Positions 1-64,000 of a stretch of 64,000 bases of DNA are shown here, piece by piece (the stretch's first letter is position 1; each line of letters opens with the position of its first letter). The notes under the pieces were generated by a model, which was not told the DNA's origin, did no database searches, and saw nothing but the letters and a program-made list of their open reading frames with translations. The position numbers were made by a program, and so were the translations under genes. This stretch comes from an uncultured Candidatus Saccharibacteria bacterium (GTDB taxonomy: Bacteria; Patescibacteriota; UBA1384; CAYGGE01). The DNA is taken from assembly GCA_964349485.1 (NCBI GenBank), contig CAYGGE010000001.1, positions 4,665 to 68,664 on the forward strand, in the 5' to 3' direction.

Positions 1-523
1 GATCATCATCTTCCATCTCATCACAGCGTACGTGATCAAGCGATATGATGAAGTGTGGCTCGGCTTCAGCAAGAAACCAGTGGAGATTTTTGATCGGCAG
101 ACTAAGCTCCCTAGCTAGGTCCTCGTCGCACACGCTGTGTGAACCGTTACGAATCTCCAGAAGCAAAAGTGCCTGGTTCAGCCGTTTTTGTTTGACGCGG
201 ACACTACGGGGAACCCAATCTTCTTGACGTAGATACTCATGCATCGCACCACGGATGCATTTGATTGCGTAGGACTCGAACTTAGCACCCCGAGTTGATT
301 CAAAGCGATGAATCGCCCTAAATAGGGCGATCGAACCTACCTGCATCAAATCATCAATCAAGATATGAATTGGGATCGTGGGGATGGTTCGACATCGGGT
401 TATGGTGACGAGGTGAAGATAGTGCTCATAGAGAGCTTGCCCAGCACGTTGGTTGCCATCTCGTTTAAACTGCTTCCAGAGTAACGAGACATCTTTTTCC
501 AGCTCGACTGATTTTTGACTCAT
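1..523 (-). CDS. RNA polymerase sigma factor, sigma-70 family (FliA/sigma-28-like); C-terminus lies beyond the left window edge
   Basis: ATG at complement of 521-523 and an open frame to position 1 (about 174 aa, no stops, translated by hand). The sequence ...DDLMQVGSIALFRAIHRFESTRGAKFESYAIKCIRGAMHEYLRQEDWVPRSVRVKQKRLNQA matches sigma region 2 and the IRGA-EYLR-DWVPRSVR block typical of FliA-type sigma factors. It is absent from the ORF track because it runs off the edge. Confidence 0.7.
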   Translation of the reverse strand, partial: MSQKSVELEKDVSLLWKQFKRDGNQRAGQALYEHYLHLVTITRCRTIPTIPIHILIDDLMQVGSIALFRAIHRFESTRGAKFESYAIKCIRGAMHEYLRQEDWVPRSVRVKQKRLNQALLLLEIRNGSHSVCDEDLARELSLPIKNLHWFLAEAEPHFIISLDHVRCDEMEDDD

Positions 524-628
524 AACGTCACTCCAAAAAAGGACACCGGACCGTTTACCGGATGGAAGTTAGATTATCATAGACTAACCTATTAGACAAA
601 TAGAGTGCTAGAGAGGCTTAGCGGATGG

Positions 629-2269
629 TCACTTAGCCTTAATTGCCACTCTAACGAACTCTTTAAATAATGGATGCGGTTTTTGAGGTCTCGATTTAAA
701 CTCAGGGTGGAACTGGACGCCCACGAAGAATGGATGCTTATCGGCCGGTAGTTCAACGATCTCAACTAGGTGGCCGTCCGGTGATGTACCAGCGATGACC
801 AAACCTTTTTCAGCCAGTTTCTCACGATAGTCGTTATTAAACTCGTAACGATGGCGATGGCGCTCGCTGATATCGCCTTTGCCGTAAGCCTTGGCGGACA
901 AGGTACCATCTTTGAGAACGCAAGGATAGGCGCCTAGTCGCATCGAGTTTCCATAGTCATTATCGAGTAGCTTCTTCTCTTGCTCGGGCATGATGTGGAT
1001 GACCGGGTGACTGGTTTTAGAACTGATCTCAGTCGTATTGGCAGTTTTGAGTCCGGCGACATGGCGGGCAAATTCAATCGTTGCCAATTGCATACCGTAG
1101 CACAAACCAAGGTATGGGATCTTATGTAAGCGAACATATTCAATCGCCTCAATAATCCCTTCAACTGCCCTCGAACCAAAACCGCCCGGGACAATAATGC
1201 CGTCGAACTTCGAGAGCTCTTTGAGTTTCTTGGGATCCTTCTCATAGTCCTCTGAGTTTAGCCAAGTCAGGACAGGCTTGCGGCTATTGGCCCAGGCGGC
1301 ATGCTTGATCGATTCAATGACCGAGATATAGACATCGGACAACACAAAGTTACCGGAAGAGAAATATTTACCTAAGACCCCGATATGAACTTCTTTCTTG
1401 TAGCCTTTGATCTCTTTATTCCACGCTCTCCACGAGTTGAAGGCATTCTTTCGGGCCTTAAGCCCAACTTTACGTAAGATCTTGGTTCCTAAGTCTTGAT
1501 CGTCGTAAACTACTGGTACTTCATAGACGCTAGCCACATTGGGTGACGAGATAATATCTTGGGCATGGACATTACATAGAACGCTCATCTTCTTTTTTCT
1601 TGGTTCGTCGACCGGTTGTTCCGATCTTGCAACGATAAAGTCAGCTTGAATCCCGGCCGCATTAAGCGTTCGGGAAGCGTACTGGGTAGGCTTAGTTTTC
1701 ATCTCGCCGAGCTGAGACGGGATGGGCAAATAACTGACTAACACAAATAGCACATCGTCGGGATTTTCATATTTCATGGTTCGAGCCGCTTCCAGAAAAA
1801 GGATGTTTTGGTACTCACCAACAGTTCCACCGATCTCAACGATCACAAAATCGGCCTTCGAATGTTTGGCGGCATTTTTAATCCGACGGATAATCTCCTC
1901 AGGAACGTGGGGGACGACTTCCACACACTTGCCACCGTATTCAAGGGCTCGTTCACGATTGATGACTGTTTGGTAGACCCGACCAGTAGTCATATAGTTA
2001 ACTGAAAGTATATCGACATCGAGAAATCGTTCGTAGTTACCAATATCCTGGTCGGTTTCATCGCCGTCGTCGGTCACAAAGACTTCACCGTGCTCAACGG
2101 GGTTCATGGTACCGGCATCGACGTTAACGTACGGATCCATCTTGACTGCAGTGACTTCGAAACCTTTGCTCTTAAGCAATCGGCCGATTGCCGCGGCAGA
2201 AGTACCCTTACCAACACCACTCATGACGCCACCGACGATGAAGATGTACTTGGTCGATTGCTTGGCCAT
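629..2269 (-). CDS. pyrG: CTP synthase
   Basis: 546 aa. N-terminal synthetase domain with P-loop VGGVMSGVGKGTSAAAIG and C-terminal glutamine amidotransferase domain (GLCYGMQ and the HPEF histidine). Length and architecture are canonical. Confidence 0.95.
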   Translation of the reverse strand: MAKQSTKYIFIVGGVMSGVGKGTSAAAIGRLLKSKGFEVTAVKMDPYVNVDAGTMNPVEHGEVFVTDDGDETDQDIGNYERFLDVDILSVNYMTTGRVYQTVINRERALEYGGKCVEVVPHVPEEIIRRIKNAAKHSKADFVIVEIGGTVGEYQNILFLEAARTMKYENPDDVLFVLVSYLPIPSQLGEMKTKPTQYASRTLNAAGIQADFIVARSEQPVDEPRKKKMSVLCNVHAQDIISSPNVASVYEVPVVYDDQDLGTKILRKVGLKARKNAFNSWRAWNKEIKGYKKEVHIGVLGKYFSSGNFVLSDVYISVIESIKHAAWANSRKPVLTWLNSEDYEKDPKKLKELSKFDGIIVPGGFGSRAVEGIIEAIEYVRLHKIPYLGLCYGMQLATIEFARHVAGLKTANTTEISSKTSHPVIHIMPEQEKKLLDNDYGNSMRLGAYPCVLKDGTLSAKAYGKGDISERHRHRYEFNNDYREKLAEKGLVIAGTSPDGHLVEIVELPADKHPFFVGVQFHPEFKSRPQKPHPLFKEFVRVAIKAK

Positions 2270-2420
2270 GATTATCTCCCGGAATTAATAGTAGTTCATT
2301 AAAAAAAGACTGTCGGGGGAATCGCCAGGGCGGCGAAGAGGAGAGCCCTTCAGTCATGGCTGCGCTACATGCGGAGCCCTTATCAACATATCGGATAATC
2401 TTTTCACTGTCAAATACGTG

Positions 2421-2448
2421 GTTGGCGGCCAGAAACCCGGCCGCCAAC
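2421..2448 (-). terminator. GC-rich hairpin (10-bp perfect stem GTTGGCGGCC / GGCCGCCAAC, 8-nt loop) directly 3' of the WD40 gene; possible terminator
   Basis: Inverted repeat read directly at 2421-2430 and 2439-2448. It lies 11 nt downstream of the minus-strand stop at 2459. The flanking U-tract is weak. Confidence 0.35.
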
Positions 2449-2458
2449 ATTTACGGGA

Positions 2459-3556
2459 CTAGTCCGGCAAGAGACTCTGCAGTTGGACATTGCCCTTTTG
2501 GTCACCGCTGGCTAGGCGCTGTCCATCGGGTGAGAAGCAGAGGGCAGTTATCGGCTCGGTTCTAGCGAAGGATTGGAGCTCCTTCGCCTCGAGCAGGGAC
2601 CAAAGCGTGACGCTCTTATCATTCCCGCCGGTTGCGAGCAGTTTGCCGTCGGGTGAGATCGCTAGCACAGTTGCGGTTTTGGCTAGTGACTGCCAGACGA
2701 CTGTGCCATCGATGATACGGCCCAGCTGAACCAAACTTTTCGCGTCAATCGCCACCAAGAGCGGCGATTCGCCTGGCTTGATGGTAAGGTAGGGACGATC
2801 GACGACGTTGACTGGGTATGTTGCCGTCGGTTCTTTGGCCCCAACCTTCCAGTGATCAAGCCGATAAGCTAGGTCCTCGACCGGAAAAGGAATCGGCCCT
2901 GCGAGCAGTCGCGTTGGTTTGCCGATTGATCGCGTCCCAACAAACCAGCACTCATCGGGCGACTTGCCATTGACAGCAAGAAGTCGTTGATACTTTGGAT
3001 GGAAAGTTGACTTTCGACCAGACCACGGTATGCAGTCGATAACCTCTCGGGTTGCCGTGATTAGCCGCTCGCCTAACACAACCGTAACGAGCGGACTCCC
3101 ATAGAAGTAGAGTGGATCACTATCCCATGTTCTGTTGATGGCAACCTCGAATCGGTCGAGCACACTAGTGTATCCGACCATCATACTCGTCGTGCTCTTT
3201 GGTTGGTCGATCCGACGTCGCTGGATAATCGGCTGATGCCCGAGGCAGGCTAAACGTTTACCACAACAACAGAAAGTCAGCTTGTCCACGACATTCGCAT
3301 GGCTCATGAAGGTCCGTTTAGTCCGGGTTTTTAGGTCCCAGATCTTCACGAAACGGTCATCTCCACCGGCCGCCAACGATTGACCATCCGGCGAGAAGGC
3401 GAGCGCACGCACCGCGTCATGAAACGCGAATCTGGCTATCGGGTCAGCCAAGACGGGAACTGCCCAGATCGAGAGACCAGTTAGAGCCAGACAGAAAGAA
3501 CGGTAACTCATCGATTTTCTCCATCGCATGTAGCGAATTGTCCAAGGTACAGCCAC
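2459..3556 (-). CDS. Secreted WD40-repeat (beta-propeller) protein with a non-WD central insert
   Basis: N-terminal signal-like segment MSYRSFCLALTGLSIWAVPVLA. WD40 repeats at both ends (FSPDGQSLAAGGDDRFVKIWDL; ISPDGKLLATGGNDKSVTLWSL; FSPDGQRLASGDQKGNVQLQSL). The central roughly 150 aa has no repeat signature. Confidence 0.7.
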   Translation of the reverse strand: MAVPWTIRYMRWRKSMSYRSFCLALTGLSIWAVPVLADPIARFAFHDAVRALAFSPDGQSLAAGGDDRFVKIWDLKTRTKRTFMSHANVVDKLTFCCCGKRLACLGHQPIIQRRRIDQPKSTTSMMVGYTSVLDRFEVAINRTWDSDPLYFYGSPLVTVVLGERLITATREVIDCIPWSGRKSTFHPKYQRLLAVNGKSPDECWFVGTRSIGKPTRLLAGPIPFPVEDLAYRLDHWKVGAKEPTATYPVNVVDRPYLTIKPGESPLLVAIDAKSLVQLGRIIDGTVVWQSLAKTATVLAISPDGKLLATGGNDKSVTLWSLLEAKELQSFARTEPITALCFSPDGQRLASGDQKGNVQLQSLLPD

Positions 3557-3627
3557 GATTACTTTACCCTGCTACTGGGTAAAAAACAAGTTTGTCTCTA
3601 GCTTTTTCTCCTGTATTTTTGTAGAGT

Positions 3628-5439
3628 ATGGATACGAAAGGATCCCCTATGACCGAGATCTTGACGAAACTCGACAGCGCAAAACAGACCGGTGCACTGA
3701 GTGAAGCGGCTGTAATGAACATCAGGGCCTGGCTCATGAACGATCAGTTAGCTGATTTCCACCAACAGATCGTAAAACTGATTGATCAAAGTGATTGGCA
3801 GACGCTTTCCGATGATTTTTATACTCAACTTGAATTCGGGACAGCTGGGATCCGTGGCCGGACCGGACTTGGCTCGGCTAGGATCAATCGTTGGACTGTC
3901 GGTACAGCCACCCAGGGCTTAGCTGATTATATTCAACTAGCCGGTAATCCAACAAAGGGTGTAGTGATTGGCTCGGATACTCGCCTAACTAGCCCTGAAT
4001 TCGTCGAGTTAGTGATAAATATTCTCTCGTCCAACGACATTAAGGTCTATCGCTTTAAGAACCCGCCCCAGGTCGGCATGTTCTCATTTGCCGTAAGGCA
4101 TTTCAAAGCCCAAGCCGGTATCTACATCTCCGCCTCCCACAACCCACCGACCGATAACGGCCTGAAGATCTATTGGGAAGATGGCGCCCAGCTCCTCCCA
4201 CCCCACGACAAAGCGCTGATTGAGGCGGTGAAAAAGGTCGCGAAGTTTAACCAGACAACCAGACAACCAGACAATCAGACAACCATCATAGGTGAATCGT
4301 TTGATGAGACCTACCGTCACCGTGTCTTACAGGAATCTGTCTACGACGGACGAAGTGCCAAGATCGTCTATTCACCCTTCCATGGCACCGGCATCTACGG
4401 TGTACTACCGATCATGCGCGAAGCAGGCTTCGAAGTGATCACTGTCGACGAGCAGATGACCCCAGATGGTAACTTTCCCAATATACCAGGCGGCATACCC
4501 AACCCTCAAAACCGAGAGTCCAATACTCTAACCGCCCAAAAAGTACTAGAGACAGGCGCCGATGTGGGCATATCGACTGATCCCGACGCTGATCGATTAG
4601 CTTTAGTCGTACCAAAAGGAGACACCACATTCATCTTAGACGGCAATGAAACAGCGACATTGCTAGCTTACTTCATCTGTAAACAACTCAAAGAGGGACA
4701 TAAACTACCCACTAATGGGTTTTTAGTTCGGACTTTCGTATCGACTCCCATGATCGATGCCATCGCCGACGACTTTGGTCTGAAGTATTACAGTGACTTG
4801 CCCGTTGGCTTTAAATTTATAGGTGAGTGCATTAAACAGCACGAAGATGTAGGCAATGAACTGTTCATCTTTGCAGGTGAAGAAAGCTTTGGTTGTCTCA
4901 AAGGCTCTTACGCTCGAGATAAGGATGCTTCATCGGCAGTCTTAATTGCCGCTGAAATGATAAGCTGGCTCAAAGACACGGGTAAAACCGTCTGGGATCT
5001 GCTCGACGAGGTCTACAACAAGTACGGTTATTACTTGCTTGATCTTGTAGATATCAAAATCGAAGGCGCATCTGGTTTCGATACCATGACTAAGCTCATG
5101 AACGGTCTGCGCAGTGCACCACCACAGACGATTGGTAGCTGGAATGTTAAGCGAGTTATCGACCGGTCATGCAACGAAGTTAAAGATAATTCAAGCGAAG
5201 TGATAGAGAAACTTGTGGGACACACCACCAATGCGATCATCTTAGAGCTTTCTGACGATCATAATAATTGGGTCGTTGTCCGACCATCGGGTACTGAGCC
5301 AAAAGTGAAGCTCTATACCTGTGTCTATCAACCTGTGACAGGTAGTAAATCTATCGCTTCGGTTCGAGAGACTGCATTGCAAACTAGCCAACAACTCAAA
5401 ACAGCAATAACCACACTGGTTGAGCGATCAACTAGCTAG
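3628..5439 (+). CDS. Phosphoglucomutase/phosphomannomutase (alpha-D-phosphohexomutase family)
   Basis: Catalytic serine loop SASHNPPTDNGLKIY, metal-binding DPDADRLALV, GEESFG sugar-binding loop, and FGTAGIRG near the N-terminus. The true start is possibly ATG 3649 (MTEILTK), which has AAGGA 8 nt upstream. Confidence 0.9.
   Translation: MDTKGSPMTEILTKLDSAKQTGALSEAAVMNIRAWLMNDQLADFHQQIVKLIDQSDWQTLSDDFYTQLEFGTAGIRGRTGLGSARINRWTVGTATQGLADYIQLAGNPTKGVVIGSDTRLTSPEFVELVINILSSNDIKVYRFKNPPQVGMFSFAVRHFKAQAGIYISASHNPPTDNGLKIYWEDGAQLLPPHDKALIEAVKKVAKFNQTTRQPDNQTTIIGESFDETYRHRVLQESVYDGRSAKIVYSPFHGTGIYGVLPIMREAGFEVITVDEQMTPDGNFPNIPGGIPNPQNRESNTLTAQKVLETGADVGISTDPDADRLALVVPKGDTTFILDGNETATLLAYFICKQLKEGHKLPTNGFLVRTFVSTPMIDAIADDFGLKYYSDLPVGFKFIGECIKQHEDVGNELFIFAGEESFGCLKGSYARDKDASSAVLIAAEMISWLKDTGKTVWDLLDEVYNKYGYYLLDLVDIKIEGASGFDTMTKLMNGLRSAPPQTIGSWNVKRVIDRSCNEVKDNSSEVIEKLVGHTTNAIILELSDDHNNWVVVRPSGTEPKVKLYTCVYQPVTGSKSIASVRETALQTSQQLKTAITTLVERSTS
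4249..4281 (+). repeat. In-frame microsatellite (CAGACAAC-like unit x4) inside the phosphoglucomutase gene
   Basis: The DNA reads ccagacaaccagacaaccagacaatcagacaacc, encoding QTTRQPDNQTT. The 13-mer aaccagacaacca recurs at 9083-9095 in the groEL leader. Confidence 0.6.
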
Positions 5440-5447
5440 GAGGACTT

Positions 5448-5828
5448 ATGGAACGAAATATGAACGGAGAACCGATATTTGACAGTGGAGCCAATGGTAA
5501 TCGGCGTGAGACTGACCGCCTGGGTGGTTTCAATATCACGGTCTCCAATATCATTGCTCACGAAATACCCGGACCGACTGAATACCATGTCTCTGCAAGT
5601 CCAGAGATCGATGATACTAAATTATATGAGCAAGATATAAAACCACTAGAGAGAACATACATTGTAACCTCTTTCACTGACGGAAAGTCTGGTGCGACAC
5701 TTAATTCCTATGAGATAAGCAGACTTAAGGATAGTCATGCGGCACTCAGGTTGGAAGTGAATCCAACTAGTCAGCCCGAGAGCCCAGAGAACAGCGACCA
5801 AAAAAGTTATCGAGCGATAGTCAATTGA
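5448..5828 (+). CDS. Hypothetical protein (126 aa), probably co-transcribed with phosphoglucomutase
   Basis: AGGAGG 5 nt upstream of the ATG, 8 nt after the PGM stop. No recognizable motif. Confidence 0.55.
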   Translation: MERNMNGEPIFDSGANGNRRETDRLGGFNITVSNIIAHEIPGPTEYHVSASPEIDDTKLYEQDIKPLERTYIVTSFTDGKSGATLNSYEISRLKDSHAALRLEVNPTSQPESPENSDQKSYRAIVN

Positions 5829-5860
5829 GCCGTCTGATTATGCACTATCAGTCAATAGCT

Positions 5861-6844
5861 CTAAAGTAAACCAACTTTCTGCTTTATCTGTTTGAGCGAT
5901 AGACTGGCCACTACCTGAGCTTTAGCGGCTCCATCTTTTAGAACAACGTCTAGAGCTGATTTGTCGAGAATTAAAGCCTGATACTTTACTTGAATAGGTG
6001 TCAGGAAATTAACAATTTCATCAGCTAGATCAGCCTTAAACCGACCATATCCGGTAGAGCCATAATCCTGTTCTAAATCGCTTATTTCACGATCACTAAT
6101 CGCTGAAAAAATAGTAAGTAAGTTGCTAATCGCTGGTTTGTGCTGCTTATCAAACCGCACCTCAGCTTCTGAATCGGTCACCGCACTTTTAATTTTTTCC
6201 CGAATTTGCGCTGGATTATCCAACAAACTAATGTAATTATTGGGACCCAACGACTTACTCATTTTTTTACTCGGATTATCGAGAGCCATTATCCGGGCGG
6301 TCTGTTCAGGTAGGTAAGGATCGGGGACGACAAAGGTTTTGCCGTACTTAGTGTTGAACCGTGTAGCCAGATTACGAGTCAGCTCAACGTGCTGTTTCTG
6401 GTCATCGCCGACAGGCACGAGTTGGGGCTGATATAGCAAGATATCTGCCGACATTAGCACTGGATAAGTAAAGAGACCAGCCGAAACAGATTCTTGGTCT
6501 TCACCAGCCTTATCTTTGTACTGCGTCATCCGGCGCAATTCACCCATGTAAGTAATACAATTCAAAATCCAAGCTAGCTCGGTATGCTCAGGCACCATCG
6601 ACTGAACAAAAAGGGTAGCTTTTTTAGGATCAAGACCAAGCGCCAGATAGAGAGCAGTTAGTTTGTAAACGTTCTCCCGCAAGACATCTGGCTTGATCGG
6701 CATGGTTAAGGCATGCAGATTAACAATCATGTAGAAAGCCTCATGAACTTCTTGGAACTCAAGCCACTGCTTGACCGCCCCAATGTAGTTACCGAGATGA
6801 AGCTCACCATTGCCGGTCGGCTGGATACCTGAGAGAACTCGCAT
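5861..6844 (-). CDS. trpS: Tryptophanyl-tRNA synthetase
   Basis: 327 aa class I aaRS. The HIGH-type motif is GIQPTGNGELHLGNYIGA. KMSKS is present. Size and motif spacing are typical of TrpS. Confidence 0.9.
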   Translation of the reverse strand: MRVLSGIQPTGNGELHLGNYIGAVKQWLEFQEVHEAFYMIVNLHALTMPIKPDVLRENVYKLTALYLALGLDPKKATLFVQSMVPEHTELAWILNCITYMGELRRMTQYKDKAGEDQESVSAGLFTYPVLMSADILLYQPQLVPVGDDQKQHVELTRNLATRFNTKYGKTFVVPDPYLPEQTARIMALDNPSKKMSKSLGPNNYISLLDNPAQIREKIKSAVTDSEAEVRFDKQHKPAISNLLTIFSAISDREISDLEQDYGSTGYGRFKADLADEIVNFLTPIQVKYQALILDKSALDVVLKDGAAKAQVVASLSLKQIKQKVGLL

Positions 6845-6929
6845 AGAACCTTCACTTTCTATGAAAACTATACCGTATGATAGGATGTGAGTAAACAGGA
6901 AGCATAATCATTAGTTAATCGATATTACG

Positions 6930-7448
6930 ATGTCACATTGGCAAAACGACAATCAGCAAACACTGACGAAAGCACTAAAAATTATTCGGGCTATCCCTTT
7001 CACGCGGGGGATCTCCTTGACTGGCTCACAAGCCGAGCGTCGGGCAACGGCGAAAAGCGATATCGATCTTTTCGTACAGATCGAGCCGGATTGGATATGG
7101 AGTACTCGGTTTTTTGTGACCTTAATCGTCCACCTAGCAGGCATCCGACGGACTAATACAGATATTGCGGGCAAGATTTGTTTGAACTGGTTCGCGACGT
7201 TTAATGCTCCAGCGGACCAGAAAGATAGACTATACCTGCAGTTATGGCAGGCCACAAACAAGGAAGGAGGTAGTTTGAAACCATTTATGGAAAAAATGAT
7301 TTCAATTCTCCAGGGAAAATACGTAGAAAAATTACTAAAATATTATCAAATTAAGCGAATAGAGCGCGATCCAAGAACTCACATTATAGGATCGTTAGTC
7401 CGCCATTCGGACCAAGAGCTCGGTTTCCACCCGCCAAAGAACCGTTAG
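6930..7448 (+). CDS. Minimal nucleotidyltransferase-fold protein (Pol-beta-like NTase)
   Basis: GISLTGSQAERRATAKSDIDLFVQ fits the [GS]-x(9-13)-DxD nucleotidyltransferase signature. No HEPN partner lies adjacent. Confidence 0.5.
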   Translation: MSHWQNDNQQTLTKALKIIRAIPFTRGISLTGSQAERRATAKSDIDLFVQIEPDWIWSTRFFVTLIVHLAGIRRTNTDIAGKICLNWFATFNAPADQKDRLYLQLWQATNKEGGSLKPFMEKMISILQGKYVEKLLKYYQIKRIERDPRTHIIGSLVRHSDQELGFHPPKNR

Positions 7449-7453
7449 AATAG

Positions 7454-7483
7454 CAAAACCCGCCGCTCGAACCCGAGGGCGGG
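7454..7483 (-). terminator. Rho-independent terminator for the minus-strand small-membrane-protein pair
   Basis: Hairpin CCCGCCGCTCG-AACC-CGAGGGCGGG at 7459-7483. On the minus strand it is followed by the U-tract GGGUUUUGCUAUU (plus-strand 7454-7458 caaaa). Confidence 0.55.
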
Positions 7484-7510
7484 CATGTATTGCTCCCTGA
7501 ACCGATCATG

Positions 7511-7780
7511 TCACATGAAGTCGGGCAGTTTATACTGGCCCTTTTTCGCCTGTTGTTCCAATGTGAGACCGATCACTTGACAGGCAAATGAAAGGACGAC
7601 GAGAAAGGTGGACAGATAGTTGTCCAGGCGGTACTCGACCGCCGCTATAGCGAGTAATGTCACGGCGACGGCCGTCACTTTAACTTTCCATGACTCCCGC
7701 AGAAGACATGCTACATCTTCGTTCTTAGGTTTGGAAACGGCGGACTTGTCGAACCCCTTCTGGTGTACACTTGGCATCAC
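7511..7780 (-). CDS. Small membrane protein (89 aa), hypothetical
   Basis: ORF with a central hydrophobic segment (VTAVAVTLLAIAAVEY...LVVLSFACQVIGL). Its start overlaps the stop of the upstream ORF by 4 nt. Confidence 0.4.
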   Translation of the reverse strand: MMPSVHQKGFDKSAVSKPKNEDVACLLRESWKVKVTAVAVTLLAIAAVEYRLDNYLSTFLVVLSFACQVIGLTLEQQAKKGQYKLPDFM

Positions 7781-8037
7781 TGCTCCTCCTTTTCCAGGTG
7801 GATAATCACCAGCCTACAGACAAGCGTGATTAGCAGGAATACAATGGCCAGCTCGGGTAACCGCTGAGTCGCGGAAACCACCGCGAGAGCCAACACGCAA
7901 CAGGATGTCAAATCAATCCTTTTGATCTCCGTCTCCGGATCAATACCGCCGATATCTTCTTCTTCCCGCATTTTACCCAACCTTCCCCAAACGAGACAGC
8001 CACGATTGACGCGCTGTAAGTTTAAACTAAACCGCAC
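7777..8037 (-). CDS. Small membrane protein (86 aa), hypothetical
   Basis: Hydrophobic stretches (LTSCCVLALAVVSA; IVFLLITLVCRLVII). Translationally coupled to 7511-7780. Confidence 0.4.
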   Translation of the reverse strand: MRFSLNLQRVNRGCLVWGRLGKMREEEDIGGIDPETEIKRIDLTSCCVLALAVVSATQRLPELAIVFLLITLVCRLVIIHLEKEEQ

Positions 8038-8231
8038 CCTATGTCAAGGCTAGGACCTTCATTGAACCGACAATTGTAGGGTTAGTAGTGTCTGATGGCA
8101 TGACGAAACAAGTACAGGTCAGGACAATTAAAAAGCAGTCCGCCGGGTAAAACACCCAGGCGGACCGTGCAAGTTGTGCCACAGTAAGCCCAATGGGGCG
8201 GTGTGGCAAAGTAGCGATCGAGCCCAACTTT

Positions 8232-8354
8232 TTATAGATGAGACTCGGCGTTGGGGGTTCGCAGACCCTGGGCTGGCCAGTAGCCGGCCCGTAATTCAGA
8301 CAGTATCGCCGCGATCGCGGCGAGCAGCAGTAGTGCGAGGAAAATGTTGCGCAT
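8232..8354 (-). CDS. Candidate small hydrophobic peptide (about 40 aa) in a GC-rich islet
   Basis: Minus-strand ATG (complement of 8352-8354) gives MRNIFLALLLLAAIAAILSELRAGYWPAQGLRTPNAESHL. It lies 7 nt downstream of the stop of the preceding candidate peptide. It is below the ORF-track size cut-off. Confidence 0.3.
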   Translation of the reverse strand: MRNIFLALLLLAAIAAILSELRAGYWPAQGLRTPNAESHL

Positions 8355-8358
8355 GTAC

Positions 8359-8508
8359 TTCACTGCGTATCCTCCACTTTCACCCGAGCCGGGAAGCGGT
8401 TCGGGAACTCACGCTGTAAACATGCTCTTACTTCGGGCCAGAAGGCCCAGACGTAAAGTGGGGGAACCAACGCGATGCCCCCGAGTACCCACCAATTCAA
8501 TCCCAGCA
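8359..8508 (-). CDS. Candidate small membrane peptide (about 49 aa) in a GC-rich islet
   Basis: Strong SD AAAGGAGG sits 6 nt upstream of a TTG start (complement of 8506-8508). The product is MLGLNWWVLGGIALVPPLYVWAFWPEVRACLQREFPNRFPARVKVEDTQ. Coordinates are approximate to +/-1 nt. Confidence 0.35.
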
Positions 8509-8620
8509 ATTTATGCCTCCTTTCTGGGATGAAGCCACGCAGGGTCGAAAACGTAGCCTCCTAATCTAACACTTCTAAACCTGTTTGGTCAAGACAGAAT
8601 TGCTGAAATGTAAAGGGGAC

Positions 8621-8648
8621 TTGACATTTACTCTGCTGGCATTATAAT
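8621..8648 (+). promoter_or_regulatory. Sigma-70-type promoter of groES-groEL (TTGACA-N16-TATAAT)
   Basis: TTGACA at 8621-8626 and TATAAT at 8643-8648, about 95 nt upstream of groES. No CIRCE (TTAGCACTC-N9-GAGTGCTAA) was seen. Confidence 0.65.
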
Positions 8649-8744
8649 TATTGTCTGGTGCTAGGCTGCGTCTTGGTATCCCCCTTCCAAGAATGCCTAG
8701 CGCCGTGAGTCATCTGCTACCAAGATAAGTAGAAAGGAACCAAC

Positions 8745-9029
8745 ATGGCTACGAAAATCCGGCCACTGGGTGACAACGTTCTCGTGAAGCCTGCCGAGGC
8801 CGAAGAAAAGACAGCATCGGGCATCGTTCTTCCCGATTCAGCCAAAGAGAAAACAAAAAAAGGTGAGGTCATCGCCGTCGGAACAGGCAAATATATCGAT
8901 GGTAATTTGAAACCACTTGAAGTTAAGAAGGGCGACACCGTACTCTACTCATGGGGCGAAGAATTGAAGATTGACGGAGAAGAGTATGTCATGGTGAGTG
9001 AGGGAAGTATCCAAGCAGTTATCGAGTAG
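8745..9029 (+). CDS. groES: Co-chaperonin GroES
   Basis: 94 aa; MATKIRPLGDNVLVKP...GIVLPDSAKEK...GEVIAVGTG has classic GroES features (mobile loop and roof hairpin). Confidence 0.95.
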   Translation: MATKIRPLGDNVLVKPAEAEEKTASGIVLPDSAKEKTKKGEVIAVGTGKYIDGNLKPLEVKKGDTVLYSWGEELKIDGEEYVMVSEGSIQAVIE

Positions 9030-9038
9030 TTCTCTAGT

Positions 9039-9075
9039 TATCTGGTTAGCTAGTTTCCTAGTAACTAACCAGATA
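9039..9075. promoter_or_regulatory. 11-bp perfect inverted repeat (TATCTGGTTAG-N15-CTAACCAGATA) in the groES-groEL spacer
   Basis: Arms at 9039-9049 and 9065-9075, read directly. The spacer contains two CTAG tetramers. It belongs to a recurrent CTAGTTA / AACCAG motif family (see findings). Confidence 0.5.
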
Positions 9076-9100
9076 GCAAGGCGAATAGACAACGAGATAA

Positions 9101-10765
<1,665 letters not shown>

Positions 10766-10800
10766 TTAACTAGTTATCTTATTCTCTAGTTACTAATACT

Positions 10801-10829
10801 AAAAAGTCCGCCTTACAAGCGGGCTTTTT
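10801..10829. terminator. Bidirectional rho-independent terminator between groEL (+) and the 10858-11199 ORF (-)
   Basis: AAAAAG-TCCGCC-ttacaa-GCGGGC-TTTTT: a 6-bp stem (one G-U pair) flanked by an A-run on one side and a T-run on the other. Confidence 0.6.
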
Positions 10830-10857
10830 AGATTTCGCCAGTTTATTGACTGATTAG

Positions 10858-11199
10858 CTACAGCGTTGGTGATGGAGTTGGTGATGGGGATAGCGAAGGA
10901 TCGATAGTTGGACTGGGTATAGGCGTGGCCTGGTCTTCGACATAATTGATTGACGGGATCTGTTGGGTACGATCGATGTAAGGAATTAGCGTGTTGACCG
11001 CTGGTTTAAGCACATCTACCCGGGCTAAACCGTTTAAGGCCCAAACGATGACAGCCAAGACGAGTGTCGCCCCAATTGCTGCGCCAATACCCGACAGCAT
11101 ACCATTGGTCAGATGACGCCAGGGAACCCAACGCTTGTTCAGCTCTTCAATCGACTGCGTAAGGTGTTCGATACTCTCTTTTAGGTCATCATAATCCAT
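10858..11199 (-). CDS. Hypothetical membrane protein with S/P/T-rich C-terminal tail
   Basis: TM segment GIGAAIGATLVLAVIVWAL; tail TPIPSPTIDPSLSPSPTPSPTL. Confidence 0.5.
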   Translation of the reverse strand: MDYDDLKESIEHLTQSIEELNKRWVPWRHLTNGMLSGIGAAIGATLVLAVIVWALNGLARVDVLKPAVNTLIPYIDRTQQIPSINYVEDQATPIPSPTIDPSLSPSPTPSPTL

Positions 11200-11222
11200 A
11201 CCACTCCTTTACTAATTCGAAT

Positions 11223-11720
11223 CTAGGCTTCAGCCGGTGCTGTCACCATGGTCATCGCTTCGTTATCTACAATAATACCACGCTTATCGATCGTGATCAC
11301 CTGTTCAGCGGCGATGATTCGATCAGAGAGCAAGTGGTGAACATAATATTTAACAATCATGCCAAGCTCCGTATCAAGCAGTAGGTCATGGGCTAGACCA
11401 AGATAATTGCCGTGTAGAGTCAATACTTTAGCTCCGAGAACTGGGACTTTTTTGGTTATGATAGCGCTTAACTTCGGCTCTTCGCTGGTTATCAGAGCGA
11501 TGTCTTCATGAGATGCGATAACTCGACTCTGGTCATAGCCAATAATATCATGAACCGAAACAATGTCTTGTTTAAGGTTCAAAAAACCATGGGAGTAAAA
11601 ATAGCCGACAAGCTTACCATTGGTAGGGTCAATAATCGGTTCACCAAGCAAACCAATCGTTTCGGCACCATCGAAGCTGATAATTGGTTGTCCAACCAGT
11701 TGGGAGATCAGGATGAGCAT
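11223..11720 (-). CDS. PRC-barrel-like protein (two tandem PRC-like modules), hypothetical
   Basis: LVGQPIISFDGAETIGLLGEPIIDPTNGKLVGY and KVPVLGAKVLTLHGNYLGLAHDLLLDTELGMIV resemble the G..V.d..G..lG.v.d PRC-barrel pattern. This is a weak call. Confidence 0.4.
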   Translation of the reverse strand: MLILISQLVGQPIISFDGAETIGLLGEPIIDPTNGKLVGYFYSHGFLNLKQDIVSVHDIIGYDQSRVIASHEDIALITSEEPKLSAIITKKVPVLGAKVLTLHGNYLGLAHDLLLDTELGMIVKYYVHHLLSDRIIAAEQVITIDKRGIIVDNEAMTMVTAPAEA

Positions 11721-11752
11721 GTATTTATTATAAGGTAAAAATTATAAGTTAA

Positions 11753-11812
11753 AAGGCAAAAGCGCAAGTAAAAATTCAAAACTTATTACTTTTAACCTGC
11801 AATTTTGCCTTT
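11753..11812. repeat. Copy A of a repeated intergenic element flanking efp (AAGGCAAAAG ... CAAGTAAAAAT ... CCTGCAATTTTGCCTT)
   Basis: It shares with copy B the terminal inverted repeat AAGGCAAAA/TTTTGCCTT, the internal CAAGT(T)AAAAAT block and CACCTGCAATTTTGCCTT, read directly. Confidence 0.7.
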
Positions 11813-11833
11813 CGGTCCATACCTTTTGATTTT

Positions 11834-12406
11834 TTATCTCACCCGTTCTACGTATTCCCCTGTTTCAGTGTTGATTCTAATCCTATCACCGATCTTCACG
11901 AAAGCGGGGACTTTAATAGTAGCACCTGTCTCTACTTTGGCGTCTTTCAAGACACTAGAAACAGTGTTACCTGAGGAGACCGACTCGGTATAGGTGACTT
12001 CTAGATCGATTTTAGGAGGAAGATTAACGCCAATCGGTTTATCGCGAAACGATAGAAGATCAACCATAGTGCCATCTTTAAGCAGTTCTCCTTGCTGACC
12101 AACAAGGTCAGATGGCAGTTCAAACTGATCGTAGGTCTCCATGTTCATAAAATGGTAGCTCGCCCCATCTTTATAGAGAAATTGCGCCTCATCGTGCGAC
12201 AAATTACCTTCTTCCAGGCGGTCAGAGTCTTTAAATGACTGCTCAGTAATTGCTCCCGAGAGCAAATTCTTTAGCTTTGCCTTAAGAATACCGGCCCCCC
12301 TGGCCTGTTTGATGTGTTGAGAAGCCATCACACGATAGGGTTCATCGCGAAAAGTGATAAACATGCCAGGTTTAACTTGAGCAATTGAATAGATAGAAAC
12401 CTCCAA
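11834..12406 (-). CDS. efp: Elongation factor P
   Basis: 190 aa; N-terminal region aligns with EF-P (SIAQVKPGMFITFRDEPYRV...KQARGAGILKAKLKNL replaces KPGKGxAFxRTKLKN). Length is typical. The start codon is uncertain (TTG 12406 or the internal ATG). Confidence 0.85.
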   Translation of the reverse strand: MEVSIYSIAQVKPGMFITFRDEPYRVMASQHIKQARGAGILKAKLKNLLSGAITEQSFKDSDRLEEGNLSHDEAQFLYKDGASYHFMNMETYDQFELPSDLVGQQGELLKDGTMVDLLSFRDKPIGVNLPPKIDLEVTYTESVSSGNTVSSVLKDAKVETGATIKVPAFVKIGDRIRINTETGEYVERVR

Positions 12407-12415
12407 TTAAGTCAG

Positions 12416-12488
12416 AAGGCAAAAGTTTGAGGGTATAAGTACAAGTTAAAAATAAAAACTTTGTACTCTTCACCTGCAATTTTGCCTT
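12416..12488. repeat. Copy B of the repeated intergenic element, between rpsR and efp
   Basis: It has the same terminal inverted repeat and internal conserved blocks as copy A, in the same orientation. Confidence 0.7.
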
Positions 12489-12500
12489 CTGTCTTTTGAG

Positions 12501-12713
12501 TTAGCGCGTTGTATAAGGCAGTAACGCTAAGAACCTCGCCCGCTTAATGGCGTCGGTTAATTGGCGTTGATGTCTGGAACATGCGCCGGTATCTTTACCG
12601 GGGCGAATTTTGGCCCATGGACTGGTGTAGCGGGCGAGTAAGGCGGCATCTTTGTAATCCACCTCATCTACCTTACGCTTACAAAATTGGCACTCTTTGC
12701 GTTTCATTCTCAT
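12501..12713 (-). CDS. rpsR: 30S ribosomal protein S18
   Basis: 70 aa; CQFCKRKVDEVDYKDAALLARYTS...RHQRQLTDAIKRARFLALLPY is canonical bS18. Confidence 0.95.
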   Translation of the reverse strand: MRMKRKECQFCKRKVDEVDYKDAALLARYTSPWAKIRPGKDTGACSRHQRQLTDAIKRARFLALLPYTTR

Positions 12714-12725
12714 AAATCATCCTTT

Positions 12726-13235
12726 TTAAAATGGTATGTCTTCAAGATTGATCTCATCATCAGCTGGTTCGGCTTTGGCTGGCGTGGCTTTAGCGATTGG
12801 TTTGGCTGACGCTTTCGGAGCCTCAGAGACGTCTAGGGTAGGGGCGGCATCGTTATTGAGGTCATCGAGACTATCGAAGTTGGCACCGTCACCACTTTGG
12901 CCTTTGGGCGTCAGAGGAACGAAGTTCTCAACGATTATCTCGGTCCGGCGTTGTTTCACCCCATCGGGTGTTTCCCAGGTTCGGGTTTGTAGGCGACCAT
13001 CGACGTAGATCTTGTTGCCTTTTTTGAGGTAGTTAGCGACAAATTCTGCCGCTTTCCCCCAGGCCACTACATCATGGTATTCCGTAGCCTCTTGAAACTC
13101 TCCCGAGCCCTGATTCTTCCAGCGACGATTGGTCGCTACCGAGAAAGTGGTTACTGCTTGACCATTTGGCGTGTAGCGAAGCTCCGGATCTCGAGTGATA
13201 TTGCCGATTACCTGGGCGCGATTCAATGAATACAT
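12726..13235 (-). CDS. ssb: Single-stranded DNA-binding protein
   Basis: OB-fold N-terminus (NRAQVIGNITRDPELRYTPNGQAV...), Gly/Ala/Pro-rich linker and acidic C-terminal tail ending DDEINLEDIPF. Confidence 0.95.
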   Translation of the reverse strand: MYSLNRAQVIGNITRDPELRYTPNGQAVTTFSVATNRRWKNQGSGEFQEATEYHDVVAWGKAAEFVANYLKKGNKIYVDGRLQTRTWETPDGVKQRRTEIIVENFVPLTPKGQSGDGANFDSLDDLNNDAAPTLDVSEAPKASAKPIAKATPAKAEPADDEINLEDIPF

Positions 13236-13340
13236 CGCGTCTCCTTTCCTACATCGAGTAATACTTCTATGATTCTATACGTGCTCGATGCGCTTATCTA
13301 TGTATTGTCTTAATTATACTATAAGGTGCAAGAGGCGATC

Positions 13341-13964
13341 TTAGTCTTTGAGGATGTCAGAAAGCTTGTCTTCCAAGGCCTTCAAACGGTCTTCTTCTGT
13401 CGCTTCGGAAGCATCTTGATTCTTAGCGGCTTTCTTAGGAGCACGCTTTGGCTTCTCTTCTTTGGCAGTCTCAGTTACTTCTGGGGTAGTTTCTTCGGTA
13501 ACGACAGTTTCGTCTGGTGCTTCTTCGGCAGGAATCTCGTCAGCGATAGCTTTATCGAGAGCTTCCATCTTGGTTGCTTCAGTCTCTTCTTGGTTAGTGT
13601 TTACTACTTCTTGATTCACCGGCTCAGCCACTGTATCTTCCAACATCTCGGCGGCGGCAATTGCTTCACGAACTGTTTTAGAGACTTCCTTATTCGCCTT
13701 AGGAATCCGTTTGGTTACGATCAGGTGTCGTATGATCGCTGTGTTCAACCGAAGTTTTCGGTCAAGCGCAGCTTGTGCAGCTTCGTTAATATCGAAAACA
13801 AAGGTCGTGTAGACGGCCTGAGTCTCTTTATTGATTGGGTAGACGAGGCGACGTCGGCCCATGGTGCTTTCGACCTGAATAGTTCCGCCTGCCTCTTCGA
13901 TCGCGGCTTTTACGCCAGGATCAGCCTCTTCCTTGGTCAGGAAGGTAATTTCGTAGAGTGCCAT
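13341..13964 (-). CDS. rpsF: 30S ribosomal protein S6 with extended acidic C-terminal tail
   Basis: MALYEITFLTKEE...TMGRRRLVYPINKETQAVYTTFVFD is the canonical bS6 core. The rpsF-ssb-rpsR gene order is conserved. Confidence 0.95.
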   Translation of the reverse strand: MALYEITFLTKEEADPGVKAAIEEAGGTIQVESTMGRRRLVYPINKETQAVYTTFVFDINEAAQAALDRKLRLNTAIIRHLIVTKRIPKANKEVSKTVREAIAAAEMLEDTVAEPVNQEVVNTNQEETEATKMEALDKAIADEIPAEEAPDETVVTEETTPEVTETAKEEKPKRAPKKAAKNQDASEATEEDRLKALEDKLSDILKD

Positions 13965-13983
13965 AACTATGGTCCTCCGTACC

Positions 13984-14004
13984 TCTTACTATGAGTAAGA
14001 GGAT
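13984..14004 (-). promoter_or_regulatory. Leader hairpin in the rpsF 5' UTR (9-bp stem CCTCTTACT/AGTAAGAGG, 3-nt loop), about 10 nt upstream of the RBS
   Basis: Inverted repeat read directly at 13984-13992 / 13996-14004. The GGAGGA RBS follows on the minus strand. It is a possible autoregulatory or stability element. Confidence 0.45.
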
Positions 14005-14055
14005 CCCCATTTCGACAATCCAAGGGGATATGGATACTTTGGATATAATAGAAGA

Positions 14056-14083
14056 ATTATAACAGGTTTGAGAAAAATAACAA
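14056..14083 (-). promoter_or_regulatory. Promoter of the rpsF-ssb-rpsR operon (TTGTTA-N16-TATAAT on the minus strand)
   Basis: TATAAT = complement of 14056-14061. TTGTTA = complement of 14078-14083. Confidence 0.5.
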
Positions 14084-14089
14084 GTACGT

Positions 14090-15202
14090 TTAGGTATTAA
14101 ATCGAAAATGCATGACGTCGCCGTCAGCTACGAGGTAATCCTTACCTTCGCTCTTCATCTTGCCAGCTTGCTTAGCCCCTTGTTCACCGTTTAAGGCAAT
14201 ATAGTCCTCATAGGCAATCACTTCAGCTCGAATAAAGCCTTTTTCAAAGTCGCCGTGGATCACGCCAGCAGCTTGCGGTGCCATAAAACCTTGCTTGATG
14301 GTCCAAGCCCGGACCTCCATAGGGCCAGCAGTAAAGTAGGTAGCCAGGCCTAACAGATCAAACCCAGAGCGGATAAGACGGTTTAATCCTGGCTCGGTTA
14401 GTCCGAGACTTTCCAGATATTCTTTGACCTCTGCCTCATCGAGCTCAGCTAGTTCAGCCTCGACTTTGGCGCTGATAACCATCAGCTTCCCTGGCGTCTG
14501 CTCGTAGAGGGGGGCGAGATTCCATTCTTGGATTATTACTTCAGGCGTCTTGTCAGCGTCCTCCTCAGAGACGTTGGCGACATAGAGAATAGGTTTGAGA
14601 GTCAGTAGATGCAGTTCTTTCAGAAATGGTGCTTCGGCTTTTTCGTCGAGCAAGGGGACAGTAGAGGCCAATTGTTCGTTTTCGAGGGCTGAAAGTAACC
14701 GCGAATAGAGTCCATTTTTGATGATGGCGTCCTTGTTTCCGGATCGTACATCGCCGGCCAAGGCATCAATTCTCTTCTGTAAAGTGCTTAGGTCAGCGAG
14801 TATAAGCTCTAGCAATACGACCTTCGCGTCCTCCAAAGGATCCACTGTTCCGGCGACATGGATAATGTTGTCGTTCCTAAAGCATCGAAGGACAATGGCT
14901 AGGGCATCAGCCTCGCGAATATGGGAGAGAAACTGGTTCCCCAAACCTTCACCTTGGCTGGCACCCTTAATAATTCCGGCGATATCAACGAAGGTGACGG
15001 TGGCTGGTACGATTTTCTCAGGTTTAGCGATTTCAGCTAGCTTTCCCAACCGTTCATCAGGTAAATCGACAACGCCAATATTTGGCTCAATCGTCGTAAA
15101 CGGATGATTAGCCGCAGCAGCAACAGCTCGCTTCATGAGGGCGTTAAACAGAGTGGATTTGCCGACATTAGGTAAGCCGACGATCCCGATCTTTAAACTC
15201 AT
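14090..15202 (-). CDS. ychF: Ribosome-binding ATPase YchF (Obg-family GTPase with C-terminal TGS domain)
   Basis: 370 aa; GIVGLPNVGKSTLFNAL P-loop, G-domain motifs and a conserved C-terminal TGS-like region (...GFIRAEVIAYEDY...). Confidence 0.9.
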   Translation of the reverse strand: MSLKIGIVGLPNVGKSTLFNALMKRAVAAAANHPFTTIEPNIGVVDLPDERLGKLAEIAKPEKIVPATVTFVDIAGIIKGASQGEGLGNQFLSHIREADALAIVLRCFRNDNIIHVAGTVDPLEDAKVVLLELILADLSTLQKRIDALAGDVRSGNKDAIIKNGLYSRLLSALENEQLASTVPLLDEKAEAPFLKELHLLTLKPILYVANVSEEDADKTPEVIIQEWNLAPLYEQTPGKLMVISAKVEAELAELDEAEVKEYLESLGLTEPGLNRLIRSGFDLLGLATYFTAGPMEVRAWTIKQGFMAPQAAGVIHGDFEKGFIRAEVIAYEDYIALNGEQGAKQAGKMKSEGKDYLVADGDVMHFRFNT

Positions 15203-15251
15203 GAAGTCATACTATCAGGTTCAGAGTGTTTTGTCGAGGTAGCACCAAATT

Positions 15252-15677
15252 CTACATCAACCCGATAACTTTGCCCATCGCTAACATGGCGACGAGTTGG
15301 TAGCAGGTGTCGATACCGAAGAGAGCCCACTGTTTTTTGTCGCTAAAGAGCGTCGCTGTAGCCTGAACTGGCATGACGAAACCAAGCCACATCCAGAAGG
15401 CGGTGGACAGACCAGTTGAGAGGTCCGAGTAGTGATAGAACGCCTGGGAGAGACCCACAACATGGGCTAAGACGTAGGCGGTTACAATGCTGAAGATGGC
15501 GCTAATTACATAGGCCTTGCCGGCCTCTTTTTGACTAGCTTTCATCTTTTCCGCATCCATGCCATGCAGTGCCGCCCATTTTTTACCGAACAAAGCAGGG
15601 CTGTACCAGATAAACCCTACGACCATTGAGGCAACCATCGCCAACAAGACCGCAAGATAGTTTATTTCGATTTCCAT
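15252..15677 (-). CDS. Integral membrane protein (DUF1761-like), hypothetical
   Basis: 141 aa with four hydrophobic helices. The N-terminal NYLAVLLAMVASMVVGFIWYSPALFG pattern is typical of that family. Confidence 0.45.
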   Translation of the reverse strand: MEIEINYLAVLLAMVASMVVGFIWYSPALFGKKWAALHGMDAEKMKASQKEAGKAYVISAIFSIVTAYVLAHVVGLSQAFYHYSDLSTGLSTAFWMWLGFVMPVQATATLFSDKKQWALFGIDTCYQLVAMLAMGKVIGLM

Positions 15678-15694
15678 TTGTCCTCCTAAGTTAT

Positions 15695-16984
15695 TTACCT
15701 ATTATCAAGTGAGGTACGAATATATTCAAGGTCGGGGATCAGGATTTGGGCGGCTTGCTTATCTGGGTTGAGTTGTTTAAGACAACCAAGAGCGCTGAAG
15801 ACAACATTTCTGACGATCTTTCGGTCATCAGTACTGGGTAGCGCTTCATAGTTGTGAACAAATTCAACAGCATAGAAACGCAGAACTGTTAGTGTCGAAG
15901 CAAAAAGCTCGTCATAGCGATCATATGGATGCCCTGCACGGGCCCCGTTTTCTCTTATATCTTTGTTGTCGATATACGTTGATTCATCAAAGAGCCGAAC
16001 TAGTTTAAAAGCAGCGCTCTTCTCGGATCGGTTGGCCTCTTCAAGAGACTGTTTCATTCGTGTTTCATAGTAGGGAAGCGGTAGTCGTGAGTGTTGCATC
16101 AATGTTTCATAGGACCGGTAGAAATCAAGATAGGCTGCAGTGCCCTTATCGTGTCTTTGGAACTCTCCTTGCAACTGCCTGATAACACAGTGAGACATCT
16201 CGTGAAAAAGACTATCATCACCATCTTGGCTGTATCGAGGCTTCTGGAAACTATCGGCGGTAATCGTCACATAGTTATCGGTTGAGTTTGCTGATGCATT
16301 GTAGGTCGCTAGCTGGTCCACTGGGTGTAAGACATAGACAGACGGACGCAAGAACTTAAGATAGGGATCAAAATAACCTGCAATCTCGTCGATTTGTTTA
16401 AATATAGCTTCAGGCAACTCGACTTCTGAGAGAATATGGGTGTTGGTCATGTATGACTGATGATGGTTCACCGGCTTTATTGTATATGTTCGTTCAGTCT
16501 CTTTTGTTTCCCTACTACGGTAAGCTTCTTCGGCGAAGGTAACCCGTACCGTGTCAGACGTTCTAGATGGTAGTAGGCTGTTCACAAGATATTGGCGACC
16601 ATCCCTGTTAACCGTTACGAAATCAGTGGGTTTCAGATCAGAATTGATTCGAAGCGGAATAATCTGCTTCACCTCGCTGCCCTCAATCATAAAAGTTGCT
16701 CGACCCTTGTCCGGATCAGCTAAATAGTTATTAATATCCTCGAGATCAATAAGCAGTAACCAGCCTTCAATACGGACCCTGGCTACGGGATCTTCAATAA
16801 TCTCCCCATCTTGGTAAAACTCTTGCTCTGCTTTCTCTTCCGATCTGGGAGTTAGGACCGTTTCGCCAAGTTTATAGGTTGCCGCTCCGGCAGCGGCTGT
16901 GCCGAGATATTTCAAGAGTTGACGTCGGTCTAAGGATCGAGTGCTCGGGTCCTTTGGCTGAGAATCTGGCTGACGTTCATTCAT
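15695..16984 (-). CDS. Secreted putative zinc metallopeptidase with twin-arginine (Tat) signal peptide
   Basis: N-terminus ...SLDRRQLLKYLGTAAAGAATYKLG fits the RRxhh Tat motif plus an h-region. A single HExxH motif is present (LFHEMSHCVIRQ). Confidence 0.55.
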   Translation of the reverse strand: MNERQPDSQPKDPSTRSLDRRQLLKYLGTAAAGAATYKLGETVLTPRSEEKAEQEFYQDGEIIEDPVARVRIEGWLLLIDLEDINNYLADPDKGRATFMIEGSEVKQIIPLRINSDLKPTDFVTVNRDGRQYLVNSLLPSRTSDTVRVTFAEEAYRSRETKETERTYTIKPVNHHQSYMTNTHILSEVELPEAIFKQIDEIAGYFDPYLKFLRPSVYVLHPVDQLATYNASANSTDNYVTITADSFQKPRYSQDGDDSLFHEMSHCVIRQLQGEFQRHDKGTAAYLDFYRSYETLMQHSRLPLPYYETRMKQSLEEANRSEKSAAFKLVRLFDESTYIDNKDIRENGARAGHPYDRYDELFASTLTVLRFYAVEFVHNYEALPSTDDRKIVRNVVFSALGCLKQLNPDKQAAQILIPDLEYIRTSLDNR

Positions 16985-17005
16985 ATAGTTAAGTATACCA
17001 CCAGA

Positions 17006-17770
17006 TTAATGATTTGGGGCTCTTCTCGCAACAACTAATGCATATGGCTGGGTGTCAATTGCTCCTCGCCAGAACTGTTGACCAAGTTTCTCTAGACTTT
17101 CGGTTGTCGGTTGTAGTGGCCGCCAATCAACCGAATCGAAACCGCCGGATTTCGCGGCAGCCTCGTACTCTTCTCGAGAGAATTGGTGCAGGATCGCAGT
17201 GAAATCCACGTCCAGTGTATTGGGCTTAAGAAACTGAACCTCAACATTAAGGTCATCCAATTTTACAAAACGCCGGTTCGCCACTACTTCGTTAAAGGCT
17301 TGGAAATCAGGATTGAAAATTACACTGTGGAATCTACCGCCCTCATTTAATGCTCGGTAAGTCGAGGCGAAAAATTGGGTTAAGGCTGCCTCATCGGGAG
17401 CATAAGGTAGAACCATGACCGAAACAGCTTCATCGAAAGGTTTGTCGGCCACAAAGGTCGTAGCATCGGCTTCGACGTAGTCGATACCATCACGCCGACG
17501 CTCTTCTTCTCGCTTGGCAATCGTAATGAGGTTCGATGCTTTATCGTAGCCGGTAACTTTTGCGCCACGAAAGGCTAAAGCACGATCAAACAGGCCATCA
17601 CCACAACCGACGTCGAGAATGCGTCGCTCCGTTACATCGCCAAGGCTACCGATCACCATAGGATAGTGGAGTGCATTTCTAACAGGATCGCCACCGACAA
17701 AACCGGCATACTGCTCCTTTTTCTCATCAAACTGTTCAACTTCACGCTGCATATCCTCGTATTGTAACAT
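17006..17770 (-). CDS. Class I SAM-dependent methyltransferase
   Basis: Motif I ILDVGCGDGLF..., post-I acidic residue and Rossmann-like layout. Confidence 0.75.
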   Translation of the reverse strand: MLQYEDMQREVEQFDEKKEQYAGFVGGDPVRNALHYPMVIGSLGDVTERRILDVGCGDGLFDRALAFRGAKVTGYDKASNLITIAKREEERRRDGIDYVEADATTFVADKPFDEAVSVMVLPYAPDEAALTQFFASTYRALNEGGRFHSVIFNPDFQAFNEVVANRRFVKLDDLNVEVQFLKPNTLDVDFTAILHQFSREEYEAAAKSGGFDSVDWRPLQPTTESLEKLGQQFWRGAIDTQPYALVVARRAPNH

Positions 17771-17829
17771 AACGAGCAGAGATCCTTCGATACCTCAGGA
17801 CGAGCTAGGAGAAAAATAAGATCTATTTC

Positions 17830-20082
17830 ATGACTGGTAGTGTATACTGGGTAGACATGAATAAACCTGATTCTATCCACGCCCTGCTCAAGAAACACTT
17901 TGGTTATGATGCCTTTCGACCCCTTCAAGAAGAGGTGATTAAGACTATTCTCGAGAAACGGGATGCCTTAGTACTCATGCCGACCGGGGGTGGGAAGTCG
18001 TTGTGTTACCAGTTGCCGGCGCTGTATCTACCTGGTTTGACGTTAGTGATATCACCTTTGATTGCACTCATGAAAGATCAGGTCGATTCGTTGCAAGCCA
18101 ATGGCATTGCTGCGGCCTTTCTGAATAGTACCTTGAGCGTCAAAGAGACGAAGCAGATCGAAAAAGAGGCCCAAGGGGGGAAGTTGAAGCTGCTCTACAT
18201 CGCTCCGGAACGCTTAGCGACCGAAAGTTTTCGCGAATTTCTGGGCACGCTCGATGTAAGTCTTTTAGCGATTGACGAAGCCCATTGTATCTCCGAATGG
18301 GGTCACGATTTTCGGCCCGATTACCGCAATTTGAAACGCTTACGTCATCAATTTTCCCGAATTCCCGCCATCGCCTTAACCGCGACGGCGACCGAAAAAG
18401 TGCGGGAAGATATTGTCAGTCAGCTGGAGTTTGAAAAAGCGACGACGTTCATTTCGAGCTTTAATCGAGCGAACTTGACCTATCACGTGCGGCCAAAGCA
18501 ATCGAGCTACGAGAACTTGCTTGAATTATTGAAAAAATACCAGAACGAGCCGGCTATCGTATACTGTTTCTCACGAAAGGATACTGAGAAGTTGGCTATG
18601 GATTTGAATGCGGCCGGTTTCCAGGCGTTGCCATATCACGCGGGGCTATCGGCCGACGACCGAGAAGCTAATCAGAACCAGTTTATTCGCGATGAAGTAC
18701 AGGTTATGGTGGCCACTATCGCCTTTGGCATGGGCATCGATAAGCCCGATGTTCGGCTCATTGTTCATATGGATTTGCCTAAAACACTCGAAGGGTATTA
18801 CCAAGAGACAGGCCGGGCTGGACGCGATGGTTTACCCAGCGAATGCGTCCTTTTTTACTCCTACGGCGACAAGATGAAACAGGATTTCTTTATCAATCAG
18901 CTGGCTGATCCGCGTGAACGAGCCAAAGCACAAGAGAAGGTTGCCCAAGTTATCGACTTCTGTCAGTTGCAGTCCTGCCGGCGCGGTTATCTGCTACGCT
19001 ATTTCGGCGAAGAGTGGGACGAGACCGTGTGCAACGCCTGTGACATCTGCCTCAATCCCCGAGATCAGTTCGATGCGACCGAGATTACGAAGAAGATTCT
19101 TTCGGCGGTCATCCGGACCGGGGAACGGTTTGGGGCGGGCTACGTGATTGAAGTCCTAACCGGCAAGAAGAGTAAGAAGTTGACTGAACGAGCCCACGAT
19201 GAGCTATCGGTCTTCGGGATTGTGACTGAATTTACGGCTTCGCAGCTGCGCCAATTGTTTGCTGCCTTAATCGATAAGCAATTTCTCATGAAAAATGACG
19301 GCGAATATGCAACCTACCGAGTCGGTCCCAACGGTAAGCTCTTTCTGAAGTCAGGGGAGTCGGTGACGTTGTACCAGCCAGCAGCCACTGAAATCTCCAA
19401 AACCCGTCAGAAGACCAATCTCGATTACGACCAGTCGCTCTTTGAGGAACTGCGTAAAAAACGGAAGGAACTGGCTGATGCCCGTGGAGTACCACCGTTC
19501 GTTATCTTTGGCGATGTCACGCTTCAGGAAATGTCCACCTTCTTCCCACAAAGTGCCGAGGCACTTGGTCAGGTTACTGGGGTTGGAGCGGCCAAGCTCA
19601 AACAATTTGGCGACATATTTCTGGCCATCATCCAAACTTATTCAGCAGTCCATGGGCTAGAAGAGAAGATCCGCTTAGTTCGACCATCAAAAAGGAAACC
19701 ACCAATCGTCAGAAGTAACGCCAGTCTCGAGCGAGCCAGTTCAACCTACAATGAGACTAAGCGGTTAATCGAACAAGGACTATCCCTTGAAGCGATCGCC
19801 AAGGAGCGAAGTGTCACGATCGGCACAGTGATCAGCCACATCGAAAAGATTATTGCGCTCGATCCCAAGCTTGATCTCAACCATCTTCGCCCGAAAGCGG
19901 AAAGGGAGTCCTTAATCAACGCCGCCTTCGAGCGCTTCGGCACCGGCTTCCTCTCGCCCGTTCGCCAGCACCTCGGCGAAGACTTCTCGTTCGACGAGAT
20001 CCGTCTAGCTCGTATTATCTATGACCAGCGAGTGGTTAAATTAGGATTACAGACAACTACCAAGCGATGGCTCTTGCCGTGA
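17830..20082 (+). CDS. recQ: ATP-dependent DNA helicase RecQ (with RQC, HRDC and extra C-terminal helix-turn-helix-like extension)
   Basis: Motif I LMPTGGGKSLCYQLPAL, DEAH box DEAHCISEWGHDFRPDY, Zn-binding Cys cluster CRRGYLLRYFGE...CNACDIC, and an HRDC-like region. Confidence 0.92.
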   Translation: MTGSVYWVDMNKPDSIHALLKKHFGYDAFRPLQEEVIKTILEKRDALVLMPTGGGKSLCYQLPALYLPGLTLVISPLIALMKDQVDSLQANGIAAAFLNSTLSVKETKQIEKEAQGGKLKLLYIAPERLATESFREFLGTLDVSLLAIDEAHCISEWGHDFRPDYRNLKRLRHQFSRIPAIALTATATEKVREDIVSQLEFEKATTFISSFNRANLTYHVRPKQSSYENLLELLKKYQNEPAIVYCFSRKDTEKLAMDLNAAGFQALPYHAGLSADDREANQNQFIRDEVQVMVATIAFGMGIDKPDVRLIVHMDLPKTLEGYYQETGRAGRDGLPSECVLFYSYGDKMKQDFFINQLADPRERAKAQEKVAQVIDFCQLQSCRRGYLLRYFGEEWDETVCNACDICLNPRDQFDATEITKKILSAVIRTGERFGAGYVIEVLTGKKSKKLTERAHDELSVFGIVTEFTASQLRQLFAALIDKQFLMKNDGEYATYRVGPNGKLFLKSGESVTLYQPAATEISKTRQKTNLDYDQSLFEELRKKRKELADARGVPPFVIFGDVTLQEMSTFFPQSAEALGQVTGVGAAKLKQFGDIFLAIIQTYSAVHGLEEKIRLVRPSKRKPPIVRSNASLERASSTYNETKRLIEQGLSLEAIAKERSVTIGTVISHIEKIIALDPKLDLNHLRPKAERESLINAAFERFGTGFLSPVRQHLGEDFSFDEIRLARIIYDQRVVKLGLQTTTKRWLLP

Positions 20083-20133
20083 TAAATGATAGGTGTATAC
20101 TCTATGTATATCAAACTACTTAAAGTGTAAGAA

Positions 20134-20394
20134 ATGGGAGGGGTCATGAGTAAAGTAGGTGGCGTTGTTGTCGTTGTTCTCTCGTTACTAGCTGGGTTCG
20201 GCGGTGGATGGACATATCAAGCGACAGTTGGTAAGTCGGCTACTGGCACATCTACCAGTAGCTCATCCACAAAACAGTCTAAGGCAGATTGTCTCAAAGA
20301 AGTTTGGGGTGATGACAAATACGCAGCAATCGGCGCTAACCCAGGCCTCGCTACTACTGAAGATAACCTGGCGGCCCTTAAGTGTTACGAATAA
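20134..20394 (+). CDS. Small secreted/membrane-anchored protein, hypothetical (true start probably ATG 20146)
   Basis: GGGAGGGG RBS overlaps the first ATG, so ATG 20146 (MSKVGGVVVVVLSLLAGFGG...) is better placed. It has a signal/anchor sequence and two Cys. Confidence 0.5.
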   Translation: MGGVMSKVGGVVVVVLSLLAGFGGGWTYQATVGKSATGTSTSSSSTKQSKADCLKEVWGDDKYAAIGANPGLATTEDNLAALKCYE

Positions 20395-20405
20395 GGGAGG
20401 GATAA

Positions 20406-22391
20406 ATGAACCGACTGATCTATAGTCTGGTCGCACTCGCCGTTACATTGTCTACATACGTTATTTCACCAGTCTTTGCCCAAGACGAGACGAAGTCTGA
20501 AACGGCTCCGGTAGAGTTTAGCACAGAGCTCAAAGGCTGTTTGGAGAGTTCAAAGACAGGTATCGGTAAAGAGCTTTACACCGAACTTGCTGACGGAATT
20601 GACGTTGAATTACCCGATGAAGCAAAAAAGAACGCTGATGGTTGTTTTGAACAACACCCACCACAGGCAGTCGGTGGAGCACAAAGTAATCCGACAAATC
20701 TCAGTTTTTCACCAGCCACTGAAGAATGTCTAACTAAAGCCCTAGGCGGCGACTTTAAGTCGAAGATGATTAGCCTCGGCAAAGAAGCTAGGGGTTCTAT
20801 AAGTGGTTGCTTTGGTGTAGGTGTCGTCGGTGGCCCAAAAGGCCTCGATGAATTTAAGAGTTGCGTAACGGCAGCTGTCGGTGAGGCAGACGCAAAAAAG
20901 ATGTTTGAAACCGCTACACCGCCAACGCCCGGATCTCCGTTAAGCACAAAACTCTTTAATGCTGGATGTGGCAAGAAGATGCAACATCAATTTGGTGGCG
21001 AACGGCCTCCCATGCCACCGGAGATGGCAGCCTGTTTTGAAAAGAATGGCTTTAATGTAAAGAGTCAGGTAGTTGAAGACGTTGGTGAAGCCAAGGTAGC
21101 CGAGATTCAGAAGGCCTGTAACATTGGTGGGCCCAATGGACCGGGTGGGGCCAAGGCAGCCGAGATGATGGCCTGTCTCCAAGGCTTAGGTATCGATCCA
21201 AAGCAAGCAACGCGAGGCGCTGCTGCTGGTGTAGTCAGCACTACTGAGATTGAAGCTTCGAAGAAATGTGCGCAACAAGTCGGTTTCCAACCTGGTGGCC
21301 ACGGTGGGTCAATGCCAGAGGATATTCGTCGATGCTTAGAAGGTAAGGGAATCGCGGTTCCTGCACCTCAAGCCATGCGTTCTGGGCATGAATCGCAATT
21401 TAATTCATGGATTCGCAGCAACTTTATCGCTAGCGCACAAGAATCTCCGCCGCCTAGACAGCCGGATAACTTACCGCAAGGCGGTCCACAAGGTGGGCCA
21501 CCCCAGTTAAATCCAGATCAGCAAAAAGAAGCCCAAGGTTGCTTTAGAGGACCGGGCGGTGGCCAAGGCGTAGGACCAGGTGGCCCTGGTAATAATGACC
21601 CAGGACATCAAAAATGTTTCCAGGAAGCTGGCGCCACACCAGGGGCAGGGACACCATTGTCCGAAGATAAGGTTAAATTGGTCCGTGAATGCATGTCAAA
21701 AAACAATATCGGTGGCTTCGGGCCTGGGCCTGGCGGGCCAAATAATGGACAGCCTGGTCCAAATGGACAACCGGGCGGACCAAACTGTGGTGAGCAACAG
21801 AAAGTTAGAGGAGTTGAGAAGATTCGACAATTCTTAGCTCTAGGCCCAGGTGACCGAGAAGGACAAGATCAGCAACCTGGCAACGGCCCACAATGTGGTC
21901 AACATTCTGGTGGACCGAATGGGTCACAGAACGGGCAACGTGAGGGTCAACAACCAGGTCAAAACTGTGGTGAGACACAAAGAGTCAGAGGTATCGCTAA
22001 AATTAGACAGCTCTTAGCTCTAGGCCCAGGTGATCAAGGTCAGCAACCTGGCAACGGACCACAGTGTGGCCAACAGCCGGGTGGACCAAATGGGCCGCAG
22101 GATGGACAACAGCGCCCCATCGAAGGTCAGTTCCAGAACAATCAACCGGGATTCAATGGTCAACAGCCACCCCCTGGTGGTCAACAATTCCAGAACAGCC
22201 AGCAGGGGCCGCAGGACGGACAACAGCGCCCCATCGAAGGTCAGTTCCAGAACAATCAACCGGGATTCAATGGTCAACAGCCACCCCCTGGTGGGCAACA
22301 GTTCCAAGGATCCCAGAGTGGTCAACAACCACCTCCACCGCCTACGAGTGGTCAACAGAATCCTCCACCGGGAGGAATCCCTCCAGTATAG
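20406..22391 (+). CDS. Secreted low-complexity G/P/Q/N-rich tandem-repeat protein, hypothetical surface protein
   Basis: Signal peptide MNRLIYSLVALAVTLSTYVISPVFAQ, a Cys-containing N-terminal half, then degenerate collagen-like repeats (GPGGPNNGQPGPNGQPGG...) and two near-identical 37-aa repeats. Confidence 0.7.
   Translation: MNRLIYSLVALAVTLSTYVISPVFAQDETKSETAPVEFSTELKGCLESSKTGIGKELYTELADGIDVELPDEAKKNADGCFEQHPPQAVGGAQSNPTNLSFSPATEECLTKALGGDFKSKMISLGKEARGSISGCFGVGVVGGPKGLDEFKSCVTAAVGEADAKKMFETATPPTPGSPLSTKLFNAGCGKKMQHQFGGERPPMPPEMAACFEKNGFNVKSQVVEDVGEAKVAEIQKACNIGGPNGPGGAKAAEMMACLQGLGIDPKQATRGAAAGVVSTTEIEASKKCAQQVGFQPGGHGGSMPEDIRRCLEGKGIAVPAPQAMRSGHESQFNSWIRSNFIASAQESPPPRQPDNLPQGGPQGGPPQLNPDQQKEAQGCFRGPGGGQGVGPGGPGNNDPGHQKCFQEAGATPGAGTPLSEDKVKLVRECMSKNNIGGFGPGPGGPNNGQPGPNGQPGGPNCGEQQKVRGVEKIRQFLALGPGDREGQDQQPGNGPQCGQHSGGPNGSQNGQREGQQPGQNCGETQRVRGIAKIRQLLALGPGDQGQQPGNGPQCGQQPGGPNGPQDGQQRPIEGQFQNNQPGFNGQQPPPGGQQFQNSQQGPQDGQQRPIEGQFQNNQPGFNGQQPPPGGQQFQGSQSGQQPPPPPTSGQQNPPPGGIPPV
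22095..22316 (+). repeat. Two tandem about 111-nt near-identical coding repeats (PQDGQQRPIEGQFQNNQPGFNGQQPPPGGQQFQ...)
   Basis: Direct repeat visible in the DNA. It explains the spurious opposite- and alternate-frame ORFs 22020-22446. A second repeat pair (CGEQQKVRGVEKIRQFLALGPGD / CGETQRVRGIAKIRQLLALGPGD) lies at about 21787-22030. Confidence 0.8.
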
Positions 22392-22400
22392 ACAGCTACA

Positions 22401-22428
22401 AGAGCCCGCTAACGCGGGCTCTTTGTTT
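22401..22428 (+). terminator. Rho-independent terminator (9-bp stem AGAGCCCGC/GCGGGCTCT, loop TAAC, TTGTTT tail)
   Basis: Read directly at 22401-22428, 10 nt after the stop of 20406-22391. Confidence 0.75.
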
Positions 22429-22485
22429 AAGTTAAGAATTATTTAATCTGGCCTTTGAGAGACTAGTCGCAAGGGGGATAAAACA

Positions 22486-22902
22486 ATGCGACTTTGGCCT
22501 GCTTTCGCCTGTCTCTTACTCTTGGCAATGGTCGGTAGACGGCCGATACCATCAACTGGCCAATATGTACTCGAGTGCTGGGAACGTAATCTCGCTAAGG
22601 GACAAGATACCTGCTATCTGTGTGGCGCCAATCTTGGTTATGTCAACGAGCAGACACTCTACCTAGACGCCAAATATCGAGCGGGGCGTGACCGCTGGGT
22701 ACCAGCCTATATCGGTATATGTGAGGGTTGTGCGGCGCGATACGGATGGCCGTTGCCAATTAGTCAGCAGAATCAAGCAGTCAAGCACTGGAAAGTAGTC
22801 GAGTACCAATACTTCGGCCCCTTATATCAGACAGCTCCTGATGTTTGGGAGCGACGGCGTAAACAGATTGACAGTGCCCAGGTGACAGCGTCCACCGAGT
22901 AA
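22486..22902 (+). CDS. Small secreted Cys-containing protein, hypothetical
   Basis: Signal peptide MRLWPAFACLLLLAMVG; CYLCGANLGY...CEGCAARYGW is a possible zinc-ribbon-like 4-Cys arrangement. Confidence 0.5.
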   Translation: MRLWPAFACLLLLAMVGRRPIPSTGQYVLECWERNLAKGQDTCYLCGANLGYVNEQTLYLDAKYRAGRDRWVPAYIGICEGCAARYGWPLPISQQNQAVKHWKVVEYQYFGPLYQTAPDVWERRRKQIDSAQVTASTE

Positions 22903-22919
22903 CTTGTAGCGAAGATTTC

Positions 22920-22975
22920 GCAGAAAGATAATAACATCCACAACCAGTTAGGTGTGGATGTTATTATCTTTCTGC
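22920..22975. repeat. 23-bp perfect inverted repeat (GCAGAAAGATAATAACATCCACA-N10-TGTGGATGTTATTATCTTTCTGC) between convergent genes; overlaps the last 4 codons of the recombinase gene
   Basis: Arms at 22920-22942 and 22953-22975, read directly. It is a bidirectional terminator and/or a recombinase-associated site. Confidence 0.7.
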
Positions 22976-24061
22976 AAAATCTTCTTGAGAGGCCGAGTGG
23001 AATTTTTTATGAACATCAAGTAACTGTTTATTGGTTACGTGGGTGTAGATTTGAGTGGTCGTGATAGAGGAGTGGCCGAGGAGTTGTTGGACTGAGCGGA
23101 TATCGGCGCCGTTACTTAGCAGATCAGTCGCGAAGGAATGCCGAAGCGTGTGAGGGTGAATATCTTTGGTAATGCCGGCCGCTTTGGCATATTTTTTAAC
23201 GATCCGTTGGATGGAGCGGGGAGTGAGTCGGAGCTGTGAAACCGCATCGCCACTAATTTTGACTGGGTAGTCACCTTCGGAGGCACCGTTTTTGGCTCCT
23301 TTATGCCCAATTCTTGGGGCAAAGGCGGCCGAAACCGCTTTCTTGCCATGACGGATGAAGAGAGCCGGGTCTTTATCTCGACGACGCTTCAAGTAGTTAG
23401 CCAGGGCGGCATTGGCATGATCGGAAATGAAGACTAGACGAGCTTTACCACCTTTGCCTATTACTGTTAGCTCTTCGGTCTTAAGATTCAATTGGTCTCG
23501 ATCGAGATTGGTTAATTCAGCAACTCGTAGACCGGTCGAGAATAGGGTAGCAAGTAGTGCAGCGTCACGAGCTCCAATAAGCGTAGTTGCTTTTGGTGCC
23601 TCGACAAGACGAACCAGTTCTTCTGGTTCGAGATAACTGATTTCTCGGTCAGGCGTGTCGGCTAGTTCAATCCGTTCAGGAGAGAGAGTAGTCACATCGC
23701 GTTTGGCGAGGAACTTTAAGAAGGAGCGGAGGGCGATTAGGTGGTAGTTCTGGGTAGATTTGGACAATGTATCGAAGGGCGATACACTTGTGGATAAGTT
23801 AGGGTTGGGGAGCCGATTCAACCATAAGCGATAATCGTGTATTCCCTCTTGAGTTATTTTTTCTGGATTTGAAATTTGTCTACTGTCACAAAATTGTAGA
23901 AACCGTTCCAGATAATGTGCGTAATTACTGACTGTCAGCGGTGAGTGTCCCCTATCCACTTCACAATATTCTAAAAACAGTCGCACCCATTGCGAAAGCG
24001 GTTTAGTGGGGCCGGCTGGTAGCGTATCTTTCAAGATCGGCTCGAGACTATCTGGTGGCAT
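22964..24061 (-). CDS. Tyrosine site-specific recombinase, XerC/XerD family (with about 40-aa internal insertion)
   Basis: N-terminal Xer-type SAM-like domain (LFLEYCEVDRGHSPLTVSNYAHYLERFLQF). The C-terminal catalytic box is HTLRHSFATDLLSNGADIRSVQQLLGHSSITTTQIYTHV with R..H..R..Y residues. At 365 aa it is longer than typical XerC/D. Confidence 0.85.
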   Translation of the reverse strand: MPPDSLEPILKDTLPAGPTKPLSQWVRLFLEYCEVDRGHSPLTVSNYAHYLERFLQFCDSRQISNPEKITQEGIHDYRLWLNRLPNPNLSTSVSPFDTLSKSTQNYHLIALRSFLKFLAKRDVTTLSPERIELADTPDREISYLEPEELVRLVEAPKATTLIGARDAALLATLFSTGLRVAELTNLDRDQLNLKTEELTVIGKGGKARLVFISDHANAALANYLKRRRDKDPALFIRHGKKAVSAAFAPRIGHKGAKNGASEGDYPVKISGDAVSQLRLTPRSIQRIVKKYAKAAGITKDIHPHTLRHSFATDLLSNGADIRSVQQLLGHSSITTTQIYTHVTNKQLLDVHKKFHSASQEDFAER

Positions 24062-24225
24062 CTTCCCCTCACATAAAGTTCAGTTCATAGTGCTATAAAA
24101 ACAAAATTGTGCGACATAATACGATTATAAGGTATCGGATAGCGGGTAGCAAGTATCGGCACAAAATTACTAATTCCTAATCTCCTACTTTAACCTCCTC
24201 CCTATTTCTGCTACACTACTTCCAT

Positions 24226-24795
24226 ATGCAATCCTTGATTACGCTTGATCAGAACCTTTCCGCGGTCTTCTCCACCTTCGTTGGAGATCATTTTTTATTG
24301 GCCACCACCTTCAAGATCCTTGGAGTAGGATTGGTCTACCTAATCCCCCTGATTCTGCTGACAATGTGGTTTACAGCCTCTCGTAAGATAGCGCTACAGG
24401 CGATGATAGCAGGTGTATTTGCCTGGGAAGGGCTTAGTAAAGTTATCGCCAATGCCGTCAATCGTGACCGCCCAGCGATGAGTCAGATCGGAGCCAAAGA
24501 GCTCATCTTTCATAGACCCGATACCTCTTTCCCTTCCGATCACGCCGCCTTTCTCGTTGCGATTACCGTAACATTTTACCTCATGGGCCAGAAGAGATAT
24601 GGTCATCTCGCTTTGGTGATGGCATTAATCGTTGGCATCTCACGAGTCGGCATCGGTGTTCACTTTCCTGGCGATATCTTAGCTGGCTACCTAGTCGGTA
24701 CTGTCACTGCCCTACTCTTTCACATGATTCGTCAACCACTAGACCGTTACGTTATCGAGCCATTGATTAAAATAGCCCGCAAGTTACACATATAG
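24226..24795 (+). CDS. PAP2-family phosphatase (BcrC/PgpB-like undecaprenyl-diphosphate phosphatase candidate)
   Basis: PAP2 motifs: ...NRDRP (KX6RP), PSDHA (PSGH) and SRVGIGVHFPGDI (SRX5HX3D). Six TM helices. Confidence 0.8.
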   Translation: MQSLITLDQNLSAVFSTFVGDHFLLATTFKILGVGLVYLIPLILLTMWFTASRKIALQAMIAGVFAWEGLSKVIANAVNRDRPAMSQIGAKELIFHRPDTSFPSDHAAFLVAITVTFYLMGQKRYGHLALVMALIVGISRVGIGVHFPGDILAGYLVGTVTALLFHMIRQPLDRYVIEPLIKIARKLHI

Positions 24796-24807
24796 TAAGG
24801 TTGTCCT

Positions 24808-25410
24808 ATGGAAGTACTAACTGAGTATATTCTAACTTTTGGTTATATTGCCCTTTTAGCAACGATCTACGCCGAAAGTGGTCTGTTTTTCGCTTTTTTT
24901 CTGCCAGGTGACTCATTGTTGTTCACCGCCGGGATCTTCGCCGCCAGAGGCGATCTCAACATCGTTGCTATCTGCATCGGCTGTTTTGTAGCGGCCATAC
25001 TCGGCAATCAAACCGGCTACTGGTTTGGAGCGAAGGTCGGAAAAAGTTTGTACAATAAGCCAGACTCATTCTTGTTTCGTAAAGAGCATATCAAGAAGAC
25101 CCAGGCATTCTTCGACCAATACGGTAGCACGGCGATAGTCATCGCCCGATTCGCCCCAGTGATTAGAACCTTCGCCCCTATCCTCGCCGGTGTTGTAGCC
25201 ATGGACTACAAACGATTCACCCTATTTAACATCCTGGGGAGCGTGCTTTGGGCTATCTTAATCCCCTTACTGGGTTATTGGCTGGGCAATGTCATCCCCG
25301 ATATCGATCGTTATCTCTTGCCGATCCTCGCCGTACTGATTATCGGCTCACTATTACCGGCAATCTGGCACCTATGGCCTAAGAAAAAGAGTGGTCATGA
25401 TCAAGTTTGA
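24808..25410 (+). CDS. DedA-family (VTT/SNARE-associated domain) membrane protein
   Basis: FLPGDSLLFTAGIFAA...GYWFG...ARFAPVIRTFAPILAGV is a canonical DedA core. Confidence 0.85.
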   Translation: MEVLTEYILTFGYIALLATIYAESGLFFAFFLPGDSLLFTAGIFAARGDLNIVAICIGCFVAAILGNQTGYWFGAKVGKSLYNKPDSFLFRKEHIKKTQAFFDQYGSTAIVIARFAPVIRTFAPILAGVVAMDYKRFTLFNILGSVLWAILIPLLGYWLGNVIPDIDRYLLPILAVLIIGSLLPAIWHLWPKKKSGHDQV

Positions 25411-26686
25411 GAGTCATGTCTTAGATAACGGCCTACGAGTCTTCCTGGCTCCAATGCATGAGACCAAAGCAGTCACTGTTTTGTTCTTAATGAATGTCGG
25501 TTCCCGTTACGAAACCGCCAAGCAGAATGGACTTTCCCATTTTCTTGAGCATATGTTCTTTAAGGGAACGGGACTACGGCCAACAACTTTGGACATTTCT
25601 CAGGAGCTCGACACCCTGGGTGCTGAATACAATGCTTTCACTGGTGAAGAGTACACTGGCTATTACGTCGCCACTGCAGGAGTGCATTTTAACATTGCTT
25701 TTGATGTCTTAGCCGACATGATATATGAATCAAAATTTGAGCCTAAGGAGATTGAGAAGGAAAAAGGGGTCATCGTTGAAGAGATCAAGATGTATCACGA
25801 CAACCCAAATTCGTATCTCAATCAGATCGCTAAGACCTTAGTCTACGGCGACACGCCTCTTGGTCGGGACATCGCCGGCACGCCAGAAACTGTCCGATCA
25901 TTTAACCGAGATGATTTCTTGAGCTATCGTCAGCAGTACTATGGGCCGAGCAACACCATTGTGGTCATCGCCGGTAATCCAGTCAATCACGACTGGTTGA
26001 AGATTGTCGACGCAGGATTGAGTCACATTCCAGCCGGGTCGGTAAAACAATTTGAGCATCCAGCTAAGATGACCGACGGCCATGTGGTGGCCATTGGCCA
26101 TAAGCCGATCAAACAGGTTCATCTTAACCTTATGCACTACGCCTTTGGTCACAAAGATCCTCGGGTACCGGCCATGAGTGTCTTGTCGAATATTCTTGGT
26201 GGCACCATGAGTAGTCGGCTATTTATCGAGGTTCGGGAGAAGCGCGGTCTCGCCTACTATGTCCGCAGTTCTTTAGATACCTTTCATGATATCGGCACTT
26301 TCGACTGTACCGCTGGGGTTGATCCAGAGAAATTAAATGAGGCCTTAGGATTGATGATCACCGAGATCGATCGTCTGAAAACAGAGCCGGTTGGCGAGAT
26401 TGCCTTAGCTCGCGCCAAACAGAATATCCAAGGTCGGATGAGCCTACGACTCGAAGACTCTCACTCAATCGCCCGCTACATCGCGAGTGAGGAACTTGAG
26501 ATGGGTGAGGTCGTTCAACCCGAAGCTTATCTCGAAAGGATTGAAAAAGTGACAGAAAAGGATATTATTGAGCTGGCCAATGACCTTTTAATTACAGATA
26601 ACCGGCGAATAGCCGTTGTTGGGCCACTCGATGAAGCAAAGATAGACGAATTAACGGAAATCATTCTAGAAACTAAGAAAGGATAA
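25391..26686 (+). CDS. M16-family zinc peptidase (insulinase/pitrilysin-like)
   Basis: Inverted zinc motif HxxEH within GLSHFLEHMFFKGT, the downstream Glu in the EE region, 431 aa. It overlaps dedA by 20 nt. Confidence 0.85.
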   Translation: MVMIKFESHVLDNGLRVFLAPMHETKAVTVLFLMNVGSRYETAKQNGLSHFLEHMFFKGTGLRPTTLDISQELDTLGAEYNAFTGEEYTGYYVATAGVHFNIAFDVLADMIYESKFEPKEIEKEKGVIVEEIKMYHDNPNSYLNQIAKTLVYGDTPLGRDIAGTPETVRSFNRDDFLSYRQQYYGPSNTIVVIAGNPVNHDWLKIVDAGLSHIPAGSVKQFEHPAKMTDGHVVAIGHKPIKQVHLNLMHYAFGHKDPRVPAMSVLSNILGGTMSSRLFIEVREKRGLAYYVRSSLDTFHDIGTFDCTAGVDPEKLNEALGLMITEIDRLKTEPVGEIALARAKQNIQGRMSLRLEDSHSIARYIASEELEMGEVVQPEAYLERIEKVTEKDIIELANDLLITDNRRIAVVGPLDEAKIDELTEIILETKKG

Positions 26687-26690
26687 TATT

Positions 26691-27158
26691 ATGACCATGC
26701 AACGAACCCTGATCATCATCAAACCCGACGCGATTAACCGTGGTCTCGCGGGCGAGATACTCTCTCGATTCGAGAATAAAGGCCTCAAAATTGTTGGCAT
26801 GAAGATGAAGCACTTGGAAGATGCCGAACTAGAAGAACATTATAGTCATATTAAAGACAAGCCGTTCTTTCCTGCGCTCCGCGATTTCATGAAGCACTCT
26901 CCCTCACTCGTTATCTGTCTCGAGGGTAACGGTGTGGTTGACGCGGTCCGCTTGATGTGCGGCCCAACCCACGGCCTCCAGGCAGCTCCTGGAACGATTC
27001 GCGGTGACTTTTCGATGAGTATTCAACAGAACGTCGTCCACGCCTCAGAGAGCGACGAGATGGCCGAATCCGAGATCAAGCGTTTCTTCACTACTGAAGA
27101 GCTCTTCGACTACCCACGCGTCGATGCCGAAATGATCTACTCGCAGGAAGAACGCTAA
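26691..27158 (+). CDS. ndk: Nucleoside diphosphate kinase
   Basis: TLIIIKPDAINRGLAGEILSRFE...GLKIVGMK, Kpn loop and active-site His context NVVHASES. Confidence 0.9.
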   Translation: MTMQRTLIIIKPDAINRGLAGEILSRFENKGLKIVGMKMKHLEDAELEEHYSHIKDKPFFPALRDFMKHSPSLVICLEGNGVVDAVRLMCGPTHGLQAAPGTIRGDFSMSIQQNVVHASESDEMAESEIKRFFTTEELFDYPRVDAEMIYSQEER

Positions 27159-27205
27159 GAACATCTTTTCTAGCCTTTTCCCCTGCACTTAGGTAATATA
27201 ACCCT

Positions 27206-28255
27206 ATGGAATACGTACTTAGTGCTGTCCTCACTACAATTTTAGCCGTGCTTCTGACACCACTTGTTCGCAAAGTGGCGATTGATCGGCATATCGTTGA
27301 TGTTCCTGGTGGCCGCCGGGTGAATACGAGTCCAATACCCCGAATGGGAGGCTTAGCGGTAGTAGTCGCCTTCTGGCTTACGGTGCTTGGTATCCAATTA
27401 GTTAAACCAGAGCTTCTGCACTTTAGTGGGGTTGAAATCTTCGGTATCGATCAAAACTTGCTTGGCGTCTTTCTTGGATCGATGATCCTGTTAGTTACTG
27501 GGATCATCGATGACGTAAAAGGCCTCTCCCCACTCCAAAAGCTAACCGCTCAATTCGCCGCCGCCGCCTGTGTCCCTTTATTTGGGATCCATATCCAATG
27601 GTTGGCTCACCCTCTCGGTGGTGCTGACCTCCAGCTACCCCTTTGGCTAGACACGATCGGGATTATTATCTGGATTGTGGCAATTATCAATGTGGTGAAT
27701 TGGCTCGATGGCTTAGATGGCTTAGCGACCGGTATCGGCACCATTGCCGGGGTAATCCTCTTCTTTCTCTCTCTTGCTCCATTCGTCAATCAACCAGCCA
27801 CGGCATTGCTGGCCCTTATCCTCGCCGGTTCAAGCCTCGGCTTTTTGCGCTATAACTATAACCCAGCTAAGATATTTCTCGGCGACTCTGGTTCGATGTT
27901 TCTAGGCTATATCTTAGCGATTATTGCCGTTATCTCAGGGGGGAAGTTAGCCACCGCTGGTTTAGTCCTCGGCATCCCTATTCTTGATGCCGGATGGGTA
28001 ATCGTTCGTCGTCTCGCCACTGGCCAATCCCCTTGGGCAGCCGATCGGAAGCATCTCCATCACCGGCTACTTGACGCCGGTCTCAACCAACGTCAAACCG
28101 TAGCCCTCTATTGGACATTTTCCGCCCTCTTTGGCGGCATCGCCCTAGCTAGCCAAACCTACGGCAAAACCCTGGCCGGACTGGCCATAGTAGTACTGAT
28201 GATTGCTCTAGGCATCACCTTAATGATAATCGAGAAACGAATCGTTAAAGATTAA
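27206..28255 (+). CDS. Polyprenyl-phosphate N-acetylhexosamine-1-phosphate transferase (MraY/WecA family, GT4)
   Basis: NVVNWLDGLDGLATG signature; the DD..D motif contexts and about 10 TM helices are characteristic. MraY and WecA cannot be discriminated by eye. Confidence 0.8.
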   Translation: MEYVLSAVLTTILAVLLTPLVRKVAIDRHIVDVPGGRRVNTSPIPRMGGLAVVVAFWLTVLGIQLVKPELLHFSGVEIFGIDQNLLGVFLGSMILLVTGIIDDVKGLSPLQKLTAQFAAAACVPLFGIHIQWLAHPLGGADLQLPLWLDTIGIIIWIVAIINVVNWLDGLDGLATGIGTIAGVILFFLSLAPFVNQPATALLALILAGSSLGFLRYNYNPAKIFLGDSGSMFLGYILAIIAVISGGKLATAGLVLGIPILDAGWVIVRRLATGQSPWAADRKHLHHRLLDAGLNQRQTVALYWTFSALFGGIALASQTYGKTLAGLAIVVLMIALGITLMIIEKRIVKD

Positions 28256-28803
28256 TGTTTGATTAGTCGGCGCTTGGCTCGTAGCGCGGTCTCAACTCGC
28301 TCGCCAGATAGTGCACGGGTGGCCGTCAGTATTTTTTCTTGGACTTCAAACGGATCCTCAACGAACGGTAGTTCGACTCGGTCCTTGATCCCCATAATTG
28401 CCAGCATAACGATGCCGAAATTTAACATGGTTCCCGACATTCCCTGGGTGTTCGAAGCCACAGATTGAATCTTTTCGAGACTATAATCCTCAATCTGGCG
28501 TGACCAAAGGCTACTTTGAGTAATGGTTATTACCCGCTGGTTAGTGATGAGATAGAGCGAGTTCCACCAGAGGAACCATTCGTAACCACCATAAATCAGT
28601 AAGATTGGCCCCAAGATGAAAAGGCTCCAGATTGAGGGACCAGAAAATTGGAAGTAGACGAAAATGAGGATGAGAAGAACTAAACCAAGGCTCACAAATA
28701 AGCCTGGCTTCGCCAACGCCCAAGGATGACGATGGATAAGCTGAATTAGCTCCTCATCCTCCCGCTGTCCACGAAAAGTTGTCATGTTTTTGTCATTATG
28801 CAT
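28252..28803 (-). CDS. Membrane protein with bacterial PH (bPH_2/YdbS-like) domain, hypothetical
   Basis: Two N-terminal TMs followed by ...YLITNQRVITITQSSLWSRQIEDYSLEKIQSVASNTQGMSGTMLNFGIVML, which resembles the DUF304/bPH fold pattern. Confidence 0.4.
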   Translation of the reverse strand: MHNDKNMTTFRGQREDEELIQLIHRHPWALAKPGLFVSLGLVLLILIFVYFQFSGPSIWSLFILGPILLIYGGYEWFLWWNSLYLITNQRVITITQSSLWSRQIEDYSLEKIQSVASNTQGMSGTMLNFGIVMLAIMGIKDRVELPFVEDPFEVQEKILTATRALSGERVETALRAKRRLIKH

Positions 28804-28823
28804 TTGGATTTTGTCGTTAATGA

Positions 28824-30359
28824 TTAATGTACCGTCGGTTCCTTGGCTCCAGCGAACAATTTGCTGATGCCGCCAACTATCTCATGTAGACCACTAGCGA
28901 AGTCTTCAATAGCCAGGGTCTCTTTCTTGGTATCGTACCATATCGGCATCTGAAACGGATGCTCTCGAAACCGTCTGGCCCAAGAAGTTTCCTGACGTAG
29001 TACCACCGCGTATGGCAAAAAGCGTTGGTAATAATCTTGAGAGCCCTCGGTATAACCTATGAGCGTTGGGTCGGCAAGGTAATTACTAAACAGCTGCCAC
29101 TGCTGTCTGGCCGCCTCCCCTGTCTTAGTCAGTAAAGGCATAGAAGTTGCGAAAAATATAATGACTAGAGCCGTGGTCATCATGCCAGCAAATAAGAAGA
29201 CGAGATAGGCTGGCTCAATCTCAAGAAGCAACGTTGTCGCAAAGCTCATTAGGCCCAAGAAAAACAGAAAGAATCCGAGGAAACGATATCGGGCATGAAC
29301 CGAGGCAGGGTTATGCAAAAAGTAACCAGCTGACGTGGCCCCATCGTACATAGCAAGATAGACTTTAGCGATGGTCCGGGAGAACAGTGCTCCACCAAGT
29401 CCGAGCTCTACATCCTGTTGATTCGCCTTATAATTTTTGTCTGGGAACATTTGAGTCAGTAGGAGGAGTTCAAACGATTGTAGATTCTGCCATGGCGCTC
29501 GCTTAGCAAACGAGAATTGCCCGTCGCCTTTATTAAAAATAGTCAGGTAACCACGATTCGCCAGATCGATCAAGGTCGCCGCAATCTCTCGGCTAGTAAT
29601 CCGGCCATGGACGATAATGCCGACAATTGCTGGTGGCAAGCGTTGGGGGATATCTGATATTTCACCTGTTGGTTGGCCAGCAAAGAAGCTTTTGATAGTT
29701 AATCTAAACATCACTATAAGGGCCATAAAGGTGAGTAGTGGCAATGTGATACCTACTCCTAGCCATATGCTCGGTGGTAAGTTGACCATCGTCGCTATGA
29801 CTGTTCGCCATAAAGGCCAGCTAACGGTCCCCTTTGGCAGCTGAGCAGCAATGGTGTATGTTGCTTCAGGGCCGAGGCCAACTGCACTATACTCGATCGT
29901 CTGTTCATCGACTTTGGTCGCACTGGCTTGATCGATACCGTGGACAGCAAAGGACTGAATCTTGGTACCCGCTGGCAGGCCAGCAGTGAAGGTAACCCGA
30001 ACAGTCAGGTAATCAAGATAATTTTTTGGCTTGTCGATTACTTTATACTTAAACTCATCGAAATTCCGTTGTGGCCGAAAGAGCCCAGAGGTCGGTTGAC
30101 CGTCGACCATGACCCGACCGTCACTGGCTACCGCAACGTTAATCACCGCGGCGGCTGATGGATCGACACTGTAATTCTCTTGAATCTCTTCCGGTGAAGC
30201 GAAGGGCGAATCGATTGCGCTAATCGTATACCCTACTCCACCGATGAACAATGCTATGACCAGCCAGAAAAACAAGTGACGTTTTCGTAAACGCACCGAT
30301 GAAGCCAATCCTTGTATGACTGCGAGAAGACTCGATGATTTTTTGGTTTTCTTGGCCAT
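28824..30359 (-). CDS. Large membrane protein (DUF2207-like topology: N-terminal TM, exported domain, C-terminal TM bundle), hypothetical
   Basis: N-terminal anchor HLFFWLVIALFIGGVGY, about 170-aa exported region, then four or more hydrophobic helices. Confidence 0.4.
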   Translation of the reverse strand: MAKKTKKSSSLLAVIQGLASSVRLRKRHLFFWLVIALFIGGVGYTISAIDSPFASPEEIQENYSVDPSAAAVINVAVASDGRVMVDGQPTSGLFRPQRNFDEFKYKVIDKPKNYLDYLTVRVTFTAGLPAGTKIQSFAVHGIDQASATKVDEQTIEYSAVGLGPEATYTIAAQLPKGTVSWPLWRTVIATMVNLPPSIWLGVGITLPLLTFMALIVMFRLTIKSFFAGQPTGEISDIPQRLPPAIVGIIVHGRITSREIAATLIDLANRGYLTIFNKGDGQFSFAKRAPWQNLQSFELLLLTQMFPDKNYKANQQDVELGLGGALFSRTIAKVYLAMYDGATSAGYFLHNPASVHARYRFLGFFLFFLGLMSFATTLLLEIEPAYLVFLFAGMMTTALVIIFFATSMPLLTKTGEAARQQWQLFSNYLADPTLIGYTEGSQDYYQRFLPYAVVLRQETSWARRFREHPFQMPIWYDTKKETLAIEDFASGLHEIVGGISKLFAGAKEPTVH

Positions 30360-30435
30360 ACCCTACCTTCGTGACGAGCTTCTTCGTGTTCTAGCACGGT
30401 TAGTGCTCAATGCCTACTAAACGAAGAACTTAAGC

Positions 30436-31434
30436 CTATTGTACCATCTTTTCTTCACTGATTTCAGGTAGAACCAGTGGTTTTTGCGTAAGGCTAGCGG
30501 CTAAAACTTTAAGACCTAAGAGTGGCTCGGCGATCGAGAGCTTACCGGCCATATCGAGCTCGAACAGATAATAGTAGACAATCCGCAATTCATCTTGAGT
30601 ATAATGATGAAGCATTGAGAGAGTCTTCTCGACCACAAATGGATGAAGACCAAGCTGTTTGGAGAGTTGCTGACGGGGCATGTCCTGAGCTAAAGCATCG
30701 GCAAGGAGAATCATGGTTCGATACTGACTGGCTACCAAACCAAGGAGACCGTGACCCGATTCGTCGGGATCGGTGGCCGAAAGCAAGGTTAGCGCCCGCT
30801 TGCCTTCTCTCGCGCCAAAGGCATCGGTCAGGGCAAAGATGGAATCAAGCCCAGGCTTTTGCATAGTCAGCGCCTCGATATCCGCTTCAACTATAACGTC
30901 TGTCTGGCCATTCGCCATTGCGTAAAGAGCTAGTTTTTCCAATTCATTCTCAACCTGCCAGAGATCGCCACCAACTCGTGTAACTAGCAACTCAATCTGT
31001 TTAGGCTGCAAGGTTAAACCCTTTAGTTCGGCCTGTTTTTTGACATATGTCGCTAATGCTGAACCGACTGGTAGGTCGAAGGCCTCAGATTGCTTTGGCT
31101 GGTTAAGAGCGTTAAAGATCTTGGTACGGACATCGGGCTTACCGGTTTCATAGAAAAATAAGACCGTCGACGATGGTACGACCTTTAGTTCCCCGACCAG
31201 GTCAGCGATAACCTCTTTGTTGCCTTTGGTCAACAGATCGCGAACAATTACCAGACGGTTCTTGGCCAAGAAAGGCCGAGTTTGGACCTGCCGACGGAAA
31301 TCATCCTTGGTTAGGGACTCCCCTTCCAGTGTTACGAGATCAGTATCACCAGACACGCTTAAGTAACGCTGCTTAATTTGCTGCAACTTCTTGAAGCTTC
31401 GATAGGTGTCAGGGCCGTGAAGAAAATAGATCAT
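30436..31434 (-). CDS. holA: DNA polymerase III delta subunit
   Basis: 332 aa; N-terminus MIYFLHGPDTYRSFKKLQQIKQRY follows the delta-subunit pattern and its size fits. Confidence 0.65.
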   Translation of the reverse strand: MIYFLHGPDTYRSFKKLQQIKQRYLSVSGDTDLVTLEGESLTKDDFRRQVQTRPFLAKNRLVIVRDLLTKGNKEVIADLVGELKVVPSSTVLFFYETGKPDVRTKIFNALNQPKQSEAFDLPVGSALATYVKKQAELKGLTLQPKQIELLVTRVGGDLWQVENELEKLALYAMANGQTDVIVEADIEALTMQKPGLDSIFALTDAFGAREGKRALTLLSATDPDESGHGLLGLVASQYRTMILLADALAQDMPRQQLSKQLGLHPFVVEKTLSMLHHYTQDELRIVYYYLFELDMAGKLSIAEPLLGLKVLAASLTQKPLVLPEISEEKMVQ

Positions 31435-31593
31435 GGGGCTGGTTACCGAGAATAATTATACCAGTTACTAGCAACCAGTTACTAGCACAACCAGCCCCGG
31501 TGGTTGACAGAAGCGCTCTCTGGCGGTAAACTGCGCATACTACTGAAGTAGCAACGGGCGGCTTCAGCGCTCCTTGGAGAAACGGAGAGTCAG

Positions 31594-32124
31594 ATGGGAC
31601 TTTTTATCGGGCTATGTGGCCTTGTGTTGCTCGTTAGCGGCTTCGTGTTGTACCGAGCTGGAACGCTCGGCTACACACTAAAAGTCGACAACGACCACGA
31701 AATTAACTTGGAGCATACGGGGTTAATCGTCGTGAGAAGGGTCGAGCCGGCGGCCGGAGAGTTTAGGGTGATTGCCTCACCGGCTGACCAATCGAATAAC
31801 CCGGCGAAGGATATCGGACTAACTATACCTTCTAAGCGAGTTATCCCGCTTTCCCAGCTCGCCAAGGCGAGAGGAATAATACTCTACGCTCCGGCGTTCC
31901 TAGTGATCGACCAGGAACTGTATCTCGCTCGACCTGATGAGATTATCAGGAACGCTGACCAACGCGAAGTAATCAAGCCTAGGGCGAGGATCATGCTTCT
32001 GTCTGAATACCACATATGGCGACGTAATCAAGCTATGTTCGGCCTGATTGGCTGCGGCCTAGGTATGGCTGGTCTAATTGGTGCACTGATCGTCACCTAT
32101 GTTGGTGTCGGCGGTGGTCCGTAA
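31594..32124 (+). CDS. Hypothetical membrane protein (N- and C-terminal TM segments)
   Basis: MGLFIGLCGLVLLVSGFVLY...FGLIGCGLGMAGLIGALIVTYVGVGGGP. Confidence 0.45.
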   Translation: MGLFIGLCGLVLLVSGFVLYRAGTLGYTLKVDNDHEINLEHTGLIVVRRVEPAAGEFRVIASPADQSNNPAKDIGLTIPSKRVIPLSQLAKARGIILYAPAFLVIDQELYLARPDEIIRNADQREVIKPRARIMLLSEYHIWRRNQAMFGLIGCGLGMAGLIGALIVTYVGVGGGP

Positions 32125-32193
32125 AGCGCGGACCGGGTGAGCGCTCTACCTCAAGGCCCTGCTAGGGCCAGAAAGCGAGTAATCGATTAACAG

Positions 32194-32221
32194 GCCGCCG
32201 CGGGACGAACTACCCGCGGCG
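32194..32221. terminator. GC-rich hairpin (10-bp perfect stem CCGCCGCGGG/CCCGCGGCGG, 8-nt loop) in convergent intergenic region
   Basis: Read directly. Two further short hairpins lie in 32130-32180. There is no strong U-tract. Confidence 0.35.
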
Positions 32222-32227
32222 GACCCC

Positions 32228-33043
32228 TTATCTTGAAGCAGTGAACTCAGCAACGACGGCAGAAAGGCCGCTTTTTTGATTGTCCCAATCGGAGCCCCAG
32301 CGTGTGGCGGCTTCGATTTCAACATACGAGACGCCGTTCTCTTCGCACCACTCTCTAGCCGTGCCTGTCTGCTTGAGTTCTTCCCATTCTTTATCGGAGC
32401 TGAGACGATAGCCGGTCTTTTCTGAGAATAGCTTGGCGATCATTCGGGCTAAAGGCTGTTTGTTGGCCATAACGTCACGGCCAGCGCTATGGAATGCGAT
32501 AACGAGTTCGATCTTTTCTATTAGTATCAAGTTAGTCAACGCCTTGATCTCCGGCTCTGAGCCTCCTGTCTCACCACAAAAGACCGAGGTCCGCTCTTGG
32601 TAGTCTTTCCCATGATTCCAGTCGGACCGAGACTGAAAGCTCTTGGTTGGATAGTTCCGGTTGAGGTCAACGTTGCGGCCGTTAAACCGACCAATTCGTC
32701 CGCCATTGAAGTAGTCGGGATGTTTTTGTGCGAGAGCATAGCCATCAGGATTCAGACAAGGAATAGCGTACAGGGTCAGACCCTGCAGAGGGTTGTTCCC
32801 TAGCCAAGCCAATAGATGATGGATGAGCTTGACGGTCCCTACTTCGTTCCCATGGGTTCCGCCAACAATAAGAATTTTTCTTTGGCCATTGCCAACTTGA
32901 GACAATTCGACTTTGCGATCCTGCGCGCTCTTAGTAAGAGTGATCAATTCAAAAGGAATTGTCGGCACTAGCTCGGCATTCTGCCAGATGCCAAGTAGAC
33001 CACGACGGATTGAGCCAACTTGTTTTTTTAGTTTTGAGCGCAT
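32228..33043 (-). CDS. M14-like zinc carboxypeptidase / AstE-AspA family hydrolase
   Basis: ILIVGGTHGNEVGTV (HxxE zinc site in context), downstream His in FHSAGR...; 271 aa. Confidence 0.5.
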   Translation of the reverse strand: MRSKLKKQVGSIRRGLLGIWQNAELVPTIPFELITLTKSAQDRKVELSQVGNGQRKILIVGGTHGNEVGTVKLIHHLLAWLGNNPLQGLTLYAIPCLNPDGYALAQKHPDYFNGGRIGRFNGRNVDLNRNYPTKSFQSRSDWNHGKDYQERTSVFCGETGGSEPEIKALTNLILIEKIELVIAFHSAGRDVMANKQPLARMIAKLFSEKTGYRLSSDKEWEELKQTGTAREWCEENGVSYVEIEAATRWGSDWDNQKSGLSAVVAEFTASR

Positions 33044-33105
33044 GTATGTCCTAAACCTGCTAAGGGTCCGACCCTCTGAACCTGATAGAATCTACACGTT
33101 GATTG

Positions 33106-35868
33106 TTAAATAACCAGTTTATCCATCTCGTCCCAGTTATCGCCAACTTTGACTTCGGCTAGCAATGGAACCGATAAATTATCTACGTCTTCCATCAGGC
33201 TTTTTGTCTGGCGCGAGAAATCGCTAACCGCAGCAATAGGCACCTCAAAGACCAGTTCATCGTGAACTTGCAGTAGCATCTTTGCACCATATTTCTCGAG
33301 CACGCTAGAATGGGCGATCTGAATCATCGCCAGCTTCATAATATCAGCAGCCGTGCCTTGAACAGGCATGTTCGTTGCCGTTCGTTCCGCAGCCCCGCGA
33401 ACGACGAAGTTAGCCGACTTAATCTCCGGAATATAGCGACGCCTCCCAAAAACTGTTTCAACATAGCCCTCACTTCGAGCTCTAGCGAGAACATCGTCTA
33501 AGAACTTTCGTACTCCAGCGTATGTCGTGAAGTACTGATCGATATACTCCTTAGCTTGTTTCATGGGCACCCCAAGCTGATAGGCCGTAGAATAGGCACC
33601 CTGACCGTACAACACAGCGAAATTAAGGGTCTTGCCTACCCGTCTATCGACCATCAAGGTATCGGCTACTTCCTGGTGGATGTCCCGGTTCTCAGCGAAG
33701 GCCTTAATGAGCGCTTTGTCTCCTGATAAATGAGCCACAACCCGCAGTTCAATCTGGGAGTAGTCGATCGAAACCAACTTATAGCCTTTGTCAGCGATGA
33801 ACGCTCGGCGGGTTTCACGGCCGAGTTCAGTGCGAATAGGGATGTTCTGTAGGTTGGGATCGAGGCTAGCTAGCCGTCCGGTCGCGGCCGTAGTCTGACT
33901 GTAGTTGGTATGGATTCGTTGGTCTTTATCGACCTGCTTGGGAAGGGTTTCGATGTAGGTTGAGAGCAACTTGGCAATCTCGCGGTACTCAAACATGAGT
34001 TCAATTATTGGGTGCATGCCGCGGAGTTTCTCTAGTTCAGATGCTGCCGTAGAAAAACCAGTCTTGGTCTTCTTCATGTCCGGATGTTTCAATTGGAGCT
34101 TATCAAAAAGAACAACCGCTAGTTGCTGGGTTGAGTTAATATTAAACTCTTGCCCCGCATGGTGGTAAATCTCTTTGATCAGTTCCTCGATACGTTTCTG
34201 AAGTCGTTTGGCCAGTTCTAACAGGTAACCAACGTCGAGTTTCACCCCAATCTCTTCCATGCTCGCCAAGACTGGAACTAGTGGCATTTCGAGTTCATAA
34301 AAAACTTTATGCAACGAGCCGTCATCTATCTGTGGAGCAAAGCGGTGATAAAGACGCAAGGTACAGTCAGCATCTTCGCAAGCGTAATCGGCAACTTTAT
34401 CGATAGGAGCATCGATTAAAGACTCAAGTTTCTTCACGCCGATAAGGTCAGCTAAGGGTATCTTTTCGATACCGAGCTCAACGAAGCTTACTGGGTCGAG
34501 CCCGTGCTGACGATTGCCTGGATTTAGCAAGAATGAAGCGATCATCGTATCAAATGACAGTGGGGTAACCGTAATACCCTCTTTGCGCATAGCCAGATAG
34601 TCATATTTCATATTATGACCAACTTTTTTGAGCGCCTCGTTTTCGAGTATCGGCTTGAGTGCGGCCAGTAGCTCATGGCGTTTACCTTTGCTCCATGAGG
34701 CATTGAGGGGAACATAATGCGCCTCCCCTTCCTTAATAGAGAATGACATCCCAATCACTGGACCGTTAAGGTAGTCCGTTTCCGTATCAAAAGCCATCAG
34801 TTTAGCGGATTTTAGAGTCTTTATGAGCGCTTCAAACTGACTTTGAGAGTCGATCAGTTGGTAATGCTTGTTGATGACTTTTGAGGAGACCGCATGAGGG
34901 ACTGGATGGCCAAACAAACTGGTTTGGGATGCATTGGGCGAAACGACAGATTCAGCTAACGCTCTATCACTAGTTTCCGGTAACCGTGGCAGTAACGACC
35001 GGAATTCGAGCTCCTTAAGCAAGGCAATAGCTTTTGGGCGGTCATAGTCTTTAAGTTTCGCCGCCATCAAATCCAATTCGATCGGCACATCGCAAACGAT
35101 TTGAGAGAGATGTTGACTGTCGTATGCTTGCTGTTTACCGTCAAGAAGGATCTGTCGAATCCGTGGGGTAATCTTTACTGGCGCCTTATCAGGATCACCC
35201 TTCTCAAGATACTCATATAAACCATCGAGCGAGTGAAAGGCCTGGATCAGCGCACTAGCTGTCTTCTCGCCAATGCCGTCGACACCGGTAATATTGTCTG
35301 ACACATCACCTTTTAACGCTTTAAAGTCGACGAACTGTTCAGGACTCAGACCATATTTCTCGATGACTGTCTCAGAGTCGTACACTACCGTATCGGTAAA
35401 ACCTTTGCGCATTGTGTAAACTTTGACCAAGTGATTAACGAGCTGTAACGTATCCATGTCACCAGTAACGATCATGGTTTCCACATTCAGCTTTTTGGCT
35501 TGTACGGAGATGGTCCCGATCACGTCATCAGCCTCAAAACCTTTGACTTCGAATATGGGGATGTTCAAGGTCCGAACGATCTCCTTAACTCGATCAAACT
35601 GAGCGTAAAGATCATCGGGTGCTTTGGCCCGAGTAGCTTTATATTCCTTATAGGCTTCATGACGAAAGGTCGGTCCAGCTAAATCGAAAGCGACTGCTAC
35701 GTATTCCGGCTGCATATCTTGAATCGCTTTCAACAATAGAGTCGTAAAGCCATAAACCGCATTCACTAACTCACCCTGTTTGGTGGTCAGGGGCGGCAAG
35801 GCGTGGTAAGCCCGATGGATGAGGGCATTCCCATCAACTAAGACGAGACGTTTGAGCTTGGTTGGCAT
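33106..35868 (-). CDS. polA: DNA polymerase I
   Basis: 920 aa; N-terminal 5'-3' exonuclease (FEN) domain, a 3'-5' exonuclease-like middle domain, and a C-terminal family-A polymerase domain (DYSQIELR..., QVHDEL...). Confidence 0.95.
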   Translation of the reverse strand: MPTKLKRLVLVDGNALIHRAYHALPPLTTKQGELVNAVYGFTTLLLKAIQDMQPEYVAVAFDLAGPTFRHEAYKEYKATRAKAPDDLYAQFDRVKEIVRTLNIPIFEVKGFEADDVIGTISVQAKKLNVETMIVTGDMDTLQLVNHLVKVYTMRKGFTDTVVYDSETVIEKYGLSPEQFVDFKALKGDVSDNITGVDGIGEKTASALIQAFHSLDGLYEYLEKGDPDKAPVKITPRIRQILLDGKQQAYDSQHLSQIVCDVPIELDLMAAKLKDYDRPKAIALLKELEFRSLLPRLPETSDRALAESVVSPNASQTSLFGHPVPHAVSSKVINKHYQLIDSQSQFEALIKTLKSAKLMAFDTETDYLNGPVIGMSFSIKEGEAHYVPLNASWSKGKRHELLAALKPILENEALKKVGHNMKYDYLAMRKEGITVTPLSFDTMIASFLLNPGNRQHGLDPVSFVELGIEKIPLADLIGVKKLESLIDAPIDKVADYACEDADCTLRLYHRFAPQIDDGSLHKVFYELEMPLVPVLASMEEIGVKLDVGYLLELAKRLQKRIEELIKEIYHHAGQEFNINSTQQLAVVLFDKLQLKHPDMKKTKTGFSTAASELEKLRGMHPIIELMFEYREIAKLLSTYIETLPKQVDKDQRIHTNYSQTTAATGRLASLDPNLQNIPIRTELGRETRRAFIADKGYKLVSIDYSQIELRVVAHLSGDKALIKAFAENRDIHQEVADTLMVDRRVGKTLNFAVLYGQGAYSTAYQLGVPMKQAKEYIDQYFTTYAGVRKFLDDVLARARSEGYVETVFGRRRYIPEIKSANFVVRGAAERTATNMPVQGTAADIMKLAMIQIAHSSVLEKYGAKMLLQVHDELVFEVPIAAVSDFSRQTKSLMEDVDNLSVPLLAEVKVGDNWDEMDKLVI

Positions 35869-35907
35869 GCCTTGAGTATATATGAGATAGCTTGAGTTGA
35901 TAAGTAG

Positions 35908-37209
35908 TTATTTTGATTTAGCTAAAACCTTTAGTTCCTCCTTAACCACTTCCTGGTCGGCCCATGGCACATGTGCTGAACCAACAACCCGGTGGGTCAG
36001 AGCCCCCATCCCAGAAACGAGAACAACGTCACCTTTTTTGGCCAGCTCTAACGCTCTCCGAATCGCCTCCCTGCGGTCGGAGATAGTTAGGAAATTTTGG
36101 CCTTCGGTCATGGGGTGATTCTTGTTAGCGCCCCTTGGTACTCCTCTAGCAATCTCTTCGATAATCTTAGCGGAATCTTCAGTGTAAGGCTCTTCATCAG
36201 TTAGAATCACTACATCAGCGTTGCGGCCGGCGATAGCACCCATAATCGGTCGTTTGGTCTTATCCCGATCCCCTGTCGCGCCAAAGACATGGATGATTTT
36301 ACCGGTCGTGGCTGGGCGTAACGTTTCATAAATCTTTTCAAACGAGTCAGGTGTGTGGGCGTAGTCAACGATCACCGTAAAGTCCTGACCTTCATCGATC
36401 CGCTCCATGCGCCCCTTGACCGATTCAAGGCTTTCTATTGCCTCTTTAATAGTCGGTAGCGGTATACCTAAACCGACACCAACGGTCGCCGCACCAAGCA
36501 TGTTATATACGTTAAACCGACCAGGTAGGGTGCTATTGATCTGGATCTCACCTTTTGGCGCAACCAGAATGAATGAGCTTTGAGTAGCCATGGCGTCGAA
36601 AGTGATCTTTTTAGCGGTTATGTGAGCCCGGTGCTCAATACCAAAGGTTAATTTCTTGTCGGCCGGAAAACGATAAAAGTAAGAGCTATTTTTGTCGTCG
36701 ATGTTGACGATCGAGAGATTGGGGTGATTGGCGAACATCTTCCCCTTCGCCTCGCGGTAGTCTGCGAAGGTTTTGTGGTAGTCTAAATGATCGTGGGTTA
36801 AGTTGGTAAAGACCGAAACATGGTAATCGATCCCAAAAGTCCGCCACTGGGCTAGTGAATGACTCGTCGTCTCAACCACCGCATACTGACAGCCTGCTTC
36901 GGCCATCTGTTTGAGCAGTTGTTGGAGTTGAAATGGGGGTAGGGTACCCATATTTGTCTCATTCGGCCACTCCTTATCCGCAATCTTGAACATGACAGTC
37001 GAAAGCATACCAACTTTATAGCCGGCAGCTTGGATGATGCGAGCAATCAGGTGGGCTGTGGTAGTTTTGCCTTTTGTACCAGTGACCCCGATGATGATCA
37101 TCTTCTTTGCAGGAAAACCATAAATATACGCTGCAGCTACTCCTCGAACCTTGTGGCTAGCAAGAATGGCAGACTCTGGAAGAATTTTTCTGAGAAGTTT
37201 TTTGATCAT
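35908..37209 (-). CDS. Mur ligase family protein, MurE-like (UDP-MurNAc-tripeptide synthetase) lacking most of the N-terminal domain
   Basis: P-loop IIGVTGTKGKTTTAHLI, VDYAHTPDSFEKIY (MurE-type DYAHTPD), C-terminal domain. The usual DNPR position reads TDEEPY, suggesting a non-mDAP amino acid. Only 433 aa, so MurT-like identity cannot be excluded. Confidence 0.65.
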   Translation of the reverse strand: MIKKLLRKILPESAILASHKVRGVAAAYIYGFPAKKMIIIGVTGTKGKTTTAHLIARIIQAAGYKVGMLSTVMFKIADKEWPNETNMGTLPPFQLQQLLKQMAEAGCQYAVVETTSHSLAQWRTFGIDYHVSVFTNLTHDHLDYHKTFADYREAKGKMFANHPNLSIVNIDDKNSSYFYRFPADKKLTFGIEHRAHITAKKITFDAMATQSSFILVAPKGEIQINSTLPGRFNVYNMLGAATVGVGLGIPLPTIKEAIESLESVKGRMERIDEGQDFTVIVDYAHTPDSFEKIYETLRPATTGKIIHVFGATGDRDKTKRPIMGAIAGRNADVVILTDEEPYTEDSAKIIEEIARGVPRGANKNHPMTEGQNFLTISDRREAIRRALELAKKGDVVLVSGMGALTHRVVGSAHVPWADQEVVKEELKVLAKSK

Positions 37210-37261
37210 GAAGGTATCGTATTAGGTTTACTACAGAGGCGCAAGGACTAGACCAACAATG

Positions 37262-38203
37262 CTACCGGCGGCGGATCTTCTGGCCAAGTTTAAACGCCTC
37301 GTACCATAATGGCAGATAGACATAATCCCACCCCCCTACCAGATCAACCCGCTCTCCGCCAAAGCGTTCTTTAAACTGAGTCAAATTGGAGTAAGGGTGG
37401 TTCCCCTTAGCGTCTGGTGGCGATACCTGAAGGAGATCATAGACCGTGCAACTCCTCTCCTTCGCTCGTCTCATGGCTTCAAAATGAGCTGCATAAGGCG
37501 CCATGACGTTTCGATGCTCATTGCTTGAGGCGCCGTAGAGGTAGTTGGCCAGACCATCGTAGTAGGTCATGATGAAGGTGGTTAGTGGTTGACCTTCATA
37601 TTCGGCGATAACCAACTCGCCAAGACCGTGTTCGAAAAGCATGGTGCAAAGATCGTGGAAATAAGTTTTAGAGCGAATGCTGAACCTATTTCGGCCACCG
37701 GTCAAGCGAAACAAGTCATAGAATACCTCGACGTCCTTTATATCAGTCGAGAACCGTACCTCGACCCCCTTCCTATTGGCCAATTTTACGTTGTATCGAC
37801 CCTTTTCAGTCATGTTTGCGAGGATCGTCGTCTCGTCTTGAGTAATATCGACTTGTTGTCGGTGTTCTGGTTGTGTCTCTTCGAAGGCCTTTCGGAAACC
37901 AGCCTTTTTTAACGCAGTGACTGTGGCGCTCTCCCCTTTGTCCTTTACATCGAAGATCTCCAAACGAAGGAAGATCGTCGTTCTCGATAAGGACCGGGCT
38001 TTTTCGATGAATTCCGTTAGCTCAGAAGCCGTTGCCTCGCCCACCGATACCTCAGGCGCGTAGAGGAAAGTTTTGCCTATCCCTAGCTTACGCTCCAGAA
38101 CAAAAATCGACTGGCCATCGTCGCCAAAACCGACCTCATGAGCCTTCCAGCCCCGTGAAGCCTTAAACTGCACCCACTCTTTCGTTTGAAGTAAACTTTT
38201 CAT
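37262..38203 (-). CDS. FemAB-family peptidyltransferase (peptidoglycan interpeptide-bridge formation)
   Basis: 313 aa; GNAT-like duplicated fold pattern of FemABX (...LYAPEVS..., ...YEAFKLGQ...). This is a moderate call. Confidence 0.55.
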   Translation of the reverse strand: MKSLLQTKEWVQFKASRGWKAHEVGFGDDGQSIFVLERKLGIGKTFLYAPEVSVGEATASELTEFIEKARSLSRTTIFLRLEIFDVKDKGESATVTALKKAGFRKAFEETQPEHRQQVDITQDETTILANMTEKGRYNVKLANRKGVEVRFSTDIKDVEVFYDLFRLTGGRNRFSIRSKTYFHDLCTMLFEHGLGELVIAEYEGQPLTTFIMTYYDGLANYLYGASSNEHRNVMAPYAAHFEAMRRAKERSCTVYDLLQVSPPDAKGNHPYSNLTQFKERFGGERVDLVGGWDYVYLPLWYEAFKLGQKIRRR

Positions 38204-38312
38204 AGGTTCATTGTACCCATGACGCTATAGAATAACAACTTATGAAGGGTGAACCCTGAACGAGAGGTCTAAACCTGTTGCCGTTGGATTGAAAGGCTGG
38301 TAGAATAACCCT

Positions 38313-40508
38313 ATGTCACAAGAACTACCTAAAGCTTATGAACCGTCGGCCGTCGAGAGCGATATTGTAGCTCTCTGGAAGAAGCATGAATTAGGGAAGC
38401 CTTCCGAGAAGCATGGTGCCAAGCCTTACTGCATCATCAATCCCCCGACCAATGCCAATGGTGCGCTGCATATTGGTCACGCCGTGGGGATTACGCTCCA
38501 GGATCTCATGATCCGTTACCACCGTATGAAGGGAGATGCCACGTTATGGGTGCCCGGTTTTGATCATGCCGGCTTTGAGACCCAAACGGTTTTCGATAAG
38601 AAGTTGGAAAAAGAGGGTCGTTCTCGCTTTAAGATGAAGCGACAAGAGCTCTACGACGAGATGTACGATTTTACTCAAGAGAAGATTGATGAGATGCGAC
38701 CGCAATTCGAGAAACTCGGAGCTTCACTTGATTGGTCAAAAGAGATCTTTACCCTCGATCCTCGGGTGGTGAATATTGTCTATAAAACCTTTAAAGATTT
38801 ATACGATGATGATCTTGTGTATCGCGGTGAGCGGTCAATTAACTGGTGCGTCAAACATCAGACAACCCTCGCTGAGCTCGAAACTCGCTACGAAGAGCGT
38901 CAGGACGAGTTCTACTACTTTAAATATGGCCCGTTCACCATCGGCACCGCTCGACCGGAAACCAAGTTTGGTGATAAGTACGTCGTCATGCACCCCGATG
39001 ACCCACGCTATAAGGAATACAAACAGGGTCAGACCTTGCAGGTTGAATGGATTAACGGCCCGATTACCGCGACGATCATCAAAGACGAAGCGGTTGACAT
39101 GGAGTTCGGTACCGGGGTCATGACCATCACTCCTTGGCACGATGCGACCGACTTTGAGATCGCCAAACGTCACAACCTGCCCATAGAACAAGTCATCGAC
39201 CAGTTCGGTAAATTACTACCAATCGCCAGCGAATTTGAAGGCATGAAGATTGCTGCCGCCCGGCCATTGATCGTTGAAAAATTGGATAAGAAGAGTCTGG
39301 TTGAAAAGATTGAAGCGAATTACAAACACAACGTTCAGGTTTGTTATAAATGTAACACTGTAGTTGAGCCACAAGTCCTCCCCCAGTGGTATATTGCCAT
39401 GACCAAGACCGGCAACAGTGGCAAGAACTTGCGTGACGATGCCGTTGCAGCGGCCAAAGCGGGTAGGGTGAAGTTCGTGAGTAAGAAGTTTGAGAACCTC
39501 TACTACAGTTGGCTCAGCAATATCCGCGACTGGAACATCTCACATCAGATCGTCTGGGGCATCCAGCTACCGATCTGGTACTGCCGATGCGACGACTGTT
39601 CATGTGAGCCTATTGTGACCGACGGCTCGACCCCCGAGGCGTGTCCTTCTTGTGGGAGTAAGCAGCTCGATCGAGACCCCGATGTCTTCAATACTTGGTT
39701 CTCATCAGGACAATGGCCTTTAGCTGCCCTACGGGCTCAAGATCAGGCTCTATTTGAAAAATATTACCCAACGGCCGTCATGGAAACCGGCTACGACATC
39801 ATCTTTTTCTGGGTCGCCCGCATGATCATGCTGGGGCTCTATACGACCGGCGAGGTCCCCTTCTCCGACGTCTATCTCCACGGTTTAGTGCGAGACAAAG
39901 ATCGTCAGAAGATGAGTAAGTCAAAGGGTAACGTGATCGACCCGCTGGGCATTGCCGAGCATTATGGCTCTGACGCCGTACGGCTAGCCCTGATCTTTGG
40001 CGCTTCCGCCGGCAACGACATCGTTATCACCGAGGAGAAGATTAAAGGCATGCGGAATTTTGCCAATAAGCTTTGGAATATCGCCCGTTTCGTGTTGTTA
40101 AACCTAGAAGACAGCACATTTAACACTGACGAGCTAGCGAACGTCAGCCTCAAAACCGAAGCCGACAAGACCCTATTTAGCAAGCTTGGTTCTGATTTAG
40201 TGCCATCGATCACTCAAAATATCGACAATTATCAGTTTCACTTAGCCGCCGAGAAACTATACGACTTCATCTGGCATGATTTTGCTGATAACTATCTTGA
40301 GACGGCCAAAGCACAACTCGCGAACCCCGAGACAAAAGAATCGACCCAAAAGATCTTACTGGTTGCTCTACGGACACAAGTCTGCCTATTGCATCCGTTG
40401 ATGCCATTCGTAACCGAAGCGATCTATCAGTCATTGCCGATTACCGATAAACCGCCGCTACTTGCTACTGCCGAGTGGCCAAGGACTGCCAGAGAAGCTG
40501 GCGTATGA
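38313..40508 (+). CDS. valS: Valyl-tRNA synthetase (short form, lacking C-terminal coiled-coil extension)
   Basis: HIGH region PPTNANGALHIGHAV, GFDHAGFETQ, editing (CP1) domain and KMSKSKGN; 731 aa. Confidence 0.85.
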   Translation: MSQELPKAYEPSAVESDIVALWKKHELGKPSEKHGAKPYCIINPPTNANGALHIGHAVGITLQDLMIRYHRMKGDATLWVPGFDHAGFETQTVFDKKLEKEGRSRFKMKRQELYDEMYDFTQEKIDEMRPQFEKLGASLDWSKEIFTLDPRVVNIVYKTFKDLYDDDLVYRGERSINWCVKHQTTLAELETRYEERQDEFYYFKYGPFTIGTARPETKFGDKYVVMHPDDPRYKEYKQGQTLQVEWINGPITATIIKDEAVDMEFGTGVMTITPWHDATDFEIAKRHNLPIEQVIDQFGKLLPIASEFEGMKIAAARPLIVEKLDKKSLVEKIEANYKHNVQVCYKCNTVVEPQVLPQWYIAMTKTGNSGKNLRDDAVAAAKAGRVKFVSKKFENLYYSWLSNIRDWNISHQIVWGIQLPIWYCRCDDCSCEPIVTDGSTPEACPSCGSKQLDRDPDVFNTWFSSGQWPLAALRAQDQALFEKYYPTAVMETGYDIIFFWVARMIMLGLYTTGEVPFSDVYLHGLVRDKDRQKMSKSKGNVIDPLGIAEHYGSDAVRLALIFGASAGNDIVITEEKIKGMRNFANKLWNIARFVLLNLEDSTFNTDELANVSLKTEADKTLFSKLGSDLVPSITQNIDNYQFHLAAEKLYDFIWHDFADNYLETAKAQLANPETKESTQKILLVALRTQVCLLHPLMPFVTEAIYQSLPITDKPPLLATAEWPRTAREAGV

Positions 40509-40975
40509 AACGACCTGAAGGAGCGGGACTAGAACTAACCTCAACCCATTGGTTGCAACTCACGGCCACTGTTTTACTGATCCTTGCCGGTTGGCTTTGG
40601 AGTAGCAAGTTAGCGATCGTGACCTATCAAGCCCAGGTCGCCACCATCAATAGTTCACTCGATGATCAAGTCGCCTTGCTTACCGACCGTCTAGCCACCC
40701 AAACCGACACCCTGAGACTGATGGCCACCGGTCATCGGTTTCTTGATGCCAAAAGCCCACGCTTCGCCGTTGTCGCTCTAAGCCAAGCGGTCAAACTCGA
40801 TCCGGCCAATCGCGACTCCTGGTATCTATTGGCCTACAGTTATGTTGAGTTAGCAAATGAACATTATGAACCATTTGTCTCCCGAAGCAAAGCCACGGCG
40901 GCACTAAAGAAAGCCCTGGCGATTGACGCAAACTATGAGCCGGCGAAAGAGCTGTTGGAACAACTTAGTCGCTAA
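40505..40975 (+). CDS. Membrane-anchored TPR-like protein, translationally coupled to valS (ATGA overlap)
   Basis: ATG 40505 overlaps the valS stop. TM WLQLTATVLLILAGWLW, then a helical repeat region (...DPANRDSWYLLAYSYVELANEHYEP...). The ORF track gives a longer alternative 40475 start. Confidence 0.55.
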   Translation: MKRPEGAGLELTSTHWLQLTATVLLILAGWLWSSKLAIVTYQAQVATINSSLDDQVALLTDRLATQTDTLRLMATGHRFLDAKSPRFAVVALSQAVKLDPANRDSWYLLAYSYVELANEHYEPFVSRSKATAALKKALAIDANYEPAKELLEQLSR

Positions 40976-41164
40976 ATCCAGAACCGGGAGACCGGGGCAA
41001 TTATCTGGTTTTCTAGTTTTCTAGTTAGTAACCAGCCAACTACTTGACCTTTTTAATTCGGATTTTTGCCATATAAGTGCTATACTTTTAAGGAAGGAAC
41101 CACCCGTCACCCGCCGTTAAGTCTATGGGTGATGAATCAGGTTTGGGTGGTAAGAAGGAGGGCA

Positions 41165-43081
41165 ATGGTCTCTAGGATCCCACGCCATCTCTCCATTTTT
41201 CTCGTAGCGACAATCGTTATGAGTTATTTCATTTCGCCAACCAATTTGAATGCCCAATCATCAGCAAGCACGACCAGCGCCGATACGATCACTGAAGATG
41301 AGGCAAGTGCGCTCATTGATGAGGCATTGGGTGGCAACGTGGCTGAGATTGTGGCAAGCAAGGACGGTGTAACCGAGGAAGAAGTCCAGCCCGATGCTTG
41401 TCTAGATAGTTTTAACCCAGCCAACGACTCAACAAAGACTGTTTTCAATGCTGGGATCATATTGAGTCGGGGCATTCCTCCCTACCTTCACCAATGTTTT
41501 ACTCTCGATGAAGACGGTGAAACGATTATTCATAAGTTTAAGTATAAGCTCCAAGGTCAGGATGGCGACACGATTTGGGAGCAACGGTTTACGCCGGCGA
41601 AGAAGACAGATCCGTCACTGCCTAAAATCTATGCGGGATGTGTTGGCATATCAAGTATCTCTGCCGCTGGAACGATCCCAATCAGGAGTTGTCAACAAAA
41701 TGCTTACCTATCTCGTGATTATTTTGCCTATGGCGAGAATGATGTCAAACTGACTACCTCGTCGTCATTTTCCGCTGTCGCTGGTTCTGGTGGCAGTATC
41801 AATGAAACTAAGCAAGTATTTAACGAAGAAGTTGAGCTCTACCAATTCGACACCGCACTCAGCCCTCGCCCGAATGCTTTCTTGGTAGTATCAATAAAAA
41901 ATAAGCTAGTGTACGGTCTCTATGAGATGAATACTGCAAGACTCCACATGAGTCCCGCCCAACGCAAGGCAGACCGTACGAAGAGCTTTACCACCGATGA
42001 CCTCAAATTTATTGCCCCAAAAAATAGCGGAACAGACTATGCCAATTTGCCAATCATTCAACACTATATTGCATCTATGAATGGTCTCATTAGCAAACAG
42101 CGTCCTGTCGCTTACCCTTTCCAACCTGTCTCGCCCGTCACCGTTCCAAACGCAGCAGACCGATCAGCCTATACAAGGCAGGGGGTAAAAAACTTGTTCG
42201 GATCAATAACGAACTCGTTTATCTTAAGAGCCGGAAGAGAGAAGGATTTGACACTTGAGGATTCAAGTGCCGATCCAAATCCAACTACCCCTCCCGTGGT
42301 ACGAATCAGCAAAGCAGCGACTGGGCTACCTCAGGATCTCACCCCAACGCTTCGCTACCTGCCCTATGTTTCCACTCGTATCGATCTGACACAATTGGCC
42401 TTCGAGGTGAAAAACAACTACTTCTTCTTTGCGTTTGACAAACTATCGGACGACATGGTCAAATCGTTCAATATTCGGGGCATCGATCCCGATCTGATCT
42501 ATTTAGCCATCGATGTCGGTGGCAATATTGCCTTCGTCGTTGAAGATACTTCCAACGGTGGTGGCATATTCCAAAACGATCGTAAAAAGCTCGATCCATT
42601 TGTTGTGTTTGGCAAGTTTGATAGTGACAATCAAGTCAGCACAAACTTGCTCAATGAATCATTGCACATCGATCGGGAAGAGTACAAACAGGTTCTAACC
42701 ACTCGGGTATATAACGAACCTCAGGTACCGAAGTCTGACGGTAAAGACTGTGGAGCTCTCGTGCTCTATCCACAGTTGAACATAGGCTATGCAGACGAAT
42801 CATTCCCTGACGGTATACCTAAAGGTGATTACCGCAAATGTATCAACACTTCACCGGACGGTTGGCTGTCAACCTGGGGCGTACAAATAAAGAAGCTCGA
42901 TTCCTTGAAAGATCCTTGTGTCTTGGCCTTTGAACAGAAGGGTAACTACTGGTTCAACTTCTTTGTTGGTGGACCGATGGGCCGTTCAGTCTGCTGGGTT
43001 GTGGGGGTAGCTACTAACGCTGCGGTCTGGATGGCTGGCTTTTCAGTCGACTTTCTTATTGGAGCTGTCGGTTTGCAGTAA
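41165..43081 (+). CDS. Secreted protein of unknown function (first gene of giant-ORF cluster); the ORF track starts at TTG 41066
   Basis: ATG 41165 is in frame with AAGGAGG just upstream. The signal peptide is MVSRIPRHLSIFLVATIVMSYFISPTNLNAQ. About 600 aa has no recognizable motif. The C-terminal hydrophobic segment is VVGVATNAAVWMAGFSVDFLIGAVGLQ. Confidence 0.7.
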   Translation: MVSRIPRHLSIFLVATIVMSYFISPTNLNAQSSASTTSADTITEDEASALIDEALGGNVAEIVASKDGVTEEEVQPDACLDSFNPANDSTKTVFNAGIILSRGIPPYLHQCFTLDEDGETIIHKFKYKLQGQDGDTIWEQRFTPAKKTDPSLPKIYAGCVGISSISAAGTIPIRSCQQNAYLSRDYFAYGENDVKLTTSSSFSAVAGSGGSINETKQVFNEEVELYQFDTALSPRPNAFLVVSIKNKLVYGLYEMNTARLHMSPAQRKADRTKSFTTDDLKFIAPKNSGTDYANLPIIQHYIASMNGLISKQRPVAYPFQPVSPVTVPNAADRSAYTRQGVKNLFGSITNSFILRAGREKDLTLEDSSADPNPTTPPVVRISKAATGLPQDLTPTLRYLPYVSTRIDLTQLAFEVKNNYFFFAFDKLSDDMVKSFNIRGIDPDLIYLAIDVGGNIAFVVEDTSNGGGIFQNDRKKLDPFVVFGKFDSDNQVSTNLLNESLHIDREEYKQVLTTRVYNEPQVPKSDGKDCGALVLYPQLNIGYADESFPDGIPKGDYRKCINTSPDGWLSTWGVQIKKLDSLKDPCVLAFEQKGNYWFNFFVGGPMGRSVCWVVGVATNAAVWMAGFSVDFLIGAVGLQ

Positions 43082-43086
43082 ATGCT

Positions 43087-45654
43087 ATGCAAAATAATAA
43101 TCGCCAACAGATCACTTATCTCGCCCTCCTAAGCCTATTCATCATGGGCATGTTTGTGGCTACATCGCCGACCGTAACACACGCCCAAGACCAGGCCGTC
43201 AGTATCGATCTGGCCGATTGTGCGACCACCCAGCGCCAGAGCACAACCAAAGCTAAAAACGATGTCGCACTGACTGAGACTAAACAATTGACCGAGAATT
43301 TTCTGCTAAATGCCTTCACCTACCAAACGCTCAATCAGCGGTTACGTTGTGATCCACTGATTGTCGGCGTTCTCGACGATCAAGGCAAGCCAACGACAAC
43401 AAGTATCTACAAGACATCACAAAACTTGGTTAATTTTGGCGTCTTAGTCGCTTTGCTCATCATTGCTTTTGCCAATATTCTGCCGCTGAAAATTGAGACC
43501 TATGCGGTAAAAAAAGCGGTACCAATGTTAGTACTTGGTGTAGTTCTCGCTAATCTAGCCCTACCAATGATCCGGACCGTAGTCGATTTTTCTGGTGTCC
43601 TGACTGCCACGCTAATTAGCTCTGCCACCCCTGAGCAGACCCGAACGGCCTTCGTCGAACAGCTCGTTAGCACTGTCTATAAGGGCGGAGCGGCGGCCAC
43701 CGGCGATGCCCTACGAGGAATTGCCACAGGTAATGGTGGGTTAAATGCGGCGATCGGCATTGTCGGTTTCGGTGTCGCGCTCGCTGGGGCAACCGGACCA
43801 TTCTTTGTGGCTCTCTTTGTCGGAGTCCTCTTCCTGATCACTCTTCCCAGTATCATTTTCCTCTATCTCGGTATCCTGTTTGTGGCCCGCATTTACGTCT
43901 TAGTCATCCTAACCGCGACCTCACCGATTGCTTTTGCCTCGATTGGCTTTGAGCCGCTCAAAGGGAAGATTTGGGCCTGGTGGTGGAAGCAGTTTATTAA
44001 CTGGACGTTCATGGCCCCGGCAACCTTCTTCCTCATGTGGGTCAGTATTCGGTTCTATCAGGCCGTTAATGAGCAACCAGATATTGGGACCTATGTCCTC
44101 ACGCTCGCCCTCCTCTTCCTCGCGGCCCAAATCCCGACCAAAATGGGTGGGACGATTATCAGTAAATGGAATGACACCTTCGCCGCTCCATTACGCAGTT
44201 TGGCTCTGAAGCCGTTTACCAGCGCCAAGGACTATGTTCAAAAGGCCGCCCCGCGCGATCTGTCTCGGTTCGCCAGCAACCGGGGGCTCAATCCAGTAAA
44301 ATTTGCCTCTGAGTTTGGCGCCGCCGTCGAGAAGAAAAATGCCGAACGCGAGACCTATTCCAAGTCTGCTGGCGCTGGTCGGTTCTATGGGACGATTCGG
44401 GGCTCAATGCAAAATGTATGGTCTAAGCAGGAAAGGGATGAAGCCTGGGCTAATCGGTTTAATAATTCCGATGTCCGCGAAGAGTTTCGAAAGAAATCTC
44501 AAATGGATATCATAAAACGCTACCATTTAGATCAGTCCATGATTGAAGATAAAACGACTAACGCTGGGAATAACGAAGACATTAGGAGTGCGCTTGAAAA
44601 AGATCGAGAGGCGGTTAAGGCTGGCACTATCACCGAACAAGAGAAGATTCGTAACATCATATTAAACCACGGTCAGCTTGGTGGTAAATTAAGCGATATC
44701 GATGCCACCGCCCTTTTTGAAAAGATTCAAAATCCCGCGCTTCGAGATGACTTAAAGAAGCTCTACGCTGCTTACTACACGAGAAAAACCGACGATCCAT
44801 ATAGTTTTGGTACATCGCCAGCCGAGCTGAGCAAGGCCAATGAAAGTCGTGATGAGCAAAATAAGGTGAAGCCGGACGAGCAGTTCTCGAAGGACTTGGC
44901 CGCACTAGGCAATCGAATTGCCAATGCCATCAGCACCGCCGCCGAAAACAAGAAAGAGAAAGAATATCTAACTCGAATGCTAGATCAGCTACGAACTATG
45001 AACATAAACCTTAATGATCTTGGAGCGATCGAAAAAGATATCAATGCCCTAGCTACTGTCAAAGCCTTGCTCAAGTATGGTAAGAATGCGCCAACCGATG
45101 GTCAAAACAGCTCTACCATGGCTGAGATTGAACAACACCGAGCCGCCCTTGGTGTAATTAGGATTGAAAAGCTTATCAGTTCTCCAAGTGGTGCGGCGTT
45201 GGCCGCCGCAATCAACCACCAGCGTCAAGAGCGGGCCGACAGTGGCGGTTCTCCATTTGTTCAGCTTGATCTAAATCAGCTCCAAGGCTTACTATCTCAA
45301 GGGACCAATCATGACCCGGCCCAAAGCCAAGCCATCAGAGAGGCTATAGAAAATACTAAAGAACTTCGAGATTTCCTTAAGCACTTGCTAACTACCTCAC
45401 TTAGTGCAAAACTCGATGTCGGAGATCTTGATAGATTGGTTAATCATGTTCTGCCCGAAGATGGCATACCAACAAAACTACATGCCGAAGCAATCAGGTC
45501 TATTGTCTCCGATAAAAATAAGGCCTCACCGGCAATTGCCCAGGAAATCGCCATGCGGGCCGAGAGCTACAATAATGCAGTCGACCAAATTAACGAAGCA
45601 AAAGCCATGCAGCAGATTACTGCCGGACACGTCACCACGACCGTCAACAGCTAG
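43087..45654 (+). CDS. Polytopic membrane protein with VirB6/TrbL-like architecture plus about 520-aa hydrophilic C-terminal extension
   Basis: Signal peptide (LALLSLFIMGMFVATSPTVTHA), about 90-aa exported N-domain, then 5-6 TM helices (LVNFGVLVALLIIAF; VPMLVLGVVLANLALPMI; IGIVGFGVALAGATGPFFVALFVGVLFLITLPSIIFLYLGILFVARIYVLVILTA; FINWTFMAPATFFLMWVSI; YVLTLALLFLAAQIP), then a long helical tail. This layout is typical of T4SS VirB6/TrbL proteins. Starts 5 nt after the upstream stop. Confidence 0.5.
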   Translation: MQNNNRQQITYLALLSLFIMGMFVATSPTVTHAQDQAVSIDLADCATTQRQSTTKAKNDVALTETKQLTENFLLNAFTYQTLNQRLRCDPLIVGVLDDQGKPTTTSIYKTSQNLVNFGVLVALLIIAFANILPLKIETYAVKKAVPMLVLGVVLANLALPMIRTVVDFSGVLTATLISSATPEQTRTAFVEQLVSTVYKGGAAATGDALRGIATGNGGLNAAIGIVGFGVALAGATGPFFVALFVGVLFLITLPSIIFLYLGILFVARIYVLVILTATSPIAFASIGFEPLKGKIWAWWWKQFINWTFMAPATFFLMWVSIRFYQAVNEQPDIGTYVLTLALLFLAAQIPTKMGGTIISKWNDTFAAPLRSLALKPFTSAKDYVQKAAPRDLSRFASNRGLNPVKFASEFGAAVEKKNAERETYSKSAGAGRFYGTIRGSMQNVWSKQERDEAWANRFNNSDVREEFRKKSQMDIIKRYHLDQSMIEDKTTNAGNNEDIRSALEKDREAVKAGTITEQEKIRNIILNHGQLGGKLSDIDATALFEKIQNPALRDDLKKLYAAYYTRKTDDPYSFGTSPAELSKANESRDEQNKVKPDEQFSKDLAALGNRIANAISTAAENKKEKEYLTRMLDQLRTMNINLNDLGAIEKDINALATVKALLKYGKNAPTDGQNSSTMAEIEQHRAALGVIRIEKLISSPSGAALAAAINHQRQERADSGGSPFVQLDLNQLQGLLSQGTNHDPAQSQAIREAIENTKELRDFLKHLLTTSLSAKLDVGDLDRLVNHVLPEDGIPTKLHAEAIRSIVSDKNKASPAIAQEIAMRAESYNNAVDQINEAKAMQQITAGHVTTTVNS

Positions 45655-45663
45655 GAGAAAGCG

Positions 45664-46092
45664 ATGATGAACATGCAGGAGCGCCAAACGATGGCCAATC
45701 AGTTAGCAAAGCTTAGGGCGCAGATCATCCAATACGATGATTGGGTCTTGAAGGCTATCCCACCTGACCTACAGCAACAGGCACGCAGTTTTTCGGCGCT
45801 CCAGCCGATTACTAGTAGCGGCCTCGAGCCAGTCCATACAATTATCAACCGGCTCGATTGGGCGATCCACTTCCTTAACGACCCCCATTTTCCAGAAAAC
45901 CAGCAGAAACAACGAACATCCATGGCATCGACTAGCATTCGACAGGTCGTGGATACTAGTAGAAACAGCCCACCACAGTATAATAATCAAGAGCCGAAGG
46001 TTACTGCAATGAAGCTAGTCAGCCAGCCAGCCACTACCTCGTCTAAACCGCTTGATTTTGGGCCTTTTGGCCCCAAGAGCCATGGTAGCTAA
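45664..46092 (+). CDS. Hypothetical protein (142 aa)
   Basis: AGGAGA RBS; no motif. Confidence 0.55.
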   Translation: MMNMQERQTMANQLAKLRAQIIQYDDWVLKAIPPDLQQQARSFSALQPITSSGLEPVHTIINRLDWAIHFLNDPHFPENQQKQRTSMASTSIRQVVDTSRNSPPQYNNQEPKVTAMKLVSQPATTSSKPLDFGPFGPKSHGS

Positions 46093-46098
46093 GGCCCA

Positions 46099-49000
46099 AT
46101 GCATAAAGCTAGAACTATACATATGAAAACGACTAAACACGACTATTATTTATATGATTATCCCGCCGACCGATGCCGTACTGAGCGGTTCCTAAAGGAT
46201 CCTATTGAGTTGCCCGGCTATCGACCAGAATTTCTCGGTACGCCACAATCCAACGATCTTCACATCGACTCGCCGCGGTTTAAGGACATGAGCTTTAAGG
46301 ATCAGATGCGGGTAATCGCGGCAAACCCTGACTTTGATCTACCGAGCATTGAGCTTAAAGACCTTGAACGCTCCCCGTTATTGAATTTTGGTGAAGGATT
46401 TGAGAGCCGACAACCGTCATCCCGCGAAGAGTGGCTGAGGCAAGAAAGCGTAGTCATCCCGCCTGGAGTTGGACCAGAAGATATCGACTGGTCAACTGCT
46501 CCTGATGCAGGTTACCAATCACCTAAGTATGGCGCCGGTAAGGCCCCCGAAAGCGCGCCGATGAGCCAAGAGGAGATGCGCGTACTCCTTTGTCATGTCA
46601 TCCCTGCCGAGCTTATCCCCTTTGTCCTAGACAATATGGTTTTCGATTACAGTAGCGATAACGACCCTGATGCACCAGTCGCGACGGTACAAGTGAAATC
46701 GAGAGCTGGTAAAGACAAGATCCATCTCGTCTTTAATAAATCGGCCTTCATCACCCGTGGCGCTCCGCGAAGTCTTCAGGAAACAGCCTTCGAGAAAGCT
46801 AACGCGATTCCCTTTCACAAAGGCAAGGCTGATACAACGATTACTAGCTTTCAAGACCCTTCAAAGATCGCACTGATTGTCAGTCGAGTGTTGGGTATGA
46901 CCCTCCCTCCCCCAGAGAACTGGCAGGACAAAGTCCCACCCGGTTTTAAGTTACTCCAAGACGATACGAAACGGGAGGCGCAACGGCGTGGTGGGCGGGC
47001 GGTAATTGAAATTGAAGATGAAGTGGGTATGGAAAACGCAACCTTCGCCGAAGCTCGTCAGCGACAGTGGGAAGACTTTGTTTCCTTAGCAATAACCGCA
47101 CCGGCTTTAGCCAAACAGACGTCTGGACTGACCTATGCCTACTTCGAACAAGCCGCTAGTCAGATGCTCGATATTAACCTAAGTGACGAGGCAGTCGAAC
47201 GCTTAAAGCTGAAAGGTAAGATTGCGATCAAGAATTTCCAGATGGTTGATCTGCGCAGTCAAGCCGACAAGGATAGAGCCAAGGCCGATGCTGGGACGGC
47301 TGGACCCGGTGGTTATTGGTTCGATAAGATATTCACCGGTGCTAATAAGGCCTTAAAAAAACTAAACCTCTTCGGCTGGAAACTTCGGATCGTCTACGAA
47401 CTACCAGAAGACCCGGCTCGCATGGCAACATTGGGCGACGATGCGGCTGAAGTCAAGAAATACCTTGAAAACTATCGACAAGAAGACCGAGAGAAGATCT
47501 TCGGACGAGTCATGCGCCAGGCTCGTCAAGACAACCCAGAAGACCGAGCTAAAGCTAGACGATTAATTCTAGCGAGTTGTGAGAGTGAAGACTGGCACGA
47601 ATGGCGCGAGATTGCTTATCTATATATGTTCTCAAAAAAATTCCGAGACAGTAAAGGTATGATGATCGACAAGTCCGACTTCCTTGATCTTCGCATGTTC
47701 CATAACACCTCATCACAGCGGGGCAAACGTTTCGGCTCGGACATGATGCCCTACAGTGCTGTCATGGCGCCCGATCCTGACGATGTAACCGGCCGTCAGA
47801 TCTTCCAATTCAAGCGTAAGTCTAAAGAACAGTACTATGCCTCAGTCCGAGCAAAGCTTGAAGAGAAATCGGAACGTGAGGTCCAGGGCGTTGCGCGTTC
47901 AACCTTTGATACATACGAACTTAGTGAGGGCGGCCGAGTAAAACCAGAGGATCTCCACAAAATCTACAGCGCTACACCTGAGGGCATGGACACTACCTAT
48001 GGTCGACTGGATAAATTACTTGGTCCAGTTCTGGCTCGTACAATCGTCAATAATTTTCTTGAGCCTTTGGGAGTTGAGCGGATACCACCCGACTCAATTT
48101 ATAGTCTTGAACGGCTAAGACGCATTGCTCTTGATCCAAAGGGTAAGGGGCTTAACGGTGAGCACATGCCTGGTCCAGCTAAGACCCTGATTGGTCACTT
48201 TGGCGCCCGACTCGACCGCCCACCGACGAAAGAGATTGGTGCGTGGCTCGAAGGAACTCATCACCTGTCATCGTCTACCCCAGCGGATCAAGTGACTGCT
48301 CTCATTAACCAAGGTGAATCACTTAAAGGCCAGCTCCTAGCGCAGATCATCAGTGTAGCGTCCATGCCGGTTGGTGGCGTTGAAGGTGGACAGCCACTCC
48401 TCTCGCGGCCAATGCGAGATAAAATGATCAAGGGCCTGCGCTCAGGCTTCCATAATTATCGCGATATTTACCAATATGTCACCGCTAACCCGCCGGAATT
48501 TAAAGCACCGCCTGATACCCCACCAGACGTCCTCCTTACATTACGCGAGCGTTACGATGAGCGCTTGCGCCAAGAACGGTCGAACCTTCTCTTTGTCCTA
48601 CATAGTCTGGCACATGACGGAACCGGCGAAAACTCGCTCGCCCTTTACGGTGAGATCGCTGAGCGCCAACGGGCAATTCTTCCTGAATCATTGAATACGA
48701 TTAGCAATGCCGCGTCGACTGTTGCACCGGAGTTGGTCATTACGACCGATCCAGGCGAGCCTGACCAAACTAGACCCGAAAATGAGCTGGATAAGAACGC
48801 CCGAGAGGCTCAAAAGGCCCAGCGAGCCGCTGATCTAGCAGACCTCGCCAAGGCTGGCCTTATCGATAAAACGGAGATGACTACCCGACTGTCCGCCAAA
48901 CGAGCAGAGATCGAGGCTTTAGTGCGCAATGAAGTGTTGAACGATGAGTATGGTAAACCTAAAACACTCAACGACGAACAGAAAGCCCAGGCAGAGCTCA

Positions 49001-49443
49001 CCATCGCCGCCCAGGTCAAAGACCGAGCGAAGAATGAGTTGCCTAACGAGGAGGCACGCTATCTGGCTGAAGCTTTCTCGCAAGCTTCAATCGGCAATAA
49101 GGAGCTCTATATCGACGAACGAGTAGCCAACGCACTTTCTGGCAATAATTCGCTCGATGCTTATCTCAAAAAAGCCGGCGTCGATGATGATTACGAGGCA
49201 GTCTACCAAAATTGGGAGAGCGGTCCGGGTCGGATATTTCGACTACCAGCCTTTGCCAAAGTACGCCAAAAACTTATCCAGGCGGTTCATGACATGAACA
49301 GTACATTTAGCTTCAATAGTGGGCTAGCATCTTTAAGCCGGGTCACACAAGATCTCGATCGAACCCTCGCCTTTACCCGAGCTGAACGCACGCCAGTCAA
49401 AGTTGAAAAAAAGAAAGCTAAACCCGACGATGATAGTGATTAG
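46099..49443 (+). CDS. Giant hypothetical protein (1114 aa), predicted soluble, coiled-coil C-terminal third
   Basis: Uninterrupted 3.3-kb ORF with no TM, no Walker A and no known catalytic motif. Coiled-coil-like segment NELDKNAREAQKAQRAADLADLAKAGLIDKTEM... Confidence 0.8.
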   Translation: MHKARTIHMKTTKHDYYLYDYPADRCRTERFLKDPIELPGYRPEFLGTPQSNDLHIDSPRFKDMSFKDQMRVIAANPDFDLPSIELKDLERSPLLNFGEGFESRQPSSREEWLRQESVVIPPGVGPEDIDWSTAPDAGYQSPKYGAGKAPESAPMSQEEMRVLLCHVIPAELIPFVLDNMVFDYSSDNDPDAPVATVQVKSRAGKDKIHLVFNKSAFITRGAPRSLQETAFEKANAIPFHKGKADTTITSFQDPSKIALIVSRVLGMTLPPPENWQDKVPPGFKLLQDDTKREAQRRGGRAVIEIEDEVGMENATFAEARQRQWEDFVSLAITAPALAKQTSGLTYAYFEQAASQMLDINLSDEAVERLKLKGKIAIKNFQMVDLRSQADKDRAKADAGTAGPGGYWFDKIFTGANKALKKLNLFGWKLRIVYELPEDPARMATLGDDAAEVKKYLENYRQEDREKIFGRVMRQARQDNPEDRAKARRLILASCESEDWHEWREIAYLYMFSKKFRDSKGMMIDKSDFLDLRMFHNTSSQRGKRFGSDMMPYSAVMAPDPDDVTGRQIFQFKRKSKEQYYASVRAKLEEKSEREVQGVARSTFDTYELSEGGRVKPEDLHKIYSATPEGMDTTYGRLDKLLGPVLARTIVNNFLEPLGVERIPPDSIYSLERLRRIALDPKGKGLNGEHMPGPAKTLIGHFGARLDRPPTKEIGAWLEGTHHLSSSTPADQVTALINQGESLKGQLLAQIISVASMPVGGVEGGQPLLSRPMRDKMIKGLRSGFHNYRDIYQYVTANPPEFKAPPDTPPDVLLTLRERYDERLRQERSNLLFVLHSLAHDGTGENSLALYGEIAERQRAILPESLNTISNAASTVAPELVITTDPGEPDQTRPENELDKNAREAQKAQRAADLADLAKAGLIDKTEMTTRLSAKRAEIEALVRNEVLNDEYGKPKTLNDEQKAQAELTIAAQVKDRAKNELPNEEARYLAEAFSQASIGNKELYIDERVANALSGNNSLDAYLKKAGVDDDYEAVYQNWESGPGRIFRLPAFAKVRQKLIQAVHDMNSTFSFNSGLASLSRVTQDLDRTLAFTRAERTPVKVEKKKAKPDDDSD

Positions 49444-49477
49444 CGAGCTACAGGTACCTTGATTGCCTGCCTGACTT

Positions 49478-49506
49478 TTGCTAAAATTCTCTGATATCCG
49501 TATAAT
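49478..49506 (+). promoter_or_regulatory. Internal promoter within the cluster (TTGCTA-N17-TATAAT)
   Basis: TATAAT at 49501-49506 and TTGCTA at 49478-49483, in the 81-nt gap before the 49525 ORF. AAGGAG RBS follows. Confidence 0.5.
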
Positions 49507-49524
49507 AACTGTAAGGAGCGGCGC

Positions 49525-52500
49525 ATGCTCGGACAACGGAATATGGAGGAACCCGGATTTCAACTTCTGCCTAAAGCAGAAGATATTTCGGGTAAAGAAG
49601 TCCATTTAGAAGGCACCCCCGGACGCCTAGCCAACTCCGACATCATGCTCGACGAACTCAGTGATCAGGTTGAGGTTGGTCTCAAAAAACGATTTGTCAC
49701 TAACCGACGACGCGAACTTGAAAATGGTGAGGCTAAGTGGCTCACTCGATTTGAAGCTGAGTTTCAGGGAGACGCCCCACACATTTACCGTGACATGGTC
49801 CTCGATAGGGATGAGGCGAGTTGGGATGCAGATTTGAGACTTGCCAAATCTTCGCTACAAGAGCTACTTGAGGAATTAAATAAAGCCAAAGCGACTACTT
49901 TTAAAACACTCGGTGAGCAGATTGGGATCATGACTCGCCAATTCCAAGTTAGTGAGGAGACCGATAGAACAATACGCGCGCTTATACTACAAGCAACAGA
50001 AGATAAAGATGCATTTGATACCGCTCGTAATGAAGCAATTAGAGTTATCAAAGGGATTCTAGACGAGCAGACCGCAATAAAGCTTGAACTAACTCAAGCC
50101 ATGACTACAAGTTGGGATAGTACAAGTAACGCAACTAAAGCATTTATTAAGCGTCGTTGGTTTGCCAAGCGTTGGGCTGAGGAATTAGGAACGATAGAAC
50201 GCGAGGCTGAACTTGATGTGTTGAAACGAAGGTACAACGCGCCGTACGAAGTCCACACTGGACATGAACGAAAAGTCTACGAAGCGATACTCGAGTGGCG
50301 TAAATTGAAAGCTAAGATGAACGCCGGCGGTTTAGACCAGACTCGACGAGCAGAAATTGGTCGAGCGATGAAAGAACAGGCGGCTGTTGTTCAAGAACAT
50401 ACCTCAACTCTTACTGGTACATTCGATAGTCGATTTGAACAAGACGCCGACGGTATCTCACAAGCTAAAGGCGCCGCCTGGGCGGAGATCCATGACCTCA
50501 TCGACAAAAATCGCACGACGACTGGTGACGTGAAAAAAACCTTCCTCGAGATCAACGCTAACTACGACCGGGGTAGTATCGAGACCGCCAACGAAAAAGC
50601 GATGGCCTTCTTCCAGTTTGGCATCGCCAAAAATGCTCTGAAGCAATTTGGTCGCTATAACATAACTCAGTACCTTCGTGACTTCCCCTACCAGACTATG
50701 GAAGAAGACCCTGAGCTTGACGATAAGAGGCGACCAGCTATGGTCGCTGAAAAACGAGATGCTGCCGATGCAGCACACCAAGAAGCAACAAAATTGCGAG
50801 AAATACACAAGGAGCTTAATGATAAGCAGACAGAGACTCAATTACTCTATGAAGATATGGCTGCTGCAGTCAATGAACTAAAAACTCAATATAATATCAA
50901 TCGAGCAAATGCACCGCTTGTGCGTAACCCAGCAGGTGGTGCAGATATCCCTGATCCAGTAGCGCTTAGAGAGTACCGTGAACAATTTCAAACAAGACTT
51001 GCTCACCTTGTTCTTCAGCGCGACAGGATGCAAAAGGCACTCGCTGAAGCACGTAATGAAACAAAAGCAGCCGACCAAAGAGCATTGGCGGCAGAACGCG
51101 ATCACACAGAAAAGCAGGCCGCCTACTCGGCAATCAACACTTTACACTCTACTCCGACCGACCTAGCCACACGCCGTGCCACTGCCGCTCGAACCATCCG
51201 CACCGATAGTGGTGCGTATGCTCGAGAGCGTTTGCGTGACCTTCGCACCAAACTCCAGCAGTTTGTCGGCCAAGACAATCTACGCAAAGACTTTTACAGC
51301 ATCTTCAATGACCGTGAGATACTCGTCATTGCCAAGATCTGCGGCGAGATACCAACTCAAAAACATGAACGCACCGGTCGAAGGATATTTGCGCCACGTG
51401 TCGTCGAGACTTGTGGGGGGGCTGATGCCGACTATTGGTTCATTAACCCTTATGCCATCCCCGAGTGGACAGGCAAGGTTTCGAACGATGTCGTGCGTGA
51501 GCTGTTCGACAACGCAGGCAGGTATCCAGAAGTCCAACAAATGGTTAATGACCTGAAGACCCATAATAAGATAGTAATTGTCGCTGGTTTCCCAGTCAAT
51601 TTCGATCTTGATGGGGGCATGAACGAACAACAGCTCGCCCAAACTGGCCAAGAGCTCGATCTCTCCGATAGCAAATTTAAAGCTATGAAGGCCGCCTACG
51701 GCTTCGCTAACGATTCTGACTTCTTTGCCCGATGGCTTGACGATCTTGAGTTGCAAGAGAAGCTAGGAATGCGCCCCGAGGAGATGGAAGATCGCTACGC
51801 TACCTGGATGGCCAAGCGACACTTACTGCGCAATCAACACTTTGCCGCTGGCGAGGGTTGGACCTATGTCGACACGGCTGTCGCTTCTAGCGCTCGTAGA
51901 TTTGTCGATACCGCCAAGCGACTACGCGACGGTGGCTATGAACTAACTGGAGTAGATTTCCGTCGCTCACCCTACTACAACCGTTTAATACGGGATAATG
52001 AGTATGCTGTCACGGTTACCGAAAACACGGGTCAGCGAAAAGTCAGTTTCCGTAACCAGGAACTGACAGAAAAAAATGAGGCTCCTCAGACCGTCGCCAA
52101 ACGGTTGTACGATTCATATCGCGGAACACTCAATCTTTACTATCAGCGAACCCAGATCGGTGGCCAATCAACCGCTTTCGATGCTGACGCGCCGATCGAC
52201 GATCTCGGTAACTTTGTCCAGGCCAACATGGCTCTTATCCAGAAGAAGATGCAGATCTTGAAATCAATCTACGAATATCCAACCATGAGTGCTGAAGAGA
52301 AGATTAGCAATATGATCCGCTTCCGCAGTGGTGATCCAATATTCGCTCCAAGCATCGGCCTAGTTACTCCTGGCGCACCGCCGCCGGTCGGGGTTCCCCT
52401 ATTTACAGATGCCAACGGCAATCCAGACCCTGGTATGATCTATCTCACCTATGACATCGTTACCGCCGCCGGTGATCCCAACCTTCAGGCAACGAATCCT

Positions 52501-53619
52501 GAGCTTTGGGCTGAACTAGACGCCACAGTCAACTGGCAGAAAAAACTCAATACTGATTATCGCGATGCGGAGCAACGACTGGTTAATACGCTAAGTAATC
52601 GTTCTGCGACCGCCATTGAGATTGACACGGCTGAAGCCTTTTACGATACACAACTTCAATTAATGCGTAACTATAAGGTTCGTTCTCACCTCCTTGGCAT
52701 GCAAGCCGCTGGCCGATTTTCCGAGATGGATAGTAGCGGTATCGCCGAATACATGGCCGATATGCACTCCGATGTGGCCATGACCGCGGTCATCCGCCGT
52801 CAAGAGCTTGAGATGGCGGCACGAAACCGCCTAGATACTGATCATCCTCGAATTCTTCAGCCATTACGTCAGTTGGCCGTCGGTTTAGTCGGTAAGTTAG
52901 CTCGTAATAGAGTAGCTGACTTTGCCCGAGGTGTCGGCAATGCAATCGGTGTTGGAGATAAATTCTTACGAGAACTCGATGAGCGCCAAGTTACTCATCT
53001 AATTGAGAATAAAGTCGACGACGAGGTCTTCCGCCGAGTGGCTGCCCACGTTGCGCTCAATCTTAAGACTGGCTACAGCAACAACTTTTGGCATGTCCGT
53101 CCCGGCAATGCTAAGAGTGATGTCTATCCGCGAACTAGTGATGTTCGTGATTTGCTGGGCCTACGTAGTAACCAAGCGATTACTGGCGGCGTTGAGATGA
53201 CCCAAACCGGTCAACGATTGCTTAAGGGTCTTATGAAGACGCGACTGAAGGACGATGTCAACGAGGCGGTTGAACGAACAATCCGACTCAACATGAGTCA
53301 ATTCGTTCGAGCCGGCAAAAAAGGCGGTTGGAATGTCGATGAAGTTATCCATACTTATCTCAATGCTAAGATGAAAGATACCCAACGAGCTGTCTTCCGT
53401 AGCGGACGTTGGGAGACTAATATGTATGCCACCACCGGCACACCTATTGCCATGGCAGACCGTTGGCTGATGCAGCTGATTCGCGAGCGAACCAACCGAG
53501 GCACTGGCAGGGGCTGGTTCCAGGGTTTGATGCCTAGTGTAGCAGCAAATGATACTCGACCAGGACCGATTAATGAAAATCGCACAACAGTAACCACTGA
53601 CTACATCAATCGACCGTAA
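49525..53619 (+). CDS. Giant hypothetical protein (1364 aa), predicted soluble, N-terminal coiled-coil region
   Basis: 4.1-kb ORF; no TM segment or NTPase motif; helical heptad-like N-terminal 500 aa. Confidence 0.8.
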   Translation: MLGQRNMEEPGFQLLPKAEDISGKEVHLEGTPGRLANSDIMLDELSDQVEVGLKKRFVTNRRRELENGEAKWLTRFEAEFQGDAPHIYRDMVLDRDEASWDADLRLAKSSLQELLEELNKAKATTFKTLGEQIGIMTRQFQVSEETDRTIRALILQATEDKDAFDTARNEAIRVIKGILDEQTAIKLELTQAMTTSWDSTSNATKAFIKRRWFAKRWAEELGTIEREAELDVLKRRYNAPYEVHTGHERKVYEAILEWRKLKAKMNAGGLDQTRRAEIGRAMKEQAAVVQEHTSTLTGTFDSRFEQDADGISQAKGAAWAEIHDLIDKNRTTTGDVKKTFLEINANYDRGSIETANEKAMAFFQFGIAKNALKQFGRYNITQYLRDFPYQTMEEDPELDDKRRPAMVAEKRDAADAAHQEATKLREIHKELNDKQTETQLLYEDMAAAVNELKTQYNINRANAPLVRNPAGGADIPDPVALREYREQFQTRLAHLVLQRDRMQKALAEARNETKAADQRALAAERDHTEKQAAYSAINTLHSTPTDLATRRATAARTIRTDSGAYARERLRDLRTKLQQFVGQDNLRKDFYSIFNDREILVIAKICGEIPTQKHERTGRRIFAPRVVETCGGADADYWFINPYAIPEWTGKVSNDVVRELFDNAGRYPEVQQMVNDLKTHNKIVIVAGFPVNFDLDGGMNEQQLAQTGQELDLSDSKFKAMKAAYGFANDSDFFARWLDDLELQEKLGMRPEEMEDRYATWMAKRHLLRNQHFAAGEGWTYVDTAVASSARRFVDTAKRLRDGGYELTGVDFRRSPYYNRLIRDNEYAVTVTENTGQRKVSFRNQELTEKNEAPQTVAKRLYDSYRGTLNLYYQRTQIGGQSTAFDADAPIDDLGNFVQANMALIQKKMQILKSIYEYPTMSAEEKISNMIRFRSGDPIFAPSIGLVTPGAPPPVGVPLFTDANGNPDPGMIYLTYDIVTAAGDPNLQATNPELWAELDATVNWQKKLNTDYRDAEQRLVNTLSNRSATAIEIDTAEAFYDTQLQLMRNYKVRSHLLGMQAAGRFSEMDSSGIAEYMADMHSDVAMTAVIRRQELEMAARNRLDTDHPRILQPLRQLAVGLVGKLARNRVADFARGVGNAIGVGDKFLRELDERQVTHLIENKVDDEVFRRVAAHVALNLKTGYSNNFWHVRPGNAKSDVYPRTSDVRDLLGLRSNQAITGGVEMTQTGQRLLKGLMKTRLKDDVNEAVERTIRLNMSQFVRAGKKGGWNVDEVIHTYLNAKMKDTQRAVFRSGRWETNMYATTGTPIAMADRWLMQLIRERTNRGTGRGWFQGLMPSVAANDTRPGPINENRTTVTTDYINRP

Positions 53620-53630
53620 GGAGGGAAGCC

Positions 53631-54449
53631 ATGCCTAAACCACTGACCCAATCGCTATTCAAACCAACCGATTTTGATCTGTTTCTCGATTCGATTGGCC
53701 TCTCCAAACAATCGAAGGAAGCTCGGATCAGCTTGATCGATCGCATGCAACAGGCGGTTGAATATCAGATTGTGACTCAAATCTTTAGCCGGCTCACTGG
53801 GGATGAGAAATTAAATCTCATTGATCTCATGAAAGAAGCTGACGAAACTGAAAACGAAAAACCAGTCAATGATTTTCTGCTGGAAAAGATCCCCGATATC
53901 GAGATGCTAGTCGATGAAGCGATCGATAAAGTTAAGAATGATCTCCGGATCGGTACCGCCGGCATGGCAGCCGCCATGGCCGAAGATATGGCCGTGCTCT
54001 CGAATCCAAAGGGGCTTGATTCGGGCGGATCGGCAGACGACTCATCCATCGTGGATCCTACAGCAGACACCATGAACGAGTCACCATCAAAGATCGAGCC
54101 AGTCTCCCATGCCGTAGCTTCCGAGCCAGAGACCGAAACGTCGTTCAGTCATACTGATCTACCATTTCCATGGGAAGCACCAGCCGGGGCCGCTGAAAAC
54201 CTTATGGCCCAACCAACTACGCCGACCGACGGTACAGACCGTAGCCGCCAGACAATTGACGCCTTTCCTTGGGAGGCCGACGTTAAGAACCATTCTGAGC
54301 CCGGGGCTGCTGCGCTCGGCGAGACTATTTCGAAAGCTGTGTTTCCGGCGGTTGACGAGCCAACTGTCAATCCAGCACAGGCGACGAGTAACCCGATTGA
54401 CGACGAACTGCGCGACTTGAACCAACCAACCCAAGTAAATAACCCCTAA
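53631..54449 (+). CDS. Acidic hypothetical protein (272 aa)
   Basis: AAGGAGGG RBS 11 nt after the upstream stop; D/E-rich, P-rich C-terminus. Confidence 0.6.
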   Translation: MPKPLTQSLFKPTDFDLFLDSIGLSKQSKEARISLIDRMQQAVEYQIVTQIFSRLTGDEKLNLIDLMKEADETENEKPVNDFLLEKIPDIEMLVDEAIDKVKNDLRIGTAGMAAAMAEDMAVLSNPKGLDSGGSADDSSIVDPTADTMNESPSKIEPVSHAVASEPETETSFSHTDLPFPWEAPAGAAENLMAQPTTPTDGTDRSRQTIDAFPWEADVKNHSEPGAAALGETISKAVFPAVDEPTVNPAQATSNPIDDELRDLNQPTQVNNP

Positions 54450-54451
54450 CC

Positions 54452-54796
54452 TTGGGCACACGAACCATGATCAAGCTTGACCCGATAAGCGAGAGCATCT
54501 GTCGTCGGCTTCGGCTATTCCAAGGCCTTCGACCGCTAGCTGAAGATACTGATCTAATGCACACCTTCCAAAAGGTTTTTGCGCAAGAACTTTTAACGTT
54601 CGTTGAGAGCCGGTTTGATATTGAACAGAAAACGCAACTAACACGATATCTCGAAAGCGGTCAACAACCAGACGCGACGGCCCTACTCAGTTTTGCGAAT
54701 CAGATTTTTCACGCCAATCCACAGACAGAGACGCAGTTCGAGCAACGTATCACCGCTCTTCTAGACGATTTCGTCAGTAAGGCGACCCATGCGTAG
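54452..54796 (+). CDS. Hypothetical protein (114 aa), overlaps the next gene by 8 nt
   Basis: Starts 2 nt after the upstream stop; its stop overlaps the ATG of the 54789 ORF. Confidence 0.5.
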   Translation: MGTRTMIKLDPISESICRRLRLFQGLRPLAEDTDLMHTFQKVFAQELLTFVESRFDIEQKTQLTRYLESGQQPDATALLSFANQIFHANPQTETQFEQRITALLDDFVSKATHA

Positions 54797-57700
54797 CCCA
54801 GAGCTAACCACTACGAGTAAGGGTAGCCTACACATGCCGCCCGATATTTTGGTTGGCTATTCTCTGACGCCGCCAGTATCAAAAGAATCCGATAAGACTG
54901 TATCAAGCCAACAATATGCTCGTTGGGCACCTGACATTTTGGTTGGCTATTCTCTGACGCCGCCTGTACCCAAGGAAGCTATCAGCCCTGGCATCCTGAA
55001 AGACCTTGAAGACAGTCAACGAGAGTTGCGCGAAGTGGCACAACAGAGCAGATCCGAGATCCGCGTACTTCAAAGTCTGCTCACCGAGGCAGCGGCTAAA
55101 GAGAAGCAGTTAGTCAGCGAACTGGACATACAGAAAGCCGCTCGAAGCGTAGCAGAGGCAAAGGCGAGAGAAAAAGAGACAGCCGCTGCAGCCCAACAGG
55201 CAGAGTTACGATTGAGACAGGATGCGCTCGAGGATGTAAAGCACGAATACCAATCACTCCAGGACCAACTTAAGTTGGTAGCCGAACGAGCTACAACTAT
55301 TCAAAATGAGTTAAACGCTGCGACAGCTCAGATCAAAAAACTAGAGGGAGCGGTTGCTAAGGCGGATCAAACCACAAAACTAAGTGAGGAGGCCTATCAA
55401 CGATTAGCTGAGACGATCAATCATGATGACGTAGATGCCCAAGCGGCCCAAGACGTGACAGTCGCTCGTTTGGCTGAACTCCGCAGACAGCTTACTGAAC
55501 TTCAAAAAGAAAATACTGATCTCAGTCGAGATATAGCATCGAAGACTAGTCAAATTGAGGAGCACGGGCATGCGGTAGCGGTCTCACAAGCACTGACTCT
55601 AAGTCTGATCGCGGAACGTGACCAAGCCCAAGGTTTGTTGCGACAAGCCAATGAGGCCTTCACGGTAACAGTGAAGAGTCATGAAGAGCTAATGGCTAAC
55701 CTCTTGGAGCAGTTTAACTCTACGTACAATGTGCACCAGACAGCCATCGCAACGGCGAGACAAGAAGTGGTCACAGCAATCCAAGCGAAAGATGAAGCCG
55801 AAACAGCCGCCCTCGAAGCGATGAGTAAACTTGAGGAGGCTACTACCAAGTCTGCAGCTGATTCAACGACTATCTCCCAGCTTAATCGTAGGCTCCATGA
55901 GCTAACTGAACGGACTGCGGCCGCTCAAGCCACCGCTGATCAGGCAACAACCAGAGTTAACGAACTCGAGGAGCAGAATCGACAGCTTACCGGCGAGCTA
56001 CAACGCTTCCGCGACGACCCATCAGTCGCCCGGCTTGAACAGGAAAAGATCGAACTGGCAGAGAGCTTGGCTGACAAAGAACGTGAGCTGGTCACTAGGA
56101 CTGAAGAACTCACCACAACGAGCGGTGAGTTTGCGCTACGAATCCGCACTTACGAACTTGAAATCAGTCGCCTCCATACTACTATTGAAGAAATAGTCGC
56201 ACACCACGAAAGCACTGTCGTCGAACTGCGTACAGAGCTGGCACGCGTCTCCGTACCAACAACTCAGACTGACAAAACCAGCGAGGCCGGATCGACACCC
56301 TTAGCGATCAACGAGGCCACACCACGTATTACTGAGCTTCAAGCCGAAATACGCACCCTGGAAGAACAGATTAGTCTCCAACAAGCCACTAATCAATCCT
56401 TAATTGACCAGATGACCGCCGATTCGGCCACTGCTGCGGCTGAGATAGAACGAGCCAGACAGGAATCGACTACCACCAGCCAAGAGCTTACCAGAAGACT
56501 CGACGAAGCAACAGCACAGGTGGCAGATCAAACCAGACAACTTCAGGAGATGACGGAAAGTAGTGCGATCGATATGAAGTCTGTACAGGAATCTCTGACA
56601 CAGACTGGCCTACAACTGGCCGCCGCTACCCAACAAGCGACTGAGGCAATACTACAAACTACTCAATTGACTACAGAGCTTGAGGCTGCTAAACAACAGA
56701 TTACCGAAGCGAAGGCCGAGGCAGAGCGACTGGCTACCCTCCGTGCCGAGGACGCACAACGATGGCAAGCGGAGCGTGATCGTCTGCGCCAACCTGGGTT
56801 ACTCCAACAGCTCCTCGATCGACTAATTCGACCAACACCCCCACCCCCGCCAGTCGCTCCTGGTCCTGTAGCCCCTAAGCCGGTCACTCCAGCAACCATG
56901 TCAGAAGAAGCTGAGCGAAAAAAGGTCAGTCGTCGAAGGCTATTACAGCTTGGCGGAGGCATCGCCACAACGATCACTGCGGCAGTTGTGCTTGAGAAAG
57001 TAATTAGTCCTCCAGTTAGTCAAAAAACTACGGAGACCCGCAGGGCCTTTATCGAGTCCCCTTCCCTAGCTACTCTCTATGCTGATATCAAAGAACCAGT
57101 CACAGAACAGCTGTTCATCGAACGCGGTAGTCTCATCGAAGATAAGGAAATTATCCATACGGGCTCGATTGTTCATACCGGCGACCTCCTAGATCGCTGG
57201 ACCTATTTAGCTCGTGAGCTCGCCGAAACTCAGGAAGATCACTTGAATGCAGCAACGCTGATTAAATATCGCAATACCATCCTCCTTTGTCGAAGCGCGA
57301 AAGATCTTTACCCTCAGGCAGTTAAATTTCAATTTATCGAGAAAGATGGCAAACTAACTATCATCCCGCTCGACTGGAAGGAGAAAGTAGCCGTTCGCCG
57401 AGAGATTAAGTCAGACCTAGTAATTGCCGGCGGTGAGATCGAAGCGATCGTGGCGGCGATGCATGCCGTCAAGAAAGGTATGCGACCAACTTTGATCTAT
57501 CAAACAGGCAAGTTAGGCGGTCTCAATTCGGATACTGGCGCCAATATGGCTTACTTTGATGCCGTGAATAACGGTACGGTCAAACCACCAGAGGAGATGG
57601 TTGAACTATTTCAAATTGGACTTGGCATGCCAGCAGGTAGCCTCATCTCTCTAAACAATGAAGGCCTAGATCAAAAACTACACCGGTTTTTGAAAACCCA

Positions 57701-58907
57701 TTACCCAACAGTTACTTTGATCCCCACCCGGACATTGAACTCAACGCACACCCGTACCTTGACGACCGATGTATTAGGAAAGGCACCTCGCATTGAACTC
57801 GTAACCGAGGAGGGCACCCAAATTCACGCTAACAATATGATCGACATGAGCACTGAATGCTTAATCGGTGAGAAGCTGGGTCTTGACATGACACCAGACA
57901 CGCCAAACTTGGCCTATGGCATGGTCTTCGATATCAAAAATATTAAACACCCAGAGTTAAACGCCACTGTCAAAGATGGTCGGCTTCACCCTGATAAAAT
58001 CTTAGTACTTATGGGACTCACACACACCGCTGTCGATGAACACGAAGAGCTGAAACCGTACTATCGTGAGTGTCTGGCCGCTCAGTCGAAAAACACCAAC
58101 TACTCCCCTAGCGAGAGTTGGGGCTATGCCGCCTTAGGCAACGCCTTTAATTTTTATATGAAGCTTCAGGAGTTCCACGGACCTGCAGAGCTACGGGGCA
58201 TCATTAAGGAGCTTAATCAACTTCGCCTGGTTGATGGCTTCAATGTTGCCTACCATCAAGGTGACCGAGCGACCTTCAATAGTATCAGTTGGAAATTTAA
58301 GAAACGACTCTACCAAAGTGACCACAGCGTCCACACTGATCCGGAATTTGCTGCCATCCGCCAAGTTGAGATCCCCTTACTGCAACAATTTATGCGCCAG
58401 ATCGTGGGCAACGATAGCCTTACTGTGGTACTTCCACAGGAGATGTATGTCCGTCAAGCTACGGCTCACTTCCCAACTTCGCTCGAACGAACTCGACACG
58501 ACCTTAGTCACACCCCGCTGGGTGATCCTGAAGATTCATTTAAGTATTACAACGACTATCGTGGTCTTACTCCACGTAACCAATGGGATACCTACCCTGC
58601 CGAGCTTAAGGGTGAGACCCCGGTTTACATGAAAGCCGACCCTCGTTTTACTGTGACCGTAATCCCTGGTGTCTATCTAGTCAATAAGAACGCCCAAAGC
58701 GCTGTGACCTTCGGAATTGGCCGAATTCAACAAAATCTAGCTCTCCAAGCCAGGGCGACTGTCGACGCCATGAGCCAAGGCCGGCTCGAGGCGATGGCTA
58801 GACCTTTACGTGACCAAGCAGTCGCGAGTACTAAACGATTTAACCCCAATCGAGCTTTGGTCGCTCGCTTAATCCAAAAAATGCCAAGTGAAGTCCGCAC
58901 CGTCTAA
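54789..58907 (+). CDS. Giant membrane-anchored protein (1372 aa): N-terminal duplicated motif, about 600-aa coiled coil, Pro-rich linker, single TM, about 650-aa C-terminal globular domain
   Basis: PDILVGYSLTPPV(S/P)KE x2; long Q/E/A-rich heptad region; RPTPPPPPVAPGPVAPKPVTPA linker; RRRLLQLGGGIATTITAAVVL TM; the C-domain contains a Rossmann-like beta-alpha-beta string DLVIAGGEIEAIVAAMHAVKKGMRPTLIYQ. Confidence 0.8.
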   Translation: MRSPELTTTSKGSLHMPPDILVGYSLTPPVSKESDKTVSSQQYARWAPDILVGYSLTPPVPKEAISPGILKDLEDSQRELREVAQQSRSEIRVLQSLLTEAAAKEKQLVSELDIQKAARSVAEAKAREKETAAAAQQAELRLRQDALEDVKHEYQSLQDQLKLVAERATTIQNELNAATAQIKKLEGAVAKADQTTKLSEEAYQRLAETINHDDVDAQAAQDVTVARLAELRRQLTELQKENTDLSRDIASKTSQIEEHGHAVAVSQALTLSLIAERDQAQGLLRQANEAFTVTVKSHEELMANLLEQFNSTYNVHQTAIATARQEVVTAIQAKDEAETAALEAMSKLEEATTKSAADSTTISQLNRRLHELTERTAAAQATADQATTRVNELEEQNRQLTGELQRFRDDPSVARLEQEKIELAESLADKERELVTRTEELTTTSGEFALRIRTYELEISRLHTTIEEIVAHHESTVVELRTELARVSVPTTQTDKTSEAGSTPLAINEATPRITELQAEIRTLEEQISLQQATNQSLIDQMTADSATAAAEIERARQESTTTSQELTRRLDEATAQVADQTRQLQEMTESSAIDMKSVQESLTQTGLQLAAATQQATEAILQTTQLTTELEAAKQQITEAKAEAERLATLRAEDAQRWQAERDRLRQPGLLQQLLDRLIRPTPPPPPVAPGPVAPKPVTPATMSEEAERKKVSRRRLLQLGGGIATTITAAVVLEKVISPPVSQKTTETRRAFIESPSLATLYADIKEPVTEQLFIERGSLIEDKEIIHTGSIVHTGDLLDRWTYLARELAETQEDHLNAATLIKYRNTILLCRSAKDLYPQAVKFQFIEKDGKLTIIPLDWKEKVAVRREIKSDLVIAGGEIEAIVAAMHAVKKGMRPTLIYQTGKLGGLNSDTGANMAYFDAVNNGTVKPPEEMVELFQIGLGMPAGSLISLNNEGLDQKLHRFLKTHYPTVTLIPTRTLNSTHTRTLTTDVLGKAPRIELVTEEGTQIHANNMIDMSTECLIGEKLGLDMTPDTPNLAYGMVFDIKNIKHPELNATVKDGRLHPDKILVLMGLTHTAVDEHEELKPYYRECLAAQSKNTNYSPSESWGYAALGNAFNFYMKLQEFHGPAELRGIIKELNQLRLVDGFNVAYHQGDRATFNSISWKFKKRLYQSDHSVHTDPEFAAIRQVEIPLLQQFMRQIVGNDSLTVVLPQEMYVRQATAHFPTSLERTRHDLSHTPLGDPEDSFKYYNDYRGLTPRNQWDTYPAELKGETPVYMKADPRFTVTVIPGVYLVNKNAQSAVTFGIGRIQQNLALQARATVDAMSQGRLEAMARPLRDQAVASTKRFNPNRALVARLIQKMPSEVRTV
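54842..54959 (+). repeat. Two copies of a 32/33-nt near-identical direct repeat (GA(T/C)ATTTTGGTTGGCTATTCTCTGACGCCGCC) spaced 86 nt start-to-start, inside the 54789 ORF
   Basis: Read directly at 54842-54873 and 54928-54959; each encodes DILVGYSLTPP. Confidence 0.8.
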
Positions 58908-58990
58908 AACCTGGGGATAGGCCGCTTTCCTTATCGTCTCGTACTCTGTATAATGTTAGCTAGTACGGTTTGTGAACTATAAGGAGAGGG

Positions 58991-61900
58991 ATGCCCGGAC
59001 CAGAAGGAGCAAGGCCAGGCCCTGACGAAGTTGGTATTGACGACACAGACAGTGTCGTTGATCCGGTTGCGCCTGAAGTGGCGAAACCTGAAGAAAAGTC
59101 ACCGACGCCACCTGACCCAGAGCAAGAACGTCAGAGTAGTCGAAGACTTGAACTAACCAGACAGGTTAGTTCGATGCGCAATTCTGAGTTGTTCGATGGT
59201 CTAACCGACACAGAAGATCTAATTGATATTGAGTCCTTAGCCCATACTCAACCGATTACCGAAGCGGGAAACAGTACAGTCGCAGTAGCTAGCCACGAGT
59301 TCATGCGAGACTTGATCGTACGTCGGATCGAGGGCGCAGTTAGATATATTGCCGAAGTAATTAGGCCGAGGCTTTCCGAGACGAGAGGTACAGGCACAAG
59401 ACCAGCTAAAGAACTCGCCGATGAGATCGATAACGAACTAGAGCAGGCTAGGCACAATATTGACTGGGAAATGGGAGATCTCAATTCGTTATTCAACTTC
59501 TATGTGACCCAAGTGCAGGGCCATGCACAGCGAATAACCGATCGGTTAGCGCCTAACCTTGATCTGCCTGGTCCTGGCGACTGGAACACCTGGATTCGTG
59601 AGCACCCTGAAGATATTGAAGCTGAATCAGTCGCCAGCCCAGAAACTGCCGAGCCTAAACTAGAGCGAAAAAGTGTTGCCGAACCAGTGAAGCGTCTCGA
59701 TAAAGGCGCAGCACGGGCGATTGCGGCAGGAGCGATGAGTACAATAGATAGTCTTAACCGAGGCTGGGATATTTTGATTAAAGAAATTCGCGCCTTAGGC
59801 AAAAAGAAAGTTGACGATGAACCGGTCAAACTCGATGAACCTAGGGAAGAACCTTCAGAAACAACCGAGACTACACCGCGGGTTGAACGTCAGGCAACTG
59901 AAATCGACCCTGAAGAAATACAGATGACGATGATCGATATGTATCGACGAGATGTATCTGCCGATACAGAAGAACAAGATCGTCGGGGCGATCTAACTAA
60001 TCAACAGATTTTGGAAGAAATGAGTAGGGAGCCAGAAATATACGACGCGCTTGTCAGTAAAGCGATCGCTAAAACTCTAATCAATCGAGAACTGGCGAAC
60101 GTGCGGAAAGCAACTTATGAACGCCAAAAGCAACTCGAGAAAAAGGGTGTAGCTAAAAAGCTCCTCGCCTTCCTAGGTACGACTTATGCTGGTGTTTTAG
60201 CTAGACATCTTATCCAACAAGGCCTAATCGGTGAAGCCGTTAAATGGGCTGGAACAGAAGCGACTAAAGAAACAGTTCTGGCCGCCGCTCGTGGAGTCAG
60301 CATGTGGTCAGGTATTGCCGTCGGCGGCGCCGTCGGTGCCGGATTTGGTGCCTACAGAGCCAGGGAACGGGCCAAGCGGAAGCAGTTTGAAGTCACAGCC
60401 CTCCTTGAGGCCGCCGATAGTGACGAAAAACTCAATCTCACGCCTCAAGAACGAGCCGATCTTGTCCGTAAACTATTGGTTGAAAAACGGTTCTACGGCA
60501 CGAGTGAAGCCATCGAACAAGCCTACACCTCAATTGAAGAGACCCGTCAAGCACAACTAGCCAACGAGCTACGGATTGTCCGAGACCGCCAGAAGGCTGA
60601 GACAGCTGATTATGAGAATCTCACACTCGAAGAGCGATTGAGATTAGTTGCCGAAGCCTTAACCCAGCTCTATCAAACAAGAATGGACGAGAGCGGTTCA
60701 GAAGCTACCAAAACGAGAGAGATCCAGGCTTTTATCGACGGTCGGCAACGAGTCGTCAACAAAGAGACTTGGAAGGGCGCGGCGCTTGGTGCCGTTGCCG
60801 GAGCTGTTCCAGCCGGTATCTTTGGCTGGTTCTTCCCCTCTTCAGGCTTGGTGACACAGATTAATACTGAAGTCGTGATGCGCGCTCCAGAGCGCTTGGC
60901 TGACATGGTGTCTGCGTTCACCGGAAGTAGCCCCGATCTAGCACTAGGCGACAATATGGGAGTCGATCTTCGTCATGAGTATAACGGGAAACAACTCGCG
61001 ACTTGGGCTGCTGACTATATTAAGGACGCCAAGGCTAACGGTGTCAGTACCGAGAATATTGAACGTGGGTTGCACCATCTCCTCTCCCATGCTGAAGCGA
61101 TCACCAAGAACTGGGATCAGTTCCAAAGCATCGTCCATCAACATGCAACTGATACCGGTAAAGACTTCACCCTTTCAGTCATCCACGGCGGCGCGAACGG
61201 CTTGCTCGTACCTTTTTCAGACATGGGCGCTGGTGGTGAGCTCGGCAAAGACATGGCCCACTCAATGCACAGCTACGTCACCCATGGCTTTACTAGAGAC
61301 ACGTTAAATCCCAGCTACTTACCTTACGGTGACCATCTCCATAAAACCATCAACCATATGGGATTCGAGACACCGTGGTTTGTCAGCGACCCCGTTCCCT
61401 TGATTGGAGCAATTGGTAGTTCGGCAGGAGCCAAGTTAAGCGGTAGCAGTGAGAGTATCAAGGGAGCTGTTGATAAATTGCGTAACCGTAAAAGCGAAGC
61501 AACGAAAGAACAGGTCAAGGAAAAGGAAAAGTTGGGTAATCGAGGTCCTCATGAAACGGCAGAGATCGAGATCAACCCGACGATATTCGTTGATCCGAAT
61601 GAAAATAGAGACAAGCTAGCCGACCTCAATAACTTTGTCGTCCACCGACACGGTTACTTCGTCTTTAAGCAAGACGCAGTGACTGGTAAGATGCGAGCCT
61701 TTCGACTCTGGCCTATGCAGACTGCCAAGGCAAAGACCTGGGGCGATTCTCCTAGTGGCCTGCCAGCCGCTAACGATCCAAGCATGATGAATAGCGGACC
61801 AGAAAATGGTCTCGTCCCGCATGACCCAAATGCAGTTGAATTTGGCGAGATCTATTGTCATGAAGTCGAGTTTATTGATGTTTATAACTCGAGTCGTAGT

Positions 61901-63091
61901 ATCGACCATGAAACATATAAACCGCTCGATGATCAAGACCAGGTAGCTAACACTTGGACATCAAGACGCTGGAAGACGCCCGTAGGGAAAGTACCTACGC
62001 GCATCTCCTATCAGGAACTTACAAGTGACAACAAACTTGTCGTTATCCACCCCCAGGACGCCGACAAATACGCCTACCTCATCCACCGCGATCCCAGCTT
62101 AGTCGGGCAGATTCTGGGCGATAATAAACCTGAAGCACTAGATGATTTAATCGCCAAAGTTGATAAAGCAAAGAAGCCGGAACCAACACTCGAACCAGAG
62201 CCGGAGTCAAAAGACGAAATCAAAGCCGATACTGATCCGAACAGCCTTGAAACAGCTGACTTTACCGACATTGTCGAACCGAAAGAACTCAAGCCGGGCG
62301 AGATCTTAAAACATAAGTCCGGTATCTTCTTACGGGTCAAAGATAACTTATCTGATAGAATCACCGCCTACCGTTTCAGTAAGGATGATAAGCGCACGGG
62401 CAATGAGTTACTTTGGCTCGACCCCCAACAGATTGCCCACACTATCCTAGTGACTGATTTTCAGATTTATCGTAAAGAAGATCCGGCTCCAGAGCCACCG
62501 AAAGATGACGATTCAAGCGCGATTGAGCCTGAGCCAGATAAACGTTTTGAGTCTGCTCTTTACCCCAATAACCAATTTAGGAGAATCGAACAGCAAGATG
62601 TTGATGAAGGCAAAATCAGGCCTGAGGCGATCATCATGAATCAACAATACGGCACCAAATACAAGCTGATTGAACGACAGACTGTATATGATCAGAATGG
62701 TAATGAGGTACATACTTGGAGAATTGGCCTACTCGACCCCAACGACAACTTTAATGAATTAAATAGCGCCAAGCAGCCAATGTATCTTCTTGAGCAGTTC
62801 AACACCAATGATTACTTACTTTTTGAACCTTTATCCGAAACCCCACCCACCCTAGATAAATTTGTCGCCGAGAATTTTGAAGTTAATGATGATCCAAGGG
62901 TCTATGAGTCAAAATTCGTAGTCAGAAAAGACCACAATGTATATAAACTGCTTACGAAGAAAGATGATTTCTGGTTTGTCAGAATCTTGCGCGATGGTAG
63001 ATGGCAGAAGTCAGGAGATAGGATTACTGAAGATGAGATCGAAGCAGGCAAGATTTCGTTACATAAGGAGCAAACGCCCGAAGTCACTTAG
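58991..63091 (+). CDS. Giant hypothetical protein (1366 aa) with acidic N-terminus and two glycine-zipper hydrophobic segments
   Basis: AAGGAGAGGG RBS; GIAVGGAVGAGFGAY and GAALGAVAGAVPAGIFGWFF GxxxG-type segments; no enzymatic motif recognized. Confidence 0.8.
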   Translation: MPGPEGARPGPDEVGIDDTDSVVDPVAPEVAKPEEKSPTPPDPEQERQSSRRLELTRQVSSMRNSELFDGLTDTEDLIDIESLAHTQPITEAGNSTVAVASHEFMRDLIVRRIEGAVRYIAEVIRPRLSETRGTGTRPAKELADEIDNELEQARHNIDWEMGDLNSLFNFYVTQVQGHAQRITDRLAPNLDLPGPGDWNTWIREHPEDIEAESVASPETAEPKLERKSVAEPVKRLDKGAARAIAAGAMSTIDSLNRGWDILIKEIRALGKKKVDDEPVKLDEPREEPSETTETTPRVERQATEIDPEEIQMTMIDMYRRDVSADTEEQDRRGDLTNQQILEEMSREPEIYDALVSKAIAKTLINRELANVRKATYERQKQLEKKGVAKKLLAFLGTTYAGVLARHLIQQGLIGEAVKWAGTEATKETVLAAARGVSMWSGIAVGGAVGAGFGAYRARERAKRKQFEVTALLEAADSDEKLNLTPQERADLVRKLLVEKRFYGTSEAIEQAYTSIEETRQAQLANELRIVRDRQKAETADYENLTLEERLRLVAEALTQLYQTRMDESGSEATKTREIQAFIDGRQRVVNKETWKGAALGAVAGAVPAGIFGWFFPSSGLVTQINTEVVMRAPERLADMVSAFTGSSPDLALGDNMGVDLRHEYNGKQLATWAADYIKDAKANGVSTENIERGLHHLLSHAEAITKNWDQFQSIVHQHATDTGKDFTLSVIHGGANGLLVPFSDMGAGGELGKDMAHSMHSYVTHGFTRDTLNPSYLPYGDHLHKTINHMGFETPWFVSDPVPLIGAIGSSAGAKLSGSSESIKGAVDKLRNRKSEATKEQVKEKEKLGNRGPHETAEIEINPTIFVDPNENRDKLADLNNFVVHRHGYFVFKQDAVTGKMRAFRLWPMQTAKAKTWGDSPSGLPAANDPSMMNSGPENGLVPHDPNAVEFGEIYCHEVEFIDVYNSSRSIDHETYKPLDDQDQVANTWTSRRWKTPVGKVPTRISYQELTSDNKLVVIHPQDADKYAYLIHRDPSLVGQILGDNKPEALDDLIAKVDKAKKPEPTLEPEPESKDEIKADTDPNSLETADFTDIVEPKELKPGEILKHKSGIFLRVKDNLSDRITAYRFSKDDKRTGNELLWLDPQQIAHTILVTDFQIYRKEDPAPEPPKDDDSSAIEPEPDKRFESALYPNNQFRRIEQQDVDEGKIRPEAIIMNQQYGTKYKLIERQTVYDQNGNEVHTWRIGLLDPNDNFNELNSAKQPMYLLEQFNTNDYLLFEPLSETPPTLDKFVAENFEVNDDPRVYESKFVVRKDHNVYKLLTKKDDFWFVRILRDGRWQKSGDRITEDEIEAGKISLHKEQTPEVT

Positions 63092-63111
63092 GCTAATAAC
63101 AAGGAGACAAT

Positions 63112-63513
63112 ATGGATGACGACAATGCCCAATCGCTCGACACTTACCGTGAACAATACACTTTTTACGCAAAGAAGTTGCTCTCTGACCTTGGTCTCGG
63201 TGATCTCGGCCAACCCGAACGAACAGAGCTACTTTCAACTATTGAGCAGTATGTCCAGCAAGTGATCATGAATACCCTGCTCGAGAACCTTGATGAGCCA
63301 ATTACTACCGAGGCAGAGAAAATACTGAACGAAGGTGGCACGCAGGAAGATGCCTTGGTCTATATCATGAGCGCCATCCCCGACATTGAATACCGCATTA
63401 CCGTCGCCCTGACTGAATCGTACGCCCGCATGGTCGACGAGGCCAGACAGCTTGCTGATACTCTCGCCGCCAATAAGCCCAAGCAAGCGGCACACGCCCA
63501 AGCGACTGAGTAA
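63112..63513 (+). CDS. Small acidic hypothetical protein (133 aa), last gene of the cluster
   Basis: AAGGAGA RBS; followed by a terminator. Confidence 0.6.
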   Translation: MDDDNAQSLDTYREQYTFYAKKLLSDLGLGDLGQPERTELLSTIEQYVQQVIMNTLLENLDEPITTEAEKILNEGGTQEDALVYIMSAIPDIEYRITVALTESYARMVDEARQLADTLAANKPKQAAHAQATE

Positions 63514-63544
63514 TAACGGGCGAATAAGTTAACCCGAACCGAGA

Positions 63545-63572
63545 AACGGGCTTGACAGACAGCCCGTTTTTT
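63545..63572 (+). terminator. Rho-independent terminator closing the giant-ORF cluster
   Basis: Stem AACGGGCT/AGCCCGTT (8 bp), loop TGACAGAC, followed by TTTTTTGG. Confidence 0.75.
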
Positions 63573-63580
63573 GGTACAAT
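63552..63580 (+). promoter_or_regulatory. Near-consensus promoter TTGACA-N17-TACAAT embedded in the terminator hairpin
   Basis: TTGACA at 63552-63557 and TACAAT at 63575-63580. It drives the downstream GTG-start ORF. Confidence 0.5.
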
Positions 63581-63628
63581 CCTAGGTCGTCAATCAAGGC
63601 GACTCGTGATCAACTAAGGAGATCACTC

Positions 63629-64000
63629 GTGTCCATTAAGAACCTCAAGACCCTGCTACACCGTCACTGGGTGCTGGTGCTATGGGTCGGGCTCTTCGTG
63701 GTCTCCTTCACGGTGACCACTGGGATTATGACTTGGCGCAACCGAGCCCTCCTGAAGACCACCGGTCTTGCTGGGGCGACGGTTGAAGGTCGCATCCGCA
63801 GTATGGGGCTGGCAATGTGGTATTGGCAGATCCCTCGCTGTGACTGCGACTGTCCGAAAAACCGGCGCGGTCAGCACCGGAGCTGGAACGCAAAGGGACG
63901 GGGACGGCACTACGTATCGGTAGCCAGTAACGCCCGGCGTAGTGGCGTAAAGACGGCCTACGTCAAAGTGCACGACGGCACCCAGCCATATGCATCATAT
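63629..64000 (+). CDS. Partial CDS (runs off the right edge): membrane protein with CDCDC motif, GC-rich
   Basis: AAGGAG is 7 nt upstream of GTG 63629. The frame is open for 124 codons to the window end (VSIKNLKTLLHRHWVLVLWVGLFVVSFTVTTGIMTW...YWQIPRCDCDCPKNRR...). Local GC is about 57-62 percent against about 47 percent upstream. The ORF-track minus-strand ORF 63680-63973 is probably a shadow. Confidence 0.45.
   Translation, partial: MSIKNLKTLLHRHWVLVLWVGLFVVSFTVTTGIMTWRNRALLKTTGLAGATVEGRIRSMGLAMWYWQIPRCDCDCPKNRRGQHRSWNAKGRGRHYVSVASNARRSGVKTAYVKVHDGTQPYASY

Follow-up and report, generated by a model that had tools for sequence, protein, structure and literature searches.

The closest described systems each resemble one part of the protein encoded by gene G. 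Members of Pfam PF12831 (FAD_oxidored), in the glutathione-reductase-type superfamily, have a beta-alpha-beta start, an LGG element and a two-domain fold, and many of them are exported. Rab GDP-dissociation inhibitor and Rab escort protein are binding proteins with a FAD-binding fold but no bound FAD. EzrA is a membrane-tethered coiled-coil scaffold, and twin-arginine (Tat) signal peptides have dedicated chaperones of the TorD/DmsD/NapD type. Here, we analyzed gene G in a 64-kb window (the whole stretch of DNA studied, 64,000 nt), where it probably encodes a single-pass membrane protein of an ultra-small (CPR) bacterium. Assignment to the CPR (Patescibacteria) draws on the closest named relatives, from Berkelbacteria and Saccharibacteria, and on a sub-threshold DUF5663 match. 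A protein identical to the G product is called on independent assemblies. The protein is unusual, yet it is a variant of known building blocks (Table 1). The first-pass annotation had the reading frame, its product length and the order of its domains right, and the Pro-rich linker, hydrophobic segment and Rossmann-like string that it pointed out are all real.

Table 1. Features of gene G and its cluster (positions in the window)
Feature	Position	Strand	Basis or remark
Genes D (1364 aa) and E (272 aa), upstream cluster members	49525..54449	+	Same order in L014
Gene F, 109-aa helical soluble protein	54467..54796	+	Stop overlaps G start by 8 nt
Gene G, 1372 aa, probable bitopic membrane protein	54789..58907	+	ORF list and translation
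Peptide motif copy 1, PDILVGYSLTPPV, aa 18-30	54840..54878	+	GSLH precedes at aa 12-15
Peptide motif copy 2, PDILVGYSLTPPV, aa 48-60	54930..54968	+	36/39 nt same as copy 1
Alpha-helical coiled-coil rod, aa 67-680	54987..56828	+	Heptad signal and AF2 helices
Pro-rich linker PTPPPPPVAPGPVAPKPVTP and basic juxtamembrane stretch ERKKVSRRR, aa 681-717	56829..56939	+	Sequence, Pro positions, predicted disordered
Predicted hydrophobic signal-anchor segment LLQLGGGIATTITAAVVL, aa 718-735	56940..56993	+	Hydropathy 1.61
PF12831-like two-domain FAD/NAD(P)-binding-fold domain, predicted extracytoplasmic, aa ~745-1346	57021..58826	+	HMMER, Pfam, AF2, Foldseek
Degenerate dinucleotide-binding motif GGEIEA replacing GxGxxG, aa 881-886	57429..57446	+	Profile alignment to 5fjm, 1ebd
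Genes H (1366 aa, membrane segments mid-protein) and I (133 aa), downstream cluster members	58991..63513	+	H homologue in L014, I homologues in L012 and L014
Terminator-like hairpin and T-run, ends cluster	63546..63572	+	ACGGGCT-TGACAGAC-AGCCCGT-TTTTT, read directly

The C-terminal domain defines a very rare family, with 46 clusters returned by an exhaustive HMMER search of 1.8 billion representatives, and all 46 relatives match G through this domain. Searched alone, it scores 29.3 bits against PF12831 (cut-off 27), with DLVIAGGEIEAIVAAMHAVKKGMRPTLIYQ at aa 876-905 aligning to the start of the profile, and PF12831 also matches 39 of 43 relatives; judged by profile similarity, the family is a divergent branch of PF12831. 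The AF2 model (pLDDT 90.1, pTM 0.89) has a two-domain FAD/NAD(P)-binding fold, and its best Foldseek matches in the PDB are FrdA/SdhA and class A FAD monooxygenases (E of ~5e-7 to 1e-5), a likeness at superfamily level only, as identity is 8-12%, rmsd exceeds 11 A and TM scores stay below 0.3 (range of 0.25-0.3). A dinucleotide-binding-type fold without a strict GxGxxG, as the first-pass annotation had proposed, is borne out by the model, Foldseek, PF12831 and the profile alignment. The possibility raised there that the domain comes from a mundane family unrelated to its neighbors holds for the superfamily, which is common, but not for the branch, which is rare and found within a conserved cluster of genes. 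G further departs from PF12831 in an extra ~130-aa N-terminal subdomain, a helical insertion, and fusion to a 715-aa extension that is predicted to be cytoplasmic.

All three FAD-contact signatures have been exchanged across the family for other conserved residues: GxGxxG became GGE[LI]E[SA] (second Gly to Glu in 37/41, third Gly to Ser or Ala in 38/41), the beta2 Glu became Tyr (Tyr904 in G) and GD became [NS]K (N1299-K1300 in G). Alignment to L-amino-acid deaminase and lipoamide dehydrogenase gives the same replacements, with GgElEs at GxGxxG and Tyr at the beta2 Glu. Given this exchange, the domain most likely no longer binds FAD canonically. Rab GDI and escort protein offer a precedent for a fold outliving its cofactor in a non-redox binding role, though by analogy only, as both are eukaryotic and cytosolic and are likened to G by fold, not sequence. 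The alternative is that G is a working flavoenzyme, in which SRRRLLQ and the hydrophobic segment form an uncleaved Tat signal that exports the folded, cofactor-loaded enzyme and then anchors it, with F as a Tat-proofreading-type chaperone binding the signal. Membership of PF12831, its FAD-enzyme fold, and an LGG element retained after beta2 would suit such an enzyme, but with a Glu where the pyrophosphate-packing glycine belongs and the other two signatures lost as well, we regard it as rather unlikely.

The export signals of the family bear on the remainder of that proposal and on topology. Segment L718-L735 directly follows KKVSRRR, and its insertion into the membrane is not certain because it is Gly/Thr-rich and only moderately hydrophobic (Kyte-Doolittle mean 1.61 over 17 aa). 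Nearly all of the family members scanned have a basic and hydrophobic segment 135-195 aa before the GGELES motif. In short Armatimonadota homologues it takes the form of an N-terminal signal peptide or lipobox (LAGC, ALGC, LSAC, IGCS, LGGC), whereas the segment of long CPR forms is internal, with positive charges on its N-terminal side. Since the short homologues begin with their signal at the position of the G segment, the head would lie outside the cell and the 715-aa N-terminal part inside, and G is most likely a type II (N-in/C-out) protein. The segment, previously described as an Arg-rich stop-transfer, would on this positional equivalence act as a signal-anchor, and the Pro-rich linker (aa 682-701) would join it to the cytoplasmic rod.

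A Tat signal at this position has some appeal. SRRRLLQ and the Gly/Ala/Thr-rich stretch resemble the S/T-R-R-x-F-L-K motif and h-region, RR directly precedes the hydrophobic segment in several members (e.g., P0013 YSRRAFLGLL, P0015 SVRRIFAAS), and, as in Tat systems, a small, soluble, helical protein is encoded beside G and translationally coupled to it. However, the G segment starts at aa 714 and not at the N terminus, plain Sec or lipoprotein signals lacking RR occur in several Armatimonadota forms, the short exported forms have no F, and no Tat genes were seen within the window, a small sample. F has no hydrophobic segment, and it shows no similarity to TorD/DmsD/NapD-type chaperone families in Pfam.

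The same segment weighs on the earlier model of an extracellular stalk or molecular ruler, in which the coiled coil and a distal head share one side of the membrane. Fibrous surface proteins classically place a globular domain after a long rod, and a segment of such moderate hydrophobicity might not span the membrane. Yet G lacks a signal peptide at its N terminus, where aa 1-66 are polar and disordered, its sole hydrophobic segment separates rod from head, the positive charges flank that segment on the side of the rod, and rod-less homologues export the head via an N-terminal signal at the same position. Most likely, then, the membrane lies between rod and head, and we consider the stalk highly improbable.

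The coiled coil itself, recognized in the first pass, is real: the heptad signal of aa 71-690 has z = 7.8 over shuffles (0.3 for the C-terminal domain), only four Pro occur between aa 70 and 668, and the helices of a single-sequence AF2 model are interrupted by five short breaks (near aa 208-214, 354-358, 409-410, 489-505 and 591-595). Its suggested resemblance to SMC or myosin is compositional only, with ~22 bits from SMC models against curated cut-offs of 567-729, no sequence homology, and no Walker A motif. The long heptad rod, short breaks and one-helix membrane attachment are shared with EzrA and SMC/myosin-type scaffolds, whereas G has no ATPase head or hinge, and its rod precedes the anchor in sequence and is linked to a domain on the outside. 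The ~610-residue rod is specific to this lineage; it would be cytoplasmic and, at full extension, could reach ~90 nm. Nine long family members share a different N-terminal domain, and because the cytoplasmic region is not conserved family-wide, the coiled coil is not essential to the core function of the family.

At the tip of the rod, a 48-nt direct repeat (54840-54887 and 54930-54977; 88% identical) recurs at a spacing of 90 nt (30 codons), with a 39-nt core coding for the peptide motif. The longest exact run between copies is 29 nt, starting at 54846 and 54936, so the repeat reported earlier stands, though its second copy had been placed about 4 nt off (54928-54959) and the exact run is slightly shorter than the stated "32/33 nt". 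The three core differences are synonymous, none is nonsynonymous, and the 30-codon unit has diverged outside the core (53/90 nt identical, 59% overall). The homologue P0014 (35% identity) also carries a duplicated motif, built on the same core, GSLH..[GR]YSL[TF]P, whose copies differ at 11/57 nt, with 11 synonymous and no nonsynonymous changes. Because core differences are synonymous only, the rest of the unit has diverged and P0014 presents an analogue, the substitution pattern indicates that the repeat is selected as peptide and not as nucleic acid, contrary to the initial reading that the copies arose very recently or that the nucleic acid itself is under selection.

A functionless, incidental tandem duplication would account for there being only two copies and for their absence from most relatives, and no relative above 50% identity exists in which conservation of the repeat could be tested. 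We nonetheless give this a slim chance, as the core is held at 36/39 nt between diverged flanks and an independent homologue duplicates the same core, its copies saturated with synonymous differences yet unchanged in amino acids. The duplicated motif was found in just these two family members, and a motif profile search of 5.8 billion proteins gave no match. Both copies fall within aa 1-66, disordered in the single-sequence AF2 model, and this tip may be a docking site for a cytoplasmic partner.

Gene G lies in a cluster of giant ORFans, D-E-F-G-H-I, which occurs in the same order at L014, the one other locus with full synteny. Homologues there match D and E (E = 7e-53 and 1e-30), H (1e-82) and I (4e-36), and I has a further homologue in L012 (2e-39, 54% identity). 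D and E have no match in Pfam, NCBIfam or PDB, though E has a sub-threshold DUF5663 match. F or a small F-like gene overlaps or abuts the start of G or its homologue in seven CPR loci, including L002, L012, L014, L015, L016 and L017 (in L017 with an independent HMM match, 2e-20), and F would be made together with G through the overlapping start. The hairpin that ends the cluster was not listed by the sequence scan. A strong promoter-like site (63552-63580) overlaps it.

Such surroundings could also suggest that G and its giant neighbors are secreted effectors or adhesins delivered to a host cell by a nearby apparatus, the duplicated motif being a secretion or chaperone-binding signal. The giant ORFans adjoin a polytopic membrane protein (855 aa, 43087-45654), an ATPase of 838 aa with weak matches to TraG-D_C and DUF87 is encoded at L003, the locus of a Saccharibacteria homologue, the motif is in a disordered region at the extreme N terminus, and F resembles a dedicated chaperone arrangement. 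Against this, the nine cluster ORFs at 41066-63513 yielded no secretion ATPase or Walker A, searches of Pfam, NCBIfam and PHROG gave no match indicative of a secretion system, the motif was seen in two family members only, and the conserved signal-anchor already accounts for export of the head, leaving effector delivery improbable.

We instead favor, at a probability of about 50%, an N-in/C-out envelope protein with a carbohydrate-directed head devoid of FAD motifs and a cytoplasmic rod bearing a docking motif, encoded in the D-I cluster. Short forms of the family adjoin sugar ABC transporter genes (L005), FGGY sugar kinase genes (L006, L008) and a GH123-like gene (L009), a carbohydrate context that belongs to another phylum than that of G. 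The C-terminal domain would most likely bind or process a cell-envelope or host-surface carbohydrate, and the products of D-E-F-G-H-I may form an envelope-associated assembly. G would thus couple a glycan-directed, probably non-redox ectodomain to a cytoplasmic scaffold.

The 1,372-aa reading frame of gene G (54789..58907, + strand) was confirmed in both the ORF list and the translation of the window, and every element that the first-pass annotation had described in its product, a coiled coil, a proline linker, a hydrophobic segment and a globular C-terminal part, proved to be present. With the globular part (the C-domain, aa ~745-1346 of G) as query, exhaustive HMMER searching across 1.84 billion cluster representatives succeeded in recovering relatives, only 46 in number, all aligning via this domain and the closest 43% identical to G; a word-index search with the full-length protein returned G itself as the only match, probably because the coiled coil swamped the candidate list. 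PF12831 (FAD_oxidored), the one relevant Pfam match of G, was matched by 39 of 43 aligned relatives (best 5e-17). Its curated gathering threshold is 27 bits; the C-domain alone scored above this (29.3 bits, E = 7e-7) and full-length G below it (24.4 bits). Modeled by AF2 with the family alignment, the C-domain reached a pLDDT of 90.1 and a pTM of 0.89, and a Foldseek search of the PDB matched the model to FrdA/SdhA flavoproteins and FAD monooxygenases (probability 1.0, E ~1e-6) with TM-scores of only 0.25-0.3 and 8-12% identity, so that the predicted structure is clear in its two-domain FAD/NAD(P)-binding fold class and has no close solved relative. The Pfam match, the model and the FAD-enzyme matches together bear out the dinucleotide-binding type of fold first suspected from a single beta-alpha-beta string. 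Sequence search of the PDB with the C-domain gave noise only (ribosomal protein L24 at E ~1), and a profile search matched only its beta-alpha-beta start.

As read from the family alignment, the canonical cofactor signatures of this fold are exchanged for other conserved residues, beyond mere decay. The absence of a strict GxGxxG had been noticed correctly: the site reads GGEIEA in G, which falls outside the FAD-class motif, and its second Gly is Glu in 37/41 family members and its third Ser or Ala in 38/41 (family consensus vvivGgElesvvtAiaaAdkGkkVtLlyagpLGG versus VVIIGGGIQGIMTAINLAERGMSVTILEKGEVAG of an L-amino-acid deaminase in the PDB profile alignment). At the end of beta2, the acidic contact for the adenosine ribose is likewise missing, with Tyr904 in its place in G and Tyr (n = 29), then Phe, His and Thr, across the family. 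Where the ribitol-contacting GD is expected, a site tentatively equated here by motif order, G has N1299-K1300 and the family [NS]-K, with K in 38/42. Invariant polar residues occur elsewhere in the C-domain (N433, N445, Q457, Y501 and R503, in its own numbering; aa 1152, 1164, 1176, 1220 and 1222 of G). Given that the signatures are replaced by conserved residues and that invariant polar residues stand elsewhere, we infer that the fold is still selected for a ligand site and that FAD binding in the usual mode has probably been lost. Such a change is known from RabGDP-dissociation inhibitor, which kept the fold and lost usual FAD binding.

A basic stretch and a hydrophobic segment lie 135-195 residues upstream of GGELES in nearly every family member scanned. 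In the short members, which in our genome scan are Armatimonadota (Chthonomonas, Fimbriimonadales), this segment is the N-terminus itself and is signal-peptide-like, often with a lipobox (MLGLLLLLAGC, FFALGC, CLSAC, SIGC, LGGC); in the long members, which are from the CPR lineages Berkelbacteria and Saccharibacteria, it is internal with positive charges at its N-terminal side. The simplest reading of these sequences is that the C-domain would be extracytoplasmic family-wide, in which case the segment of G would act as a signal-anchor and aa 1-717 would be cytoplasmic. G itself, which may be a type II (N-in/C-out) protein, has one hydrophobic segment with a positive N-terminal flank and a hydropathy of 1.61, which reads as moderate. 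The first-pass picture of a coiled-coil stalk or molecular ruler with a distal head is contradicted by this membrane segment, which lies between rod and head and would put them on opposite sides, and an arrangement with both on the same side is most improbable. The main rival explanation for G is an active flavoenzyme exported by the Tat pathway, with the product of the small gene F as its signal chaperone. SRRRLLQ at aa 714 and a Gly/Ala/Thr-rich stretch do resemble a twin-arginine signal, and several relatives are similarly twin-arginine-like (e.g., YSRRAFLGLL in P0013); the match of G to S/T-R-R-x-F-L-K is partial and not N-terminal. We regard the flavoenzyme explanation as unlikely.

The rod that a type II orientation would place in the cytoplasm (aa 71-690) is rich in Ala, Glu, Leu, Thr and Gln, has only four prolines between aa 70 and 668, and shows a heptad signal 7.8 standard deviations above 100 shuffles (C-domain, 0.3), its heptad periodicity and long, proline-poor helical region placing it in the coiled-coil class. 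AF2 predicted aa 67-680 to be helical with five short breaks, at an only moderate confidence, as is usual for a single-sequence run with no alignment. As a fully extended coiled coil, 614 residues at 0.15 nm per residue would by calculation span roughly 90 nm, and with five breaks the rod could fold back on itself. The proposed likeness to SMC or myosin tails is compositional only: models TIGR02168 and TIGR02169 score ~22 bits versus cut-offs of 567 and 729, and G has no Walker A motif, so an SMC identity was rejected. Nine long forms have in common an N-terminal domain of ~150-250 aa different from that of G, whose coiled coil matches none of them, and the putative cytoplasmic part of the G family is a variable module. 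The domain of the nine, absent from G, is uncharacterised and carries the pattern ...FR[IV]ERL...ASNSP.... Two other members, P0018 and P0009, have internal N-terminal duplications of unrelated sequence, and tandem duplication seems, from such cases, to be common within this module.

At the N-terminal tip of G, the 32/33-nt repeat reported at 54842-54873 and 54928-54959 is present, with the second coordinate ~4 nt off. A repeat finder returned a 48-nt direct repeat of 88% identity, spaced by exactly 30 codons, in which the part coding for PDILVGYSLTPPV is identical at 36/39 nt with an exact run of 29 nt; a repeat so long within 90 nt cannot be due to chance. The 13-codon core differs by 3 synonymous and 0 nonsynonymous changes (over 11.3 and 27.7 sites, respectively) and across the whole 30-codon unit identity falls to 53/90 nt, which argues against the very recent duplication first suggested and for conservation of the peptide core alone. 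Selection on the nucleic acid, the other explanation offered, fares no better, since the core differences are all synonymous both in G and in P0014, a relative 35% identical in the C-domain with a duplicated N-terminal motif of its own, YSGSLHKDFGRYSLFPDKK (n = 2 copies). The P0014 copies are identical at 19/19 aa and differ at 11/57 nt, every one synonymous (odds ~4e-8, taking a synonymous-site share of 12/57 per difference). Both proteins have the core GSLH…[GR]YSL[TF]P, and the motif of G sits in a segment predicted to be disordered. With synonymous-only differences, a shared core and predicted disorder, this looks like a short linear motif whose two copies are maintained by purifying selection acting at the peptide rather than the nucleic-acid level. 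That the repeat is incidental we consider very unlikely. The motif was found neither in other window genes by six-frame search nor in family members other than G and P0014, a motif profile run against 5.8 billion proteins gave one candidate and no match at E <= 10, and none of the 46 relatives is closer than 43% for checking conservation of the nucleotide repeat. The 64-kb window holds no tRNA genes and no Rfam families at gathering score, and thus no RNA role is seen for the repeat.

The window is bacterial chromosome, with CTP synthase, GroEL, RecQ, PolA, a Mur ligase and LeuRS upstream, and G lies in a run of nine consecutive genes on the + strand (671, 855, 1,114, 1,364, 272, 114, 1,372, 1,366 and 133 aa, the last six being D-E-F-G-H-I), among which PF12831 in G is the only above-threshold Pfam, NCBIfam or PHROG match; the neighbors D, H and C had no match among PDB sequences. 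The run ends at a hairpin and T-run overlapping a near-consensus promoter-like site. A phage or mobile-element origin was rejected, with no relatives in viral contigs, PHROG matches at noise level and flat composition across the cluster. Small F-like genes adjoin the G homologue at its start, or run into it, at five loci (L002, L012, L014, L015 and L016), and likewise at L017, the one extra locus from a metagenome scan, where an HMM built without the L017 sequence scores 2e-20; the Saccharibacteria locus L003 and the Armatimonadota loci yielded none. At L014 the entire D-to-I set is represented by homologues, with gene order preserved (D 7e-53, E 1e-30, H 1e-82, I 4e-36), and at L012 genes resembling I, F and G stand next to one another. 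From these F-like genes and gene orders, G belongs to a module that recurs between loci, in which the long forms are almost constantly partnered by F. Protein I, in which no known domain was found, is the best-conserved cluster member (54% identical in L012 versus 43% for G). Protein E and its L014 homologue have sub-threshold matches to nearly the whole profile of DUF5663 (E = 0.063 and 0.014), a family typical of CPR bacteria; E, F and I were considered as paralogues and rejected, with no support from BLASTP and the DUF5663 match in E only. The 855-aa cluster protein is polytopic: it opens with a signal-like segment, has some five hydrophobic segments within aa 110-351 and ends in a long hydrophilic tail, a layout that recalls VirB6/TrbL-type proteins, though no family match backs the likeness. 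Elsewhere in the window, two ORFs of >200 aa, one on each strand, cover nearly the same stretch.

Features of gene G, its cluster and related loci
Feature	Position	Strand	Detail
48-nt direct repeat	54840-54887; 54930-54977
PDILVGYSLTPPV coding part	54840-54878; 54930-54968
Proline-rich linker	G aa 682-701
Hydrophobic segment LLQLGGGIATTITAAVVL, preceded by KKVSRRR	G aa 718-735
Beta-alpha-beta string DLVIAGGEIEAIVAAMHAVKKG	G aa 876-897		globular C-terminal part
Nine-gene run	41066-63513	+
855-aa protein	43087-45654	+
Gene E	53631-54449	+
E homologue	L014:1013-2029
Gene F	54467-54796	+	109 aa, soluble; 8-nt overlap with G start
Gene I	63112-63513	+
I homologues	L012:548-952; L014:19481-19963
Hairpin and T-run	63546-63572
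Promoter-like site	63552-63580
Overlapping ORFs	13326-13994; 13341-13964	+; -
Long forms with common N-terminal domain			P0010, P0016, P0017, P0020, P0023, P0026, P0028, P0034, P0038
Duplication in P0018	aa ~35-80; ~100-145
Duplication in P0009	aa ~240-320; ~325-400
838-aa protein	L003:12668-15184		Saccharibacteria
Sugar-binding protein, sugar ABC permeases	L005:6983-9887		beside Armatimonadota short form
FGGY sugar kinases	L006:11656-13023; L008:3695-5062		beside Armatimonadota short forms
GH123-like protein	L009:11611-14532		beside Armatimonadota short form
DUF4127	L011:2202-3965		beside Armatimonadota short form

Type IV secretion, for which VirB4/VirD4-type ATPases would stand beside a VirB6-like polytopic protein, does not describe the cluster; its nine ORFs contain no Walker A motifs, and no secretion-system family was matched in Pfam, NCBIfam or PHROG. 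An 838-aa protein encoded two genes downstream of the Saccharibacteria G homologue at L003 has weak matches to TraG-D_C, DUF87 (HerA) and STAND NTPase, which hints at a secretion or translocation ATPase near that homologue. That G is a secreted effector or adhesin seems to us quite unlikely. The genes beside the Armatimonadota short forms are the only functional hint, and they point toward carbohydrates.

We propose, at a probability of about one in two, that G is a type II membrane protein whose cofactor-less or noncanonical PF12831-type fold would bind or process a glycan outside the cell, whereas inside, a lineage-specific coiled-coil scaffold would recruit a partner to its tip via the duplicated motif, with G being made together with F and working with its giant neighbors. 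A larger and doubtful reading would make D-E-F-G-H-I an undescribed envelope-spanning CPR assembly, with G as the transmembrane coupler: its cofactor-less flavoenzyme fold would recognise a glycan of the cell's own wall or a host surface, and the ~90-nm cytoplasmic rod would relay the contact via its duplicated tip motif to giant cytoplasmic partners; if true, this would be a new kind of host-attachment or surface-sensing device.

The fold and the family are already known; the family branch with its replaced motifs, the joining of its domain to a cytoplasmic rod, the duplicated peptide motif under selection, and the conserved F partner and cluster appear to be undescribed, and the literature on PF12831, DUF5663 and giant coiled-coil proteins of CPR yielded nothing useful. 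CPR bacteria (Patescibacteria) account for a large part of the diversity of bacteria, and the majority seem to spend their lives attached to other cells; to our knowledge, their envelope and host-interface proteins are largely unknown. The G locus is a concrete candidate for this biology, combining a rare ectodomain family in which a flavoenzyme fold has seemingly been turned to something else, a membrane anchor with an unusually long cytoplasmic rod, a translationally coupled conserved partner and a recurring cluster of giant ORFans. The motif of G and P0014 is also a clean bacterial case of a short linear motif that purifying selection has kept in duplicate in two distant homologues. As far as we know, PF12831 is widespread in carbohydrate-utilisation loci and largely uncharacterised, and if the ectodomain binds or cleaves a glycan without FAD, a new function would be added to this family.
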